From: a virus | Strand: one strand, 5' to 3' | Length of the DNA: 64,000 nucleotides | Virus record (IMG/VR): IMGVR_UViG_3300013099_000017 | Location: 80,244 to 144,243 of that record | Part shown: positions 1 to 64,000 of the stretch, piece after piece | Layout of the letters: every line of letters begins with the position of its first letter | How positions within the stretch are numbered: the first letter of the stretch is position 1 | Made by a program: the position numbers and the translations under genes | Notes under the pieces: generated by a model | What the model saw: the letters and a program-made list of their open reading frames with translations, nothing else | Database searches by the model: none | What the model was told of the DNA's origin: nothing

Positions 1-46
1 ATTATTTATTATAATTGTTATATAATAACACAAATGGAGAATTATT

Positions 47-1689
47 ATGCCACAACTTAAAGTATGTTTTCCACATACAAAATCATGTTATACAGATGCT
101 TGTATTATAATTGACACATATCACAATGATAGTGAGGATGATATAATCAAACGAGCCAAAGAAAAAATTCAAAATGAAACTAAATTATGTTTTAGTGAAT
201 TTGATGGTTATCGTTCTATTCCTACTACAATAAAGAAAGTATAAATAGCCTATTAAATTATAGGAAAACATAATGTCAAAAGCAACACAAACGATAATTC
301 ATTGGGGATTAATTGGGGTTTTAGTATTTTCAACTTACACATTTATTCAATTATATAATATAATTGAAAATGATTTACAATATACCACTATTGATGGTGT
401 TAAACATTTAAAGGATATTGATATATGATGGAAAACTTTGAAAAATATGCTATTAATACAGTTATTGTTATTGCGTTAATTACAACAATAGTTTCTTTCG
501 TTTATGGTTTTTGGTATATGAAACGAAGCATTAATGCTTGGTTATATTATGATGGTGTAACTACTGAGCAAGTTTGTGAAATGGTAAAGCCTGAATACAT
601 CAAAGATGGATATTGTAAATGAAATTCAGTGAAAGTTATGTAGGGCAACCAGTTTTTATAAAAAACGATACATCTAAATTTGGTTATATTAAGAAATTAT
701 CATTTATTGAATATGATGATTCTGATTCTAATATAAATACCATTAATAATATTTATGTTATAGTTGATCGTGGTGAAACATCAATTGAATATGATATTAA
801 AGAATTAACCCCAGCAAAAGGAAATATGTAATGTATAGAAATTATTTGTATAAATGTCCAATTTGTAGTCATGAGCAGAATTATTCAGTTGATCGAGTGA
901 ATGAACGTTGCTACTGTCAAAAATGTGAAAAAGATGGTAAAGCTGTTTTAATGGATCAAATTAAAGTAAATAAAGATGTCAAGGTTGAACTATTGATTGA
1001 AGATGATTGTAGATGATTGTAGTATTGTCGTTAATAATTAATTCTATTATGGCAGTATTTGCTTTATATATGTTATGGACAGGATTAACGTTATTTAAAA
1101 TGACTGATGAAGAATATTCAAGACATAGGCAATTATTATTACATCCGGAAGAAGATCACACAGGCGATACCACAACATCAATTCTTATGGATAAAGATGG
1201 AAATGTTATAAGACGGGTACGATGTTCTCTTGGTGCAACAAAAAGATTATTACACAAAGTATGGAATAGATAATGGTAGACAAACAGAAAGATTTAGTGT
1301 ATAAAGTATTAATTCATCTTCATGATAAACTTAAACTCAATAAAAAATCTGAGGTAGTTTTTAAAGAATATATGGATTTTTATAAACAGGAAGAACCTGT
1401 AAATGAAAATGATCCAGAAATAATGTATGAAAATTATAAATCATGGTGAAATATTATGGAATATTCAAAAAATATTGATTGGGGTGTTAAAATTAATACC
1501 GATGGTGAAATATCCATTGGTGCTATTATTGATGGTTATATGCAATATCGGGTTTTTACAATTACAGATTTAGAATTCTTTTTAGAAAAAGCAAAAGATC
1601 ATAAAATGGATTTTGATGATCTTGTTTGTGCATACACTAGAGGTGGGATGTCATTAACTGATGCCCTTAAAAAAATTAATCATGGATGA
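47..1689 (+). other. Run of small hypothetical phage genes (47-244, 425-622, 619-831, 831-1016 Zn-ribbon, 1013-1273, 1456-1689 and shorter ones)
   Basis: Head-to-tail ORFs with ATGA/TAATG overlaps; CxxC pairs in 831-1016. Confidence 0.7.
240..247 (+). promoter_or_regulatory. T4-type late promoter
   Basis: Exact TATAAATA in an intergenic position upstream of a small ORF at 273. Confidence 0.55.
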
Positions 1690-2074
1690 AATTCATTTAA
1701 GAAAAAAAGATTTCAAACTTGAATGGTTTAGCGGTACTGGTGCTGGTGGTCAACATAGAAATAAACATCAAAATTGTTGCAGAATAACTCATATTGAAAG
1801 TGGGTTAAAAGCACAAGGTACGGATCATAAATCAAGGGTATCAAATCAAAATGATGCTTTCATGAAATTAGCTAAAATGGTGATATCATTTTACCATGCA
1901 GATAAAATGAAAACACGCATAACAAGATCTGAAACCATTAGAAATTATCATGCTGTTAGAAATGAAGTTCATGATAAAGCAAGTGGACTAAAACAATCAT
2001 ATAAAGATGTGGTTGAAAATGGAAATTTAGGTAAAATGATTAAAGCCCGAATGGAGGCAACACATAATGAATAA
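1682..2074 (+). CDS. ArfB/YaeJ-like peptidyl-tRNA hydrolase (RF-1 domain)
   Basis: GTGAGGQHRNK GGQ motif, then RITHIESG and IRNY; start taken at ATG 1682. Confidence 0.85.
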   Translation: MDEIHLRKKDFKLEWFSGTGAGGQHRNKHQNCCRITHIESGLKAQGTDHKSRVSNQNDAFMKLAKMVISFYHADKMKTRITRSETIRNYHAVRNEVHDKASGLKQSYKDVVENGNLGKMIKARMEATHNE

Positions 2075-2269
2075 TAATACACATTTAACTTTATTGGAAT
2101 TGAAACAGGAAATAGAACAACTTGATTATATTTTAAATCGAAATGATGTGGTGGATATTATAACCACATATATTGACCGTGAAAAACCAATATCAATTGA
2201 TGAATATAAACGTGACATGGGTTTAAGTTATGCCAATGATTTAGATTTTACCCAAATGGGGAATGGTTA

Positions 2270-2452
2270 ATGAAAGTTTATGATTACAAATGTTTAGATA
2301 AAGAATGTGGGATCGTAGATGAACGTTTTGTCAAAGATCCAGATGATTTTCAATTTTGTCAAATATGTGGTTGTGAAATGGAAAAAATGCTATCCGCCCC
2401 AGCAATGGTCAAAGGCAATTTTTATAATGATAAGTGTGGTTCTAAAAAATGA
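2270..2452 (+). CDS. FmdB-family zinc-ribbon protein
   Basis: YDYKC..C ... CQICG ... MEKMLSAP pattern. Confidence 0.75.
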   Translation: MKVYDYKCLDKECGIVDERFVKDPDDFQFCQICGCEMEKMLSAPAMVKGNFYNDKCGSKK

Positions 2453-2588
2453 AAATTTTATATTTTTTTGGTAATATCTTATATGTTCTATTACTACCAT
2501 ATTGGTTATACATGTCTAAATTTCATTGGAAGAAAAATAGTTTATTTATATTAGCACAATATAAAATGGTTTTAACGGGTAAACTTAC

Positions 2589-3173
2589 ATGAGTTCTACA
2601 AATAGAAATGCTGTAAGAAATAAAAACGATTATTATATTACACCAATAAATCAAATTGAATTATTTTGGGAACATTTTACTAAACATAATTATATTAATT
2701 TATATGATTCTGTTCTTGATCCTTCTGCTGGTGGTGATCCGGAACATCCTATTATGCCTTATCCAAGTGTACTACAATCTCATTTCAATCATCCAATAAA
2801 AACGATTGATATTCGGGAAGATAGTATTGCTGAAATCAAGGGAAATTATTTAGACTTGACAATGGATAAAAAGTATAATATAATCGTTGCTAATCCACCA
2901 TTTAATTTGGCAATAGATTTTATTAAAAAAGCATTAAATGATGTTGCTATTGATGGATATGTAATTATGCTTCTGCGTTTAAATTTCTTTGGTAGTGAAA
3001 AGCGTTATAACTTTTTAAAAGATAATATGCCCGAAGAATGTTATGTCCATTCTAAAAGAATGGGGTTTATTCCAGAACAACCAAATAAAACAGATAGTAT
3101 TGAATATGCTCATTTTGTTTGGAGAAATAGACACAATAGGGATTATTCAACTAATTTAAGGATTATAAGATGA
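2589..3173 (+). CDS. DNA N6-adenine (or N4-cytosine) methyltransferase, phage type
   Basis: VLDPSAGG SAM-binding motif, ANPPF catalytic motif, MLLRLNF. Confidence 0.85.
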   Translation: MSSTNRNAVRNKNDYYITPINQIELFWEHFTKHNYINLYDSVLDPSAGGDPEHPIMPYPSVLQSHFNHPIKTIDIREDSIAEIKGNYLDLTMDKKYNIIVANPPFNLAIDFIKKALNDVAIDGYVIMLLRLNFFGSEKRYNFLKDNMPEECYVHSKRMGFIPEQPNKTDSIEYAHFVWRNRHNRDYSTNLRIIR

Positions 3174-3409
3174 TATTAATGGAAGAAATTGGAAAAAATG
3201 GGGAACGGTTTACACAAGAAATTTATACTATGTGTAAAATGCACAACATGACACATCTTGATGCTATTACCTTATTTTGTGAAGAACATGATATGGATGT
3301 GCAGGATGTAATTCCTTTAATTGGTTCAACATTAAAAGAACAAATTAGAATGGAAGCAGAAAAAAGAAGGATGCTTGAAGTTGAACACAATACACCAAGT
3401 CTTTTTTAA
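3170..3409 (+). CDS. T4 gp33-like late-promoter transcription co-activator
   Basis: F.QEI...LDAITLFCEE.D....VIPLI...LKEQIRMEA pattern and size typical of gp33; TATAAATA promoters present in window. Confidence 0.7.
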   Translation: MILMEEIGKNGERFTQEIYTMCKMHNMTHLDAITLFCEEHDMDVQDVIPLIGSTLKEQIRMEAEKRRMLEVEHNTPSLF

Positions 3410-3442
3410 TTATTCGTAAATTTCCAATAGAGGATTAATATA

Positions 3443-3856
3443 ATGTATTCAAATGATGATTTAACTGTTGATATTCTATCTATCTATAGAGATAGAATTA
3501 ATCGAGTTTTAAAACAATTTCCAATTAAATTAGTATCTAACACAACTCATATTATTGATAGATTGAAAGATCGTGATTTAAATAATATGGATTTACGAAC
3601 TGTATTGCAATTATTGTATAGAACGTATTTGCCTGAGTTTATTTATTTGGCAACATTGGAAGAAACCAAAAGACCATTTAAAATTGAAATTAAAAATGAA
3701 CACATTATTATTGTGTTAAGTCGTATTGATGAATATAAATGGAAAATCAATACTGTACTTGATCCGAAGATTCACAGTAAACACGAAAAAACTGGTAATT
3801 ATCAAAAATACATTAATACAGATATACCACTTTCGGGAGACATGGTAAAATGGTAA
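3443..3856 (+). CDS. Hypothetical protein, possible RelE/DUF4258-like RNase fold
   Basis: THIIDRLKDR motif and C-terminal INTVL. Confidence 0.35.
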   Translation: MYSNDDLTVDILSIYRDRINRVLKQFPIKLVSNTTHIIDRLKDRDLNNMDLRTVLQLLYRTYLPEFIYLATLEETKRPFKIEIKNEHIIIVLSRIDEYKWKINTVLDPKIHSKHEKTGNYQKYINTDIPLSGDMVKW

Positions 3857-4058
3857 AAAATTATTATGGCAGAAACACAAGGGTTTATCAAAAAGGGAAA
3901 AATCAACACAAACTTCCTATGCCAAAATTAGTAAGAAATGAAGTTGAAAATAATACTGAATATTTGGAAAACTATTCTTTAAATAACTTACTTAAAATAA
4001 TGTTATATCTTGTCGTATTTTTTGTTATTATGATAGCAACATTCATGGACTAATGTTA

Positions 4059-4316
4059 ATGAATCAAACAAAATTATAAAGTTTATTAGAAACCTCTGTC
4101 AATATAGCAAGTGGATTTATTGTATCTTTATTTTTATGGTCATTTGTGGTTGCTCCATTATGGGGATTAGAAATGAGTACATTTGATAATCTTGGTATTG
4201 TTTCAATTTTCACAGTATCAGCAATTGGGCGTGGTTATGTTTGGCGTAGATTCTTTAATGCTGGAATACACAAAGCGATACACAAATATGTAAACAAATA
4301 TGTAAGGAGTTTTTAA
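4059..4316 (+). pseudogene. Small membrane protein (DUF7220-like) with in-frame TAA at 4077
   Basis: MNQTKL*SLLETSVNIASGF..RGYVWRRFFN read in one frame across the TAA. Confidence 0.55.
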
Positions 4317-5015
4317 TTATGGAATTACCATTTGTATTAAAATTATTTTTCAGTGAATTGATGCTTATAATTCTTTTGGCTTTATGTGGTTTATTTTTTT
4401 CACTGAATGAAACGTACCAAAAATTCTTAACAGGAATATTATTTGGATTGTGTATTATAATGTTAATAACATTATTTTTAGGAGTATGGGGATTTATATG
4501 ATAGAATTACATAGATTTGATGGGAATAAAATATCATTTATAGCAAGAAATATTTTTGCAATTGAACCAAATGAATATTCAAAAAAATGCAATACAAATA
4601 TTTATGTCGTTGGTGATAAAAAAGATAAACCTTCATTTTCCGTATTAGAAAAATATGAAGATGTTTTACGTGATATGGCAAGATTTTCTTAAAGGAAAAA
4701 TAATGAATACGATACAAAGTATTGGATTTATTGAATGCAAAAATTAGCAGTTGATTCAAGAATAAGAATTGAGTTAGAAGGTGTAAAACAATCTGTTCAA
4801 CACATGTTTAATCAAAACAATGAAGAATTAAATAAAATGGTCATGGATGAAATTGATCGACAACTTCAACTGGAATGGGTTCAGGATAAAATTAGATGGT
4901 CTGTTGAATCTTGTATCAAAGAAGCAATAGATGATATTTCTAATAACTACCGATTAAAATCAGCAATTACAGGATTAATCGGAAAATCAATCGAAAAATT
5001 AATTAAGGAACCAAA

Positions 5016-6152
5016 ATGAGACAATTTCCAACTTTATATAAATTTGATACAAAAGGAAAAGTTCGCAGATGGGATATTTATTCTGATGAAAATATTTTTG
5101 TAGTTGAACATGGTTTAGATGGAGGTAAAATTCAATCAAAACCAACAAAATGTAAACCCAAAAATATTGGTAAAACAAACGAAACTACACCCGAAGAACA
5201 GGCTGAAAAAGAAGCTGTTGCAAGATGGGAAAAACAAATTCGTATAGAAGATTATGCCGAAAATATTAATGAAGCTGGGTTACAAAATAGACCAATGTTG
5301 GCACATGATTATCGAAAAGTACCACATCGAGTTAATTGGAATTATACTACATGTCAATTTAAATTAGATGGTCTGCGTTTACTTGGTGGTTATCGTTGGG
5401 ATGATTCAGCACTTGTTGAATTAATGAGCAGAAAGGGTGAGGTTTATCCTATACCACATTTTCAGCGTCCAGTAGAAGAATTACTTGAAATCATTATTGA
5501 TGAAATTGGATATGATTGTCATGCTATTGATGGTGAAGCATATATTCATGGTATGAAATTACAACATATTACAAGTTTAGCAAGAAAAAATAAACCAGAA
5601 TCATTTGATTTAAAATATTACTTATTTGATTTGGTTATGTATCATACTGAATTTGGTGAACGTTTTGGTATTTTAGAAAAAGCATTAAAAATTTATTCAA
5701 ACCGCAATAATGGTAGTGATCATCCATTTGTATTAGTTGAAGTAACATCATGTGAAAATGAAGATCAAATGAAAACTTTTCATGGTCAGGCAATTGAAAA
5801 GGGATATGAGGGTGCTATGATCCGTCATATAAACGGCAAATATAAAAAGGGACGTTCTGCCGATTTATTCAAGTATAAAGAATTTTTTGATGTTGAATGT
5901 AAAATCATTGGAATGAAATCAGATAATAATGATAATGCCATGTTTGTTGTCATTGCTCCCAATGGTGTGGAACTTGATGTAACACCAAAACGTACACACA
6001 AAGAACGTAAAGAAATGTTAAAACATCCTGATGATTATATCGGAAAATGGCTTACTGTTAAATATCAGGCATTAACTGAATCCGGTAATTTACAATTTCC
6101 AATTGGTTTAGATTTACGTGAATGTGGTGATGATGGTAAACCAATTATATGA
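5016..6152 (+). CDS. lig: ATP-dependent DNA ligase
   Basis: Motifs KLDG (I), DGEAY (III), YYLFD (IIIa), YEGAMIR (IV), LFKYK (V) and C-terminal OB domain. Confidence 0.95.
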   Translation: MRQFPTLYKFDTKGKVRRWDIYSDENIFVVEHGLDGGKIQSKPTKCKPKNIGKTNETTPEEQAEKEAVARWEKQIRIEDYAENINEAGLQNRPMLAHDYRKVPHRVNWNYTTCQFKLDGLRLLGGYRWDDSALVELMSRKGEVYPIPHFQRPVEELLEIIIDEIGYDCHAIDGEAYIHGMKLQHITSLARKNKPESFDLKYYLFDLVMYHTEFGERFGILEKALKIYSNRNNGSDHPFVLVEVTSCENEDQMKTFHGQAIEKGYEGAMIRHINGKYKKGRSADLFKYKEFFDVECKIIGMKSDNNDNAMFVVIAPNGVELDVTPKRTHKERKEMLKHPDDYIGKWLTVKYQALTESGNLQFPIGLDLRECGDDGKPII

Positions 6153-6922
6153 ATAAATTGAGGGAAAATCAGGGGGGATATTTCATAACACGAAAATCCC
6201 CGTTTATTGAAGGTGTTGAATTTAAGAAAAAAGCTATTGAAGTTGTATTTAATTTTGCTTATGCTATGACATTTGGAGAAGGTGAACATCGAGATCATAG
6301 AACTGGTGGAAGTTATAATAGAAAAAAAGGTCAAATTTTCATTAATGCTTTCCAAGGTAAATTAGCCGAAATAGCTATATTTGATGTATTCAATAAAATA
6401 AATAAGGAAGCATATAATAAATTATCTAAGATAGATTTTGATATTTATGGTTTGGGTGAATGGGATGATAGTGATATAGTTTTGGGAAAATTGAAATTTT
6501 CGATTAAATCTACAAAACATTATGGAAATTTATTATTACTTGAAACGAAAGATTGGAATAATGCAGGGGAATATCTTCCAAATAAAAATACAGATAAAAC
6601 TTGCATATATGATTATTTTGTATTAGTTAGAATTAAGCCTGATGGTGAAAAAGTAATGAAGGAAAATAGATTACTATATTCTAATGATTATATTGAGAAG
6701 GATCATTTGTTTTCATTAATATATCAAGAACAATGGTTTTATGATATTGCAGGATACATAACCAATAATAACTTTAAATATATAATCGAAAATGATTTTG
6801 TTCTACCAAAGGGGGGATTACTTAATGGTAAGATACCTATGGATGCCGAAAACTATTATGTTCAAAGTGGCGATTTAAATGATTTTCAGCGATTAGTTGG
6901 TCGATTTAAAAATACTAATTAA
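6149..6922 (+). CDS. Putative PD-(D/E)xK restriction-like endonuclease
   Basis: QGKLAE helix, then DSD and SIKSTK spacing typical of the fold. Confidence 0.4.
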   Translation: MNKLRENQGGYFITRKSPFIEGVEFKKKAIEVVFNFAYAMTFGEGEHRDHRTGGSYNRKKGQIFINAFQGKLAEIAIFDVFNKINKEAYNKLSKIDFDIYGLGEWDDSDIVLGKLKFSIKSTKHYGNLLLLETKDWNNAGEYLPNKNTDKTCIYDYFVLVRIKPDGEKVMKENRLLYSNDYIEKDHLFSLIYQEQWFYDIAGYITNNNFKYIIENDFVLPKGGLLNGKIPMDAENYYVQSGDLNDFQRLVGRFKNTN

Positions 6923-7104
6923 CTACTTGATTTAAAACGCTATTCTTATTAAATGACGTTTAAATGACCATTTAATAAGAATATCCATCCTACCACACCA
7001 ATTCACATATTAAAACGTCATTTAAACGTCAAATAAAAGCAACTTTTCCTTATAAATCAACAACTTATCCCATAATAAGAAAATCCTTATAAATCAATGA
7101 CTTA
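6923..7104. repeat. Nested inverted repeats and three IHF-consensus sites
   Basis: TATTCTTATTAAATG/CATTTAATAAGAATA and TGACGTTTAAATGAC/GTCATTTAAACGTCA inverted pairs; AATCAA-N4-TTA twice on + strand and once on - strand. Confidence 0.65.
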
Positions 7105-7183
7105 GAAAAAGCCTTGGTATTGTTGGAAACTCATATAAACACTGAAAAATATTCATATTAAGTATGAATATTATGCATATTAA

Positions 7184-7313
7184 AAAAATAATGCTTGACA
7201 GGGGTTGACAAGATTTCAACTAGTGGTATAATTCCACTGTTAATAATGAATGTTAGGGATCTATAATATATTATGTAGAAGAAAAAGGTTTGCCTTTGGC
7301 AATGCCGTAGGCA
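7184..7313 (+). repeat. Duplicated sigma70 promoter element, copy 1
   Basis: TTGACA twice, TTGACA-N16-TATAAT with extended TG; near-identical to 54441-54566. Confidence 0.85.
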
Positions 7314-7342
7314 GTTAATTAATGAATAATAAGGAATAAATA

Positions 7343-7660
7343 ATGAATTTAAAGTTTGATAAAGAACATTGGTTAAAAGATAAAGAGTATTTTAACAAAA
7401 ATGATGGTGTTGATCTTGATGTTGAATTAATGGATAAGTATAAATATTATTTTTTTGGTTTTATAGATTCTCCTGTTGATATATATGAGAATGTTGTTAT
7501 TGAAGCCAAATCAAATAATTTTCATAATGAAGATAAATTAAGATTATATCTTGATTCATATCGTGGTACTTGTAAAAAATTGATATTGTATTGTATTTTA
7601 CGAAATAATAATGATATGTTAAGATTAAGATATGTAATAATTCCGGAGGATGTTGAATAA
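7343..7660 (+). CDS. Hypothetical protein, tandem paralog 1
   Basis: FDKEHWL.DKE and LRLYLDS.RGT shared with 7660-7965. Confidence 0.8.
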   Translation: MNLKFDKEHWLKDKEYFNKNDGVDLDVELMDKYKYYFFGFIDSPVDIYENVVIEAKSNNFHNEDKLRLYLDSYRGTCKKLILYCILRNNNDMLRLRYVIIPEDVE

Positions 7661-7965
7661 TGCAATTAATATTTGATAAAGAACATTGGTTAAGGGATAA
7701 AGAAGAATTCCAAAATGATCTTGATGAACTTGATGTTGAATTGATGGATAAGTATAAAGACTATTTTTTTGGTTTTATGGAATGTCCGGTTGATTCATAT
7801 TATGACAATCAGTTGATTATTGCTAAAATTACTGATTTATATGATGAAGATGAATTGAGATTATATCTTGACTCACATCGTGGAACTGGGACAAAATTGG
7901 TATTATATCAGATTTTACGCAATGAAAATGGTATGATACGATTAAGATCGGCAATGATTTCATAA
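7660..7965 (+). CDS. Hypothetical protein, tandem paralog 2
   Basis: Clear paralog of 7343-7660. Confidence 0.8.
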   Translation: MQLIFDKEHWLRDKEEFQNDLDELDVELMDKYKDYFFGFMECPVDSYYDNQLIIAKITDLYDEDELRLYLDSHRGTGTKLVLYQILRNENGMIRLRSAMIS

Positions 7966-7966
7966 T

Positions 7967-8048
7967 ATATCTCTTTTGGGATATATATATTTCATGAAAA
8001 TTAAACGATAATACAAGCATAAGATAAATTTCCAAAAGGAAAATAGTT
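7967..8048 (+). promoter_or_regulatory. Degenerate dyad-box promoter cassette
   Basis: TATCTCTTTTGGGATATA, GATAAT at 8007, TTCCAAAAGGAA at 8030. Confidence 0.6.
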
Positions 8049-8257
8049 ATGTCAATCATTACATTAACAGCATTAGTTGAAGATAATGTACTCAATTTAT
8101 ATCCTGCAATATCAAAAGATGATAAGTGGTTTATTAGACATGATGGTGGTGCTAATGGTCAATTCACATTATTTGAAGTTTTAAGCAATGATGAAGTAGT
8201 AATAGTTGATTATTTTTCTACTGTTGATAAAGCAATTGAAGTAGGACAAAAACTATA

Positions 8258-8659
8258 ATGTTATCAATAGTTGATATTAAAGCAGGAAAAGCCATTTTTA
8301 CCGTATCTAATGATAAGGGTGATCATTACACATATAAAGTGAGTAAAGCGGATAATGGTTCTGTTTGGTTTGTTTCAACATTGGTTGGAAGTGATAACGA
8401 GAATTCTTATTCTTATCTTGGTATAATTACTACTGCAAATATTTTCAGATTGACCAAAGGTTCAAAATTTGGTGAAGATTCAAAATCATATAAAATTTTT
8501 AAATGGGTATTTGATATTATCAAAGGTGTCAAATCATTACCAATTGGATATGATGTTAAACATGCAGGATGTTGTTTGAAATGTGGTAGAACTTTGACAA
8601 CACCCGAAAGTATTGATAGTGGTTATGGTCCGGTTTGTCTTAAAAAGGTATATGGTTAA
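8258..8659 (+). CDS. DUF6011-like protein with C-terminal Zn finger
   Basis: CLKCGRTLTTPESIDSGYGPVC. Confidence 0.75.
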   Translation: MLSIVDIKAGKAIFTVSNDKGDHYTYKVSKADNGSVWFVSTLVGSDNENSYSYLGIITTANIFRLTKGSKFGEDSKSYKIFKWVFDIIKGVKSLPIGYDVKHAGCCLKCGRTLTTPESIDSGYGPVCLKKVYG

Positions 8660-9178
8660 TTATGAAACAACTTGAATTTAAACCATATTTTGATGGTGGA
8701 TTAAATTTAGTTGGTGATTATACCGTTGTTTGGTGTGGACGTTCAATTGTTCTTTTGGGTACATATGATGGTATTGAAAATATTGATACTAGAGAATATA
8801 TTATTAACATTAATGATTTGACTTTATAGGTGAAAAATGTTTAAAATTGAAGTACACACCGTTGATGGAGAAACAACTTATACAGCGATAGCAATTGAAG
8901 AAGTTTATAATATTTATTATATTGATGGAACTTGGACTGCTATTGACAAAGATAATAAAATTGTTGATAAAGACAGGTATCGTTATGATTTATTTGATAG
9001 GTTGGAAATGTTATATGAAAAATAAAGAACCATGTATTGATTGTCCGGATAAAGAAGAAATTCTTAAATTATTAAATTCGGTTCATGATAAGGGTGTACC
9101 AAATTGGTCAACATCTGATCTTCAATTGGTTCGTGAAAATTTGAAGTTATTAACTTATCTTTGGTTCAGGGTCGAATT

Positions 9179-10111
9179 ATGAATGTATTGGGATTGTTTT
9201 CTGGTATTGGTGGATTTGAATATGGATTACAAAATGTTGGATATAATATTAAGGCATTATGTGAGATTGAACCATATCCAGTTTCAGTATTAAAGAAAAA
9301 CTTTCCAACTATACCTATAATTAATGACGTTAGGGATATTGTTCATAATTCATTTAAAGATATTGATGTTATTGCTGGTGGATTTCCATGTACAGATATA
9401 TCCAGAGCAGGAAAAATGAATGGTGGTATACGTGGTGAAAAATCTGGATTATGGTTTGAATTTAGGAGAATAATAAATGACATTAAACCAAAATATGCTA
9501 TTATTGAAAACGTCAATTCAATACTTGGAAACGGAATTGAAACAGTCTTATCCAACCTTGCCGAAATCGGGTATGATGCGACTTGGACATCGTATGACAC
9601 AAAATACTTTGGATTACCACAACGTAGAAGTAGAGTGTATATTATTGCCGTTCGTGACGGAATCAAAGACGGAACCGAAATCTTCCAGTTTAAAGAACGT
9701 AGTACAGAACAACACAGATACAAAGTTCAATCTATCAAAAAGAGCTTTGAATGGGATTATACGCAGGATGGAAGAATCGAAAATCCCTTTGCCTTTTTTA
9801 CTAGACAAAGAAGTGATGAATTTGCTTGTACAGGATTAAGTTCTACTTTAATGAAGCGAGATTATAAAGATTTTACCGATATAATAGCCCAAAATGGACA
9901 ATTAAGACGGGTTACACCAACTGAGCGTATGTTGTTGCAGGGGTTTCCAAAAGATTGGCTTATAAAGTCAACTAACACCAATATGTATTCATGCAATGGA
10001 ATGAGTGTACCAGTTATTGAAGAAATTGGAAAACAATTATTTCAATATGATAAAAAATATGGTATGATGTCATATGTTAAAGATATTAAACTACAAAGGA
10101 AATTGTTTTGA
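9179..10111 (+). CDS. DNA cytosine-5 methyltransferase with divergent motif X
   Basis: LFSGIGG, GFPCTD, IENV, PQRRSRVY, ERMLLQGFP; motif X reads YSCNGMSV instead of YKQxGNSV. Confidence 0.93.
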   Translation: MNVLGLFSGIGGFEYGLQNVGYNIKALCEIEPYPVSVLKKNFPTIPIINDVRDIVHNSFKDIDVIAGGFPCTDISRAGKMNGGIRGEKSGLWFEFRRIINDIKPKYAIIENVNSILGNGIETVLSNLAEIGYDATWTSYDTKYFGLPQRRSRVYIIAVRDGIKDGTEIFQFKERSTEQHRYKVQSIKKSFEWDYTQDGRIENPFAFFTRQRSDEFACTGLSSTLMKRDYKDFTDIIAQNGQLRRVTPTERMLLQGFPKDWLIKSTNTNMYSCNGMSVPVIEEIGKQLFQYDKKYGMMSYVKDIKLQRKLF

Positions 10112-10767
10112 AAAAAGATACTTTTAAGTTTGAAGATATTGATAATTTTAATCGACATATTGAATTGTCTATCCCAAATTACAAAGGATTAGTTGATATA
10201 TTCACATCATTTGCTTATGAATTCACTACACATGATGGGGTATTAATTGATTTGGGGTGTAGTACAGGATCATTCTTGGAACAATTGCCAAAAATAAAAA
10301 GTGCTCAATATATTGGTGTTGATGAAGTTGAATTTGTAGATCAAATTAATGTTAATAATGAATTTGATTATACTTTTATTAAAGGTGATATCTTGGATTG
10401 TTTAACTGAATATAATAATGATGATATTGATGTTATTGTATTAATGTTTACATTACAGTTTTTGGGTAATAAAAAACGTAAAAAAGTTGTTCAAGAATTA
10501 AAGAAATTTGTTGAACGTGGTACAACTGTATTAATATCGGAAAAAGTTTATTTAAATGATAGTAAAGTTAATTCTATTTTACAAAGAAACCATAGAGCAA
10601 TGAAGCGTCATAATTTTACTGATACTGAAATAGTAAATAAAGAATATCAATTGGCTGGCTCAATGTTTAATAAATCATATACTGACATTATAGAAGAATT
10701 GAATTTTATTGGAAATGTCAACCAAGTTTGGCAAAGTTATAATTTTATGGGATGGGTGATAAAATGA
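10108..10767 (+). CDS. CmoA-like (carboxy-SAM synthase family) protein
   Basis: FNRHIELSIPNY, DLGCSTG, VLMFTLQFL, LISEK, KRHN..EI..K, WQSYNF align collinearly with E. coli CmoA as recalled; TTG start overlaps the MTase stop, with AAGGA SD. Confidence 0.8.
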   Translation: MKKDTFKFEDIDNFNRHIELSIPNYKGLVDIFTSFAYEFTTHDGVLIDLGCSTGSFLEQLPKIKSAQYIGVDEVEFVDQINVNNEFDYTFIKGDILDCLTEYNNDDIDVIVLMFTLQFLGNKKRKKVVQELKKFVERGTTVLISEKVYLNDSKVNSILQRNHRAMKRHNFTDTEIVNKEYQLAGSMFNKSYTDIIEELNFIGNVNQVWQSYNFMGWVIK

Positions 10768-11242
10768 TTGAATTAGATGAACCAAAATATAAACAAGCAA
10801 TAAAAATGTTATATGATAATGGTATTATGTGTGAAGCTGTACGTGATGAAGAAAATGATATAAAATTGGCAGTTGAAGGAGAATTTAATTTTTTTGATTA
10901 TTATCCTTCAACAGGTAGATGGGTGCAACGATTGAGTCATGAATATTTGAGTACAGCCAGAGAAGGATTTAGTTTACTAAAATTAATTAATTATATAAAG
11001 GATCAATAATGCACGATAAAACACAAAGAGCTATGGATGCTTTGGAAATTAATCAGATTGGGTTTGAAGTAAAAAATAATGGTATCCAGTTAATTGTAGA
11101 GGGGAATGATGGATTTATTGATTTTTACCCTACTACAGGAAATTGGAAATGTCGAATTAATGATTCTGAAACTTATGATTCAGGAACCGGATTTAGTTTG
11201 AGAAATTTAATTGATCATATTTTGGGGGATCATCGTGGGTGA
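10752..11242 (+). other. Two tandem paralogous small genes (10752-11009, 11009-11242)
   Basis: Shared VEG..FFDYYPSTGRW / VEG..FIDFYPTTGNW and G.SL..LI. Confidence 0.75.
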
Positions 11243-11481
11243 AATATCCGATAGTTATTATTTACCAGTAAAAGAAGATTCCTTTATTACTTATGCTATT
11301 GCCAAAGAAGATGTGATGGAAGAATTTAGATATTTAACAAATATCTCTCAATATTCACCATCACTCAAACGAGCTAATATATATAAATTAAATGAAGGAT
11401 TATCTAAATTATTCCAATTAGAAAATCATGTTTTGTTGAAGTTGGAAACTAAGGTAAGTCGGGTTGACGTGGAGGTCAAAA

Positions 11482-11721
11482 ATGGCTAGAAAAGGTAAAA
11501 AACGTAGTATTGCAGTATTTGGTTGTACTCTTGATGATGGTTCATAATTGAATCACACAGATTCTGAATTTGTTTCTGTTATTGTAAATCCTGATAAAAC
11601 TGTAAGTGTAACTGATATTAACAACAATAGTACAATATTATTAGATATTAATGGTGATCCGGTTAAATCCGAGAACAAATTAATTAACGATAATATTTTG
11701 CCATTTCTTTCAATTCTATAA
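11482..11721 (+). pseudogene. Small ORF with in-frame TAA at 11545
   Basis: GGAGG SD; MARKGKKRSIAVFGCTLDDGS*LNHTDSEF continues open to 11721. Confidence 0.4.
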
Positions 11722-11995
11722 TAGAAAGATTATTTTTGGCACGATTGGCTTTAACTGATAAAACTTGAATATTGTCTGGTTCATAACCAAGATCACTATC
11801 AATTCTATCTATTGAAGGTGAAAATTCATTATAACCCCTTGCATTATAATCAATAATATGGTTTAATAGTGGACACGTTAAAGGTAATGATAAATCATAT
11901 AAATCGGTTAATGTGAGTGTAAATTTAATATTTCTTTTTTTAGCAGATGCTTTCAAATGAGATAATAATTTTTTGTAGTTTAGTGTATGTATCAT
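11684..11995 (-). CDS. His-Me-finger/HNH-like endonuclease
   Basis: CPLL..SPSIDRIDSDLGY..NIQVLS..ANRAKN; start placed at ATG 11995 just downstream of a minus-strand late promoter. Confidence 0.75.
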   Translation of the reverse strand: MIHTLNYKKLLSHLKASAKKRNIKFTLTLTDLYDLSLPLTCPLLNHIIDYNARGYNEFSPSIDRIDSDLGYEPDNIQVLSVKANRAKNNLSIIELKEMAKYYR

Positions 11996-12006
11996 AATAT
12001 TGTAAT

Positions 12007-12014
12007 TATTTATA
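12007..12014 (-). promoter_or_regulatory. T4-type late promoter
   Basis: TATAAATA on minus strand 11 nt before the HNH ATG. Confidence 0.6.
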
Positions 12015-12201
12015 AGGTGAAATAAAATGAACGATTGTTTTAGATGTAAGCGGAAACACACAACATATTGTAATAGTTGTCGTAAAAATCCAAAATTGAA
12101 AGATAATTTCATTGAAAGTGATGAATATCATATTAATAAGTGGAGTTTGGAAGGAAAAGGTGCTAAGGTAATTGATGTCACTTATATGTAATTATTATTT
12201 T

Positions 12202-12209
12202 TATAAATA
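12202..12209 (+). promoter_or_regulatory. T4-type late promoter
   Basis: TATAAATA upstream of 12237. Confidence 0.75.
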
Positions 12210-12236
12210 GATAAAATAACTTTATAAGGTCAATTA

Positions 12237-13175
12237 ATGTTAAAATTCAAAAACTATCTTGTTGAACAGGATTTATTAAATGAGAAACTATTATTAATTA
12301 ATAGTGGTAAAAAATATGGACAGGTAGTTTTTCTTGCTGGTGGTGCTGGTTCTGGAAAGGGGTTTGCTGGAAATAATTTTATGAATATTCAGGATTTTAA
12401 AGTTCGGGATGTTGATGAAATGAAAAAAGCATATCTTACACTTAATAAATTGAGACACAAATATCCTGAATTAGATGGACTTGATTTAAAAAAACCAGAA
12501 GATGTTTTTAAAATGCATGGTTTTATTAAGAAAAAAGGTACAGTTAAATCTACATTAGATAATATGCTTTCTGTTATTGTAAATCCAAACATTTTACCAA
12601 ATATCGTATTTGATGTTACATTACAGTATGTTTCTAAAATTGATGATACCGTTCCATTATTAATCAAAGCTGGATATAAACCCGAAAATATTCATATTAT
12701 ATGGGTGTTGACTGATTATGAAATTGCATTTAAAGCAAATTTGGAAAGGGATCGTATTGTTCCTTATGGTAAAGATGGTACACCAAATATTATATTAGAT
12801 ACTCATGTTGGTGCAAGTAAAACAATGTGGAATATTGTTGGTAAAAATAATATTCCAAAATCAATTAATGGCGGTATTTATGTTATACTGAATAATCGTG
12901 ATCAAACTATTGTATTTAAAGAAGGTGATAAAAAAGATTTCAGAACAGCAAAAGATGATAAAGATGCACCAGCAAAAATAACAACAAGCCCTAGAAAATA
13001 TGTTAGTAAAAGTAGTGAGAATTACAAAAAGAAAACTATCGTTGTTAAAGATTTCACATATTTAACATATAAAGAACCTGGGAAGGCTCCCAAAAAAGAT
13101 AAAGAAATTTATAAACAGTTATTTGGATGGGTTAAAGCTAATATTCCAAAATCAGCATTAAAATTCATTAATTGA
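12237..13175 (+). CDS. P-loop kinase (AAA_33/zeta-toxin-like) with capsid-targeting-like N-terminus
   Basis: MLKFKNYLVE..LLNE, Walker A GGAGSGKG, IVFDVT, NLERDRIVP. Confidence 0.75.
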   Translation: MLKFKNYLVEQDLLNEKLLLINSGKKYGQVVFLAGGAGSGKGFAGNNFMNIQDFKVRDVDEMKKAYLTLNKLRHKYPELDGLDLKKPEDVFKMHGFIKKKGTVKSTLDNMLSVIVNPNILPNIVFDVTLQYVSKIDDTVPLLIKAGYKPENIHIIWVLTDYEIAFKANLERDRIVPYGKDGTPNIILDTHVGASKTMWNIVGKNNIPKSINGGIYVILNNRDQTIVFKEGDKKDFRTAKDDKDAPAKITTSPRKYVSKSSENYKKKTIVVKDFTYLTYKEPGKAPKKDKEIYKQLFGWVKANIPKSALKFIN

Positions 13176-13180
13176 TGATA

Positions 13181-13275
13181 TATATCCCATTGTGAGTATA
13201 TACATTAACATTTAATAATGTGATAATAATCCTGTAGTGAGAGATAGCGTTCCCATTTAAAGAAAAGGAGTCGAT
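13181..13275 (+). promoter_or_regulatory. Dyad-box promoter cassette
   Basis: TATATCCCATTGTGAGTATA, TATACA-N17-GATAAT. Confidence 0.8.
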
Positions 13276-13479
13276 ATGAGTTATTCAGTTGTTCATTCCG
13301 AAAGATATTTAGTTGATAAAAAAGAAACAGAATATTCTAGTCTGGAAAAAATCAAAGAACGTTATTCCGTTTATTGGAATTATGTTAAAGATGAAATTTC
13401 TGCTCTGAATGTTGGTGATAGTGTTGATGTTCATTATGATGATTATGTTTCTCTGAATGTTAAAAAAGTTTCTTAACTC

Positions 13480-13579
13480 TTGATCTAGATCAAGGTAAAT
13501 ATCCTCTATCATTGATATACTATATTTGTGGTGAGGGAATTGTTCCCAAAATAGAAAAACTTCCAAAAGGAAATTCAAA
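13480..13579 (+). promoter_or_regulatory. FNR-box-type promoter cassette with conserved leader
   Basis: TTGATCTAGATCAA 13480-13493, TATACT 13516-13521, TTGTGGT leader, TTCCAAAAGGAA. Confidence 0.75.
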
Positions 13580-14155
13580 ATGAAAGCAACACATAAAGGT
13601 ACTTGTCAATGTTGTGGTGCAATGCAAAAACTTCCAAATGGCGTATTATCTAATCATGGTTATACAGTTGATTGGGGTATGTTCAATGGCACTTGTCAAG
13701 GTGCAGGTCATAAGCCTTTTGAAAAATCAACAGATTTAATCGAAAGTTTCATAAATCAAGCCAAAGCTCAAATCGAAAATTTAAACAATGAAATCAGTGA
13801 AGTTTCTAATTCAACTGATGTTAAATCGGTTTGGTATCGTAAATATATTCCTGCAACATACAGCAAACAAGCACATTATGTTTGGGAAAAACGTGGTTTA
13901 TTATTAGATAAAGTTTATTCTGAAAGATTTACTTCTTGGAAATGGGATAGTTTACCAACTGATACCAAAGACGTTAATCGTGGTAAAACAGGTGTTGGTG
14001 ATCATAAACCAAATCCCGATGATGCAGTTAAATTTGAAAATGAAAAATATACCGCAATGTTAAGCAAAAAGGTTCAAGGTATTGAAGGTTATATCCAATG
14101 GCAAGAAGAACGTATTTCCGGTTGGACTGAGCAACCTTTACAGGAAATTAAATAA
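13580..14155 (+). CDS. Hypothetical protein with N-terminal Cys/His cluster
   Basis: GTCQCCG..NHGY..GTCQG; follows a cassette RBS. Confidence 0.75.
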   Translation: MKATHKGTCQCCGAMQKLPNGVLSNHGYTVDWGMFNGTCQGAGHKPFEKSTDLIESFINQAKAQIENLNNEISEVSNSTDVKSVWYRKYIPATYSKQAHYVWEKRGLLLDKVYSERFTSWKWDSLPTDTKDVNRGKTGVGDHKPNPDDAVKFENEKYTAMLSKKVQGIEGYIQWQEERISGWTEQPLQEIK

Positions 14156-14941
14156 TGTTAAAACCTAGAATTGCTAAACTGAAAAAGGATACTCAATTAA
14201 AAATTAAACGATATGTAAATTTTCAAGAACAATATATTGGTGAAGTTGGGGATAAATCTCCAACATATTTTTTATTCTTGAAACGCATGGAAAAACAATA
14301 TCATAAAACCCTATCCACAATAAATAAACTTGGATCAAATTAAATGGATGATACATTAACAATATCGGAAAAGATAAAAGAAGCTCAATATTATTTTAAT
14401 ACTTATTCTGAAACTGTCCGACTATATGAAGAAATTCATGGAGTCGGTAATTATTCACCTAAACTAACTGTATTATACACACTGGAATCATAAAATGGAT
14501 ATTGAAGAAATAAAAAAAGAACACAATTATATGTTGGATAGTTATTCAAAACAACTAAAAACATATCAAGATGAAAATGGATGTGATGATTATCCTGATT
14601 ATATGATGTATACAATTAAATTGATAGAATTTTATCGTGGTACTTTGACTATATTAAATCGAATTGAAAATGGTGTATTTAAATGAATATACAGAATATC
14701 TTGTTTACCGATTACAAATGGAAGAATATTATCGTGGTGTTTGGAACACATTAAATGAACTTAAACGGGGTGCATAATGAAAAAATATAAATTCTCTGTT
14801 ATTTATTTCATCTATAATGAAGAAGATGAAATAAAAAAAGTTATTGATGTTATGTATGGCTCAGGACATCAATCAGTTGTAGATGAAATCAAAAAACTGG
14901 AAAATTTTGTCACTATGGTTTATATTGGAGTAATTGAGTAA

Positions 14942-15044
14942 TATATCCCATTGTAGGTATATATTTATCAATATAATTGTGAGATACTATACTTGTGGTG
15001 AGGGGATTTCCCCAATTAGATAAACTTCCAAAAGGAAATAAATC
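14942..15044 (+). promoter_or_regulatory. Dyad-box promoter cassette with conserved leader
   Basis: TATATCCCATTGTAGGTATA, GATACT 14983, GGGGA-TT-TCCCC, TTCCAAAAGGAA. Confidence 0.85.
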
Positions 15045-15542
15045 ATGAACTATTTTTCTGCCGTTTCAACTGTCGAAGAAATCAAAAAACTTTATCGTAA
15101 ATTGTGTTCTAAATTTCATCCGGATCGTGGTGGTGATTTAGAAATCATGAAAACGGTAAACGTTCAATATAAAGAATCCCTTGCTGGAAATCATGGTCAA
15201 AAATCTACCGATAATTTTGGTAAAGAACATACTTATTACTACAATGAGCATGTAGAAGATGCATTGATGGAAAAAATTCAGGAACTTTTAGCCCTCAATA
15301 TGACAGGTGTTGAAGTTGCTTTAATTGGTGTTTGGATTTGGGTGACGGGCGATAATACTAAAGATTATCGCACACAATTCAAAAACCTTAAATTACGTTG
15401 GCACTCAAAGCGTCAAGCGTGGTACTTTCAAACAAGTAAGAAGCGTACCAAATATAAGAGAAACTTTTCAATGGATGATATGGCTCATGCTTATGGTTAT
15501 CAGACATTCAAAAGTGATGATAATAAATTGGCACTTGCCTAA
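15045..15542 (+). CDS. J-domain (DnaJ-like) protein
   Basis: IKKLYRKL..KFHPDRGG..MK.VN.QY with HPD motif. Confidence 0.8.
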   Translation: MNYFSAVSTVEEIKKLYRKLCSKFHPDRGGDLEIMKTVNVQYKESLAGNHGQKSTDNFGKEHTYYYNEHVEDALMEKIQELLALNMTGVEVALIGVWIWVTGDNTKDYRTQFKNLKLRWHSKRQAWYFQTSKKRTKYKRNFSMDDMAHAYGYQTFKSDDNKLALA

Positions 15543-15899
15543 TGAATATCGTTGATTTCTTTTTTACTTCTTATGTTGTTATTATCACATCAATTCCGTT
15601 TATATTTTATTATGATGATATTAAACGGAAACGGTGGGTTAATGGAAAAGATGATACCATAAAATAACTATTATAGGATAATATTATGATCAAATCACAA
15701 CAAAATGCTCTTGTTGTTCTTTCTGTTATGGGTGAACTTGTTACAGAAAAAATTTCAAAAATTATTGAACTTGAAGAAGAACTTGCACAAGTAAAAAAAG
15801 AATTGGAGCAAGAGCGCAATATGAAAGAATATTTAGTTGCTTTAACTTCGGTAAAATACCCATTAAGAGATATATAAATTATTTTTTAAGTATGTAATA

Positions 15900-15940
15900 A
15901 TAAAGTCTGAATTGAGATAAACTTCCAAAAGGAAATCAAA
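15900..15940 (+). promoter_or_regulatory. Partial leader cassette
   Basis: CTGAATTGAGATAAACTTCCAAAAGGAAA, nearly identical to 63901-63931. Confidence 0.7.
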
Positions 15941-16360
15941 ATGGCTGAGTCAGCAAAGTTCAAAAAATACGAAATGGTTTGTAAATCTTCAAAGAAATCT
16001 CAAGAACGAAATGACTGTTCCGTAAAAGCTGTATCAATGGCAGGACGGGTTTCATATAAAGAAGCTCATAGACGTTGTGCAGAACATGGTAGAATTAATA
16101 ATAAGGGTATGATGAATAGCCAAATTAATTCTACATTGGAAGATTTAGGATTTGAATTGCAACTAATTGAAAACCTTTATCAAAAGAATGGTTCTAAATA
16201 CACTCCTAAGACTATTGGGAAGCGTTTAAAGGCAGGTTATTACATTGTTTATGTTAAAGGGCATGTGTTCCCTGTAATCAATGGTACGGTCTTTGATTGG
16301 TCTGCTAATAGACAACATAGAATCTACCAAGCATATAAAATTGTAAGGAAGCGTACATAA
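15941..16360 (+). CDS. Conserved phage hypothetical protein (NDC motif)
   Basis: ERNDCSVKA..Y..AH..GHVFPVING. Confidence 0.7.
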   Translation: MAESAKFKKYEMVCKSSKKSQERNDCSVKAVSMAGRVSYKEAHRRCAEHGRINNKGMMNSQINSTLEDLGFELQLIENLYQKNGSKYTPKTIGKRLKAGYYIVYVKGHVFPVINGTVFDWSANRQHRIYQAYKIVRKRT

Positions 16361-16810
16361 TGAGTAATGGAATTGAAGGTAATATTAGGGTATTTGAAGT
16401 TGATTTATTTAGTGAGGTTCTTTACTTTGTCTTACCAAAACACATGAGTAAGCAAGATAAATTAATAATTTATAAGAGTGTTGGAGCCACACGTTCTTAT
16501 GAAAATCAAAATGGCAATACTGTTTTGGTTGTTAAAAAGTGGCAAAATTAAAAAGGAAATAAATATTATGACAAAGAAATCATTCCATCCAAAGAAATTA
16601 TCTGATTATTCAGACATATGTCATTTGCGTGATACATTACATATATTACATGAAATTGATTGGGAAATTGATTTGATTAATGATAGTTTGCAAAACGATA
16701 ATCATACGAAAACAACAACATTAAATAGATTGGAACGAAAAGATGAATTGGAAACGGTTTTGGGAACAGTTTTTAGTTTATTAAAACCATATGGGGAAAA
16801 ATTCAGATAA

Positions 16811-16910
16811 TATCCCATTGTGGGTATATACATTCATTAACTAATATAAGATAATATATTTGTGGTTGGGGGAAGTCTCCCAAAAGATAAATTTTCAAAA
16901 GGAAATAATT
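16811..16910 (+). promoter_or_regulatory. Dyad-box promoter cassette with conserved leader
   Basis: TATCCCATTGTGGGTATA immediately after an upstream stop; TATACA-N17-GATAAT; GGGGGA..TCTCCC; TTTCAAAAGGAA. Confidence 0.85.
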
Positions 16911-17222
16911 ATGAATGGTTTATTAGTTTCAATCTATCGTGATGGATTTGGTGATTGTACAAATGGTGGTGTTTCAGGTCGTGTTAAACAGGCTGTAATC
17001 ACTGGTGATTTAGTTGATTGTGATGTGTTTGAACCAACTGCTTTACAACCTGAAATGGTCATTGTGGAGCGTTATATAGGTACTAATAAATACCTTCATG
17101 CTGTTCCAAAAGATTTACATGAAAGTGGAAAATGGGTTATGTTTGGTGGTAATTTTCTTTATAGTTCAGACAGCCGTTTCCCTTCGGATCAACCAATTGC
17201 AATCCATGACAGGGTGGAATAA
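16911..17222 (+). CDS. Conserved phage hypothetical protein
   Basis: Real start is the ATG after the cassette RBS; DCTNGGVS and MFGGNF..SDSRF..PIAIHDRVE. Confidence 0.75.
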   Translation: MNGLLVSIYRDGFGDCTNGGVSGRVKQAVITGDLVDCDVFEPTALQPEMVIVERYIGTNKYLHAVPKDLHESGKWVMFGGNFLYSSDSRFPSDQPIAIHDRVE

Positions 17223-17779
17223 TGAGAGATCCAAGTTTTTATGGTCATTTAAAGTCATAACAACATTTCCAAGTGGAATGAAAAGTTCCACTTGGTTTTA
17301 TAATTATAGACTTCTTAAAAAATATAAGAAATCAGTTCGTAAATTTGAACCTGATTCAAAAATTGTAGTATTTCCGTATAGTGAATAGGAAGATTAAATA
17401 TGTTTGAAGTTGATGGAATAAAAGTATCAAATAAAGATGGTGCATTGATAAAAAGAGCCATGAAGGAATTTGGAAAACAATTAAGTTCTGGTATAATTAC
17501 CCATAATGGAAAAGAAAAAAATAAAATTAAATTAATTCAGCAATGTGCAAAAATCATTGATAAATTTAATTATGATGCTTTTGGAAACCAAGCATCATAT
17601 ATGGCATCATATAGAATATTTTACAAATACGCAGATAAACCCGATATGGAACCATTATATGCAGATATGCGTTCATCATCAAAAGAAGGTGCTGTTGATG
17701 AATTTTATATATGGTATTGGGATGGTGAGCGCATTGTTAATAATAAAGAAATAGAAATTGTTGGTTTGGGGTAATTAAT

Positions 17780-18041
17780 ATGTTTGATTTTTTTTGGAAA
17801 ATTATTATCTATTGGAAATGATGTGGCATTAACACCAAAACATTATCGGGGTTTAGTTCTTGGTAAAGTGGTTGGTTTTACCCCAAAACAAGTTATATGC
17901 AATACTGGAAATATTGAAGGAATGAAAAAGTTTCTAATCTTAATAACAGAAATGACATTTATTTTAATTATTGCCATTATTGAAGCAATTTGGAAAAAGT
18001 TTAACAAAAATCTTAGAATAGATATTGAAGGAATTGATTGA
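17780..18041 (+). pseudogene. Frameshifted small gene
   Basis: ATG TTT GAT followed by one T too many in a T-run puts MFDFF out of frame with GKLLSIGNDVALTPKHY. Confidence 0.5.
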
Positions 18042-18737
18042 TGAAATTACAAGCACCAAAATTGCCACTTAAATATCGTGCCGATTTTATGTTACGATAT
18101 AAAGAAATATTAGATCAGAAATTATCATTTGAAGGTGCTGAGAATGGTATATTTTATTTTAAAGGATTGATACAAATATCCGGTAAAATGTTAGAAGCTG
18201 AAATGAATGTTGCCTGTACAGATATGAGTGATTTATATTTGAACCCCATTGAATCAATTAAAAATCTATTGGATTTTGAATATATTGATTTATTTATTGA
18301 TGATGTATATTGTTTAAGGATACAATAATGAAAACTAAATGGAAATCTATTGCTTATTGGGATAAAGGGGTAAGTACCGGAAATAGTAAAAACGTATCAG
18401 TTGATACACATAGCACCGAAGAAATGGCTCAGGCTGTTGCTGATGCATTATTAATTGAGGGTTTGGGTGGTGAACGTAAAATTTTCCCAATAAAAACCAG
18501 AGTTGAAAAGGTTATTATCTTATGAAAAGAACTATTGTTTCAGAAATTCAACCTGAATATGCAGTTTCTTATTATTCAATAAAAAAACATGGTAATAGTG
18601 GAGCAGGATTTTATTTACATAAAACAGATGATCCGGATAATGGATATTGTGAATTAGAATTAGTGGAAATGGGTGCTTCTCCTAAAACTGTTCGTGAGTT
18701 AAGGGAAGTTGCAAGTATTGAAGTATTTGGTAAACCC

Positions 18738-18834
18738 TTGATCTAGATCAATGTTATTTTATCCAAGTTTGATAAACTATATATGTGGTTGGGGAATGAT
18801 CCCCAAAAGATAAATTTTCAAAAGGAAATAAATA
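18738..18834 (+). promoter_or_regulatory. FNR-box-type promoter cassette with conserved leader
   Basis: TTGATCTAGATCAA 18738-18751, TG-N-TAAACT 18773, GGGGA..TCCCC, TTTCAAAAGGAA. Confidence 0.75.
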
Positions 18835-19458
18835 ATGAGTGATCAGAATCCAATTTTAAAAATTACAACTGATAAGATGCATAAATTTGGAGTTCGTATT
18901 GTTAATACAGGTGATCATTATGGTCTTAATGATGTATTGGTTAATGATGGTGATCCATTGGTAGAATTTTGGGATCATACAACTTTTGAAGAAGGTCAAT
19001 TCGTTAGTCGATATTATGTTAAAACCATTTTAGATCATGAATATGGTCATGATTTAAATTTAGATGGTGGTATTCCTGAGTGGTCTATTGATGCTAATTC
19101 CATGACTACTATTGTTGGTTGGTTAAATTTTATATTGGATTGAAAAATGAATAATTTAAATAATGTGTTTAATGTTGTAAATGGTAATCTACATCAATTC
19201 CAAGTTCGGATCATTGATACGGGTGAACAATATGATACGACATTATTTAATGATGGTGATCCAATGGTTGAATTTTTGGATACAACATTAAATGAAGCAG
19301 GGCAATCAATTTCCATGTTTTATGTTTCAAGTCTTATAGATCATGAACCTGGATCAAGTTTAGATTTAGCAGGTGGTATTTCTAAATGGATAATTGATGG
19401 TGATACAATGGATAGCATTGTTGATTGGTTAAATGATTATTTTGGGTATGGGAGATAA
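18835..19458 (+). other. Two tandem paralogous genes (18835-19143, 19147-19458)
   Basis: Shared VRI..TG..Y..NDGDP.VEF.D..GQ..S.YYV..LDL.GGI..W.ID. Confidence 0.85.
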
Positions 19459-20831
19459 TAATGAATATAAATGATATGTCTAAGTTGACAGATTCAAGAT
19501 TGAGAACATTAGATACAGATAATCTTGATAGTGCAACCCGTGTAGAATTATTGGAATCTTTGAATATAGAATTGAATTTCATAAAAAATACTTTACGAGA
19601 TTTGAGAATAACAAATTCTGATACACATTTGGCTGTTATGTTAGAAAATCTCATGCATAGTGATTGTGGTGAAGAAGATAATCATTTCACTAGAAGTAGA
19701 GAATTATAATGAAATTTGATGATGTTTGGGTTGAATGTCGAGAAGCAATACATTCATATAAAATTCATGGTGCTCTTATTGCACCAGATATGTTTTATAG
19801 TGTTACTTTTTACAATGATCTTGAAGGTTGTATTAGCATTGGTGGTTGGATTTTATATGATGATGTTTGGGTTAAGGTTCTTTTTAGTTTAACCAAAGAT
19901 GATGAAGAAATTAAATATATTGATGGGATACTATCTCATAATTGGGAAAAATGATGGAATATGAAAAATTTGAAAGTTGGGAAAATACTTACATGTCAAG
20001 ACATGTAATTTCTTCTGATGTTATTATGACAGAAAAAGAAACGGGTCGGGTTGTTGCAGTTTTTTACAATGATTATGATTTGGATGATGTTTTGGAACAA
20101 TTGAAAAAGGTAAAAGAAAATGGCACATTATAGAAAAATGACAGTTGATGGTATTGAATATCAATATAACATTGGTAAGAAATTTGTTGAAATTCGAGAA
20201 GAACTTGCACCAAAACAACTTATTGAAAAATCCGAAATTGGATTTAAGAGCAAACATAATGAATTAATTGTTCATCCTAAAATGATTGCTGATTATATTC
20301 AGGGTAAAAAGAAGCAACATGTGAGTAAGTATTTTCGTACATGTAAATGTGTTGGTGTTTCTAAACAATTAGGTGTAATACCATATGATTATGAAATTGA
20401 CAATAAATCCAATTATGTTTATTGGTGTAGTGCTTGTTATAGTGCAAATGCAGATGATATATGATGGAAACGATGGAATCTTTGGACGACACATTATGTG
20501 ATTATTGTCCTAAAACAGAGTATGGTACTTGTTCGGTAAATACAAACCAATATAATTTATGTGAGGGTTATCACTGTGATGATGCTTATGAAAATTATAA
20601 AGATGATTTTGAAAACGAAATGGAGACTAAAATGAAACACAATAAAGTAATTTTTTCTGGAAATGCGACAATAGTTTTTTGGGAAGATAATACAAAAACT
20701 ATCGTTAAATGTTCTGATAACGATAGTTTTGATTCTGAAAAGGGATTCTTAATTGCATATTATCAGAAACATACGGGGAATAGTAAAAAACAAACATCCA
20801 AAGTATTACAATCCTTACCTGATAGAAAATA

Positions 20832-20933
20832 ATACACCCACAATGGGATATATACATTTTAATCTAATTATCGGATAATATACATGTGGTCGGGGAAATC
20901 CCCATTTAGAAAAACTTCCAAAAGGAAAAGAAA
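20832..20933 (+). promoter_or_regulatory. Dyad-box promoter cassette (box inverted) with conserved leader
   Basis: TACACCCACAATGGGATATA, TATACA-N17-GATAAT, GGGGA-AA-TCCCC, TTCCAAAAGGAA. Confidence 0.85.
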
Positions 20934-22103
20934 ATGACCGATTTTAATACTGATGTGATTGAAATACCTTCTGAAAATATTGATATTCTCAAAAAGAAAG
21001 TTGAACAAGTCAACAAAAAAGCGATTAAAAATGGTTTGGTTCCAATGGTTTTGACTATTGGTGATGTTATCGAAACTAAACAAAAAGACCATTTTGGTAA
21101 TGTTTCATATACCAAATCTTATCCGGTTTCAATTGCAGGTGAATATCCTGCTATTAATGGTTGGAAATGTATTGCTAAAATTGATCATCGTGATGGTGTT
21201 AATATCGTTGCCATTTATGATGAAATTGATGTTTCAAAATATCGTGATCGTAAACCAACATGTGATCATTGTGGTCATAACAAAATCAAGGTTCAATCTT
21301 ATTTGATTCAAAATATTGAGTCAGGTGAAATTTTACAAATTGGTAAATCTTGTATTAAAGATTATATCAAGGGTGATCCTAAATGGATGCTTCAAATGCT
21401 TACTTGGATTCGTACCTTAGATGAACAACTGAAAGATGAATTTTCAATTGGTGGTGGTTCTGAATTTTATTATGACATTGAAAAAATTGCTTCTGCTTCT
21501 GCATTGTCAATTGAATTAAATGGTTTCGTTGGTTCGGGTGGTTATGATTATGACAAAACACCTACCGTTTCAGATGTCAATGATTTCTTTTTTGGTAAAC
21601 GTGATAATGATTGGTTAGGTTATTGGAAAATTACTGATGAAAATAAAGCTATTGCCAAAGGCATGATTGAATATTTCAATGAACAGTCAGGCGATAATAA
21701 TTTTGTTATCACTATCAAGCAACTGTTAGAACTTGGTAAAGTTCGAGCTAAGTTCTTTTCATACATTGCAGGGGCAGTATCAGGCTATTTAAAGCATCTT
21801 GACCGTGAAGCTAAGAAAGCAGTCGATGAAAAAATTAAGCGTGTTAATGCTACCGTTGGTGAAGTTAAAAAGCGTCAAGATTTCAATGTTACTTTGGAAT
21901 CACTGATTACTACTTCCGGTTTTTATGGAACAATTTATGTTCATAAATTCCGTAAAGATACAGGTGAAACAATCGTTTGGTTTGCAAATGGTACTTCATT
22001 AGATCGTGAAATTGGTGATGAATTCACCATCAAAGCAACCGTTAAAAAGTTTGATGAATATAATGGTTGGAAACAAACAATTGTTGTTAGAGTTAAGGAT
22101 TGA
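20934..22103 (+). CDS. Conserved phage protein with Zn finger and probable C-terminal OB fold
   Basis: CDHCG..IGKSC; C-terminal IKATVKKFDEYNGWKQT. Confidence 0.6.
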   Translation: MTDFNTDVIEIPSENIDILKKKVEQVNKKAIKNGLVPMVLTIGDVIETKQKDHFGNVSYTKSYPVSIAGEYPAINGWKCIAKIDHRDGVNIVAIYDEIDVSKYRDRKPTCDHCGHNKIKVQSYLIQNIESGEILQIGKSCIKDYIKGDPKWMLQMLTWIRTLDEQLKDEFSIGGGSEFYYDIEKIASASALSIELNGFVGSGGYDYDKTPTVSDVNDFFFGKRDNDWLGYWKITDENKAIAKGMIEYFNEQSGDNNFVITIKQLLELGKVRAKFFSYIAGAVSGYLKHLDREAKKAVDEKIKRVNATVGEVKKRQDFNVTLESLITTSGFYGTIYVHKFRKDTGETIVWFANGTSLDREIGDEFTIKATVKKFDEYNGWKQTIVVRVKD

Positions 22104-22332
22104 ATTATGACTAATAAATTTAGTATTACTGAAAGTGATAAGCAATTCCTTAGTGCTGTAAATCGTTGGAGAAACGAAAATGAAATCAATAAACAGATAT
22201 TAGCGTTTATTGATGAATTAATTGAATCTGTCAATGATGATGATTGTATGTGTGATCAATTTGATGATGGATTTGATGCATGTGCTTATATGGTTAAACT
22301 TCAAATTAACAAGATAATTAATGGGGCAAATA

Positions 22333-22821
22333 ATGCAAAGGGAAATTGAAAGAAAATTTTTATTAACAAATGATTGGAAAGATCGAATTAAAAAATATGC
22401 GGTTGATAAAAATCTAATTCGACAAGGATATTTGAAATTATCTGATCCTGTTGTTCGTGTTAGAACATTCAATAATATCGGTAAACTCACCATCAAGGGG
22501 AATCCTACTGATGGTGAATTGGGTGTTGATGAATATGAATATACTATTCCATATGTAGATGCTATCAATATGTTATTAACATTGTGTGATCGTGAATTGT
22601 GGAAAACAAGATATTCTGTTTTTATTTGTGGTAAAATTTGGGAAATTGATGAATTTCTTGGAGACAATAAGGGTTTGATATTTTGTGAAGTTGAATTAGA
22701 TTCAGAAGATGAATTTCTTGATTTGCCTAATTTTATTGGCAAAGAAGTTACAGGCAATGAACGATTTTATAATAATTGGATTATTAATAACCCAATAGGT
22801 GAAACAAATGAAAACGATTGA
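22333..22821 (+). CDS. CYTH-domain triphosphatase/adenylate cyclase-like protein
   Basis: EIERKFL, RQGYL, VRVR, LTIKG, EYEY, KTRY, WEIDEF, CEVEL. Confidence 0.92.
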   Translation: MQREIERKFLLTNDWKDRIKKYAVDKNLIRQGYLKLSDPVVRVRTFNNIGKLTIKGNPTDGELGVDEYEYTIPYVDAINMLLTLCDRELWKTRYSVFICGKIWEIDEFLGDNKGLIFCEVELDSEDEFLDLPNFIGKEVTGNERFYNNWIINNPIGETNEND

Positions 22822-23089
22822 TTATGTAAACCTATCAAATAATGTTTTATTTTGGTTGGGTAGTGCTGGTGTTAAAGATATTAAAGATATAGCAATTACA
22901 GATGATAACATTACTATAAACATTTAGGTAAAGGTTATAAATCAGAATTAAACAATTCACTTGATTTTTTGTTGGAAAATTTACAAGATGTATGTATTTT
23001 TTATTATAAATTTATATGAGATCTTTATAGGTAAAGATAATAATCTTATACAAGTTATATTTAAAGTCAAAAAATCGGGTGATAAATAA
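22808..23089 (+). pseudogene. Small gene with two compensating frameshifts
   Basis: Start and final TAA share a frame; the middle (YKHLGKGYKSELNNSL) is open only in another frame; shifts near 22912 and in the T6 run at 22997. Confidence 0.45.
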
Positions 23090-23228
23090 TGAGTATTAAT
23101 ATTGAAAATGAATTGACCAATTTTGGTGGATGGGAAAAAAATAAAATTCGTAATATGCTTAGGCAAGAATTTAAGTATGGGGTTTTATTGGGTGTTATTG
23201 GAACTTTGATCATTGTGTGGATTTTTAT

Positions 23229-23645
23229 ATGAAAAAAGTAAGTGCTGGTATCATCATAACAGATGGTAAAGAAATTTTATTAGGTCATTCAACTGGTAAT
23301 AATTTTTGGGATATTCCAAAGGGGATGGTTGAAGATGGTGAAAATCCATACGATACTGCTATCCGTGAAACTCATGAAGAATTTGGATTAGATTTTTCAG
23401 ATCATACATTAGTTGATATTGGTGAATTTAAATATTCAAAATCTAAGAATTTACATTTATTTTTGGCAAACGTATCATCAATGCCAAACGCAAAACACTG
23501 TGAATGTACATCATATTTTGATATCGGGCAGGGTAAGAAACCAGAAATTGATACTTTTATTGTTTTTGAATTAAAAAATGTAGAAGTATTATTTTGTGCA
23601 TCAATGAAAGAATGTTTTAAACAATGGAGAAAATATATAAAATGA
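23229..23645 (+). CDS. Nudix hydrolase (T4 NudE-like)
   Basis: WDIPKGMVEDGENPYDTAIRETHEEFG Nudix box. Confidence 0.92.
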   Translation: MKKVSAGIIITDGKEILLGHSTGNNFWDIPKGMVEDGENPYDTAIRETHEEFGLDFSDHTLVDIGEFKYSKSKNLHLFLANVSSMPNAKHCECTSYFDIGQGKKPEIDTFIVFELKNVEVLFCASMKECFKQWRKYIK

Positions 23646-24854
23646 GTACAAAAATATACAATGCTTATATCTGTAAAATGGGGATGCCGTATCTTAGTCT
23701 TATTATTAAAGAATTAAGAAAAGAATATACAGAAGAAGTACAAAAAACGATTTTAGATATACCATTTAATTTTAGAAAAAAATGCATTGAATTTTATGAA
23801 GATGATTCTATTGTAATTTATCCGTTGCAAAATGGTGATATTTTATTTCAAGAGTGGCGTTATAGATTGAGATATAGTGTAAATTTACCTACATTCAATT
23901 TGATGCTCAATTTCAATAAAATTGAAGATTATCATTATCAAGATCAGTCAGATCCTTGGTATATTGATGATTATGATGATGATAAAATTACCAAAGAAGA
24001 ATATGAAAGTGCAATAATCCAATATGAACAGCGTGAAAAAGATTGGAATGAAGTATTCGGTGATGGTTCATGGAGTCCAGCCGAAACTGGATTTACTATA
24101 CCTTATATAAACGATAAAATTAGATTAGAGTGGGACAAATGAAGCGATTAGTAGAATTACCACTTACCTTATATACAATTTTGGATACAAAATCTAATGA
24201 AAATTGGCATACAAATCAAAACAAGGGTGTTTGGTTTAAAATAAATCATGCTAAATCAGCATGGACAAATAACCAATGGCGTGATGAAATTAAATTCAAT
24301 GATCAAGACAGATATAAGATTGTTGAAAATACTGTTGCTTCATGGAATAAGCAAATTATTAATTAATAAATAGGTTTAAGGATAAAATGATTGAAATAAA
24401 ATTTACGGCAGTTGCTCCGGTGGTTCAGGGTTGGAAAAATGGAATTGATGTTTCACGACATAAATACTATGATTGTTCATTCTCAGTATCATTCGATCCA
24501 ACTAAAATTAATGATCATCAAGTTAATCAAATGATTCACAATCAAATGCTTCAAATGAAACGAGATCATCCAAGAAGTCAAGTACTTAAACAAGCCCAAA
24601 GGCAATATTAATTAATATGAGATAAAATAATATGTATGAACCAGAAGAAACCTATTATGGAAAAGAACAGCACCAACAAGAGCAAATAATATTACAACAT
24701 GGACAACCTGAAATTCCTTGGTATTTTGGTCAGGATTTCCAATGGTGGTGGACCGGTGTATTTGTGCCAATTATTCTTGCTATTGTTATTAATAAGACTA
24801 TGAAAAAGAAAACCGTTGTTAATGAAAGTAATCATAAACATCCAAGATTGTAAA

Positions 24855-24938
24855 TATATCCACAATGGGATATATACCAATGTATCCCATTGTGTGATAA
24901 TATCTGTATTGTAGAAAACATTCCAAAAGGAAAATATT
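24855..24938 (+). promoter_or_regulatory. Dyad-box promoter cassette (inverted box plus second half-box)
   Basis: TATATCCACAATGGGATATA, extra TATCCCATTGTG at 24883, GATAAT 24896, TTCCAAAAGGAA. Confidence 0.8.
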
Positions 24939-26264
24939 ATGAGTCGTTCTGTCAGTTATCCTAATAATGCTAGTGTTGTCTGTTATATTGATGTGAGTTA
25001 TATGGAAGATTCCGATGAATGGAATGATTTCATGGATTCATTAAAATATGTTATTTTAACAAAATATAAATCTTTTGAAGATGATGATCATTATATTGGT
25101 CGGGAATTAACTTCTGTTTTATCAAACCAACATGCTCAAATTGTGGTATCTGAATATTGTGGATTAGCAAGCGTTTCTCTTGCTCCAATTGAATTTGATG
25201 GTTATGGTGAAGATTCGAGTTTACAAAATATTGCTAATGCATGGTGTAATTTGGTATCTGATAACTTCAAAAAATTAATTGATAAACATTTTAATTCTTT
25301 AAATAAAGTTGCAACATTCAGCAATGGTGAATCTATGTATGAGTATGCATCATGAAAATATATCAACTAACAAGTGAAAATTTTGATGAAGGTTGTGGTA
25401 CTTTTACTTATATTATAAGCACTTCAAAAAACAAAAAACAACTTGAATCTGTTGCCAAAAAATTAAATGATTTATATGAAACTAATTATCAACATTATTA
25501 TGTAAATAATGTTGATGTTAAAGATTCTTTAACACATGATGAAATTGAACAAATAATCAAACAAATATTGGAGCCATAAAAATGTCATATCTATTACAAA
25601 AAAGAAATGAAAGTTGTGTTGAATATGCTTTGATTAATCAACATCCAATTGATTTTTTCAGACAATTATTTTTTACTAATGGCAATGGTATTGAGATTAG
25701 TAATGGTAATCCAGTTGAAGTCGTTAATTATGGACGGACTATCCCTTGGATAGAATATTATAAAGAAGAAACCACATTAGATGATATTAAAGATTATTTT
25801 GTTGATTATAAACTTGAACGCAAAGTTCAAGAAACTCAAAAAATGATTCGTGGTATGGATTCTTATAGCAATATATATAAGGATGCTCTTGCTGAATTGG
25901 ATGATATTTATGAATTGAGTGATAATGAAATCACAAATAGTCATTTTTGGTTAAATAAATTATTAGATGAAAAGGGTAATTTTTATCCATATTTGTCATT
26001 ATCTGATGGTTATTTTAAATTGCAACAAATTAATGAAAATACAGAACCATTATTATTGGATGTTGCAATAGCGGTTACGTCTGCATATGTATCATTTTTT
26101 GCTTATGTGAAAATAAATAAAACTTTCATTGAAGAATATAAATCAATTATTTCATTTAGATGGAATGTTGAAACTCTCGAAAGATGTTATAATACATCTA
26201 TGGATGATTTGGAAATGTTGCGAAAAGAATTTAAACGTTTATTGAAACTTAAAATGGATAGATA

Positions 26265-26921
26265 ATGAAAACCTTAATTTGTTATAGTGGTGGATTTGAT
26301 TCAACTGCTTTATTATTGAATGAGTTACAGAATGGTTATCATGTTGATACTTGTTATTTTGAATTGCCAAATAATACAGGTGCTCAATCAATTGAATTGA
26401 AAAATCGTAAAAAGATTTTAAAGTATGTATCCAAAATAACAAAAGATCCTGAAATGTCAGGAACTTTGGGAAATGATGTTGTTTATAATTTATATACTAA
26501 ATTTGATAATCGGGTATATTTACATCTTCAACAAGCATACCTATGGATACAATTTTTAATATTGAAAGTTGATTTAAGTAAATATGATCGAGTTGTTTTT
26601 GGTTATGTGAAATATGATGATTTTTGGCATTTTAAAAATGAATTTATTGAGTTATATAATTCATCCGTAAAATTAACTGTACATAAAAACACACCAAAAT
26701 TGGTATATCCTTTTGAGTGGTGTACTAAAAAAGATGTTTTAAAATGGTATGATACGGAAAATTTTTACAATAAAAATGTATCCAAATATATTAAAAAAAT
26801 AGAAAAATTAACGTTTTATTGTGAAACTCCGGTTGATGGTAAAGCATGTAAAAAATGTGATTCATGTAAACGACATAAAAGTGAGATTGGAAATGAACAG
26901 AAAAGAATTAATATTAACTAA
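26265..26921 (+). CDS. QueC-like PP-loop ATPase
   Basis: SGGFDST PP-loop; C-terminal CETP..ACKKCDSCKRH Zn site. Confidence 0.8.
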   Translation: MKTLICYSGGFDSTALLLNELQNGYHVDTCYFELPNNTGAQSIELKNRKKILKYVSKITKDPEMSGTLGNDVVYNLYTKFDNRVYLHLQQAYLWIQFLILKVDLSKYDRVVFGYVKYDDFWHFKNEFIELYNSSVKLTVHKNTPKLVYPFEWCTKKDVLKWYDTENFYNKNVSKYIKKIEKLTFYCETPVDGKACKKCDSCKRHKSEIGNEQKRININ

Positions 26922-26926
26922 TATAC

Positions 26927-26958
26927 TTGACATGGTATCTAATTTCTTATATTATAAT
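26927..26958 (+). promoter_or_regulatory. sigma70-type promoter
   Basis: TTGACA-N17-TATTAT, overlapping TATAAT. Confidence 0.6.
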
Positions 26959-27040
26959 ACAATAAATAATATTTATTAAAAACATAAATAAATTGTGGTG
27001 TTTCCATGCAGTTATTTATATTACATTAGGATTTAAACTT

Positions 27041-27982
27041 ATGAAAATTCCAACAAAGGAATTTATTGAAAATAATAGAAAGATGGTGAAATTGAAGCCA
27101 ACACCATATGATAATGTGTTTGTGTTGAAATATACTCCAAAAGTATTTTATAATTATTGGTGGGATAAAGATGATTCGTTAATTGAATGTCGTGGGACTT
27201 TGGTCGATAAAGATTTAAATATCGTATCAAGACCATATACAAAAATCTTCAATCATAATGAAAAGTTTGCACCAAAATTTGATGATGATGAAATTGTTTT
27301 AGTTGCTGATAAAATCAATGGCTTTATGTGTGCGGTTACTTGGCACAATGATATGGTTTTGGTTTCCACAACTGGTACAACTGATTCAGATTTTGCAAAG
27401 GTTGCAAGAGAAGAAGTAATGAAGGTCACGAATGAAACTCTATTTAAAGACCATTCAGATTATACTTTCATCTTTGAAGTTTGTACAAAAGAAGATAGAC
27501 ATATCATTGAAGAAGATTTGGGTGTTTATTTATTGGATGTTAGACTGAAAAAATGGGATACACCTAATATTGGTTTGGGGTCAAGTGAAATAGCTTGTTT
27601 GAGATTGACAACACAATATCGTAATGAAGATAATTTCAATGATAGCTTTAAATTACCTAAACATTGGATGTATAAGTTTGGTGAACTTGAATCAATTTTG
27701 AAAACATATAAGCGTGAAGGTTTTGTTGTGACAAGTTTGGATAGAACCCGACAAGTTAAAATGAAATCCCCATATTATTTAACATCAAAATTTTTGGCTA
27801 AATTGAATAATGATAATGTTGAATTGTTGTTATCAAATCCACAAAAATGTAAAGCACGAATTGATGAAGAATTTTATCCAATTGTGGATTATTTAAATGA
27901 AAATTTAGATCATTTTAAAACGTTGGATAATTTCGATAAAGCAATGTATGTTCAGGCATACTTCGATGGAGAAGAAACATGA
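27041..27982 (+). CDS. T4 Rnl1-like RNA ligase
   Basis: ECRG, ADKINGF (motif I), FIFEV, REGFVV, VKMKSPYY. Confidence 0.85.
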   Translation: MKIPTKEFIENNRKMVKLKPTPYDNVFVLKYTPKVFYNYWWDKDDSLIECRGTLVDKDLNIVSRPYTKIFNHNEKFAPKFDDDEIVLVADKINGFMCAVTWHNDMVLVSTTGTTDSDFAKVAREEVMKVTNETLFKDHSDYTFIFEVCTKEDRHIIEEDLGVYLLDVRLKKWDTPNIGLGSSEIACLRLTTQYRNEDNFNDSFKLPKHWMYKFGELESILKTYKREGFVVTSLDRTRQVKMKSPYYLTSKFLAKLNNDNVELLLSNPQKCKARIDEEFYPIVDYLNENLDHFKTLDNFDKAMYVQAYFDGEET

Positions 27983-28291
27983 GAAAAGAAAAAGATGATA
28001 GTTATTTTATTAATAGAATGAGTTCATTTGGGGAATGGGTGTGGCGATTATATATTATTGAAGTTTTCCGTGATGGTGATGGGGTTTCATTTATTTTTAA
28101 TAAATATCATCCACTTTCATATATAATGTTCTTGGTTAGTATATTAGATGTATTTTGGATCAGTGGTGCAGATGGTGTAAAAGAAGAATGGAAAGATAAT
28201 CAATTGGGTTGGGATTTTACAAAGTATTGGAAAAAACCGGAAAATAAAATACGGTATATTCCAAGACCAGATATATATTTTTATACATAAG

Positions 28292-28363
28292 TATCCACAA
28301 TGGGATATATTAATTATCATTGTATATGATATACTATGATTATAAATTTTAAAGGATAGAAGA
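28292..28363 (+). promoter_or_regulatory. Dyad-box promoter (inverted box)
   Basis: TATCCACAATGGGATATA right after a stop codon; TG-A-TATACT -10. Confidence 0.7.
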
Positions 28364-28764
28364 ATGAAAGGTAATATAACAATTTCCAGACCGAGTTATG
28401 GTGATGGTAGGGAAAATATTGTAATTTCAATCAGAGATCGTGATTCAGGTGAAAGATTTTGTGAAGTTAATATAGATTACAAATCTTTTACTAAGTTAAT
28501 TACGGGTCAATCGGAAATTGATTGTGAATTAAATGTAAAAAATTTAGAACGTGTTGGTAAAAAACGGGAAAATGATACAATTGAATTTCCATTTGATAAA
28601 ACATATTCAAATGAGAGAAATGAATTAGCAATTGAAAAAGTAAAAGAATATACTCCGGAAGGTTGGACATGTGATAATTATTTTGGTTCACAAACATCAT
28701 TTTTCCGTAAAGATGGGGTTGATTATGCAAGGGCAACAATCAGACGTTGGATAGATAAAGAATA

Positions 28765-29316
28765 ATGAGAGAAGCATATATTACAAGTGATAATCATTTT
28801 TATCATAAAAACATTTTAAAATATCAAAAGGAAGAAAGACCATTTGATGATGTTTTGGAAATGAATGAAGTTATTATTGAACGACATAATGAAGTTGTTA
28901 AAGATAAAGATGATATTTATTATCTTGGTGATTTTGCTATGACCGGAAATAATAATATTATTGAAATTTTAAAAAGATTAAATGGTAGAAAGCATTTTGT
29001 TTTTGGTAATCATGATCGACAAATGAGACATGATTCTGTCAAAGAATATTTTGATTGGATGTTTCAGTATCATGAACTTAAAGTAAAGCAATATGGCTTT
29101 AAAATTCCTCCAATTACATTATTTCATTATCCTATGGAACGTTGGAATAGAAAGAGCTATGGTTCATTTCATTTCTTTGGACATACTCATTCTAATGAAT
29201 ATGATGAAGTTGGTCGATTTAATGTTGGTGTTGATAACCATAATTTATATCCGTGGTCATTGGCAGAAGCAATTGAAAATTTAGAATCTATTGGGAGAGA
29301 TAACAATGAAAGTTGA
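28765..29316 (+). CDS. Calcineurin-like metallophosphoesterase
   Basis: SDNHF, LGDF, GNHD, FHYP, GHTH. Confidence 0.9.
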   Translation: MREAYITSDNHFYHKNILKYQKEERPFDDVLEMNEVIIERHNEVVKDKDDIYYLGDFAMTGNNNIIEILKRLNGRKHFVFGNHDRQMRHDSVKEYFDWMFQYHELKVKQYGFKIPPITLFHYPMERWNRKSYGSFHFFGHTHSNEYDEVGRFNVGVDNHNLYPWSLAEAIENLESIGRDNNES

Positions 29317-29780
29317 ACATTGGGATGGTGATCATCTTTGTGGTGATACAGGATTTATTGATACAGATTATACACCAGAAGAAGTTTTAGAATCATATAA
29401 AAATGATCGTGGCATACCAACGGTAATGTGGGGAGCATATACATTTTTAATTGTTGATGTTGTGTGGGCTGATCCAATTAAAAAGGATAAAATCAAGGTG
29501 TGTTTACAATGAATCTGAAAGTAATACATTTAACTGAAACATGTGATATGATTTATCGTGAAGATGATGAAATATTTTATGTTATTCATGCAGGTGAAAA
29601 TGAAGGTGTAACTTTTACCCTATTGGATCTGGTGATTTCAATTGTAGATGGTCAATATAAACATGATTATTTACCACTTATCATAGAAAACTCTTATAAT
29701 GCTCCAGTTAAATTAATTTATAATGAAATTTTTGAAGTTGTTCAGGCAAAAGTTAAATTATATATGGATAAAATAAAATA

Positions 29781-30488
29781 ATGTTATTAAGAATAGTGAG
29801 TGATTTACATTTAGATATTGAATATAAAGAATTGTCAATATTACCGGATGAAGATAAACAAGTTCTTATATTAGCTGGTGATATTGCATCAAACATCGAC
29901 CTATTTGATGAATTCCTACTTGACGTTGTGTACAGATTCAAACAGATTATTATTATCTATGGGAACCACGAATACTATGGTCATAACGTTGAAGCCCGTA
30001 AAAACGAGTTGTTTGAATTGTGTACAGATTATAGTAATGTTCAATTATTAGATGATGTGGCAATTAATTATGATGGAGTTACTATCTATGGTGGTACATT
30101 ATGGACAAGTGCTTATAAAGATCCCGTATATTGGTTAAATGATTTCAATGTTGTTGATTTTCCTGATGATTTTTATATTGAAGAACATAATTGCCAAGTC
30201 AATCATTTATCGAAAATGATTGACCAATTTGATGTGGTTATTACTCACCATGCACCAAGTTATAAGTCATGTGCTCCAAGATTTGAAAATTCTCCAATGA
30301 ATAAATACTTCATGAACCACCTTGACAATTTAATTTTAGATGCTGGAAAAAAGTTGAAATTGTGGGTACATGGACATGGACACGATTCATGTCAATATAA
30401 AATTGGTGAATGTGATGTAATTTGCAATCCAAAAGGATATAACGATGAAAATAAGGAATATAATGATGGGTTAATATACGAAATTTAA
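29781..30488 (+). CDS. Calcineurin-like metallophosphoesterase
   Basis: SDLH, AGDI, GNHEYY, THHAP, HGHGH. Confidence 0.9.
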   Translation: MLLRIVSDLHLDIEYKELSILPDEDKQVLILAGDIASNIDLFDEFLLDVVYRFKQIIIIYGNHEYYGHNVEARKNELFELCTDYSNVQLLDDVAINYDGVTIYGGTLWTSAYKDPVYWLNDFNVVDFPDDFYIEEHNCQVNHLSKMIDQFDVVITHHAPSYKSCAPRFENSPMNKYFMNHLDNLILDAGKKLKLWVHGHGHDSCQYKIGECDVICNPKGYNDENKEYNDGLIYEI

Positions 30489-30812
30489 TTAATAGTGCTT
30501 GTAAAAAAATGGATAGTATGCTACAATGCTATCTAATTAATGTTGTAATCATATATGGACTAATATGAAAACCACTAAGATTAAAATGAAAAAAGTAAGC
30601 GGTATGGCTGTTTTAAGTACAAACATATGGAATTTGGGTAAAATAAACATATCATTTGGTGATAATTTACCTGAAATGAAAAATGTATATGATTATAAGA
30701 CATATAGACCGATACTAATTACTCAACTGTTTTAACAATTAATTAAATTTATTAACCGATTTACATAATAATGTATAGGGGATTACTATACCCGAAATAA
30801 TGAGAGATATGG

Positions 30813-33182
30813 ATGTCAGAAGAACTAATACTTACCAATTTAATACATAATGATGAATTTATAAAAAGAGCATTACCCTTCCTAAAATTATCATATTTTC
30901 AATATGAAGAAAATAAATTAATCTTTGAGCAATATGTCAGATACTACGCAAAGTATAATACAAAACCAACGGCTGAAACTCTTGCTCACGAAATAGCAGA
31001 AATAGAAGAAATTCGTGATGATACCCTTGAAAACACATTGGAAAGTTTGGGTGATCTTGAACAGGATGAAGAACCCAATATTGAATGGTTAGTAAATACA
31101 ACCGAGGGTTTTTGTCAAGAACGTGCTATTTATAATGCTATTCAAAATTCAATTGACATTATTGATGGTGTTGATGAAAAACACACTAAACACGCTATTC
31201 CCGATATTCTTAAAAAAGCCTTATCAATTTCATTTGATGTTAAGTTAGGTCATGATTATTTAGAAGATGCTGAAAAGCGTTTTGAATTTTATAATTTAGA
31301 TCATCCAAGAATCGAATTTGACATTGAAATGTTGAATAAAATTACCAATGGTGGTTGTCCAAGAAAAACTTTAAATGTTCTATTAGGAACCACTAATGTA
31401 GGTAAAGCTGAAAGTATTTTTACTAAATTATTAACTCCAACTGGAATTAAAATGTTTGGTGATTTAAAAGTTAATGATTATGTTTATGGTAGTGATGGAA
31501 ATCCAACTAAAATTATCAATACATATCCCCAGGGAGAATTACCATTATATGAAATAACATTCAAAGATGGTAGATCAACACAATGTTCATATGAACATCT
31601 TTGGAATGTATATAAAGGCGATAATAAAGAACAAATTACAATTGATTCTAATGAAATATTTAGGTTGATGGATTTAAAATATTACAGTAAAAGATTATGG
31701 ATACCATTATCTAAACCAATTAATTTCAATAAAGAATATAATTTTAATATAGATCCATATTTAATGGGTGTTTATTTGGGTGATGGTACTACAATGGCTG
31801 AATCTATTGGAATATCATCTAATGATAACCATATTATTGAAAAAATAAAAAATATCATTGATATTGATGATATGGATATCAAATATAAATCAAAATACGA
31901 TTATATAATTAAGTCTAGGTTCACTGGTGAAAATGAATATTTAACAGAGTTAAAACAATATAATTTATTTAAAGTGAAATCAGATAAAAAGTTTATTCCA
32001 AAAGAAATGATGAATTCTACAATTCAAAACAGATGGGATTTATTGACAGGATTGATTGATTCTGATGGATATTGTGGTAAACATGGAACATTACAATATT
32101 ATACTACAAGTGAACAACTTAAAAATGATGTAATTGATCTTGTAAGAAGTTTAGGTGGGATTGCCACAAGTAAAGATAAACAAACATATTGTAATGGAAA
32201 AAAAGGATTACCATCTTATGATATAATGATTAAAATTAATCCTGAAAATGGATTAAATATTAGTCCAAATAAAAAGAATGTGGAAATATTTAATAATAGA
32301 ATAAAAATTCCAAAACTAAAAATTGAATCAATAAAGAAAATACACAAAGAAGAATGTATGTGTATTAAAGTTGAAGCAAAAGATCATTTATATTTAACAA
32401 AGGATTTTATTGTTACTCATAATACATTGGGATTAGTACATATGGCAACTGCATATATGAATCTTGGTTATAATGTTGCATATATCACAGCGGAAATGAG
32501 TGAAGAAGCAATTGGTAATCGTGTTGATGCTAATGAATTTCAAGTTAATGTGAATGATGTAGAAGATATGGATTTCGATATCTTCATGAATAAAATTAAT
32601 GCCATTAAGAATAAAACAAAGGGTCGATTAAAAATACACGAATATCCTACAAGTACAGCTCATACAGGTCATATTAAGACATTATTACAAGAATGGCAAT
32701 TGAAGATGAATTTCACGCCAGATATTATAATGATAGATTATATAAATATTATGGCAAGTAGTAGGGTCAAGTTAGCTAATACCGGATCATATTTTTACAT
32801 TAAAGCCATTGCCGAAGAATTTAGAGCATTGGCAGTAGAAACAAATACAGTTTTATGGACTGCTACTCAATCAAATCGAGGCGGTGCTAATAATCCAGAT
32901 GTTGATTTAACTGATACGAGTGAATCATTTGGTTTACCTGCAACTGCTGATTTTATGTTGGCATTAATCAGAACAGAAGAATTGGATGCTTTGGGTCAAT
33001 TAATGATCAAACAATTAAAATCAAGATATGGCAATAAGGGCTATTATGAGAAATTTGTAATTGGTTCTAACATTAATACAATGAGTTGGTATGATGTTGA
33101 TGATACTGCTCAATTTGATGATGTTATTAAAGAAGATACAAAGCAAAAACATAAGGGGAAATTCGATGATTTTAAAATTTAA
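30813..33182 (+). CDS. T4 gp41-like replicative DNA helicase containing an intein
   Basis: Walker A GTTNVGK-(intein)-T, YITAEMSE, IMIDYINIM, TATQSNRGG, SESFGLPATAD. Confidence 0.95.
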   Translation: MSEELILTNLIHNDEFIKRALPFLKLSYFQYEENKLIFEQYVRYYAKYNTKPTAETLAHEIAEIEEIRDDTLENTLESLGDLEQDEEPNIEWLVNTTEGFCQERAIYNAIQNSIDIIDGVDEKHTKHAIPDILKKALSISFDVKLGHDYLEDAEKRFEFYNLDHPRIEFDIEMLNKITNGGCPRKTLNVLLGTTNVGKAESIFTKLLTPTGIKMFGDLKVNDYVYGSDGNPTKIINTYPQGELPLYEITFKDGRSTQCSYEHLWNVYKGDNKEQITIDSNEIFRLMDLKYYSKRLWIPLSKPINFNKEYNFNIDPYLMGVYLGDGTTMAESIGISSNDNHIIEKIKNIIDIDDMDIKYKSKYDYIIKSRFTGENEYLTELKQYNLFKVKSDKKFIPKEMMNSTIQNRWDLLTGLIDSDGYCGKHGTLQYYTTSEQLKNDVIDLVRSLGGIATSKDKQTYCNGKKGLPSYDIMIKINPENGLNISPNKKNVEIFNNRIKIPKLKIESIKKIHKEECMCIKVEAKDHLYLTKDFIVTHNTLGLVHMATAYMNLGYNVAYITAEMSEEAIGNRVDANEFQVNVNDVEDMDFDIFMNKINAIKNKTKGRLKIHEYPTSTAHTGHIKTLLQEWQLKMNFTPDIIMIDYINIMASSRVKLANTGSYFYIKAIAEEFRALAVETNTVLWTATQSNRGGANNPDVDLTDTSESFGLPATADFMLALIRTEELDALGQLMIKQLKSRYGNKGYYEKFVIGSNINTMSWYDVDDTAQFDDVIKEDTKQKHKGKFDDFKI
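31407..32423 (+). mobile_element. Class 3 intein with LAGLIDADG endonuclease (339 aa)
   Basis: Begins with Ala, ends VTHN before Thr; HLW in block B, Cys in block F (MCIKV), Thr in block G; LMGVYLGDG and LTGLIDSDG. Confidence 0.9.
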
Positions 33183-33201
33183 TTCAACTGAGACTATTTA
33201 A

Positions 33202-34203
33202 ATGGGATTCTTTGATTTTTGGGATAAAGATATATCTGATGAAGATAAGAAAATTGCATATGAAAAGTGTAAGCATATTGCACCACCACCATTAGAACCC
33301 CCTGCCCAACATCCACCAGAAGTAATAGAAGAATATAATGAAAAACGTTTAGAGTGTATGCGTATTCAGCAAGATATTCTTTATTATAGTAAAATTCAAC
33401 ATTTGTGTATTAAAAGTGGGGAACATATTGAAGATAATAGATTTTCTGATATAGTTGCTAAGGCATGGATTAATTGTTGGAAACAATATCCTTCAACAGA
33501 AGAATATATTGAAATGTATGGTCTTGATCCATATACAGAATGTTTCCATTGTGAAAAAGATAAACAGGGTAAACTAATTGATGAACGTGAAATTTGTAAT
33601 CCATGTAATCCTTGTGTAAATTTTGAATATGATGGTAATTGTACTAAGTGGCAATATTGGTATATGATTTTTGATGTTAAATCTCAAAGATTTTGGAGAC
33701 AACCAACAACAAAAGAACCAATATGGGATTGTGAACAACAAGCTATCCAAGCATGGGAGGAAGATAATCCACCAAAATCTGCTGGTAAACAACAAATATC
33801 ATTTCATGATCCCTTGAAACAACAGGGTAATTTCTGTCCAAAATATGAAAGTCAAATTACAGGTGATCCCGAAAAAGATAAAAATATTCCAAAAGTGGAA
33901 AATAGTTTTAAATGGTGTGTACCAAGATGGAATGATCAATGTCGTTTTTTTGTTATGAAATTTAAAAATAATATGATTTCCATTAATGATAGTGATACCA
34001 TGTACACATCTTGGACAATGATTAAAAAATGTAATCAAGAAGAATGTGATTTAGCCGAAGCAGAAGATGAAGATTCATCTTTGAATAGATTGGCAAGACA
34101 TGCCCGATATTGTATTAATAGATGTTTTGATGTTGATCCAAAACATGCAATCTATCCTGCATGGGAAGGAAATTTAGTAAATTATACTCATAAAGGATGG
34201 TAA
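33202..34203 (+). CDS. Cys/Trp-rich hypothetical protein
   Basis: 333-aa ORF with about 18 Cys; no recognisable family. Confidence 0.75.
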   Translation: MGFFDFWDKDISDEDKKIAYEKCKHIAPPPLEPPAQHPPEVIEEYNEKRLECMRIQQDILYYSKIQHLCIKSGEHIEDNRFSDIVAKAWINCWKQYPSTEEYIEMYGLDPYTECFHCEKDKQGKLIDEREICNPCNPCVNFEYDGNCTKWQYWYMIFDVKSQRFWRQPTTKEPIWDCEQQAIQAWEEDNPPKSAGKQQISFHDPLKQQGNFCPKYESQITGDPEKDKNIPKVENSFKWCVPRWNDQCRFFVMKFKNNMISINDSDTMYTSWTMIKKCNQEECDLAEAEDEDSSLNRLARHARYCINRCFDVDPKHAIYPAWEGNLVNYTHKGW

Positions 34204-34212
34204 TTTTCAAAT

Positions 34213-34220
34213 TATAAATA
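34213..34220 (+). promoter_or_regulatory. T4-type late promoter heading the internal-protein cluster
   Basis: TATAAATA upstream of 34242. Confidence 0.8.
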
Positions 34221-34241
34221 CTATAAAATAGGATAGTTTGA

Positions 34242-35060
34242 ATGAAATATAACAATATCACATATGATGAATATGTGGATGCTTTAAATGAAATTGCATT
34301 GCTTGACGAAAATGGTCAATTAAATGAGGGTATCTTAGATTCATTGTCGGGTTTAACTGGTAAGGTTGGTAAATTTATATCAACTGCTAAAAAAACTATG
34401 GGTGAACTTGTTGATTCTACTAAACTTGAAACCCGTGATATAATTAAAGCATTTAAAAATAGAGAAATTTTTTCAGTATTGAAGAAAGTTGGGTTTAGTA
34501 TTAAGAAATTACTGATGATGCTTAAAGCAGGACAAAAAGCATTAAATGGTGGTTTAAATAAAATATTCAAAGAAATCCACAATCATAAAATATTACAAAA
34601 AATTCATAGTGGTGTTATGACTGTTGATGAATTTATCAACAAATATCCCATTCTTAATAAAATAGGTGGAATTGCTGTTGCTGGAATTTTATTGTGGATA
34701 TGGTTAAATATGTCATTTACGGGAGCAAGTCTTGATTTTGACATTGATCAATCTTCTCTATTAGATGCATTAGCTGGCAATTATTCATTAGCCGATCTAT
34801 TTACATCCCCTACTGGTTTAAAAACAATAGCATTTTTAGCGGTTGGTTTATCCGGTATTTCTGTTATAGCTTATTTTCCTGTAACTGCATATAATCTTAC
34901 TATGAGTATTATCTATACAGGACTTAAAAAATCCAACTTCAAAGATCAATCCACTATGCACAAAATAAAACATCATATTTTTAAAATAGCAGAAAAATGT
35001 GATTATAAAATGTCATTTAAGCAATTTAATAAATACAGTAAAATACAGGAAGTATTATGA
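34242..35060 (+). CDS. Putative virion protein with hydrophobic helices
   Basis: N-terminal ALNE and QLNE cleavage-like sites; GGIAVAGILLWIWL and IAFLAVGLSGISVIAYF segments. Confidence 0.6.
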   Translation: MKYNNITYDEYVDALNEIALLDENGQLNEGILDSLSGLTGKVGKFISTAKKTMGELVDSTKLETRDIIKAFKNREIFSVLKKVGFSIKKLLMMLKAGQKALNGGLNKIFKEIHNHKILQKIHSGVMTVDEFINKYPILNKIGGIAVAGILLWIWLNMSFTGASLDFDIDQSSLLDALAGNYSLADLFTSPTGLKTIAFLAVGLSGISVIAYFPVTAYNLTMSIIYTGLKKSNFKDQSTMHKIKHHIFKIAEKCDYKMSFKQFNKYSKIQEVL

Positions 35061-35254
35061 TTACAAAATACAGAGAATATCTTATTGAAGGCGTAAATCA
35101 AGTTTTCAAAAAATTTCCGGATTACGAAAGTCGGAAAAAAGAATTAAATAGATTAGTTGATAAGCGTGGAGATCAATCTTCAAATTTATCTAAACAAGAA
35201 CAAAAAAACTATATCACATTAACTGATTGGTGGGATGAAAAGGGAAAAGATTAA
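35057..35254 (+). CDS. Putative internal head protein (CTS-like)
   Basis: MITKYREYLIE. Confidence 0.65.
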   Translation: MITKYREYLIEGVNQVFKKFPDYESRKKELNRLVDKRGDQSSNLSKQEQKNYITLTDWWDEKGKD

Positions 35255-35883
35255 TGAAAAGTTATAAAGCATTACAAGAAGAATTAAATAAGCCAAGTGA
35301 AGTATTAATTGAAGATATTATGTCAATCATTGCTATTCGTGGGGCAGATCAAACTCAATTATATGAAGCATTTGATGCTGATTGTGATCATATCTTAAAT
35401 GAAGGTATTATGGATGTTCTTAAAATGGATGTTCGTACCGTTGCCAAAAATGTCGATGGTTTGCTTAGTAAGGGTTTAAAAAAGGTTGGATTACACACAC
35501 ATAAGGGTAAGGGTATTATCTCTTATATAATGAGTGCAGGTAAAGGTGTGGGTAAAATGGTTTTAGCTGGTATCCGTGGTGATTCTGAAACAGTTAAAGA
35601 ACTTGCTCGAAGTGTTAAAAAAGAAGATGTTTTGGATTTTGTATTAAAACTTGACATGGCTACACAACACTTAATTACCGGACCAATTCATATGATCGAT
35701 GCTTGGACGGGTTGGCATATTGGGGCAAATTTAGAAAACGTTATTCGTGGTAAGGATGGTATCGTTGCGAAAATTAAAGGTGCTTTTCAGACAATTAAAC
35801 AAAATATTGGTCATGTGGTTGATAAAACCCGTGTGGCAGTATTTAATAAAGGTATTAGTCAACTTGAAGCAGAAATCAGTTAA
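35254..35883 (+). CDS. Putative internal head protein, related to 34242
   Basis: MKSYKALQEE; ILNEGIMD resembles QLNEGILD of 34242. Confidence 0.6.
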   Translation: MKSYKALQEELNKPSEVLIEDIMSIIAIRGADQTQLYEAFDADCDHILNEGIMDVLKMDVRTVAKNVDGLLSKGLKKVGLHTHKGKGIISYIMSAGKGVGKMVLAGIRGDSETVKELARSVKKEDVLDFVLKLDMATQHLITGPIHMIDAWTGWHIGANLENVIRGKDGIVAKIKGAFQTIKQNIGHVVDKTRVAVFNKGISQLEAEIS

Positions 35884-35955
35884 TTGGAACTAATTAATAA
35901 ATAATTGCTTTAATATGTAAAATATGTTAAACTGAGGGGATAAAGGAGAATATTA

Positions 35956-36123
35956 ATGATATCATATGAAGAATATCTTAATATCAACAGAGGTATTGTT
36001 GGTGTTTATCATACAGAAGATGTAGCAAAGAATCAAAAAAAGAAATTAAAGGTATATTATTCCGGTTTAAATGTTCAACGAAGTAAATCAGGTGATTATA
36101 TTCTTTACGGAATACCATTATAA
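35956..36123 (+). CDS. Small CTS-like protein not in the ORF track (55 aa)
   Basis: AAGGAG SD; MISYEEYLN. Confidence 0.5.
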   Translation: MISYEEYLNINRGIVGVYHTEDVAKNQKKKLKVYYSGLNVQRSKSGDYILYGIPL

Positions 36124-36139
36124 ATTAAGGAAAAAACAA

Positions 36140-36322
36140 ATGAAAAAGAATTATAAAGAGTTTTTGGAAGAACAAAGAGAAGTTCTAACAGAAAGTGAAA
36201 AATGGGCTAAATCAGAAGCTATGAAAGTTTTAAATGCTCATTTCAAGAAAATGGAACACAAAATGGAAGTATCGGAAGCGGAATCATTTCAAAATTTCAT
36301 CAATAAAATGAAAAAAGGTTAA
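36140..36322 (+). CDS. Putative internal head protein (CTS-like)
   Basis: MKKNYKEFLEE..VLTE; AAGG SD before ATG 36140. Confidence 0.65.
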   Translation: MKKNYKEFLEEQREVLTESEKWAKSEAMKVLNAHFKKMEHKMEVSEAESFQNFINKMKKG

Positions 36323-36327
36323 GTAAA

Positions 36328-36837
36328 ATGCAACAAAATGCTTACTGGATCAATCCAAGGGGCAAAATCCTTGATATTGGAATGGGAACACACATTAATC
36401 AGATTATTAAATCACCAAAATCGTTTGGATTGACAGAACGTTATATTCGTAATGTCTATGAAAAATTTGGTGAGCCAATGAGTCTTGAAGGTAAAGCCCG
36501 TGAACAAATCATGTTGGAAGTTATCAAGGATGGATTTGTTCGTATCAGATTGGTTCCAAATAGATTTTGGTTAGTCAATGCTAATAAATATGATCGAAAA
36601 TTAAAAAAAGCATTATCTGTTTGGGCTGGTGATGCCAAAGATGTAAAAAATGCAGGTAAATTTATGCCTGTCAAAATTGTTACTAACAGTGAAGTAGTAA
36701 GCACATATGATGTTAATGATTTATATTATGAAAAACATTTGAATGAATCTGATAACATATCCGGTTATAATCCTATTATGGTTGAAAGTGTTGAAGATTT
36801 CAAATATTCAAAATATCAACAACTTAGGAACTTATGA
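36328..36837 (+). CDS. Hypothetical protein in the late cluster
   Basis: AYWINPRG..H..GFVRIR; no N-terminal tag, HLNE near C-terminus. Confidence 0.7.
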   Translation: MQQNAYWINPRGKILDIGMGTHINQIIKSPKSFGLTERYIRNVYEKFGEPMSLEGKAREQIMLEVIKDGFVRIRLVPNRFWLVNANKYDRKLKKALSVWAGDAKDVKNAGKFMPVKIVTNSEVVSTYDVNDLYYEKHLNESDNISGYNPIMVESVEDFKYSKYQQLRNL

Positions 36838-37424
36838 AAACATTTAAACAATTTAATAAATCAGGTAGAAATGTAGAAATTTCAAAGTATTCATTATCAG
36901 ATGCTATTGAATATTCACAAAGTCAATTCCGTGAATATGGTAAAGACTTATATGAAGAAATACCAAACTTTGATAAGAACTTTGAAATAGCTCAAATGAA
37001 AGCGAGTACGGGTAGAACATTAAGAAAAGATATGCCTGTAATTTCAAGAAAAGATATTGCTGATTTCAAAGTATTTCTTAAAGAAAAAGGTGTTAAATTT
37101 AAATTAAAGAAACAGGAAGTTAGTAAATTTCATCCAATTCAAAAACAAATTTATTTAAATAAATCTATTGATATTATTGCTAAATTTAGTGTTCAAGATT
37201 CTAAAAACTTCTTAACTGATTCTAAAACTGTTAGTGTATTATCGAGAGATAATTATCTTATTGATGGACATCATAGGATGCTTACAGGGTTATTAATAAA
37301 TCCTAAAATGAAATTTAATACCATTATTGTTGATTTACCTGCAATTGAATTATTACCACTAGCGTTAGAATTTTCAGATGATCATACTAGTAATACACGA
37401 AACGAATCATATGAAAAAGTTTAA
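36834..37424 (+). CDS. ParB/Srx-like protein with CTS-like N-terminus
   Basis: MKTFKQFN; HPIQKQIY; YLIDGHHR. Confidence 0.75.
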   Translation: MKTFKQFNKSGRNVEISKYSLSDAIEYSQSQFREYGKDLYEEIPNFDKNFEIAQMKASTGRTLRKDMPVISRKDIADFKVFLKEKGVKFKLKKQEVSKFHPIQKQIYLNKSIDIIAKFSVQDSKNFLTDSKTVSVLSRDNYLIDGHHRMLTGLLINPKMKFNTIIVDLPAIELLPLALEFSDDHTSNTRNESYEKV

Positions 37425-37839
37425 AGAATATTTAAAAGAAGAATGGTATCAAACATATAAGATACCAAGTTTAAAAGATCCATTAAATATCTTTAAAAAT
37501 CCATCAAGAAAAGAAATAATGGAATTAGCAAAACAAGATTTTGATAGTTTTAGAGTATTATTGATGGATAATGGTGATGTTTATGCATGGTCAAAAGCAA
37601 TTCATGCACAAGCACATAAAGCATTAAAATTGAATGATAAATTTATTCCTGCTTATATTGAATTTGCTGGAAATACTGGTGTAATTACTATTACAGATTT
37701 TATAAATAAATCATATTGGGGTGATCATCGTGAAATGGTTGCTGAACAAGTTAGAACCAACAAACATTTAAAAAAATTATTCAATAATATAAAAATTGGA
37801 TATTACAACAAACGTTCAACCGGAGATTGGGAACAATGA
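37411..37839 (+). CDS. Putative internal head protein (CTS-like)
   Basis: MKKFKEYLKE. Confidence 0.7.
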   Translation: MKKFKEYLKEEWYQTYKIPSLKDPLNIFKNPSRKEIMELAKQDFDSFRVLLMDNGDVYAWSKAIHAQAHKALKLNDKFIPAYIEFAGNTGVITITDFINKSYWGDHREMVAEQVRTNKHLKKLFNNIKIGYYNKRSTGDWEQ

Positions 37840-38213
37840 AAAAATTTAAAGATCTATTAACTGAAATAACATTACAACGTGCAGTAACAAAAGAACCAAT
37901 ATTGAATAAAATTAAGAAATTATTTCAAAATAAATTCGATAAAACAAATAATAATTTATTTTTTATGGATAAAAAAGATGCGATTAAACGATTAAAATCT
38001 TATGGATTATCTGATGAAGAAATCAAAACGATTGAAACTGTTGCCTATTCTGAAATGAAAAAGATTATGACAAAATATAATATTGCTTTTCGTGGAAATG
38101 ATCCATTTGTACTTCATGGATTTAATTTATTTTGGGAGCGTAGTTTTGGTGATGAAAAAACTGCCGATAAAGCATATAAAGAATATTTAAATAACATTAA
38201 GCAGAAACTATAA
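37836..38213 (+). CDS. Putative internal head protein (CTS-like)
   Basis: MKKFKDLLTE. Confidence 0.7.
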   Translation: MKKFKDLLTEITLQRAVTKEPILNKIKKLFQNKFDKTNNNLFFMDKKDAIKRLKSYGLSDEEIKTIETVAYSEMKKIMTKYNIAFRGNDPFVLHGFNLFWERSFGDEKTADKAYKEYLNNIKQKL

Positions 38214-38371
38214 TGAAAAGTTTTAAAGAATTAAACGAAAATGTATTGACAAAAGAAATGGATTTTGTTGATGATAGTTCATCAAAATATAATTATTTAG
38301 ATCAACTTGATAGTCATTTAAGTGGTATAATTACAGTATCAGAAGCTCTTGAAAGGGAATATAAAAAATGA
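38213..38371 (+). CDS. Small CTS-like protein not in the ORF track (52 aa)
   Basis: TAATG overlap; MKSFKELNE. Confidence 0.6.
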   Translation: MKSFKELNENVLTKEMDFVDDSSSKYNYLDQLDSHLSGIITVSEALEREYKK

Positions 38372-38384
38372 GTGATATAGATAT

Positions 38385-39326
38385 ATGAAAAAATTTAAAG
38401 CATTTTTAAAAGAACAACCATCCGAAGCTCAGATAAAAGCTGGGAATTATAAGAAAAAACATATGCGATTTTGTACTTGTGATATAGCAATTGAAAATCG
38501 TAAAGGGTCAGTTCGTTCTGGTACTGATCCCGATGGTAAAGAATGGTCTGTAAAAATGCCGTTTGATTATGGTTATATTAAAAGAACCAATGGTGCTGAT
38601 GGTGATGCTGTTGATGTGTTTGTTGGTCCCGATAAAAAGAGTGAACGTATCTTTACAATTAATCAAACTGATGATAAAGGAAAGTTTGATGAACATAAAG
38701 TAATGATGGGTTTTACTGACAAAAAGGATGCAGAAAAAGGTTATCTATCTGCATACGATAAGGGTTGGTCTAACTATGAGAAAGATATTATAGAAATGGA
38801 TATTGATACTTTTAAAAAGTGGTTGGATGTTAAATCACAAAAGAAACCAATGACCGAAAGTTTTGTATTATTACTTAAAGAAAATACCGAGATAAATGGT
38901 TTAGCTCAAATGAAAAAATTTGCTAAAAGTGCAATTTTAAAAATGTCCCAAACAGAACAGTTATCTGAAATGTCATTTGCTCAAATGAAATCAGTTGAGC
39001 AACATGCTGATGATATTTTTTCATCATTAAACATTGATGTTAAGTTAAGGGGTCATTTCTTTGATAGATTGAATGATGCAAGAAATGGTCGTGAAATTAC
39101 CGAAGCTGAAATGATACATTTATTTAATGCCACATTTAAAAAGTATGGGGCTAAAATAGCTCATATGTCAAAGGGTCATGAAGCTGTTATATTTGATCAT
39201 ATGAATAATATTAATGTTCCATTTTTAATAGACTTTGATAATGTTACCGGACAACTGGTATTGATACCAAAAACGGTTATGAGAAAAAAGAATTTTCTAA
39301 CAAGAACACAAAAATTAAAGGTGTAA
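38385..39326 (+). CDS. CTS-tagged two-domain protein: polyvalent-type inorganic pyrophosphatase domain plus possible RNase-like domain
   Basis: MKKFKAFLKE; PSEAQIKAGNYKK..IENRKGS.RSG..YGYI..DGDAVDVF; C-terminal GHFFDRLND.R..KTVMRK. Confidence 0.75.
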   Translation: MKKFKAFLKEQPSEAQIKAGNYKKKHMRFCTCDIAIENRKGSVRSGTDPDGKEWSVKMPFDYGYIKRTNGADGDAVDVFVGPDKKSERIFTINQTDDKGKFDEHKVMMGFTDKKDAEKGYLSAYDKGWSNYEKDIIEMDIDTFKKWLDVKSQKKPMTESFVLLLKENTEINGLAQMKKFAKSAILKMSQTEQLSEMSFAQMKSVEQHADDIFSSLNIDVKLRGHFFDRLNDARNGREITEAEMIHLFNATFKKYGAKIAHMSKGHEAVIFDHMNNINVPFLIDFDNVTGQLVLIPKTVMRKKNFLTRTQKLKV

Positions 39327-39328
39327 AA

Positions 39329-39601
39329 ATGAAATCATATAAAGAATTTAACAAATTATCAGAAGGATTTGCCAATAAATTAAGGTCTGGTAAAGTTCCG
39401 GTTGGTGAATATAGATTTAAATATGTATCAAAGGGAAATGTTGATTTTATATCAAATTCAACTAAACATAGAAAAAGTTTAAAAGTAATTGAAAAAGGTA
39501 GAGATTATGTTATCATTAATGGTAATGCAAATGATCATTCATCTTTAATTACATCATTGCAATCATTTGGGGATATTAACGGTTATGTCGAAGAAGAATA
39601 A
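39329..39601 (+). CDS. Putative internal head protein (CTS-like)
   Basis: MKSYKEFNKLSE. Confidence 0.65.
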   Translation: MKSYKEFNKLSEGFANKLRSGKVPVGEYRFKYVSKGNVDFISNSTKHRKSLKVIEKGRDYVIINGNANDHSSLITSLQSFGDINGYVEEE

Positions 39602-39943
39602 CAAATACGATCAATTTTTAGATAACATTGAAGATCCTGCCGAAAAAATGGTAAAGGAAAATAAAATTCCTGTTGATTATAAATTGATCCATAATATGAC
39701 AAAAGAAATATGGTCATATGAAAATGAAAACGGTGATCTTAGTGAAATATTTAAAAGTAAAGATGAAGCATTATTAAGTATTTGGAATGAAAAATATTTA
39801 AATGAATCATCTAAAGAAAATGGGATGGTTGGTGAAGCGATTGATATATTATCATTAACTAATACAAGAATAACGGATTCTTCCATTACATCTAAATTAG
39901 AAAAAATCATAAACGAATTAAGTTCGATCCAAAGGAAAATCAA

Positions 39944-40249
39944 ATGAGTAAATATAAAGAATATTTAAACGAAGCAAATAGTGGTAAATATGAAATTTAT
40001 CATGATTCATTAACAAGTGCCGTTCAAGAAATGGAATCATATGTTGTTAAAAATGGTTATACGTTGGATGATGAAGAAATGGCTGAAACCGTAGGGTTTG
40101 GTCCAAAAAAACCTTCTGGTGGAAAAACTAACCGATATACCATGTCGTTATATAAGGATGGTAAAAAGCAACGTAAGGCTATTCATTTCCAAGTTTATAA
40201 TCGTGAAACAAAACGAAACACTTTTGAGTTAAATATGTATATTAGATGA
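39944..40249 (+). CDS. Putative internal head protein (CTS-like)
   Basis: MSKYKEYLNE. Confidence 0.7.
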   Translation: MSKYKEYLNEANSGKYEIYHDSLTSAVQEMESYVVKNGYTLDDEEMAETVGFGPKKPSGGKTNRYTMSLYKDGKKQRKAIHFQVYNRETKRNTFELNMYIR

Positions 40250-40692
40250 AAAAATTTAAACAATTCTTAAATGATTACAGTAAAAAAGCTCCAGTATTGG
40301 AGGCAAAGAATGTCTATGCTGTCAATTTTACATTTAGAGATTTAAAGAAAATCATACAACTTGAAGATTCACCAAATGATTATATTGATCAATTAACAAC
40401 GATCATGAAATTGAGTAATTCAAAAGGTGGTGCAACCATTAATGAAATGATATTTAATGGTTGGGAAAAACAAATCAAGAAATATACCAAAGACATTATA
40501 TTAATTGAAAAATTATCAAATCGTTTCATTAATGGTGATAAATCTGAAACAATTATTGAAATTTATAAAACCTTTCCTGATGATAAGGAATGGATTAAAG
40601 AATTAAATACAAATTCTAATAAAATTAATAAAGAATTAAAAACCCCATTAGAAGAATTATTTTTAGCATTAGGTAAAAAAGAATGGATATGA
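40246..40692 (+). CDS. Putative internal head protein (CTS-like)
   Basis: MKKFKQFLND..VLE. Confidence 0.65.
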   Translation: MKKFKQFLNDYSKKAPVLEAKNVYAVNFTFRDLKKIIQLEDSPNDYIDQLTTIMKLSNSKGGATINEMIFNGWEKQIKKYTKDIILIEKLSNRFINGDKSETIIEIYKTFPDDKEWIKELNTNSNKINKELKTPLEELFLALGKKEWI

Positions 40693-41201
40693 AATCATTT
40701 AAACAATTTAATGAGGGTAATTTATCTAAACTTAAATCACTAAAAAAGTCCAAAACAGATAACATCAAATCATTTGATAGATTAGGTAAGGGTGATAAAA
40801 TTACAATTGGTAATAAAAATATCATTTTATCTAATAGAGTTGAATTGAAAACACATCCTTATGAACTTGATGGATGGTATATCGCATTAGCACAAGATGG
40901 AAATGATTCTTATTATATTACAAAATCTAAAAATTCAGATACTTATAAATTATATAAAGCATTAAAATTATCACAAGTTGGTTCAGAATATGAACCAATT
41001 GCAAAATCACCAAAATTAACTAAAAATAAAATTATTATAGAAGATATAAAAATTCCTATAAAAGTTGGTGATATTGTATTGGGTGGTAAATTTAAAAACA
41101 AAAAAATCAAAGTTAAATCTATTGGTAAAAATGAAAAAGGTGATATCACCATTAACAATAGACCATTATTAAAATTTAGAATAATCGATCAGGATAAATA
41201 A
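40689..41201 (+). CDS. Putative internal head protein (CTS-like)
   Basis: MKSFKQFNE; C-terminal IPIKVGDIVLGGKFKNKKI module after IIE. Confidence 0.7.
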   Translation: MKSFKQFNEGNLSKLKSLKKSKTDNIKSFDRLGKGDKITIGNKNIILSNRVELKTHPYELDGWYIALAQDGNDSYYITKSKNSDTYKLYKALKLSQVGSEYEPIAKSPKLTKNKIIIEDIKIPIKVGDIVLGGKFKNKKIKVKSIGKNEKGDITINNRPLLKFRIIDQDK

Positions 41202-41533
41202 TGATGCAAGACATATATCAAGTTATAGTTCGGGGAAATTTTTGGGGTGGTCGATACTATGAAGATAGTTTGGATTCTATTTTTGTATTGGCTGATGATA
41301 AGCAAGATGCTGTTAATATAGCAAAATCAAATATTGAACAAGTTGAAGTTCATTTTAGAAATAAAAGGTATTATGGTGGAAAGTTGGCTATTGCTAAACA
41401 CGATAAATATAAATTTAAAGAACGTAATATTTGTGTTGCCAAAACATCATACCAAAAAGTTTATAATAAAACATTAACAAAACACGGAAACTTTGAAAAA
41501 GTAAATCTAAACACATTAGGGACAAATGAATGA
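41201..41533 (+). CDS. Hypothetical protein
   Basis: Coupled ORF within the late cluster; no tag. Confidence 0.65.
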   Translation: MMQDIYQVIVRGNFWGGRYYEDSLDSIFVLADDKQDAVNIAKSNIEQVEVHFRNKRYYGGKLAIAKHDKYKFKERNICVAKTSYQKVYNKTLTKHGNFEKVNLNTLGTNE

Positions 41534-42243
41534 ATACATTTAAACAATATTTAATTGAAGCTGGACAAGGGGCAGGACAACTTGAATTAGTAAAAACAGA
41601 CGTTAAAAAAGCAAGGGAATATGCTGAAAAAGATTTTCAAAAATATGATCGTGATTTAGATGAACAAATTCCTGATTTTGATAAGAATTATTTATTTGCT
41701 CAAAAACAAGCAGGGTCAGGTAAAACACAACGTAAAGATATGCCTGTAATTGAAGAAAAAGATGTTAAGGATTTACAGCGTAGACTAGAAAATGGTCATA
41801 TTGATATTAAATCACCACATCCTAAAAATACTAAACATCCTTTTCCAAAAGGACTAACACAACAAACCGGACATCAATGGTTGGAAAATGGATTAAAGCG
41901 TCATGATGGTAGTATTAAAGATGATATCGTAAAAGTTAAGATGGAGCAAGTTACCGTTGGGTCATTACATCCAATACAAAAACAAATATATTTTGATAAG
42001 TCAATTAATCCAATTGCAGAAAATGGTGCTGTTAAATCAAAAGCATTTATGACAGGAAAAAATACTACTTTCATTATGTCAAAAGATCATTACATCATTG
42101 ATGGACATCATAGATTTTTAGCTTCTGTATTATTAGATCCAACAATGAAAGTTAATTCATTGGTTATTGATTTACCAATTAAAGATTTACTACCATTAAC
42201 ATTATCCTACTCAGATGCAGTAGGAAACAAAAGGAACGCATAA
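41530..42243 (+). CDS. ParB/Srx-like protein with CTS-like N-terminus, paralog of 36834
   Basis: MNTFKQYLIE; RKDMPVI, HPIQKQIY, IIDGHHR. Confidence 0.8.
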   Translation: MNTFKQYLIEAGQGAGQLELVKTDVKKAREYAEKDFQKYDRDLDEQIPDFDKNYLFAQKQAGSGKTQRKDMPVIEEKDVKDLQRRLENGHIDIKSPHPKNTKHPFPKGLTQQTGHQWLENGLKRHDGSIKDDIVKVKMEQVTVGSLHPIQKQIYFDKSINPIAENGAVKSKAFMTGKNTTFIMSKDHYIIDGHHRFLASVLLDPTMKVNSLVIDLPIKDLLPLTLSYSDAVGNKRNA

Positions 42244-42244
42244 C

Positions 42245-42511
42245 ATGGCATTTACACATATACCAAATAACTCAGATTGGGAATACGATAACGCACCTCC
42301 TGACCCTGGAGGAAAACAATCTAATTTGTGGAATAAACAAGTTAATGGTATTCGTGTTAATTCTGGTGGTGATGAAGTTTACTCACATTGTCGAAAAATT
42401 GGAACAAGTGTACAAACTTCCGGTGAGTTAAATAAATCTTATTGGGATAATCAAAGAATATCATTTAATGTTACTGGTGGTTCCGGTGAATCAGTACATG
42501 TTGCTAATTAA
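42245..42511 (+). CDS. Hypothetical protein
   Basis: Coupled ORF ending the late cluster. Confidence 0.65.
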   Translation: MAFTHIPNNSDWEYDNAPPDPGGKQSNLWNKQVNGIRVNSGGDEVYSHCRKIGTSVQTSGELNKSYWDNQRISFNVTGGSGESVHVAN

Positions 42512-42516
42512 CATTG

Positions 42517-42524
42517 TATAAATA
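42517..42524 (+). promoter_or_regulatory. T4-type late promoter
   Basis: TATAAATA upstream of 42541. Confidence 0.75.
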
Positions 42525-42540
42525 ATTACATGGAATTAAT

Positions 42541-42978
42541 ATGAAAAATCTCTTTGAAGATGGTGAACCAACAAATAGTGTAAGTGCTGGATCAATGGAT
42601 TCACATGAAGCAACTGATGGTAAAAGAAAAAAAGAAAAAACAAAAATAGCAAGGCGTAAAAAAATGAAAAAATATAAAGAATATCAGGAATCATTGAAAG
42701 AAGATCATGTTGATGATGGTTGGGTTCAATATCAATATGAAGATTCAACATCAATGAAAAAAGCAGTTGTTAATTTAAATATTTCACCAGAAGATTATGT
42801 TATGTATCCTGTTGAAAAATATATTGAATTTAAAAAAGAAAGTGATTTGGAAGCAGTTTTAAAAATCATTGACGATCCACATCATCAAAAACCATTCCAT
42901 CCATATCACGAACATGAACATGATGATCATATAAGTGATTATGAATACGATTATGAAGAAGAAGATTTAGAATTATAA
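42541..42978 (+). CDS. Acidic/His-rich protein with internal CTS-like motif
   Basis: MKNLFE and internal MKKYKEYQESLKE. Confidence 0.6.
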   Translation: MKNLFEDGEPTNSVSAGSMDSHEATDGKRKKEKTKIARRKKMKKYKEYQESLKEDHVDDGWVQYQYEDSTSMKKAVVNLNISPEDYVMYPVEKYIEFKKESDLEAVLKIIDDPHHQKPFHPYHEHEHDDHISDYEYDYEEEDLEL

Positions 42979-43001
42979 TATCAAATTAAGGAAGTTAAAC
43001 A

Positions 43002-43424
43002 ATGAGTAAAAATATAAACATAGCACCAAGTTATTGTCCGAAAGCCAAAGCAACTAAACGTGGTTGGGAAGATCCTGAAACTGGTGAATTATTGGTATCC
43101 AATAAAAGTTTGGATTTAGAGTTAATTAATTCTGGTGTTTCATTAAATGATGTTGTTTCAGCAAACGTTGAAACTACCACAAAAGATGAAACCTTATATG
43201 ATGAATTAGTTGAAATGAATAAGGAATTGGAAGAATTAGTTGAAATGAATAAGGAATTGGAAGAAGAACCTGTTGAATTGGCAGAAAAAACCGAAGAAAA
43301 AATTAATTTAAGTACCATGAATAAAACTGAAATCATTGCTTATGCTGAGAATGTTTTAGATTTAGAATTGAGTATGGATGATACTAAAAAAAGTTTAATT
43401 GAACAAATAAAAAACCAAAAGTAA
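43002..43424 (+). CDS. Hypothetical late protein with a perfect 30-nt tandem duplication
   Basis: ELVEMNKELE twice (43203-43262); C-terminal Rho-N-like helical hairpin. Confidence 0.65.
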   Translation: MSKNINIAPSYCPKAKATKRGWEDPETGELLVSNKSLDLELINSGVSLNDVVSANVETTTKDETLYDELVEMNKELEELVEMNKELEEEPVELAEKTEEKINLSTMNKTEIIAYAENVLDLELSMDDTKKSLIEQIKNQK

Positions 43425-43427
43425 AAT

Positions 43428-43781
43428 ATGAATGATAATGATGATTTTGTTCAGTATTGTATAAAAAACTACAAAGCACGTTTTTTCTCACTGGATGAAT
43501 TTAAAAAAGATTTAAGTACCGTAACCAATATTAAAAAAATGTTATCACGGTACTTAACATCCAATAAAATTAATGAAAGACTTGTTTTAAATCATGTAAT
43601 TACACTCAATAATGTATTTGGTGTGGAAGCAACTAATGTTATATTATTCTATAAATTGGAAGATAAATTTTATCCTGCCATTAAATCTATATTAATATTT
43701 CTTAATATATACATTCAGAGCAATCTTACACATAGAATAAAACAAGATGTTAAATTAACCGATTTATTAGAAATATCTTGA
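43428..43781 (+). CDS. Conserved T4-like protein usually upstream of primase (DUF7207-like)
   Basis: EFKKDL..IKK.L.RY..INERLVLNH.I.L.NVFG. Confidence 0.75.
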   Translation: MNDNDDFVQYCIKNYKARFFSLDEFKKDLSTVTNIKKMLSRYLTSNKINERLVLNHVITLNNVFGVEATNVILFYKLEDKFYPAIKSILIFLNIYIQSNLTHRIKQDVKLTDLLEIS

Positions 43782-43806
43782 CATAATATATATATTGTGC
43801 TAAACT
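43778..43806 (+). promoter_or_regulatory. sigma70-type promoter for the primase-RNR block
   Basis: TTGACA-N17-TAAACT. Confidence 0.7.
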
Positions 43807-43842
43807 GGGTCAAATGAAATAAATTCATAATGAGAACGATTA

Positions 43843-44847
43843 ATGGCAGATCCGTACATAGACATGAAGTATATTCGATTGTTATCAACACAATTGAGAA
43901 ATTACAAGGAAAAGAAAAATAATTTAATTAATTTTTCGTGTCCGATATGTGGTGATTCTGAAAAAGATAAGCTCAAAGCAAGAGGTTATATCTATGAAAA
44001 ACAAAACAAATATCAATATAAATGTCATAATTGCAATGTTGGTATGTCTGCTGGAAATTTAATTAAAGCTGTTAATCCGGAATTATGGAAAGAATGGAAA
44101 GCTGAGAAATTTAAAAGTAAATATAAGCCAAAACCAAAATTCAACAATTCATTATTTAAGAATAAACCAAAGATACTTGATTATGTATTAGGTATGGAAT
44201 CTTTAGATAAATTAGATGATGATCATGTTGCTGTTCGTTATGTTAAAAGTAGATTAATACCCAAAGAACAATATCATAGAATTTATTACACGGATAATAT
44301 AAATAAAATTGGTGTTCAATTGGGATATGATGATAAATTTCCTGTTGCTGATATGATTGTATTTGAATTTATCAATATGGATGGGAGAACTACACACATT
44401 CAAGGTCGATATATTGATCCACAATCAAAAGAATTTAGATTTGTTACATTGGATATGATGAAAGATCAACCAAAAATATTTGGTTTAGAAACAATCGATC
44501 CAACTAAAAAAGTATATATTGTTGAAGCACCAATTGACAGTTTATTTTTACCAAACTGTATTGCTTATGCAGGATCAAGCCTAAATACATTTACACCCGA
44601 ATATGATGATTTTACAATCATTTTGGATCGAGAACCTAAAAATTCAGTAATTGTGAAAATTATGATGAAATGTATTGAAAAGGGATTCCCCATTGCTATT
44701 TTACCAAATGATTTAGACGGTAAAGATATTAATGATTATGTGAAGTGGGGATATGATCTCATTCCCTTAAAGGAATTGATTGACAATAATACCTTTCAGG
44801 GAATGAAAGCGAAATTAAAAATGACATTATGGAGAAAAGGAATTTGA
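43843..44847 (+). CDS. T4 gp61-like DNA primase
   Basis: CPICGDS..KARGY..CHNC Zn finger; TOPRIM VEAPIDSLF, ILDREP, KDIND. Confidence 0.95.
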   Translation: MADPYIDMKYIRLLSTQLRNYKEKKNNLINFSCPICGDSEKDKLKARGYIYEKQNKYQYKCHNCNVGMSAGNLIKAVNPELWKEWKAEKFKSKYKPKPKFNNSLFKNKPKILDYVLGMESLDKLDDDHVAVRYVKSRLIPKEQYHRIYYTDNINKIGVQLGYDDKFPVADMIVFEFINMDGRTTHIQGRYIDPQSKEFRFVTLDMMKDQPKIFGLETIDPTKKVYIVEAPIDSLFLPNCIAYAGSSLNTFTPEYDDFTIILDREPKNSVIVKIMMKCIEKGFPIAILPNDLDGKDINDYVKWGYDLIPLKELIDNNTFQGMKAKLKMTLWRKGI

Positions 44848-45464
44848 TAGATTTAAAATTAACACCATCGACTACTACTAATTCATCTTTATGTGATGTA
44901 TTTGGTGGAAATATTGAATTAGGAAATTTGATTGCAAGCGTACAATCTATTAAAATAAAAATAGGTTATGAACTTGAAACTCAAATATGTTCTATTATAA
45001 ATAAAAATAATGAAATTTATAGGCATCATAAAACAACAATAAACAAAACAACAATAGAAGCTGATATTATTGATTGTACAAATAAAAGAATAATTGAAAT
45101 AAAAAATGGTGTAAATTTTGATACAAAAAAAAGTAAAGGGGAACTTAGTTCATTATCAAAATTATATGATTATTATAATCATTTAGATTATAAATGTTAT
45201 TTTGTTTCATGGGATGCAATAACATATGATGCAATTATTTCTGGAATGAAGTTAAAACGAAACGAACAACCAGAAAATATTGAATTCTTAACAGGACAAA
45301 TGTTTGCCGATTTATATGAATTTGATTACACTATCCCTCAAAAAAATATACATAATAAAACACAGGAAAATATACAAATATTTAAGAATTATTTTAATAA
45401 TATTGATTTTACCAAACAAAAACAAACAAAATCATGTAATTGTGAACCAAGGGTATTATTTTGA
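44829..45464 (+). CDS. Putative type II restriction endonuclease (PD-(D/E)xK)
   Basis: EAD..IIEIK..NFDTKK; translationally coupled to an MTase. Confidence 0.55.
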   Translation: MEKRNLIDLKLTPSTTTNSSLCDVFGGNIELGNLIASVQSIKIKIGYELETQICSIINKNNEIYRHHKTTINKTTIEADIIDCTNKRIIEIKNGVNFDTKKSKGELSSLSKLYDYYNHLDYKCYFVSWDAITYDAIISGMKLKRNEQPENIEFLTGQMFADLYEFDYTIPQKNIHNKTQENIQIFKNYFNNIDFTKQKQTKSCNCEPRVLF

Positions 45465-46150
45465 AAAATTCAATTAAAAATATTGATGCTACTATAGGAT
45501 TAAAAAATATACCAAGTTCTTCTGTGGATTTAATTGTTACTGATCCACCATATCCGGTCATATCTGGTGGTCCAGGGGATAAAACATCCCCACAAGGGGT
45601 AATAAAAAGTAATGATGGTAAAATATTTAAACATAATGATATACATATCAAAGAATGGATATATGAATGTTATAGAGTATTAAAACCAAATACACATATA
45701 TATATTATGGTGAATTTTTTAAATTTGTCGGAATATTTAATAGAAATACAAAAAGCAAAATTTAAATTACATAATTTACTTGTATGGAAAAAGAACAATG
45801 TCACACCAAATCGTTGGTACATGAAAAATGCAGAATACACTATATTTGCATATAAAGGTTCAGCTAAAAGAATTAATAATGTTGGTCAAAGTAATACAGT
45901 ACATGAAATAAAAAATATTACTGGCAATAAAGTACATCCTACTGAAAAACCAATAGAATTAATGGATTTATATATTAATAATTCATCAAATAAAAATGAT
46001 TTAGTTTTAGATCCGTTTATGGGGTCGGGTAGTGTTGCACTTTCATGTATTAACAATAAAAGGAATTATATTGGGTTTGAAATAGATAAAGATTATTACA
46101 ATATAATTAATAATAGAATAAAAAATAATATAAACACTAAACTATTTTAA
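45461..46150 (+). CDS. DNA methyltransferase, beta-class N6A/N4C
   Basis: DLIVTDPPY, HPTEKP, VLDPFMGSGS, IGFEID. Confidence 0.93.
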   Translation: MKNSIKNIDATIGLKNIPSSSVDLIVTDPPYPVISGGPGDKTSPQGVIKSNDGKIFKHNDIHIKEWIYECYRVLKPNTHIYIMVNFLNLSEYLIEIQKAKFKLHNLLVWKKNNVTPNRWYMKNAEYTIFAYKGSAKRINNVGQSNTVHEIKNITGNKVHPTEKPIELMDLYINNSSNKNDLVLDPFMGSGSVALSCINNKRNYIGFEIDKDYYNIINNRIKNNINTKLF

Positions 46151-46161
46151 GAAAATATATT

Positions 46162-49100
46162 ATGACAGATGAAACATTTAGATTAATGCATGAAGCAGAA
46201 ATATTACACAAAAGGATTAAAGAGTTAATGGAAAACACAAAATTTCAGGATGAATTCAGTAAAGAAATATGGCAAAGTACATATAAAGATCACAGTGATG
46301 AAAACGTTGATGATACATTTAGACGGGTAGCAACATATGTAGCAAGCGTTGAACCATCATTTGAATTACAATTAGAATGGCAACAAAAGTTTTATGATGC
46401 TTTAACTGATTTCAAAATCACGGCTGGTGGAAGAATTTATTCAAATGCAGGTACAGAGTGGGCTAAAAAGGGGACAGGTTTATTAAATTGTTATGTTGCT
46501 CCAAGAAAAAATAAAGATATTGATAGTCTTAATAATATCTTAGATACGGTTAAAGATCAAAGCAATACATTAAAATCCGAAGGGGGTTGGGGAGAAAATT
46601 TCTCTTATATTAGACCAAGGGGAGGTTTTATTCATGGTGTTGGTGTAGAAACTCCAGGAGCAGTTAAATATATGGAAATATTTGACAAAACTTCTGATGT
46701 TATTACAAGTGGTTCAGGTCGTAAATCAAAAAATAAAAAAGCTAAAGGTAAAATCCGTAAAGGTGCAATGATGGGTGTATTAGATTGCTTATCAGGAAAT
46801 ACATTAATTGATACAATAGATGGTAAAATTGCTATTAAAGATTTAGTTGGAAAAAATCCATATCTATATTGTACTGATGGTAATGGTAATATATTTGTTA
46901 GACAGGCACAATTAGTATGGTCAAAAGGTATTAGAAAAACAATTAAAATAACTATGGATGGTCATGAAACATTAGAATGTACACCAGAACATGAAATAAT
47001 GCTATCAAATGGTTCTTATAAAATGGCAAAAGATTTAACAACTGGTGATAGTTTATCAGTATTAAATCGAAAAATGTATAATAAACAATATATATATTTA
47101 GGTGTATCAGGAAATAGAATTAAAATAGCAGAACATCATGCTACTTATGAAATGAAATATGGTGAATATCCTACATGTACAGGTAAAAAAAGAAAAGGTT
47201 GGATGACATTAGCACATCATAAAGATGAATGTAAATGGAATAATCATCCTGATAATATTGAAAAAATGACATTATCAGATCATGCTAAATTACACGACAA
47301 CATTTTAAGAGAAAATCAAAAAAGAATTTCTAAAGAAAGAAAGGGGAAAAGTTGGGATGAATATTATGGTAAAGAACTAGCAGATCGTATTAAAAAATCA
47401 TCAAATTTCAATCATAAAGTAGTTAAAATTGAAACGCATATTGAACAAGAAGTGTTTGATATTGCTATGCCAGAGTATCATAATTTTGTAGCAAATGGGG
47501 TATTTGTACATAACTGTTGGCATCCAGATATTTTTGAATTTATTACAGCAAAACAAAATGCAGGAAGATTGACCAAATTTAATATGTCAGTAAATTGTAC
47601 AAATGAATTTATGGCAAGAGTAATTGAAATTGAAGATAATGGTTGTGATGAATTTGATACAATTGATATTTGGGATCTTAAATTTCCGGATACCACTTAT
47701 TCAAAATATAGTGATGAATGGGATGGTGATTTAGAATTATGGGAATCTAAGGGATATCCAACTATTATACATGATACCGTTAGTGTTAAGCACTTGTGGA
47801 ACATTATAATGGAATCTACTTATAATCGTGCAGAACCTGGAATTTTGTGGTGTGATCGTGCTAATGAATTTAACCCTGCTTATTATATTGAAAAAATTCG
47901 TGCAACAAATCCATGCGGTGAACAATTTCTTGCTGAGAGTGGTGTATGTGATTTAGCATCATATAACTTAACTCAGTATATTGAAGAAGATTCAAATGGT
48001 GGACATTATTTCAATTTTGAGAAATTTGAAAAATATATTTCCGTTGGTGTAAGATTTTTAGATAATGTTAATACTGTATCAAATTCACCATTACCAGAAT
48101 ATAAAGATTCTATGTTAAATAAACGCAGAATTGGTTTAGGTATTTTAGGGTGGGGATCATTGTTATTCATGTTAAAAATTCGTTTTGGTAGTACGGATGC
48201 TAATACTTTACGTGATAAAATAATGCAAACATTAGCAACTAAATCATATGAATATAGTATTGATTTGGCTATTGAAAAAGGTATGTTTACTTATTGTGAT
48301 CCAATTAAACATGCTGATGGTAAATTTATTCAAAATCTACATTTATCACAAGATTACATGGATAAATTAAGAACTACAGGTATTAGAAATAGTTCATTAT
48401 TATCATGTCAGCCTACCGGAAACACATCTATTTTTGCTAATATTGTGAGTGGCGGGATTGAGCCTGTATTCATGCCAGAATATATCAGAACTGTTATCGT
48501 TAATAGTATGCCCGAAGAAATTTCACATGTTTGTCCAAAATGGTATGAGGGTGAATGGAATGAAACCGATGTGTTTTCATTTACCAAAGAAGGTGATGAA
48601 GAAATTCTTAAAGGTAAAATGAATGGCATCATGTATAAAATTGACAAAAATCGTGGATTAACAAAAGAAGTATTGTGTGAAGATTATGGTGTACGTTGGT
48701 TAAAAGCCCGTGGTGAATATGATCCAACTGCTGATTATATTGTAACTACAACTGAATTAACTGCTGATGATCATTTAAATGATTTAAAAGGATTTGCAAG
48801 ATGGGTAGATAGTGCGTTAAGTAAAACAATTAATTTACCAAATGATTATTCCTTTGAAGATTTTAAAAACGTTTATCTTGATACTTACAAAACGGGATAT
48901 ATTAAAGGTATAACTACTTATCGTGCAGGTACAATGACAACTGTATTGAGTTCAGTTGATGATCAAATAAAAGAAGAAGAAATTATTCTTGATGATGTTA
49001 AAATGCCTGATAGTGCCTCAGCTACAATTAAAACAATTAAAGCCGAAGGTAAAAAATGGTATTTAACGATTGTTTATCATACAGATAGTGATAAACCATT

Positions 49101-49503
49101 TGCATTATTCGTTAAAACAAATTCAAATGAAAAAACAGTTAATGCTAATAATGCTATTGAAGTATTAACAAAATTAGCATATAAAAAAGGTATTCCGGAA
49201 CAACATATTGAAACAACAATATCCAAAATAAATCAAGATAGTAATGCCAGTAAAATTACACGTATTATTTCATTGATGTTAAGACATGGTGTTTTAATTA
49301 AAAACATTGTACTTGCATTGGATACCATTGAAGATGTATATGTTGGTTCATTCTTATTTCAAATTAAGAAATTTTTAAGTTCTTATGTTAAGGATGGGGA
49401 AAAAGTTGAAGGGGCTAAATGTGAGAATTGTGGATCTGATAAGATTGAATTTTCAGAAGGTTGCTTCAAATGTGTGGAATGTGGAAGTTCTAAATGTGGT
49501 TAA
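46162..49503 (+). CDS. nrdJ: Ribonucleotide reductase, class II (NrdJ-like), with intein
   Basis: GRIYSNAG, LLNCYV, TNPCGEQ, CDLAS, QPTG, KTINLP; TSCPD-like C-terminus and Zn ribbon; no ATP cone, no adjacent nrdB. Confidence 0.85.
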   Translation: MTDETFRLMHEAEILHKRIKELMENTKFQDEFSKEIWQSTYKDHSDENVDDTFRRVATYVASVEPSFELQLEWQQKFYDALTDFKITAGGRIYSNAGTEWAKKGTGLLNCYVAPRKNKDIDSLNNILDTVKDQSNTLKSEGGWGENFSYIRPRGGFIHGVGVETPGAVKYMEIFDKTSDVITSGSGRKSKNKKAKGKIRKGAMMGVLDCLSGNTLIDTIDGKIAIKDLVGKNPYLYCTDGNGNIFVRQAQLVWSKGIRKTIKITMDGHETLECTPEHEIMLSNGSYKMAKDLTTGDSLSVLNRKMYNKQYIYLGVSGNRIKIAEHHATYEMKYGEYPTCTGKKRKGWMTLAHHKDECKWNNHPDNIEKMTLSDHAKLHDNILRENQKRISKERKGKSWDEYYGKELADRIKKSSNFNHKVVKIETHIEQEVFDIAMPEYHNFVANGVFVHNCWHPDIFEFITAKQNAGRLTKFNMSVNCTNEFMARVIEIEDNGCDEFDTIDIWDLKFPDTTYSKYSDEWDGDLELWESKGYPTIIHDTVSVKHLWNIIMESTYNRAEPGILWCDRANEFNPAYYIEKIRATNPCGEQFLAESGVCDLASYNLTQYIEEDSNGGHYFNFEKFEKYISVGVRFLDNVNTVSNSPLPEYKDSMLNKRRIGLGILGWGSLLFMLKIRFGSTDANTLRDKIMQTLATKSYEYSIDLAIEKGMFTYCDPIKHADGKFIQNLHLSQDYMDKLRTTGIRNSSLLSCQPTGNTSIFANIVSGGIEPVFMPEYIRTVIVNSMPEEISHVCPKWYEGEWNETDVFSFTKEGDEEILKGKMNGIMYKIDKNRGLTKEVLCEDYGVRWLKARGEYDPTADYIVTTTELTADDHLNDLKGFARWVDSALSKTINLPNDYSFEDFKNVYLDTYKTGYIKGITTYRAGTMTTVLSSVDDQIKEEEIILDDVKMPDSASATIKTIKAEGKKWYLTIVYHTDSDKPFALFVKTNSNEKTVNANNAIEVLTKLAYKKGIPEQHIETTISKINQDSNASKITRIISLMLRHGVLIKNIVLALDTIEDVYVGSFLFQIKKFLSSYVKDGEKVEGAKCENCGSDKIEFSEGCFKCVECGSSKCG
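46786..47514 (+). mobile_element. Intein with HNH homing endonuclease (243 aa)
   Basis: D/CLSGNT start, TPEH block B, FVHN/C end; EHH..HHKDECKWNN.PDN..H. Confidence 0.9.
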
Positions 49504-49536
49504 AAACTAAAACTAAATAATGAGGATTATTATATT

Positions 49537-50166
49537 ATGATAAATTTAAAAGAACAACACGATCAATATTACCAAGATGATAACAATTTGGTTAATCTTA
49601 GAAAGAGTATTGATAGTGTACCAAATAAATATAAAATAGAACAGTATTGCAATAAATTTAAAAGAGACTATACTATGGTCAGAAACAAAATTTTAAGTGA
49701 TGATTGTTTTGCTGATTTTTTTGTACCAATATTAGCAAAACGAAATTTCTTTGAATCAAAAACATTGAAATATTTACAAACTGAATTGGGTTATCCTATG
49801 GTAAAAATGAATCATGTGGGTGATCATGCATTATATTTATCTGATGGTAGAATAGTTTCAAATCCAACAATAAATAGCACCAAATCATTTGATTTTAAAA
49901 TGTTGGAAAAACGATCAACTACTTTTATAGCACATAAGTATATACATGAAAATGGTGGTGCTCAAGATAATCAATTCAATGATCTTAAATACTTTTTAGT
50001 TCAGGCTAATAAATATTTCGATGCTGATCGAGAAGATTTATTTGATAGTAATATTAAATTTATGGCAATTGTCGATGGTGAATATTTCACAAATGAGAGA
50101 ATTGGTGTGTTAAATACATTTAAACGGAAAAATAAAATTATGATAAATCGTCTTAATGATATGTAA
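49537..50166 (+). CDS. Putative restriction endonuclease
   Basis: KSFDF..AHKY..GGAQDNQF pattern; overlaps an MTase gene. Confidence 0.5.
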   Translation: MINLKEQHDQYYQDDNNLVNLRKSIDSVPNKYKIEQYCNKFKRDYTMVRNKILSDDCFADFFVPILAKRNFFESKTLKYLQTELGYPMVKMNHVGDHALYLSDGRIVSNPTINSTKSFDFKMLEKRSTTFIAHKYIHENGGAQDNQFNDLKYFLVQANKYFDADREDLFDSNIKFMAIVDGEYFTNERIGVLNTFKRKNKIMINRLNDM

Positions 50167-51166
50167 TAAAAAACAATTGGGTCAATTTTACACAAAAAAC
50201 GCAGAGTATATTTTAAGGGGTTTTGTTATACCTGCAAATGTTGTTAAAATTGAGCCATTTGTGGGGGATGGTGATTTGGCAAAATGGGGTGATATTGATG
50301 AAGTTTATGATATTGATCCCAAAATAAAAAATGCTATCATACGTGATACGTTAAAGAATCCACCAAAATATAAGGACAAGTATGTAATTACAAATCCACC
50401 ATATTTGGCAAAAAATAAAAATAAAGATAAATCTTTATACAATAAATATAAAGTCGATGATTTATATAAAGCATTCATGATCTCAATGATTGATGGTAGT
50501 GTGTGCGGTGGAATACTTATAATCCCATTAAATTTTTTATGCAGTCAAGATACTGATATTCGTAATCGTTTATTTATGAAATATGATGTAATCAAAATTA
50601 ATATTTTTGAAGAAGCTGTTTTTGATGATACCGATATTCCAGTATGTGCAATTCAATTTATGAGAAAAGAATTGCAAATGTTGGGTAGTTCAACTGAAAC
50701 CGAAACTGAAATAACATCATATCCAAACAATATTACATTTAAACATGTATTTAAAAAATCAGAAAATTGGATGGTTGGTGGTGAGTTATATAACAATAAA
50801 ATTAAATCAAATTATAAGATTGGAAGATTACTTAAAAATGGTAAAGATCATACTAATTTATATTTGTATGCTATTGATGGTGGTTTGCCTGAAAACAGAA
50901 TACGATTAGAATATAGAGATACACCCTTTTATGGTAAAATTTCCGATAGAAGTTTTGCAACAATAACATCAAATATTAAAATTGAAAATGTTGAATATGT
51001 TATTAATTCATTTAATAGAATAATTGAATATTATAGGATTAAATACAATTCGTTGTTTTTAACTAATTTCCGAAATTCAACTAAGCATTATGTGAGAAAA
51101 AGACTTACATTTAAATTGGCATTTAATATTATTCAACATATTTTAAATAAACAGAAATTTTCTTAA
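50156..51166 (+). CDS. DNA N6-adenine methyltransferase, gamma-type order
   Basis: LGQFYT, IEPFVGDG, ITNPPY, IIPLNF. Confidence 0.9.
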   Translation: MICNKKQLGQFYTKNAEYILRGFVIPANVVKIEPFVGDGDLAKWGDIDEVYDIDPKIKNAIIRDTLKNPPKYKDKYVITNPPYLAKNKNKDKSLYNKYKVDDLYKAFMISMIDGSVCGGILIIPLNFLCSQDTDIRNRLFMKYDVIKINIFEEAVFDDTDIPVCAIQFMRKELQMLGSSTETETEITSYPNNITFKHVFKKSENWMVGGELYNNKIKSNYKIGRLLKNGKDHTNLYLYAIDGGLPENRIRLEYRDTPFYGKISDRSFATITSNIKIENVEYVINSFNRIIEYYRIKYNSLFLTNFRNSTKHYVRKRLTFKLAFNIIQHILNKQKFS

Positions 51167-51173
51167 AAAAGTG

Positions 51174-51232
51174 TTGACATCATAATTCTAATAATGTAAA
51201 CTGTTCTTGTGGTCGGGAATTCTTAACCACAA
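51174..51232 (+). promoter_or_regulatory. sigma70 promoter followed by TTGTGGT leader hairpin
   Basis: TTGACA-N17-TAAACT; TTGTGGT 51207 pairs with ACCACAA 51226. Confidence 0.75.
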
Positions 51233-51259
51233 ACCTTTTAATTATTATGGAGAAACATT

Positions 51260-51382
51260 ATGATCTATTTCACAACACGTACACTTGCCCGTACATTTTC
51301 TCAAAAAGCTGATAAATACAAAGTGACCGATAATGGTAAAAATCAGGATGTTGGCAGACGTTGGGGCGTTAAAGTTCTTTGA
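51260..51382 (+). CDS. Small basic protein not in the ORF track (40 aa)
   Basis: GGAGA SD; MIYFTTRTLARTF..RRWGVKVL. Confidence 0.55.
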   Translation: MIYFTTRTLARTFSQKADKYKVTDNGKNQDVGRRWGVKVL

Positions 51383-51435
51383 TTCATATATGATGCATAT
51401 ACCCCCAATATGTAAGCTGTATAATACAATTGGGG

Positions 51436-51539
51436 TATATCCCATTGTGGGTATATACATTTATTCCTATTCATGAGATACTATACTTGTGGTGAGGGGA
51501 TTGTTTCCCAAAAAGATAAAATTCCAAAAGGAAATTCAA
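51436..51539 (+). promoter_or_regulatory. Dyad-box promoter cassette with conserved leader
   Basis: TATATCCCATTGTGGGTATA, TATACA-N17-GATACT, TTGTGGTGAGGGGA..TTCCC, TTCCAAAAGGAA. Confidence 0.85.
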
Positions 51540-51866
51540 ATGTTATATACAAAAAAAGTTGTTGGTTCTACGGTTCATGGTTCATTTGAATTTTTGATTG
51601 TTGCCAATAATGAATGTAAATCAAGATTTAAAAATGGATATTCCAATTGGGATGGTAAAGTTGTCGATGATGGTTTTACTGTAAAATGGAATGATGCTAA
51701 TAATGATTATCATGAAACTTGGGATATAACCCGTAAAAATGCAATTAAAAATGCTATCGTGGAATATTGTTATTCCAAATTCAAATCAGTACAACCCCCA
51801 AAGAAAAATGGTAAACGTGTTAAAATAATTCAGCCTTATGATGGTTTAGAATACACATTATATTAA
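51540..51866 (+). CDS. Hypothetical protein
   Basis: Real start is the ATG after the cassette RBS. Confidence 0.7.
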   Translation: MLYTKKVVGSTVHGSFEFLIVANNECKSRFKNGYSNWDGKVVDDGFTVKWNDANNDYHETWDITRKNAIKNAIVEYCYSKFKSVQPPKKNGKRVKIIQPYDGLEYTLY

Positions 51867-51959
51867 ATGTAAACACTACTTACCATTTTGACCAAATTAA
51901 CTTAAAATGTAAAGAGAGATTAACAATGAAATACCCAAATACGAAAGGGGAACATTAAC

Positions 51960-52484
51960 ATGAATTTACTACAAAAGGGGCTATTGTTTGCAACCGTTGC
52001 TCATGGTGCGGTTGGTCAAATACGAAAATATAGTGGGGTGGATTATATTGTTCATCCTGTTGGAGTTAAGAATATTTTGATTGATTTTGGATTTAAAGAT
52101 GATATTAACCTATTGGTTGCATCTTTATTACATGATGTTGTCGAAGATACCAAAATTAAATTTGACTTAATTGAAGCAGAATTCAATATTGATGTTGCTA
52201 ATCTTGTATTTGAAGTAACAAACCCAAGTAAACAATATCCTGAATTAAACAGAAAAGCAAGAAAGACAATGGATCTTGAACATTTAAAAAGTGCAACCAA
52301 ACGTGGTATGGCTCTTAAACTTGCTGATGTATTATTTAATACTCCGGATATCATTAAAGAAGATCCAAAATTTGCAAAAATTTGGATTCCAGAAGCATAT
52401 AAAGTAGTTGAAGTTGTTAAAGATGGTTCCGAAGCACTTTATGCAGAAGCGAAATGGACACTAGGGTTATGGAGTGATAAATAA
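51960..52484 (+). CDS. HD-domain hydrolase, MESH1/SpoT-like
   Basis: AHG.VGQ.RKY..YIVHP, LLHDVVEDT, KLADVLFN. Confidence 0.9.
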   Translation: MNLLQKGLLFATVAHGAVGQIRKYSGVDYIVHPVGVKNILIDFGFKDDINLLVASLLHDVVEDTKIKFDLIEAEFNIDVANLVFEVTNPSKQYPELNRKARKTMDLEHLKSATKRGMALKLADVLFNTPDIIKEDPKFAKIWIPEAYKVVEVVKDGSEALYAEAKWTLGLWSDK

Positions 52485-53232
52485 TGGGTGATGAATATTT
52501 TGATATTACTTTGGATTGGGATGATACCATTTTTAAAAAATGTGAATTTTATTGGTTTATTGTTGAAACCGATAATACTTTTTGGGTAGAATGTTATTTT
52601 CCTGAAATTAAGGTTTCTATGACGTATAGTGATTATTTTACTAATTTCCAAGATGCATTTGATTATGCAAATGGTAAATGGGGTTCATTTTTTTATAATG
52701 AAGATTCAAATGAAAGTGAAACTGATGGATAAAGACTTTGAAAAAATAGATAATATTGCTGAACATTTAGATTTTCTATCTGATCAGCAATATGCACACG
52801 GCAATGATTATATTGCTAAAATTTTATTAAATTTATCACATGAATTATATCAAACCAATTCAAGTTTAAATTCAAAATTAAATGATCGGTTAGATAAGAT
52901 TTTGAATGGTATAGTTGAATCAAATAAAAAAATAAAATATATAGTGGATAATATTAAATAACATAAATAGTCAAAATTAAACAACAAGGGATACTATGGA
53001 ACTACTTAAATTAAATGAATTAGATGATGTGGAAAAATGGGAATATGTATTAAATCATATTTCTGAGTGTGAATTGATGGATGAAGATGATATTTATTTT
53101 CTATTTCAAGATAAAGATACATTGGATGATTTTGAATTACATTTCAATGAACCACTTGAAGCAGACAACAATATCAATTCTTTACTTAAAGCATTGGGTT
53201 TTGAATCACACAATTATTAAAAATATCCTTTT

Positions 53233-53240
53233 TATAAATA
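53233..53240 (+). promoter_or_regulatory. T4-type late promoter
   Basis: TATAAATA upstream of 53268. Confidence 0.75.
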
Positions 53241-53267
53241 CACTTATACACTTAAAGGATAAATCAT

Positions 53268-53972
53268 ATGTTAAATTTTAAACAATTCTTGATAGAAAAT
53301 AAAAAAATATTAAGTTTTGAAGATACAAAAAAATATTTTGAAGAAGCTAAAAAAACAACAAAATATCCTCCAACAAAAACTATTAAAGTGTATAAATTAT
53401 TCAAACAAAAGAAAAAATCACCAAATAAGATATTTCCTCTTTTTATTGGATCAATGAAACCAACTGCTATTAATAAATGGCAAGTTGCAGAAAATATTGA
53501 AACTAAGGGGTTCAAAAAACGTCCTGGGTGGCATAGTGGTGGTTCACCATATGCTCCACATCTAATGAAAAAAGATAGACAGACAATGCAAGAAAATAGA
53601 GTTTGGGCGTTATGTGAAGCTCCGAATGATTATAATTGGAACGCTGTCTTGAAAAAAGAGAATGTAACTCAATTAGATGATCATGTCCCATATGGGGGAT
53701 TTTATTATTTCAATACAAATAAAGCCAAGGGTACTGTCATGGATTGGCGTATATCCGGTGCAATTAAAGTTGTTAAAATTTTAACTCATGAAGAAGCTGA
53801 TAATATTAATGCTAAAAATGGAATTAATACAGAATATGCCAAAATGGATGAATTTTTGCAAATAGAATTAGCAAAGAAACGTGAAGTGAATAGGAATAAA
53901 GCAAAAGCTAAACGTGAATTGAAGAAACAACAAAATGCATTATTGAAAAATGTTGATATAGTAGGGGGTTAA
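53268..53972 (+). CDS. CTS-tagged protein with an unassigned enzyme-like domain
   Basis: MLNFKQFLIE; FPLFI..RPGWH..PH..RVWA..PYGGFY. Confidence 0.7.
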   Translation: MLNFKQFLIENKKILSFEDTKKYFEEAKKTTKYPPTKTIKVYKLFKQKKKSPNKIFPLFIGSMKPTAINKWQVAENIETKGFKKRPGWHSGGSPYAPHLMKKDRQTMQENRVWALCEAPNDYNWNAVLKKENVTQLDDHVPYGGFYYFNTNKAKGTVMDWRISGAIKVVKILTHEEADNINAKNGINTEYAKMDEFLQIELAKKREVNRNKAKAKRELKKQQNALLKNVDIVGG

Positions 53973-53981
53973 TTTCCCCTT
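53963..53981. terminator. Possible hairpin between convergent genes
   Basis: GGGG-TTAATTT-CCCC at the junction of two convergent stops. Confidence 0.35.
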
Positions 53982-54244
53982 ATTTCCTTTTCATCCCTAC
54001 TTACAATTTTATTGTAAGATTCTATTTCTTCCCTATAATTATGATTAAATTCACTCATATGTGAATAATAAGTATTAATATCTTTTTTTGTTATAATATC
54101 ACCAAATTTATGACGTTTATCAATAATCTGTTCATCTTTTAAATCTTTATGGGTAGATTTAGCAATTTTGATGTCAATTTTCTTAAACATCATATGTAAT
54201 GCTCTTTCTTCAAGTGGTTTTTGGTATTGTTTAAATGATTTCAT
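53969..54244 (-). CDS. CTS-tagged small protein
   Basis: MKSFKQYQKPLEE, 5 nt downstream of a minus-strand TATAAATA. Confidence 0.7.
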   Translation of the reverse strand: MKSFKQYQKPLEERALHMMFKKIDIKIAKSTHKDLKDEQIIDKRHKFGDIITKKDINTYYSHMSEFNHNYREEIESYNKIVSRDEKEIRGN

Positions 54245-54249
54245 AATAG

Positions 54250-54257
54250 TATTTATA
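54250..54257 (-). promoter_or_regulatory. T4-type late promoter
   Basis: TATAAATA on minus strand. Confidence 0.7.
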
Positions 54258-54440
54258 ATTATCAATTTACTTACATTTTCCACACTCCATATAATTTATA
54301 CGTCTAATCATTCGTACAAGTTTCATACAAAGGTGATCTCAACCTACCCTTAGTACCCCTACATGGTCTATCTTAAAACACCATTTAAACATCAAATAAT
54401 AAAAGTATTGACATATGTCAAGTAAATATCAGAAAAGTGA

Positions 54441-54566
54441 AAAATAATGCTTGACAGCACTTGACAAGATTTCAACTAGTGTTATAATTCCACTGTTAAT
54501 AATGAATGTTAGGGATCTATAATATATTATGTAGAAGAAAAGATTGGCTTTGCCATGCCGTAGGCA
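54441..54566 (+). repeat. Duplicated sigma70 promoter element, copy 2
   Basis: Near-identical to 7184-7313. Confidence 0.85.
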
Positions 54567-54570
54567 AGTA

Positions 54571-54578
54571 TATAAATA
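54571..54578 (+). promoter_or_regulatory. T4-type late promoter
   Basis: TATAAATA 5 nt before ATG 54584. Confidence 0.7.
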
Positions 54579-54583
54579 CCCTT

Positions 54584-55048
54584 ATGAGTAAATGGAAATA
54601 TAACAAGAAAGAATTTAATACAGATGATATTTGTGATTATAATGGATTTGTGTATTTAATAACGAACACCCTTACCAATAAACAATATATTGGTAAGAAA
54701 TTCTTTTATTCTTTAAGAACATTGAAACCATTAAAAGGTAAGAAACGTAAACGTAAAGTTAAAAAAGAATCGGATTGGAAAAAATATAATAGTTCATCTA
54801 AATATGTGTTAGCAGATATTGAAGAATTTGGTGAAGATATTTTTACTTTTGAAATATTAGATTTATGTCTGGATCGTGCTGAAACAAATTATTCAGAATT
54901 GAAACATTTAATATATTATCAAGTATTGGAAAGATTAGATGAAGATGGAAATCGTGCTTTCTATAATGAAAACGTAAGTATGCGTTTTTATCATAATACA
55001 AAACACAACGATAAGCGATTATTATTAACTGAGAAATTAAAACGATAA
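54584..55048 (+). CDS. GIY-YIG-family endonuclease-like protein
   Basis: GFVYLITN..YIGKK, SDWKKY.SS, FYNEN. Confidence 0.8.
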   Translation: MSKWKYNKKEFNTDDICDYNGFVYLITNTLTNKQYIGKKFFYSLRTLKPLKGKKRKRKVKKESDWKKYNSSSKYVLADIEEFGEDIFTFEILDLCLDRAETNYSELKHLIYYQVLERLDEDGNRAFYNENVSMRFYHNTKHNDKRLLLTEKLKR

Positions 55049-55078
55049 ATATATATAAAACTATTATAAGGAATCAAA

Positions 55079-55291
55079 ATGAGTAAATATCAAGAGTATC
55101 GAGACAGTATCTTAGAAGGTAAGGATAGACTGAAAAAATCTAAAGAAATCATACAGGCTATTAAAGCACAAACAGATGATAAAGAAATTCTTACAATGGC
55201 AGATGGTATTTTAGCCGATATTGCAACTGGTAAATTAACACCAAAACAATCAGAATGGATTTACAATACATCAACATCATTTAAAAAGTAA
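55079..55291 (+). CDS. Putative internal head protein (CTS-like)
   Basis: MSKYQEYRDSILE. Confidence 0.6.
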   Translation: MSKYQEYRDSILEGKDRLKKSKEIIQAIKAQTDDKEILTMADGILADIATGKLTPKQSEWIYNTSTSFKK

Positions 55292-55292
55292 A

Positions 55293-55345
55293 TATATCCC
55301 ATTGTAGGTATATACAATGATATTCGATTATGAGAGAATGTATTC
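55293..55345 (+). promoter_or_regulatory. Dyad-box promoter
   Basis: TATATCCCATTGTAGGTATA, TATACA-N17-GAGAAT. Confidence 0.75.
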
Positions 55346-55439
55346 ACTGGTTAAGAAGTTCTTCATAATTTCTTCTTTATCCTTTAATTAATTTAAATAA
55401 TATGCCAAAGAGCAAGGAAATTTGTGAATGACATGACTA

Positions 55440-55665
55440 ATTTAAATCCTGATGCAACTGAACTGTAAAGGTTGCATTATAACTCACACCCTAAAGACCG
55501 TTGGTGGGAATGTGAACTGGATATTGACCAAACGCAATTCGATTGTAGTAGATGGGACTAGGAAGCAGAGGCGAAAAATAGCATCTAATCGAACCAAGTG
55601 ACCGTGAAGCTCTGAGAGATTGAGAAGTCTAAGAAACCCTTCAATGATTCAGCATTAGAAGGGCT
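55440..55665 (+). ncRNA. Candidate structured non-coding RNA
   Basis: No ORF; more GC than flanks; stems TGATGCAAC/GTTGCATTA, TTCGAT/ATCGAA with TAGATG/CATCTA, CCCTTC/GAAGGG. Confidence 0.45.
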
Positions 55666-55691
55666 ACTATAAAATTTAAGGAAATTGAATA

Positions 55692-55884
55692 ATGATGAAT
55701 CAACCGTGGAAACAATCACCATTCAACGAGTGGTCAATATGTGGAATGAATCATTACCATGTTAAAGGTGAAAAATTTTTTATTCGTATCTATGGTAAAA
55801 AACGGAAAATGTATTACAGAAGAAGGTAAAGATGATGAATATTTATGGAATCGTCTTTGGTGGAAAGCAATGGAAGGTATATGA
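55692..55884 (+). pseudogene. Small gene frameshifted in a T6 run (55776-55781)
   Basis: MNQPWKQSP..HVKGEKF continues as LFVSMVKNGKCITEEG in another frame and ends in an ATGA overlap with the next gene at 55881. Confidence 0.6.
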
Positions 55885-56524
55885 AGTTATTTAATTATGA
55901 AGTAAAAGAACCAAAATTTAAGTATGATGATATTGTATGGGTTTATTTTAATCCACAAGGTTTAGTTGATAAATCAGCAAAACCTATATTCCAATGTACA
56001 ATTGAAGATTTACAAATGAAAGCATCTTCTGAGTATGGTAAACAAACAACCGTTGAATATACATATACGCTTGCATTTATGGATACTTTTGATGAAGCGT
56101 CATATAAAAAAGAATGTGATATTTTTGCTACTGAAAAAGAAGCACATGAATACTCTATATTAAAATTGAAAGAGTATGCAGAAAGTTTAAAAGTAAAATC
56201 TGATAATTATCAGGAAATCATGAAAAAACTTGAATCATAAATAAAGGTGTAAATTGTATGAGTGAATTAAAGGTTATTGTTATTGGTGCAACTGGTCAAG
56301 GTAAATCAGCGGTGGCACAATTGATTAATCAGGCATTGAGTAATGTCGGATTTGATGTAACAAATAGTGATGATGATGAACTTAATTATCGGGATGCTGA
56401 TGATATTCAAAAGCTCCGGATAGATAATACATTATTAAAAAATACAAGTGTTGAAATATTAACTCAGCAACTTGCAAGAGAATAAGCAGTAAAAAAACAA
56501 CCATCTATAAAGGAGTTTTATAAG

Positions 56525-57538
56525 ATGAATAAACAATATGATGTAATTGTGTACATTGGGCGTTTCCGTCCACAACATAATGGACACACCAAAATAATTC
56601 AAGATATCTCACAGTTAGCCAAAAAAACATTGGTTATTGTTGGATCAAAATCAAACCCAATTACCATTAAAAATCCGTGGACTTATGAAGAAGTCTCTGA
56701 TATGATCAAACATTCTGTACATGTTCAATATATGACAATTGCAGGAGTTGAAGATTATACCTATGATGATTATAAATGGATCAATGAAGTTAATAAACTG
56801 GTTGATAAAGAAACCGTTGGTATCGTTAATTCAAAAATTGCTATTGCAGGTTATGATAAAGATCACACAAGTTATTATTTGAAATATTTTCCACAATGGG
56901 ATTTTATTGAGCAAAAGGCTTATAGAGAATATGGCACAATTGTCAATGGTACTGATATTCGTACAGAATTCTTTAAAGGTAATACTCACCACATAAAATC
57001 TATTGTACCACCATATGTATTTGATGTTATTTTGGGGATGGATAGTAAACGTAAAAAATATCTACAAAATGAATATAATGGTATTATTGAAACACAAAAG
57101 AAATATGGTACGGGTAATAATGTATCAACTGATGCAATTGTGGTTCAATCAGGACATCTTCTATTAGTACAACGTAAAGAATCCGGAATTGATTTATGGG
57201 CTATGCCTGGGGGTTTTCTTGAACCTGATGAACTTTTAGTAGAGGGTGTTATTCGTGAATTAAGACAAGAAACTGTACTCAAAGTTCCTGAAAAAGTTTT
57301 ATTGGGTAGCATTAAAGAAATTAAACTATTTGATAAAATTGATCGAGATTTACGCAGTAGAATTATCACACAAGTTTATTTATTTAAACTGGATGATAAT
57401 TTAGATTTACCCAAAGTGAAAGGAAGTGATGATGCAAAAGAAGCAAAATGGGTTTCTATTCATGAGTTTTATAATATGAGATCTGTAATGTATGCTGATC
57501 ACTATCACATAATTGAAAAAATGTTGGAGAGTTTATAA
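56525..57538 (+). CDS. nadM: Bifunctional NMN adenylyltransferase / ADP-ribose pyrophosphatase (NadM-Nudix)
   Basis: YIGRFRPQHNGH, GYDKDHTSYYL..FPQW, GT.IR; Nudix GGF..RELRQET, GSDDA, YADH. Confidence 0.93.
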   Translation: MNKQYDVIVYIGRFRPQHNGHTKIIQDISQLAKKTLVIVGSKSNPITIKNPWTYEEVSDMIKHSVHVQYMTIAGVEDYTYDDYKWINEVNKLVDKETVGIVNSKIAIAGYDKDHTSYYLKYFPQWDFIEQKAYREYGTIVNGTDIRTEFFKGNTHHIKSIVPPYVFDVILGMDSKRKKYLQNEYNGIIETQKKYGTGNNVSTDAIVVQSGHLLLVQRKESGIDLWAMPGGFLEPDELLVEGVIRELRQETVLKVPEKVLLGSIKEIKLFDKIDRDLRSRIITQVYLFKLDDNLDLPKVKGSDDAKEAKWVSIHEFYNMRSVMYADHYHIIEKMLESL

Positions 57539-58911
57539 TGTTATATCGTGTAACTGAAAAGTTTTATGAAGATCCAGATAATATAATTGAATATGATACA
57601 TTGGATTTTGCAAAAAAACATGTTGATGAATTCTATAAAAATATTACTGATACTTATGATTCATGTTCAATTGTTCAAGTATTTCATGAAGAAGATGTTG
57701 ATTATAAATCCCCATGGGAAAATAATGATTATCGAATTTTAATGAAAATGGATAAAGAAGAACTTGTAAGTAAATTAATGGGAAAAATGGTATTATAATT
57801 GGAGAGTTTATAATGAGAACTATTAAAGAAGAACTTGGTTATACTGTTGTTTATGATACAACATACAATACAGTTGGTTATATTTCTATTGATGATAGTA
57901 GCGGTGGTTATCCATATTTTAGTGATAGACCGGATTCACGTAATGTATTTGTTGAATCATCGGATGCTGTAAAATTATTGGAAACAAGTAAAACAATGAA
58001 AACGTTTTATAAAGCAGATAAAGTTAAATTTGATACAATGAGAATTGTTAAAATAACAAGAATCATTGAAGATGTTAATATTACTGAGTTGGGTATTTCT
58101 ATACGAAAATCAATAATGAATAAATTATCAAAAGAAGAAATTGCATTTATAAAGAGTGATTTCAATGAAACTTAAATTTAAAGCATATTCATTAAAAAAT
58201 CCCGACAGTTCAAATGTTTATCGTGAAGGTCGGGAACGTGGTATGAAGATTGGTGAACAATTATTAGTTTTTGGTTCTAACCTTCATGATTCTGAATTCA
58301 AATTGAATGTTATAAGGACAATTTTTGAAGATAATAAAAATTGTAAATTTTTAACCAATAATCAAGCATCTTTTGAAGTTGAAATTGACGGTACTGAAAG
58401 TGCAGATGATCGTTTACGTGATTCATTATTGAATAAATTAACACACGATGAAATTGATTTTTTAAGACGGGAGTTTAAAGAAATATGAGAAATAGAAGGG
58501 ATGAAATTTATAGTATCTGTATTGCTTATGAACAGGGTTATGGTAAAGGTTTATATAATACCCGTAAAATAAGTAATCCGTATGTCGAAAGTGATGAACG
58601 TGTCGGCTGGGGTATTGGATATGAAGAAGGTAAAAATCAAAGAGAAATTGATGAAAGGAATAAAATTGAAAAGTCTAACACAACAACTTAATTATTATAT
58701 TTCTTCAATTTTTGCAAATGAAAGAAAATTTTTAAAAGAATTTTTTCCTGAATGGGATGAAATAGAATTACTGGAATGTTATTTTGCCAGTGAAAGAGTG
58801 AAATTAGTTATCTTGGATATAGATTCAGGACAACATATTTCCACAACGGAACCAACTTATGATGTTATGAATTGGGTAGACAACTTATAAACGATTAAAG
58901 GAGTTTTAATC

Positions 58912-60288
58912 ATGTCAATAATTACAGATGTAGATAGCTACAAAGTGGGGATGTTTAAACAATATCCTCCAAAAACTGAATATGTTTCAAGTTATATTGA
59001 ATCAAGGGGATCAGATGATCCGGATTTTGATGAAAGTGTATTCTTTGGTTTAGAATATTACATCAAAGAATATCTTATGAAACCTGTTACAATGGAAGAT
59101 CTTGAAGAAGCAAAAGAGATTTTTGATTTACATGGTGAACCATTTCCATATGATGAATGGAAATATATCATTGATGAATATGATGGATATTTACCACTAA
59201 AAATTGAATCGGTTCTGGAAGGTTCGGTACTACCACTATCAAATGTGTTAGTCCAAATTACCAACACTGATCCAAAATGTTTTTGGCTTACAACATGGGT
59301 AGAAACTCCAATACTGAGAAATGTTTGGTATGCTTCAACTGTTGCAACCAATTCAAGAGCAATCAAAAAAGAACTTAAAAAATTCTATGATAAATCTGGT
59401 TCTGTTGATGGGTTGGATTTCAAACTACATGATTTTGGTGCAAGGGGTGTATCGAGTAAAGAATCTGCTGGACTTGGTGGACTTGCTCACCTTATTAATT
59501 TCATGGGAACAGATAATGTTGAAGCATTGATGTTTGGTAGAAAGTATTATAATATTCTTATGGCTGGATTTAGTATTCCTGCTAGTGAACATAGTACAAT
59601 TACAGCATGGGGCATAAAAAACGAAAATAAAGCATTTGAAAATATGCTAAATCAATTTCCTGATTATCCTATAATTGCATGTGTTTCTGATAGTTATAAT
59701 ATTTATAAAGCTGTTGATGAATTATGGGGCAAACAATTCAAACATAGAATTCTTGATGGAAATCAAACTATTGTTATTCGTCCGGATTCTGGTGATCCAT
59801 TAACTGTACCAATTGAAGTTATTGAACGGTTAATGGCGAAATTTGGATATAGTGTAAATTCCAAAGGTTATAAAACATTACCAAAACAAGTACGAGTTAT
59901 TCAGGGTGATGGTATAACAAAAGATTCAATTAAACTTATTCTTGGTAATATGGAAAAAGCTAAATTGACTCTTGATAATCTTAGTTTTGGTATGGGATCG
60001 GGTATGCTTCAACAAGTTAATAGGGATACACTTAAATATGCCATGAAAGCAAATGCAATTTGTATTGATGGTGTTTGGTCAGATGTATACAAAGATCCTA
60101 TTAATGGTGGTAAACAGTCTAAACGTGGTGTATTAGGTTTATATCATAATGAAAACGATGGATGGATTACTGAACGTAAACTTCCAAATGATGAATCATT
60201 TAATAATTTAAATGTTGTTTATGATACAGGTATTATGAAAACAGATACACTATTTAAATTTGTTAGACAAAGAGCGAGAATAGAATAA
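58912..60288 (+). CDS. nadV: Nicotinamide phosphoribosyltransferase
   Basis: DVDSYK, SYIESRG, LHDFGARG, IPASEHST, VSDSY, IRPDSGDP, QGDG. Confidence 0.96.
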   Translation: MSIITDVDSYKVGMFKQYPPKTEYVSSYIESRGSDDPDFDESVFFGLEYYIKEYLMKPVTMEDLEEAKEIFDLHGEPFPYDEWKYIIDEYDGYLPLKIESVLEGSVLPLSNVLVQITNTDPKCFWLTTWVETPILRNVWYASTVATNSRAIKKELKKFYDKSGSVDGLDFKLHDFGARGVSSKESAGLGGLAHLINFMGTDNVEALMFGRKYYNILMAGFSIPASEHSTITAWGIKNENKAFENMLNQFPDYPIIACVSDSYNIYKAVDELWGKQFKHRILDGNQTIVIRPDSGDPLTVPIEVIERLMAKFGYSVNSKGYKTLPKQVRVIQGDGITKDSIKLILGNMEKAKLTLDNLSFGMGSGMLQQVNRDTLKYAMKANAICIDGVWSDVYKDPINGGKQSKRGVLGLYHNENDGWITERKLPNDESFNNLNVVYDTGIMKTDTLFKFVRQRARIE

Positions 60289-60393
60289 TATATCCCATTG
60301 TAGGTATATACATTGTTTCCCAATTATAAGATAATATCCTTGTGGTTGGGGAAACTTCTCCCATTTTTAATAAACTTCCAAAAGGAAATCAAA
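60289..60393 (+). promoter_or_regulatory. Dyad-box promoter cassette with conserved leader
   Basis: Box right after the nadV stop; TATACA-N17-GATAAT; GGGGA..TCTCCC; TTCCAAAAGGAA. Confidence 0.85.
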
Positions 60394-60651
60394 ATGACAA
60401 CTCCAAAAATTAATTTTACTAATATGTTCACTGATGAAGGTGAAGATATGGGTTTTGCTATTACTGTGAATGATTGCTCATTCGGTAGTGCTACATTAGT
60501 TGAAGATGGTCGTGGTAATGAAAGCTACAACGTTTTATCTGGTGTTGGTACATTTGAATCTGATGATCAGGATGAAATCCTTGCTATCTTACTGGAACGT
60601 TTAAATTATGTTGGTTCTGCAATAAATGATTCCGAATATATCCCATTGTAG
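60394..60651 (+). CDS. Hypothetical acidic protein whose last codons are the next dyad box
   Basis: Real start after cassette RBS; ends EYIPL* = GAATATATCCCATTGTAG. Confidence 0.7.
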   Translation: MTTPKINFTNMFTDEGEDMGFAITVNDCSFGSATLVEDGRGNESYNVLSGVGTFESDDQDEILAILLERLNYVGSAINDSEYIPL

Positions 60652-60690
60652 GTATACTCATAAATAGTTTTTTATGAGATAATAATCTCA
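60637..60690 (+). promoter_or_regulatory. Dyad-box promoter upstream of a non-coding region
   Basis: TATATCCCATTGTAGGTATA, TACTCA-N17-GATAAT. Confidence 0.7.
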
Positions 60691-60951
60691 CTTAATAAAA
60701 AAAGGTAAAGCGTTTCCTGAATGGTTGGCAATATCATAATGATGTGATAATTACCTTATATATATAAAATATTCTTTTAATTCAACTGAGGATAATACAA
60801 TGAAATCAGCCCCATAATGGGGTTCATCGTACCCAAATTGGGGTACTGATGCTAAATGTGAAATATTATTACTGGTCATACCGAGTGTATTGCAGGAAAT
60901 GGTTTGCAGACAGTGATAAAATAATTTATTATTGGGGAACTACCCCCTTAT

Positions 60952-61220
60952 TCAGCATTTTGTAATTGACTAAGTTTTATCGTATATGGTCATGGGTTGC
61001 CAAAGTTTGCAAACTTAGCGGTTCAATTCCGAATAGATAAAAAAGCTGGTTTGCCTTAAAATGGGAGTTCAATTCTCCCATGTTAGTCAATTACAAAGTG
61101 TTGATATAATCTGAGATATTTTTGTATAAATGGGTGTACTTTTACACCCTTTCCAATTATTTGGAATTGTAGATAATGTCTATAAGTTTATAGTGTTTTA
61201 TGTCTCAGATTATATCAATA
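60952..61220 (+). ncRNA. Candidate structured RNA with two long stems and two T-loop hairpins
   Basis: 22-bp stem 60952-60973/61083-61104 and 18-bp stem 61101-61118/61201-61218 with G-U pairs; TTCAATT loops at 61022 and 61068. Confidence 0.6.
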
Positions 61221-61802
61221 TTTAATTACAGGTGTATATTATGATAAATAAAACGTTTACCAATTCCGATGAATTTCTTTTGAATGTATTTAAACATGAT
61301 GAAATTAATGATGTTGAAATAACATTAGAAAGTTATAATTCCGATGTGGCTATATATTCGGGTTATATGTTAGCAGATGATTTTGCATATACATTAGATA
61401 TGGATGATGAAGATGAAATTTATATTAGTGTTGAAATATATAATAATCTGTCTGAAATTGAAATGGAATATGATATTGAAACTTTGGTGAAGCATAGTAT
61501 CGTTAAAGTTTATTTCAATAGTTTTTTGGTATTAGATAAAGAATGAAAACTAAATTAAGAATTAAAATTATAAATTACTTTGATAAACATCTTTTAGCAG
61601 AAATTGATGCAAAAGATTACGATGTTATTATCGTTGCCAATACTTATGAACAGGAATTCATTGTGGTTCATAATAATGTTATGGAATATGATAGCTCAGT
61701 TAGATTACAATTGATTGAGGTTAATAGTTATATATTGGATTGTTATGATGCCTATAATGGTGTAAGTGAATTAAATTTACACAAGGCTAATACAAATCGA
61801 TC

Positions 61803-63035
61803 ATGGATTTAGAAGCATATTATGAAACTCAATATCATGATTGGTATAATTCCGAAAATTTTAATAATCAACATGATTTGGAGTTTATTGAAAATCAATT
61901 AAAATGGGAACTTGAATACTATTCAAATATGAGTGTGGAAGAATATACTCTGTTTGTTAAATTTAATGAATTACATAATACTTATAATGTTTCAAATAAA
62001 AATACATTGTTTGGCACTCAATTAAGACCAAATGCAGATTTAAGTTTTATTAATCAAATCAAAAAGAATATCTGGAACTCAGATGATTATATGTCATTGG
62101 AACCAGAATTATTATTATGTAAAGATAATCCAAAATTAAACAAAATTCGTAAAACTTTAAATGATTTTATAACTACTGGAAAAAATCAAAATAATATTGG
62201 CAGAAATTTATATTATATTGTAAGAGATAAAATAACCTTAAAATATTTGGGGATAATTACAATATCCTCTGATTATTTGGATTTAACTTGTCGAGATAAT
62301 AAAATAGGTTGGGATAAGGAACGCAAAACACAACAAATGATTAAACACTCTGTTGTATGTTCAGCATTAGTGCCTACACAACCGTTAGGATACAATTATG
62401 TTGGTGGTAAGCTGTTATCCCTATTGGTATTATCAAAACAGGTACAAGATGATTACAAGCGTATCTATGGTGATAAATTAGTTCATTACACAACTACTTC
62501 ATTGTATGGATCATTCTCCCAATATACAAGATTGAAATACTGGAAAAAAGTTGGTAAATCAAATGGTACTGTGATATTAAAACCAAGAGATAGAACATTA
62601 ATAAATCTAATGAAAGATTGGATAAGATTTATTGAACCTAAACGATTTTGGGAATGGTGGATTGCTAATACAATTAATGGTCAAAGATTTAAACGAGATC
62701 ATATCAATAGATTTTTTGTATTCTGTTATAGTAAATTAAATATCAATAGAAGTGAATATATATCCGGTCATAAACGTGGTGTATATGTTGCAGAATTATA
62801 TGAGAATACCAAAGAATTTCTAAGAGAAGAAATTACAGAAGATGAATTAATTCCAAAATTTGATAATTCTATTGAAGCATTGACTGATGTTTGGAAAAAT
62901 AAATATGCCAAGAAACGTTATGATAATTTGGTTAAAAATAACAGACTATTAAATGATGTATTATTTTATGATGATATATTATATAATGATTGGGATATAA
63001 TAAAGGATAAGTATTTGAAACAGGTTGGGAGATAA
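61803..63035 (+). CDS. DruA/DUF4338-like protein of T4-like phages
   Basis: LGIITISSD, VPTQPLGYNYVGGKLL, TTTSLYG..SQY..W..VG.S.G. Confidence 0.7.
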   Translation: MDLEAYYETQYHDWYNSENFNNQHDLEFIENQLKWELEYYSNMSVEEYTLFVKFNELHNTYNVSNKNTLFGTQLRPNADLSFINQIKKNIWNSDDYMSLEPELLLCKDNPKLNKIRKTLNDFITTGKNQNNIGRNLYYIVRDKITLKYLGIITISSDYLDLTCRDNKIGWDKERKTQQMIKHSVVCSALVPTQPLGYNYVGGKLLSLLVLSKQVQDDYKRIYGDKLVHYTTTSLYGSFSQYTRLKYWKKVGKSNGTVILKPRDRTLINLMKDWIRFIEPKRFWEWWIANTINGQRFKRDHINRFFVFCYSKLNINRSEYISGHKRGVYVAELYENTKEFLREEITEDELIPKFDNSIEALTDVWKNKYAKKRYDNLVKNNRLLNDVLFYDDILYNDWDIIKDKYLKQVGR

Positions 63036-63848
63036 ATTATGAGATTAAGTAAACGTTTGGCATTGGATTTCTGTTATAAAAATCGTGATAATTATATCCG
63101 AACATTTCAGTCAATAGACGAAGGTGTTGAACAGTTTGATAATCTAATTACATTATTAGAATCTAATCAAATTGTTGGTGATGATTTGATAGATTATGGT
63201 ATGGATGTTAGTGAATTTAAATAAACGATATATCTAATTAGAGATATATCCAGAAATTTAATTAGGTGGTATATTATGATTAATCGTGAAGATGTTGAGA
63301 TTCGTAATCAAAAACATTTAATGGATGCAGAAGGTTCTCAGGTTGAAAAACCAACTTTATTAGAGATTAATACACTTCTTAACGAAGAAGGATATAACTC
63401 AAATGGGTTAGAAGTTTGGCATGATGATTTAATGGGTTTATGGTCTTGGAACTGTGATATTGAGGAAATAAAATGACAAAATATGAAGAAAATGCGTTTC
63501 GTTTATTAATTAAAGAATTATATGTTGAACAAACAGATGATAAATTAAGTGATGAATTTCTAAGTGGTTTAAATTGTGGTCGTGAAGAATCCGGTATTGA
63601 ATTGGAAAATCTACTTAATTTAATGATTAAAGAAGAACAGAACCGGAAAATATCATGATTGTAATTGCATTGGGAACAGAAATAGATATTAATACTAAAA
63701 CTTATGTTGCTGTATATGATTCAAGTCTCGTTTGTGATCGTTGTTCTATGGATGGAAAAGATTCATCATATTGTACATTATTACATGAATTTGATAAAAC
63801 GTTGTGTTCTGATAATGATATTGTATGGATTGAGAAAAAATAATCAAA

Positions 63849-63936
63849 TATATCCCATTGTGGGTATATGCAAGCAAGATAAAATCAAATATAATATAAT
63901 CTGAATTGAGAGATAAACTTCCAAAAGGAAAAGAGA
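63849..63936 (+). promoter_or_regulatory. Dyad-box promoter cassette
   Basis: TATATCCCATTGTGGGTATA, TATGCA-N17-TATAAT, TTCCAAAAGGAA; ORF starts at 63937 and runs off the window. Confidence 0.85.
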
Positions 63937-64000
63937 ATGACCAAAGTATTTGAAATTTTCACCATATTCATGCTACGGGATGGATGGTCACTTGAAGATA

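Follow-up and report, generated by a model that had tools for sequence, protein, structure and literature searches.

A phage C5-cytosine transferase lineage with a shortened motif X and a coupled CmoA homologue: a probable DNA carboxymethylation pair

Gene pair and genomic setting

The window, by which we mean the whole 64-kb stretch of DNA that was analysed, is the last part of a 144-kb virus record (29% GC, with T4-like genes) estimated to be ~79% complete. Two ORFs in it share 4 bases, the stop of a C5-cytosine transferase (9179-10111) overlapping the TTG start of a CmoA-like gene (10108-10767). This overlap had been described in an initial annotation of the locus and is borne out here, as are the codon positions given there for Met275 (10001) and Glu179 (10642). 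The features considered below are as follows:

9179..10111, + strand: C5-cytosine DNA transferase of a phage lineage with an NGM motif X (ATG start, 310 aa, PF00145 198 bits)
10108..10767, + strand: phage-type CmoA, a carboxy-SAM synthase homologue (TTG start, 219 aa)
9986..10006, + strand: remodelled motif X, Tyr270-Ser276 (alignments, column scoring, AlphaFold model)
9854..9859, + strand: Lys226-Arg227, past a TL dipeptide; candidate carboxylate binders (family alignment)
9926..9928, + strand: Arg250 in motif IX; candidate carboxylate binder (family alignment)

The window also holds DNA methyltransferase-like genes at 2589-3173 (Dam-like), 45461-46150 (apparently of N4/N6 type, judging by its sequence) and 50156-51166 (Eco57I-like), and nuclease-like genes, judged by eye, adjoin at 44829-45464 and 49537-50166. 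A Druantia DruA-like protein is encoded on this phage genome at 61803-63035 (PF14236, E 1.6e-21). NadM-Nudix-like and NAMPT (NadV)-like genes at 56525-60288, identified by reading the sequences, suggest a possible phage NAD salvage pathway.

The initial annotation had also pointed to a cyanophage precedent, and correctly so: cyanophage S-B43 of Synechococcus has a CmoA-CmoX-CmoY system (Yang et al., Nat Commun 2025, December 2025; PMC12783734; SpCmoX PDB 8YF3). There, SpCmoA makes carboxy-SAM (Cx-SAM) from SAM and prephenate with a kcat of 2.33 per s, versus 0.23 per s for E. coli CmoA; CmoX uses carboxy-SAM to form 5-carboxymethylcytosine (5cxmC) at GC sites, and CmoY ligates glycine to it (PMC12783734). 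Arg350 of CmoX replaces HhaI Asn304 and touches the carboxymethyl group, and E. coli CmoA is able to supply the donor to SpCmoX in vivo (PMC12783734).

The CmoA homologue has the His/Glu pair of SpCmoA

The 219-aa protein has the CmoA fold and the SAM-binding residues that define a phage-type CmoA. It is most similar to CmoA, with 63.7 bits against TIGR00740, and lies outside this bacterial CmoA equivalog because it scores below the curated cut-off (193.3 bits) and has Glu179 for Arg199; it also matches PHROG 4752, which is the family of SpCmoA. The top fold matches of its model (pLDDT 93.7) were 4GEK (Z 23.6), 1IM8 and 4IWN. With E. coli CmoA (P76290; PDB 4GEK, 4IWN) it has in common the fold with its lid helices (top VIA-align Z 23.0-23.6) and the SAM-binding residues Tyr39, Gly64, Ser66, Asp89 and Asp117. 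It differs in having Glu for Arg199, His for Met31 and Met for Asn132 (where SpCmoA has Leu), and in its partner, which is CmoB in E. coli but a DNA transferase here. A reading of the protein as a small-molecule methyltransferase (BelI/CysG-type matches at Z ~21 and 15% identity, versus Z 23.6 and 23% for CmoA) was rejected, mainly because of the SpCmoA signature described below and the gene context.

Arg199 of E. coli CmoA is salt-bridged to the carboxylate of Cx-SAM (PMC3663124). The initial annotation had noted that this residue is replaced by Glu, and we found that phmmer, MAFFT and hhalign all place Glu179 in the Arg199 column, with no shifted Arg near it in any of the three alignments. 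The annotation's further suggestion, that the replacement points to a group other than carboxymethyl, fails: SpCmoA, a proven Cx-SAM synthase, has the same Glu in this column (its sequence was taken via the coordinates given in the source data of PMC12783734). In addition, His17 (codon 10156) corresponds to E. coli Met31, and the His17/Glu179 pair is identical to that of SpCmoA.

Among 105 homologue rows, the Arg199 column held Asp in 83, Glu in 11, Gln in 5, Asn in 4, and Val and Arg in 1 each. In a covariation set of 162 rows, His31 occurred with Asp, Glu, Gln, Asn, Ser or Val at position 199 in 155 and Met31 with Arg199 in 4, the 3 further rows being truncated; His31 and Arg199 occurred together in 0/162. 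All 53 of the transferase-partnered phage-type CmoAs that were examined had His at position 31. Glu in place of Arg199 therefore tells nothing of a different donor, as phage Cx-SAM synthases normally lack this Arg, and the covariation makes Arg199 an invalid test for Cx-SAM synthesis in phage CmoAs. We suggest that the His, aided by the acidic residue, may assume the role of Arg199 in these proteins. The query has the consensus residue at 20/20 near-invariant phage CmoA columns (SpCmoA at 19) and carries, as SpCmoA does, an unpublished signature derived in the present analysis: His31, a residue other than Arg at 199, and Lys165/185/198.

In a maximum-likelihood tree, the query CmoA fell in a 29-row clade (support 97/97), of which 22 rows have transferase partners bearing Arg at the Asn304 position (Arg-type partners); some loci of these Arg-type members also carry a SpCmoY homologue (~50% identity). 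The six CmoAs nearest to the query with partners of the NGM lineage form their own subclade (100/99), and the alignment contained no CmoA column that was conserved among NGM partners yet differed from those of Arg-type partners.

The transferase belongs to a separate lineage

The transferase has a C5-MTase fold and, as in CmoX, the catalytic Cys (Cys71, codon 9389), the motif VI Glu (Glu110, codon 9506) and an intact motif VIII (Arg150/Arg152), all four residues being invariant across the NGM transferase family. Its AlphaFold model matched M.HhaI with Z 26.2 (rmsd 3.4, 267 aligned) and SpCmoX 8YF3 with Z 22.5 (rmsd 4.0, 242 aligned). The end points of the fold search pair 8YF3 residue 372 with transferase residue 295, which fixes the register of the last helix only, and pLDDT falls below 50 at residues 212-232.

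The NGM family has over 60 phage members (39-83% identity), which form a single tree group (support 94) separate from SpCmoX and the Arg-type partners. Its cultured representatives include the Vibrio phages S4-7 (KX507046), 1.052.A (MG592433) and 1.233.A (MG592597). No bacterial chromosomal members appeared among the best 80 genome matches listed, and a literature search found no publications on this lineage. The query and most of the family have GFPC as the catalytic motif, often directly followed by Gln, as with HhaI Gln82. The query lacks the SPPC motif of CmoX and has no Arg at the HhaI Asn304 position, with neither Arg nor Lys at residues 270-284; because both published CmoX features are missing, it should not be filed as a CmoX. 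We nevertheless regard the 310-aa protein as a probable carboxymethyltransferase. In five family members (P0171-P0175, L340:2501-4465), an intein interrupts the transferase at its catalytic Cys. These five are the only longer forms found, which is weak evidence that fusions of the transferase to a CmoA or a ligase are absent.

Motif X is shortened and has no basic residue

The family consensus of motif X is aromatic-x-x-Asn-Gly-Met-(Ser/Thr/His)-Val-Pro, with the Met fixed in 89/89 members. In the query transferase, the motif lacks two residues relative to M.HhaI and CmoX, and where canonical C5-MTases have a full-length motif with a Gly-Asn dipeptide, its residue order is Asn-Gly-Met. Single-sequence phmmer and one MAFFT run placed Met275 on Asn304/Arg350, whereas the profile of 62 family sequences and another MAFFT run, with close canonical and Arg-type relatives added, placed Asn273 on HhaI Asn304 and SpCmoX Arg350. 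In column scoring, the register with Met275 on 304 fitted upstream of motif X and the shifted register fitted downstream, and therefore a two-residue deletion lies inside the motif. With two of three reference sets, the Arg-type and the HhaI-like relatives, Met275 was best placed on position 306, where Arg-type relatives likewise carry Met; the short-TRD canonical set alone marginally favoured Met275 on 304 (9.0 vs 8.0). The AlphaFold model has a short helix at 266-271, a loop at 272-276 and the final helix from 277, which is consistent with Ser276 as a helix cap.

Judged from these alignments, Asn273 (codon 9995) is the likelier equivalent of Asn304/Arg350, and Met275 more likely falls on position 306. 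The substitution of Asn304 by Met that was initially proposed is thus right about the Met at codon 10001 and follows the register of phmmer and one MAFFT run, but the family profile and the second MAFFT run favour Asn273 at that position. What is firm is that motif X is shortened and, in either register, has no basic residue, rather than that Asn has been cleanly replaced by Met.

Three basic residues elsewhere stand out in the family alignment. Lys226 is found in 98/98 NGM members having that motif and is Ala in Arg-type relatives. Arg227, counted from the TL dipeptide, corresponds to HhaI Tyr254, one of three residues beside the transferred group, whose channel it lines (PMC3526304); Arg-type relatives also have Arg at this position. 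Arg250 occurs in 101/101 NGM members but is missing from all 39 Arg-type and 8 canonical relatives scorable there. One of these three residues may take the place of Arg350 in binding the carboxylate.

Transferase and CmoA are coupled across most of the lineage

Loci were fetched with the transferase as the query, and the NGM family was clustered at 90% identity, yielding 26 clusters. A CmoA-like gene was adjacent, as it is at the query locus, in 22 of the 26 clusters, nearly always overlapping, and in 0/74 canonical relatives with both flanks; these controls came from the same queries and are mostly bacterial and metagenomic, not phage-matched. The coupling exceeds chance. NGM transferases pair with at least three separate CmoA lineages, with the CmoA upstream or downstream, and on the CmoA tree the partner label must change three times or more. 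One of these lineages is of the Moraxella phage Mcat8 type, and Mcat8's own partner is a CmoX with SPPC and Arg. That NGM transferases swap CmoA partners implies a common donor.

The four NGM clusters without CmoA form one branch with a common C-terminal tail and include three Vibrionaceae phages; two more members without CmoA were also seen. Hosts of CmoA-less isolates include Enterovibrio norvegicus, Vibrio anguillarum and Vibrio breoganii, and we found no CmoA match anywhere in the records of the Vibrionaceae-phage members. Most gammaproteobacteria have a cmoA-cmoB operon (PMC4482062), so the CmoA of the Vibrionaceae hosts could supply Cx-SAM to these phages. If Cx-SAM is the common donor, one expects partners to be interchangeable and to be lost where the host probably has a CmoA of its own; a private new cofactor would hardly explain either. 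The tail, which makes up the last ~50-60 residues of the CmoA-less Vibrio-type transferases, was seen at L049, L050, L051, L053 and L331 and was absent elsewhere in the fetched loci. Two such tails were scanned, with no PHROG match.

A further type of C5 transferase, in which motif X lacks the Gly-Asn pair and reads Tyr-Glu-Arg-Cys/Thr-Ser-Gly-Ile-Pro, was found at L052:5504-6523, L060:4890-5936, L079:3875-4924, L335:1938-2993 and L339:4169-5287. It occurs as a second transferase in NGM-CmoA loci, and on the megaplasmid CP009417 of Jeotgalibacillus malaysiensis it is the sole partner of a CmoA with His31 and Asp199. This type is possibly another Arg350-independent user of Cx-SAM.

Target site and further processing

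CGCG, GCWGC, GGCC and most GC-containing 6-mer palindromes have zero or near-zero counts in the record; CGCG, GCWGC, CCSGG and ~30 six-base palindromes are missing altogether, though many of the expected counts are low. CCGG is over-represented 1.29-fold. Such strong restriction-site avoidance points to a host with many restriction systems. Because many C-containing restriction sites are wholly lost, cytosine is not modified genome-wide, and the transferase probably covers a limited site. Apart from the usual avoidance of palindromes, the 14 NGM-carrying records compared shared no consistent enrichment or depletion of any word, and most of them are depleted in CCGG, so no target site can be inferred.

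CmoY, an asparagine-synthetase-like amide ligase, had no match in the 79%-complete record with either the profile or the SpCmoY sequence, nor did any turn up in a further 10 NGM-carrying records, of which 6 are ≥90% complete. Likewise, no Asn_synthase family member was present in 11 NGM-carrying records or beside any of the 26 clusters. The window does encode a lone QueC-like PP-loop protein (26265-26921), ~15.5 kb from the pair; a simple motif scan of the record found no obvious QueD or FolE to accompany it, and homologues occurred in 0/5 near-complete NGM-carrying phages.

Discussion

We consider it probable that the pair makes site-specific 5-carboxymethylcytosine without a CmoY ligase. That it modifies cytosine with a SAM analogue, as had been proposed at the outset, is very probable. 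The pair probably works like CmoA-CmoX, with a chemistry that is itself already known. As in S-B43, a CmoA homologue with His31 and Glu199 is translationally coupled to a C5-MTase-fold transferase with catalytic Cys, Glu and Arg intact. The query differs in that its transferase belongs to another lineage (27% identical to SpCmoX over 198 aa), has GFPC rather than SPPC, lacks Arg350 and has the shorter motif X; moreover, no CmoY was found in its record and its CmoA is just 24% identical to SpCmoA.

We infer both the synthesis of Cx-SAM and its use by the NGM transferase. The 219-aa protein would act as a phage-type Cx-SAM synthase, converting SAM and host prephenate to carboxy-SAM. The coupled transferase would flip the target cytosine, Cys71 would attack C6, and the carboxymethyl group would be moved to C5, giving 5cxmC at a limited site. 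The shortened motif X would accommodate the larger donor, whose carboxylate would be bound by Lys226, Arg227 or Arg250 instead of Arg350. Without CmoY, the base would probably remain 5cxmC and shield those sites from host nucleases.

Against carboxymethylation stand the GFPC motif and the missing motif X Arg, neither of which fits CmoX, and the finding that SpCmoX R350N is inactive with both donors (PMC12783734). M.MedI, a wild-type C5-MTase with Asn, nevertheless has weak carboxymethylation activity, so an Arg in motif X is not strictly required by the fold. Engineered enzymes offer a further comparison: the carboxymethyltransferases M.MpeI N374K and M.MedI N377K (PMC12015181) and the pocket-widened M.HhaI Q82A/Y254S/N304A (PMC3526304) are likewise C5-MTase scaffolds that accept a bulkier SAM analogue after changes to the motif X pocket. 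In these enzymes, a Lys is introduced at position 304 or side chains are made smaller, whereas the NGM family shortens motif X and, unlike them, has fixed basic residues elsewhere (Lys226, Arg227, Arg250).

The transferase might instead be an ordinary or mixed-donor 5mC methyltransferase, which we think unlikely, with a CmoA neighbour that serves another purpose or rides along as a cassette; its Cx-SAM would then be for draining SAM, for host tRNA modification or for a second transferase. The Asn probably kept at the 304 position would suit such an enzyme, as would the usual GFPC motif, often followed by Gln as HhaI Gln82, and several family members do without CmoA. The second C5 transferase at L052, L060 and L079 could also be the true Cx-SAM user, but most loci, the query locus included, have no second C5 transferase. 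Moreover, the coupling has arisen with CmoAs of several lineages and with the genes in either order, and the motif X change is fixed (Met in 89/89), whereas close relatives with a normal motif are without CmoA (0/74).

It is improbable that 5cxmC is hypermodified by an ATP-dependent enzyme other than CmoY, such as the QueC-like protein or one encoded in the missing part of the genome. QueC activates carboxylates, and the record, which encodes this PP-loop protein, is only 79% complete; the distance of the gene from the pair, its absence from five near-complete NGM phages and the lack of Asn_synthase members (0/11 records, 0/26 clusters) all argue against it. We give still less credence to a CmoA-like enzyme that makes a different SAM derivative, from a sulfonium ylide and a non-CO2 electrophile, with the NGM lineage moving a non-methyl, non-carboxymethyl group from this new natural donor to write an undescribed DNA base: a motif X without a basic residue and the separate subclade of six CmoAs would fit, but the Glu is common to SpCmoA, a Cx-SAM maker, the CmoAs have no NGM-specific pocket residue, and NGM transferases also occur beside Mcat8-type CmoAs and, in Vibrionaceae phages, without a phage CmoA.

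Confirmation that the NGM pair carboxymethylates DNA would mean that this modification evolved in more than one C5-MTase lineage, and that these lineages recognise carboxy-SAM in different ways. The published CmoX survey retained only sequences with SPPC and R350 (PMC12783734) and would through this filter have excluded the NGM family; it would then be an undercount, missing for example cultured Vibrio phages that are open to DNA analysis. A natural carboxymethyltransferase with another target site and donor selection would be useful for those 5mC sequencing chemistries that are built on engineered N-to-K enzymes.

Two further observations concern related systems. A large marine phage lineage (L001-L043) has transferases with Arg at the Asn304 position and GTPC at the catalytic site, by which it would likewise escape the SPPC filter; its partners are close relatives of the query CmoA, and some of its loci have CmoY. 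On the Scytonema plasmid AP018265 (L338:2510-4199), a CmoX-type transferase with SPPC and Arg overlaps a bacterial-type CmoA that keeps Met31 and Arg199, and the system is therefore not confined to phages.

Follow-up and report, generated by a model that had tools for sequence, protein, structure and literature searches.

Bacteriophage T4 carries three internal proteins (Ips), all of which are injected anti-restriction factors (PMC12373910). T4 IpII and IpIII open with M-K-T-Y-Q-E-F-I-A-E and IpI opens with M-K-T-F-K-E-F (T4 record). Within this capsid targeting sequence (CTS), residues 4 and 7 serve targeting and residues 8 and 10 serve processing; an Asp at position 10 blocks cutting and leaves targeting intact, and the Ips themselves are basic (PMC9026906). 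T4 gene 61.1 also has a CTS-type start. Polyvalent proteins, a further class of phage products, are predicted to reach the host cell (PMC5512222). Here we describe an uncultured marine T4 relative in which the T4 head-loading peptide opens about 19 mostly basic proteins that have little else in common, so that this phage probably packs, and likely injects, a larger and more enzymatic cargo than T4.

A block of genes with a T4-type capsid targeting sequence

The window is a 64,000-nt stretch of the virus record IMGVR_UViG_3300013099_000017 (positions 80,244–144,243). The phage encodes T4-like homologues of gp6/gp7/gp8, UvsW, gp46, gp43, gp41 and gp61, and the array lies among replication genes, in the helicase–primase gap. 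About 19 tagged genes were found in the genome, 13–14 of them packed tightly in one block (35057–42978) and the others dispersed (Table 1). The earlier note had listed 17 tagged starts, and each was found at its coordinate, reading as claimed. It had also proposed a motif scan for enrichment. Across the 295 gene starts of the window, which are crude calls, the relaxed motif M-x(1,2)-[FY]-[KQR]-x-[FYL] occurred 17 times where 1.8 were expected from its internal frequency (Poisson tail ∼1e-11), with 12 of the 17 falling within 35254–41530. A strict DNA pattern gave 24 matches in the 144-kb contig vs 8 with the reversed control.

The tag spans roughly 10 residues, with M-K-x-[FY]-K-x-[FY]-L-x-E as its consensus. 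In an alignment of 19 tagged proteins, all 19 have an aromatic residue at position 4 and 17 have Lys at position 5; position 7 is aromatic in 16 and Leu in the other three. Leu at position 8 and Glu at position 10 each occur in 10 of the 19; in the nine tags lacking Glu at exactly position 10, it is mostly found at 9, 12 or 13, and one tag has Asp. Most tagged proteins have a hydrophobic-x-Glu site of the gp21 type inside residues 6–13. The likeness to the IpII/IpIII peptide, drawn in the earlier note, extends to the functional positions defined by experiment, with the aromatic pair at 4 and 7 and the Leu-x-Glu site at 8–10. The tag is retained while the cargo diverges among orthologues of the 41530, 35254 and 53268 families, and the 12237 orthologue in coliphage RB43 likewise opens with a CTS-type peptide. 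Three block genes (36328, 41201 and 42245) lack the tag. The first block gene, whose product looks membrane-bound from its sequence, had no match in family searches, and its last 16 residues (35010–35057) form a fossil CTS-like peptide. At the other end of the block, the first 41 residues of the 42541 ORF are similar to the T4 61.1 family.

Table 1. Promoters and genes of the array and of the dispersed tagged loci (window coordinates; 'yes' marks a start listed in the earlier note)
Feature	Position	Strand	Listed earlier	Remarks
TATAAATA, T4-type late promoter core	34213..34220	+		21 nt 5′ of first block gene
First block gene, 272 aa	34242..35060	+		hydrophobic segments; variant leader ends L-N-E at residue 17
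Tagged gene, 65 aa	35057..35254	+	yes	tag offset one residue; L-I-E at 9–11
Tagged gene, 209 aa	35254..35883	+	yes	cargo without assigned family
Weak tag variant, 55 aa	35956..36123	+		aromatic residues at 4 and 7 and Leu at 8, without Glu at 10
Tagged gene, 60 aa	36140..36322	+	yes	tag offset one residue; ENA contig calls same start
Untagged gene, 169 aa	36328..36837	+		overlaps start of 36834 (first ParB-like)
Tagged ParB/sulfiredoxin-like paralogue 1, 196 aa	36834..37424	+	yes	phrog_2859 E 2e-18
Tagged gene, 142 aa	37411..37839	+	yes	cargo without assigned family
Tagged gene, 125 aa	37836..38213	+	yes	cargo without assigned family
Tagged gene, 52 aa	38213..38371	+	yes	acidic
Tagged InPase pyrophosphatase with C-terminal domain	38385..39326	+	yes	Pfam PF18823 E 6e-52
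Tagged gene, 90 aa	39329..39601	+	yes	L-S-E at 10–12
Weak tag variant, 120 aa	39585..39947	+		aromatic pair shifted four residues
Tagged gene, 101 aa	39944..40249	+	yes	
Tagged gene, 148 aa	40246..40692	+	yes	Asp, not Glu, at position 10
Tagged gene, 170 aa	40689..41201	+	yes	pI 9.9
Untagged gene, 110 aa	41201..41533	+		overlaps start of 41530 (second ParB-like)
Tagged ParB/sulfiredoxin-like paralogue 2, 237 aa	41530..42243	+	yes	two-site leader, Glu10 and Glu19
Untagged gene, 88 aa	42245..42511	+		
Second TATAAATA	42517..42524	+		16 nt 5′ of 42541
ORF, 145 aa	42541..42978	+		start ambiguous; in-frame tag from 42664
TATAAATA and tagged P-loop-like protein, 312 aa	12202..13175	+	yes	TATAAATA at 12202; gene 12237–13175; phrog_5268 E 2e-50
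TATAAATA and tagged protein, 234 aa	53233..53972	+	yes	TATAAATA at 53233; gene 53268–53972; probable ADP-ribosyltransferase-superfamily fold
Tagged gene, 91 aa, with TATAAATA	53969..54257	-	yes	start 54244; TATAAATA at 54250–54257
Tagged gene, 70 aa	55079..55291	+	yes	I-L-E at 11–13; GATAAATA-type site upstream

Promoters, composition and head genes

The earlier note had assigned a late promoter to each array gene. This did not hold, since TATAAATA occurs in the block only before 34242 and 42541; the intervening genes overlap or abut, with gaps of -17 to +16 nt and one of 72. In this phage, the same element lies 29–46 nt upstream of a gp80-like gene and of gp20, gp22 and gp23. It is also found upstream of the dispersed genes 12237, 53268 and 54244, and ∼20 nt upstream of 41530 orthologues in two other large phage contigs. 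Overall, TATAAATA was counted 34 times on both strands vs about 72 expected by chance in DNA of 29% GC. A repeated palindromic promoter–operator element has 19 copies in the window and none from 28.3 to 45.6 kb. Because the block sits among replication genes, read-through early or middle transcription is possible. The median pI of the array proteins is 9.2, vs 5.4 for other genes (P 1.4e-5).

A gp21-family (S77) protease and a gp22-type scaffold were not found within the 144-kb contig. Both are present in a longer assembly of the same phage, ENA contig k141_2061234 (207,615 bp), which is collinear with the window and has exact proteins in common with it; all but ∼40 kb of this 207.6-kb assembly was read. 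There, the portal gene is followed by two genes of 45 and 141 aa and then, in order, by Peptidase_S77 (PF03420; phrog_207 E 3e-72), the T4_CASP scaffold (PF25623; phrog_237 E 3e-58) and Gp23. The 141-aa gene, which adjoins the protease gene, occupies the position of T4 gp68, has the gp68 length and acidic-then-basic build, and begins with the same tag. The predicted maturation site of gp23 is L-N-E followed by A-G, a context shared by several tags.

Cargo of the tagged proteins

The most clearly assigned cargo is that of 38385, for which the evidence for an InPase pyrophosphatase is strong: residues 14–147 matched PF18823 with 175.4 bits (cut-off 26.8), covering model positions 1–134 of 135, which bore out the earlier claim of a pyrophosphatase. 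Its PHROG matches lie within giant virion, DarB-like and minor-head proteins. The C-terminal domain (residues 195–313) has a counterpart in another IMG/VR locus (L053) that is a separate protein with its own tag.

The products of 36834 and 41530 share 38% identity, and we regard them with moderate confidence as ParB/sulfiredoxin (Srx)-fold paralogues, putative NTPases or nucleases. For 41530, 292 homologues were found; in the family alignment, E10, G12, G16 and E19 are almost invariant and the motif D-G-H-H-R is invariant; 36834 also has D-G-H-H-R, and has lost the first Glu site and kept the second. In the 41530 structure model (pLDDT 79.7, leader disordered), the top eight VIA rows for residues 131–237 were Srx or ParB-N at modest Z scores of 3.8–5.3. 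Nearly all the better Foldseek rows were also Srx/ParB-N, yet with E no better than 0.028, and Atlas feature matches to ParB_N/ParBc_2 reached 0.93–0.94. At family level, the ParB-like domain proposed in the earlier note was matched by ParBc_2 below its cut-off (E 0.003), in nine of 41 family members.

We also assign 53268, with moderate confidence from its model, as a probable ADP-ribosyltransferase (ART)-fold protein. About 45 of 50 VIA rows belonged to the ART superfamily (MbcT, PARPs, Arr, RES, ParT, DarT and diphtheria-type toxins), weakly, with Z at most 5.7, and Foldseek E was 0.17 or worse. The domain itself had no Pfam match, and the invariant residues of the family alignment include no Glu and no evident classic catalytic triad.

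The proposed P-loop kinase (12237) fared less well: its Zeta_toxin match is below threshold (E 0.003; 17.5 bits vs a cut-off of 22.3), its loop reads G-A-G-S-G-K-G in place of the usual G-K-S/T, and phrog_5268 is annotated without function, so it is tentatively called P-loop-like. An RNase-like domain, likewise proposed, was not found among the cargo. In all, the cargo appears to comprise an InPase, two ParB/Srx-fold proteins, an ART-fold protein and a P-loop protein, with about a dozen small proteins without a recognised fold. For these proteins, a role in anti-defence or host takeover is the most likely one.

A model for head packaging, and its alternatives

We consider it likely that the array encodes CTS-tagged internal proteins of the T4 type that are packaged in the head, trimmed by protease and probably injected. 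The sequence itself shows the tag with its T4 match, genes for a protease and a scaffold, promoter elements and the basic character of the products. In this model, each product opens with the ∼10-residue CTS, the block is transcribed late from TATAAATA at 34213, and dispersed genes use their own copies. The tag would confer affinity for the gp22-type scaffolding core where the prohead shell assembles. There, the gp21-type protease would cut after the Glu of L/I-x-E, freeing mostly basic mature proteins beside the DNA in the head. At the next infection, these would leave the head together with the DNA and be the first to act in the newly infected cell. We infer core binding, cutting, copy number, injection and the individual cargo roles. 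The earlier reading of the array as an injected payload is favoured by the tag match, protease, scaffold, late promoters, basic products and orthologue tags, and weakened where most array genes lack a late promoter of their own, where the RNase-like and P-loop kinase claims did not hold up, and by the three untagged genes. Further points against head cargo are that TATAAATA is expected by chance in such AT-rich DNA, that nine of the 19 tags lack Glu at exactly position 10, and that the fold scores of the cargo are modest.

It is also conceivable, but unlikely, that the tag targets the prohead core and that most products are assembly or scaffold accessories degraded or expelled at maturation, like T4 gp67, gp68 and gp22, and would therefore not reach the next host as effectors. 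The tagged protein at the gp68 position would fit, as would the many small array products without a recognisable fold; in T4, core proteins are mostly fragmented and leave the head, and IPIII influences head assembly (PMC9026906). However, the InPase, the ParB/Srx fold and the ART-like fold are enzyme domains without an obvious assembly role, and the same domains are found in polyvalent proteins predicted to be host-delivered. Moreover, the array proteins have just one or two cleavage-type sites, clustered N-terminally, whereas gp22 has them throughout, and the T4 Ips all act as injected factors.

A nucleic-acid feature, either an A-rich translation-initiation enhancer or a linker for cassette-shuffling recombination, is a very improbable source of the shared opening. 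The codons following ATG are indeed A-rich in tagged genes, most array genes have no clear Shine–Dalgarno sequence and are translationally coupled, and the fossil tag ending 34242 and the in-frame tag inside 42541 suggest recombination there; T4-like phages are known to carry gene-shuffling mobile cassettes (PMC2839356). Against this, it is the protein that is conserved and not the DNA: Ser is encoded by AGT or TCA, Leu by CTT, TTA or TTG, Phe and Tyr interchange, and the DNA upstream varies among tagged genes. The peptide is kept in orthologues at 35–70% identity and corresponds to an experimentally defined T4 tag, although a recombination role could coexist with targeting. Least probable of all is that the peptide addresses proteins to some site or partner other than the capsid, such as a membrane, replication complex or chaperone, as the location between helicase and primase genes and the membrane-like first gene might suggest. 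A non-hydrophobic tag that agrees with the T4 CTS and also opens the core-position protein speaks against this, and the late promoters and basic composition suit head cargo.

Comparison with known systems

The inner-body and ejection proteins of the giant phages phiKZ and SPN3US resemble the array in that many proteins are packed in the head and a prohead protease cuts at Glu-ending sites, but according to the literature they do not share a T4-type N-terminal tag of 10 residues, and these are not T4-like phages (PMC5694885, PMC9026906). Polyvalent proteins, including P1 DarB and DdrB (Iyer et al. 2017, PMC5512222), have InPase and, plausibly, ParB/Srx-type domains in common with the array and the same presumed role, as early effectors arriving with the DNA. 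Their 2–15 domains are joined in one giant chain and freed by an internal peptidase, whereas the array encodes small separate proteins, each tagged. We rejected the array products as polyvalent proteins proper; each has at most one recognisable domain (38385 being InPase plus one more). The domain link drawn in the earlier note stands for InPase and for the 53268-type domain, which adjoins ART-PolyVal in a Tara protein, and is only plausible for ParB/Srx. T4 Alt is a head-packaged, gp21-trimmed, injected ADP-ribosyltransferase, and 53268 is alike in its late promoter, tag and ART-like model neighbours, but no sequence similarity was seen and the fold match is weak.

The T4 Ips share with the array a ten-residue N-terminal tag (aromatic pair at 4 and 7, L/I-x-Glu at 8–10) followed by unrelated basic cargo, and both phages encode a gp21-type protease along with a gp22-type scaffold. 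The array differs in number (about 19 tagged genes vs three named Ips, or four with gene 61.1), in place (mostly one operon-like block in the helicase–primase gap vs the ipI or ipII–ipIII loci) and in cargo size, with several predicted enzyme domains of 200–310 aa vs the small inhibitors of T4. Two further parallels are new: the array occupies the same helicase–primase gap as T4 gene 61.1, and the 41530 family has the two-site leader of T4 IpII, with A-G-x-x-A-G-K-L-E as the common second site. Together, these comparisons suggest that the array is a large, enzyme-rich form of a known T4 mechanism.

A distant T4-like phage with a tagged gene block between helicase and primase

The 64-kb window forms the right end of a 144,243-bp IMG/VR contig (29% GC; CheckV completeness 79%) in which nearly all genes lie on the plus strand. 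PHROG and Pfam matches identify a T4-like myovirus, and because its polymerase is only 41% identical to those of the nearest isolates, which are cyanophages, we assign it to a distant, uncultured lineage. The helicase–primase gap is occupied by a block of genes, named here by start coordinate, most of which begin with a ~10-residue tag resembling the T4 capsid targeting sequence (CTS). Megablast with the block found no match among isolate phages.

Several other genes carry features of their own. The gp41-like helicase (789 aa) aligns with its relatives over residues 3–199 and 538–789 only and has a weak Hom_end match; it probably harbours an intein–homing endonuclease of about 340 aa. The large subunit of ribonucleotide reductase (1113 aa) has both Intein_splicing and an HNH endonuclease segment, and the phage also encodes a 410-aa protein with the Pfam domain DruA, a component of Druantia defence.

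Features of the phage and of compared loci (window coordinates unless stated otherwise)
Feature	Position	Strand	Observation
gp6, gp7, gp8 homologues (baseplate wedge)			PHROG/Pfam
UvsW, gp46, gp43 polymerase			PHROG/Pfam
gp41-like helicase	30813-33182		PHROG/Pfam
gp61-like primase	43843-44847		PHROG/Pfam
Ribonucleotide reductase			PHROG/Pfam; large subunit 46162-49503
NAMPT with NMNAT			PHROG/Pfam
DruA-domain protein	61803-63035
Small adjacent paralogues	7430-7660, 7744-7965		76 and 73 aa
Tagged block	34242-42978	plus
Weak tag variants	34242, 35956, 39585	plus	TATAAATA 21 nt upstream of 34242
Block genes without tag	36328, 41201, 42245	plus
CTS-like 3′ end of 34242	35010-35057	plus	16 residues
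Fused or mis-started gene	42541-42978	plus	TATAAATA 16 nt upstream; second tag at 42664
Dispersed tagged genes	12237, 53268		TATAAATA 27 nt upstream of each
Dispersed tagged gene	54244	minus	TATAAATA 5 nt upstream
Dispersed tagged gene	55079
Tag-like ORF, candidate only	20811 (genome)	minus
RNA-ligase-type start, not counted	76244 (genome)
T4 gene 61.1	AF158101 18966-19130; L128:3467-3631	minus	54 aa, 'hypothetical'
61.1-type genes	L047:2999(-), L122:1461(+)		58-63 aa
Portal–protease pair, IMG/VR locus L015	6889(-), 7389(-)	minus	167 and 196 aa

The tag recurs at gene starts and is conserved as a peptide

All 17 N-termini quoted in the earlier note were found where it had placed them. Among 295 gene starts called by a crude procedure, 17 carried a relaxed motif, whereas its internal frequency predicts 1.8. 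A strict DNA pattern gave 24 matches in the 144-kb contig and 8 in a reversed control. The corresponding numbers in T4 were 14 and 5, the real matches being ipI, ipII, ipIII and 61.1. Counts in RB43, KVP40, S-RIM8 and Aeromonas phage 65 equalled or were close to the control, and P-SSM2 and HTVC008M showed a modest excess.

Over ~165 kb of readable sequence of this phage there are 18–19 tags, comprising 13 clear cases in the block, an ambiguous one (42664, within the 42541 ORF), four dispersed and one on a head-core gene; three further block genes carry weak variants and three carry no tag. The start at genome position 76244 was left out, its RB43 neighbour's similar start identifying it as an RNA-ligase-type N-terminus. 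The paralogues at 7430 and 7744, which have a common M-D-K-Y-K start and a Y-F-F-G-F motif, were rejected as CTS-like on account of their acidic second residue and lack of a Glu site.

The consensus of 19 aligned tags is M, K (12), K/S, F/Y (19), K (17), E/Q, Y/F (16), L (10), any residue, E (10). Conservation is at the peptide and not the DNA level: upstream DNA varies, Ser is encoded from two codon families and Leu by three codons, and F and Y substitute for each other. Two genes have unusual layouts. In the 42541 product, the first 41 residues look like a 61.1-family protein whose tag has been shortened, and a full second tag follows in frame; this ORF is either two fused cargo genes or has a wrongly set start. 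The 34242 product terminates in a CTS-like peptide directly ahead of the next tagged gene, as if recombination or a deletion between tag-coding sequences had left a scar there.

The tag matches the T4 capsid targeting sequence at its functional positions

In the T4 record, IpII and IpIII start M-K-T-Y-Q-E-F-I-A-E, and IpI starts M-K-T-F-K-E-F and is cleaved further downstream. The first ten residues of IpIII are enough for head loading; targeting depends on residues 4 and 7 and processing on residues 8 and 10, and Asp at position 10 blocks cleavage and leaves loading intact (PMC9026906). The window consensus is conserved precisely at positions 4, 7, 8 and 10, and 40246 carries Asp at position 10. 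Among 292 metagenomic homologues of 41530, the leader consists of the tag followed by A-G-x-x-A-G-K-L-E, with Glu10, Gly12, Gly16 and Glu19 near-invariant, a two-site layout identical to that of T4 IpII. The first 12 residues of the 41530 AlphaFold model are disordered (pLDDT <50), which is what a removable leader predicts.

Head machinery of the same phage

Neither gp21 nor gp23 is present in the 144-kb contig. A longer assembly of the same phage, a 207,615-bp ENA contig (ERZ27227322 k141_2061234), was recognised by exact mapping of three window or contig proteins and collinear sampled 40-mers. Going upstream from the baseplate genes, its order is gp19, portal, a 45-aa gene, a 141-aa gene, Peptidase_S77 (phrog_207, E 3e-72), T4_CASP scaffold (phrog_237, E 3e-58) and Gp23. 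The 141-aa product starts with the same tag as the block and has no PHROGs family; it shares position, length and an acidic-then-basic build with T4 gp68, with weak similarity. The predicted gp23 maturation site is L-N-E then A-G, a context seen in several tags. In locus L015, on another T4-like contig, two tagged genes lie between portal and protease, just as the tagged 141-aa gene does in this phage.

Probable late timing and basic composition of the block

The octamer TATAAATA lies 29–46 nt upstream of gp20, gp22, gp23 and a gp80-like gene in the head module, and is therefore the putative late promoter core of this phage. It also precedes 34242, 42541 and three dispersed genes (see table), and stands ~20 nt upstream of 41530 orthologues in two unrelated large phage contigs. 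Because adjacent genes overlap or abut, the block is probably transcribed late as a single unit. A putative promoter-operator, a palindromic element with consensus ATATCCCATTGTGGGTAT, has 19 copies in the window against 3.8 expected (7967-28308 and 45645-63867), always outside the tagged block, with none between 28.3 and 45.6 kb. A scan of the block for sigma-70 promoters and terminators was at chance level (77 vs 79 expected). Promoter positions and gene layout thus suggest late timing and do not prove it: AT-rich sequence contains the octamer fairly often, and transcription may also run on from the helicase gene.

Block proteins are basic, with a median pI of 9.2 compared with 5.4 for other plus-strand genes, and a pI above 8.5 in 74% compared with 23% (P 1.4e-5). 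Such a composition agrees with T4 internal proteins, which are described as basic and DNA-associated (PMC9026906).

Tagged genes recur at the position of T4 gene 61.1

The tag is common in uncultured ocean phages: one strict DNA pattern for it was found in at least 120 IMG/VR stretches. Small contigs carry seven tagged genes in 5.4 kb, five in 4.7 kb and four in 1.5 kb. Tagged genes recur at three sites: after gp41-like helicases, immediately before the primase and in the portal–protease interval. T4 gene 61.1 lies directly upstream of primase gene 61, and the first ten residues of its product form a perfect CTS-type peptide ending I-K-E. Proteins upstream of the primase at two IMG/VR loci (L047, L122) have the same build of tag, G/A/S/T-rich stretch and basic tail. 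As tagged 61.1-type genes precede the primase, the block represents an expansion at a hotspot common with T4. Literature searches found neither 61.1 as an internal protein nor these tag strings.

Predicted enzyme domains among the tagged proteins

The pyrophosphatase domain proposed in the earlier note is strongly supported: 38385 comprises an InPase domain (PF18823, E 6e-52) and a C-terminal domain, which stands alone as a tagged protein in another IMG/VR locus (L053). Its PHROG matches lie within giant DarB-like, minor-head and virion proteins. When related loci were sought, the sole result with the InPase protein was an unrelated phage of high GC content that encodes a giant polyvalent protein; the primase gave none.

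The ParB-like products 36834 and 41530 are paralogues (38% identity) with invariant D-G-H-H-R and a sub-threshold Pfam ParBc_2 match. Atlas features of 41530 include ParB_N and ParBc_2 at 0.93–0.94, and both structure searches placed residues 131–237 near sulfiredoxin and ParB-N with modest scores (E no lower than 0.028 in Foldseek; Z 3.8–5.3 in VIA, unrelated rows falling below Z 3.2). Against isolate phages, tblastn with 41530 gave only two partial matches, to megaphage records. Among Atlas structural rows, viral clusters with HD_4, CTP_transf_like, Sod_Cu or NT5C domains align weakly with its model from the N-terminal part (TM 0.41–0.55). As a lead only, different enzymes may be joined to a common adaptor, namely the helices that follow the leader. 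Each ParB-like gene is preceded by an untagged gene (36328, 41201); the two are mutually unrelated, and a shared 'immunity gene' pairing is thus without support from similarity.

The 53268 product probably has an ADP-ribosyltransferase (ART)-like fold, which is not established: members of the ADP-ribosyltransferase superfamily account for ~45 of the 50 structural neighbours of its model (pLDDT 82; Z up to 5.7), and in one Tara homologue an ART-PolyVal domain adjoins the 53268-type domain. The 12237 product is P-loop-like, with a Zeta_toxin match below cut-off and an atypical Walker loop; its coliphage RB43 homologue also starts with a CTS-type peptide. An RNase-like domain, listed in the earlier note, was found in no array product. 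PDB sequence searches with 41530, 12237, 53268 and the 36834/41530-family profile gave no match, NCBIfam gave no useful match, and no family was found for the remaining products.

Discussion

A large set of CTS-tagged head cargo, targeted and trimmed, is the best explanation of these sequences, as the earlier note had proposed, and we consider it probable. Injection of the cargo, and any given cargo function, we hold with lower confidence. The chief competing reading is that many members serve as accessories in assembly and are not injected effectors.

The mechanism itself is known, and the CTS has been explicitly proposed as a general loading device (PMC9026906). What is new is the scale and the enzyme cargo, together with a hotspot common to this block and T4 61.1 and a two-site leader of the IpII type. 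Three Ips are known in T4 and at least ten across T-even phages (PMC12373910); we found no literature description of such large tagged arrays.

Proteins injected with phage DNA act ahead of any phage gene being read, and are for this reason prime candidates against bacterial immunity. All three T4 Ips are restriction-enzyme inhibitors (PMC12373910). The tag could allow candidate counter-defence factors of the first wave to be listed cheaply for ocean phages that are uncultured, with ~19 candidates in this phage, several having enzyme folds. It could also serve to load foreign proteins into the capsids of non-coliphage T4-like phages.

Tentatively, and at somewhat short of an even chance, uncultured T4-like phages may hold an 'unbundled' counterpart of polyvalent proteins, in which a portable 10-residue tag recruits genes landing at the helicase–primase and portal–protease gaps into an injected first-wave arsenal. 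If so, the entire injected proteome of thousands of marine phages would be readable from sequence; the pyrophosphatase, ParB-type NTPase/nucleases and ART-like enzyme would act ahead of phage gene expression; and T4 61.1, with its relatives upstream of the primase, would count as an internal protein that is widely conserved but has been overlooked. The link to polyvalent proteins drawn in the earlier note holds for the kinds of domain, which Iyer et al. support, but not for the architecture: polyvalent proteins fuse their domains on one chain, whereas this phage encodes separate, single tagged domains. This suggests that domains strung into giant polyvalent proteins elsewhere can be delivered as individually addressed units.
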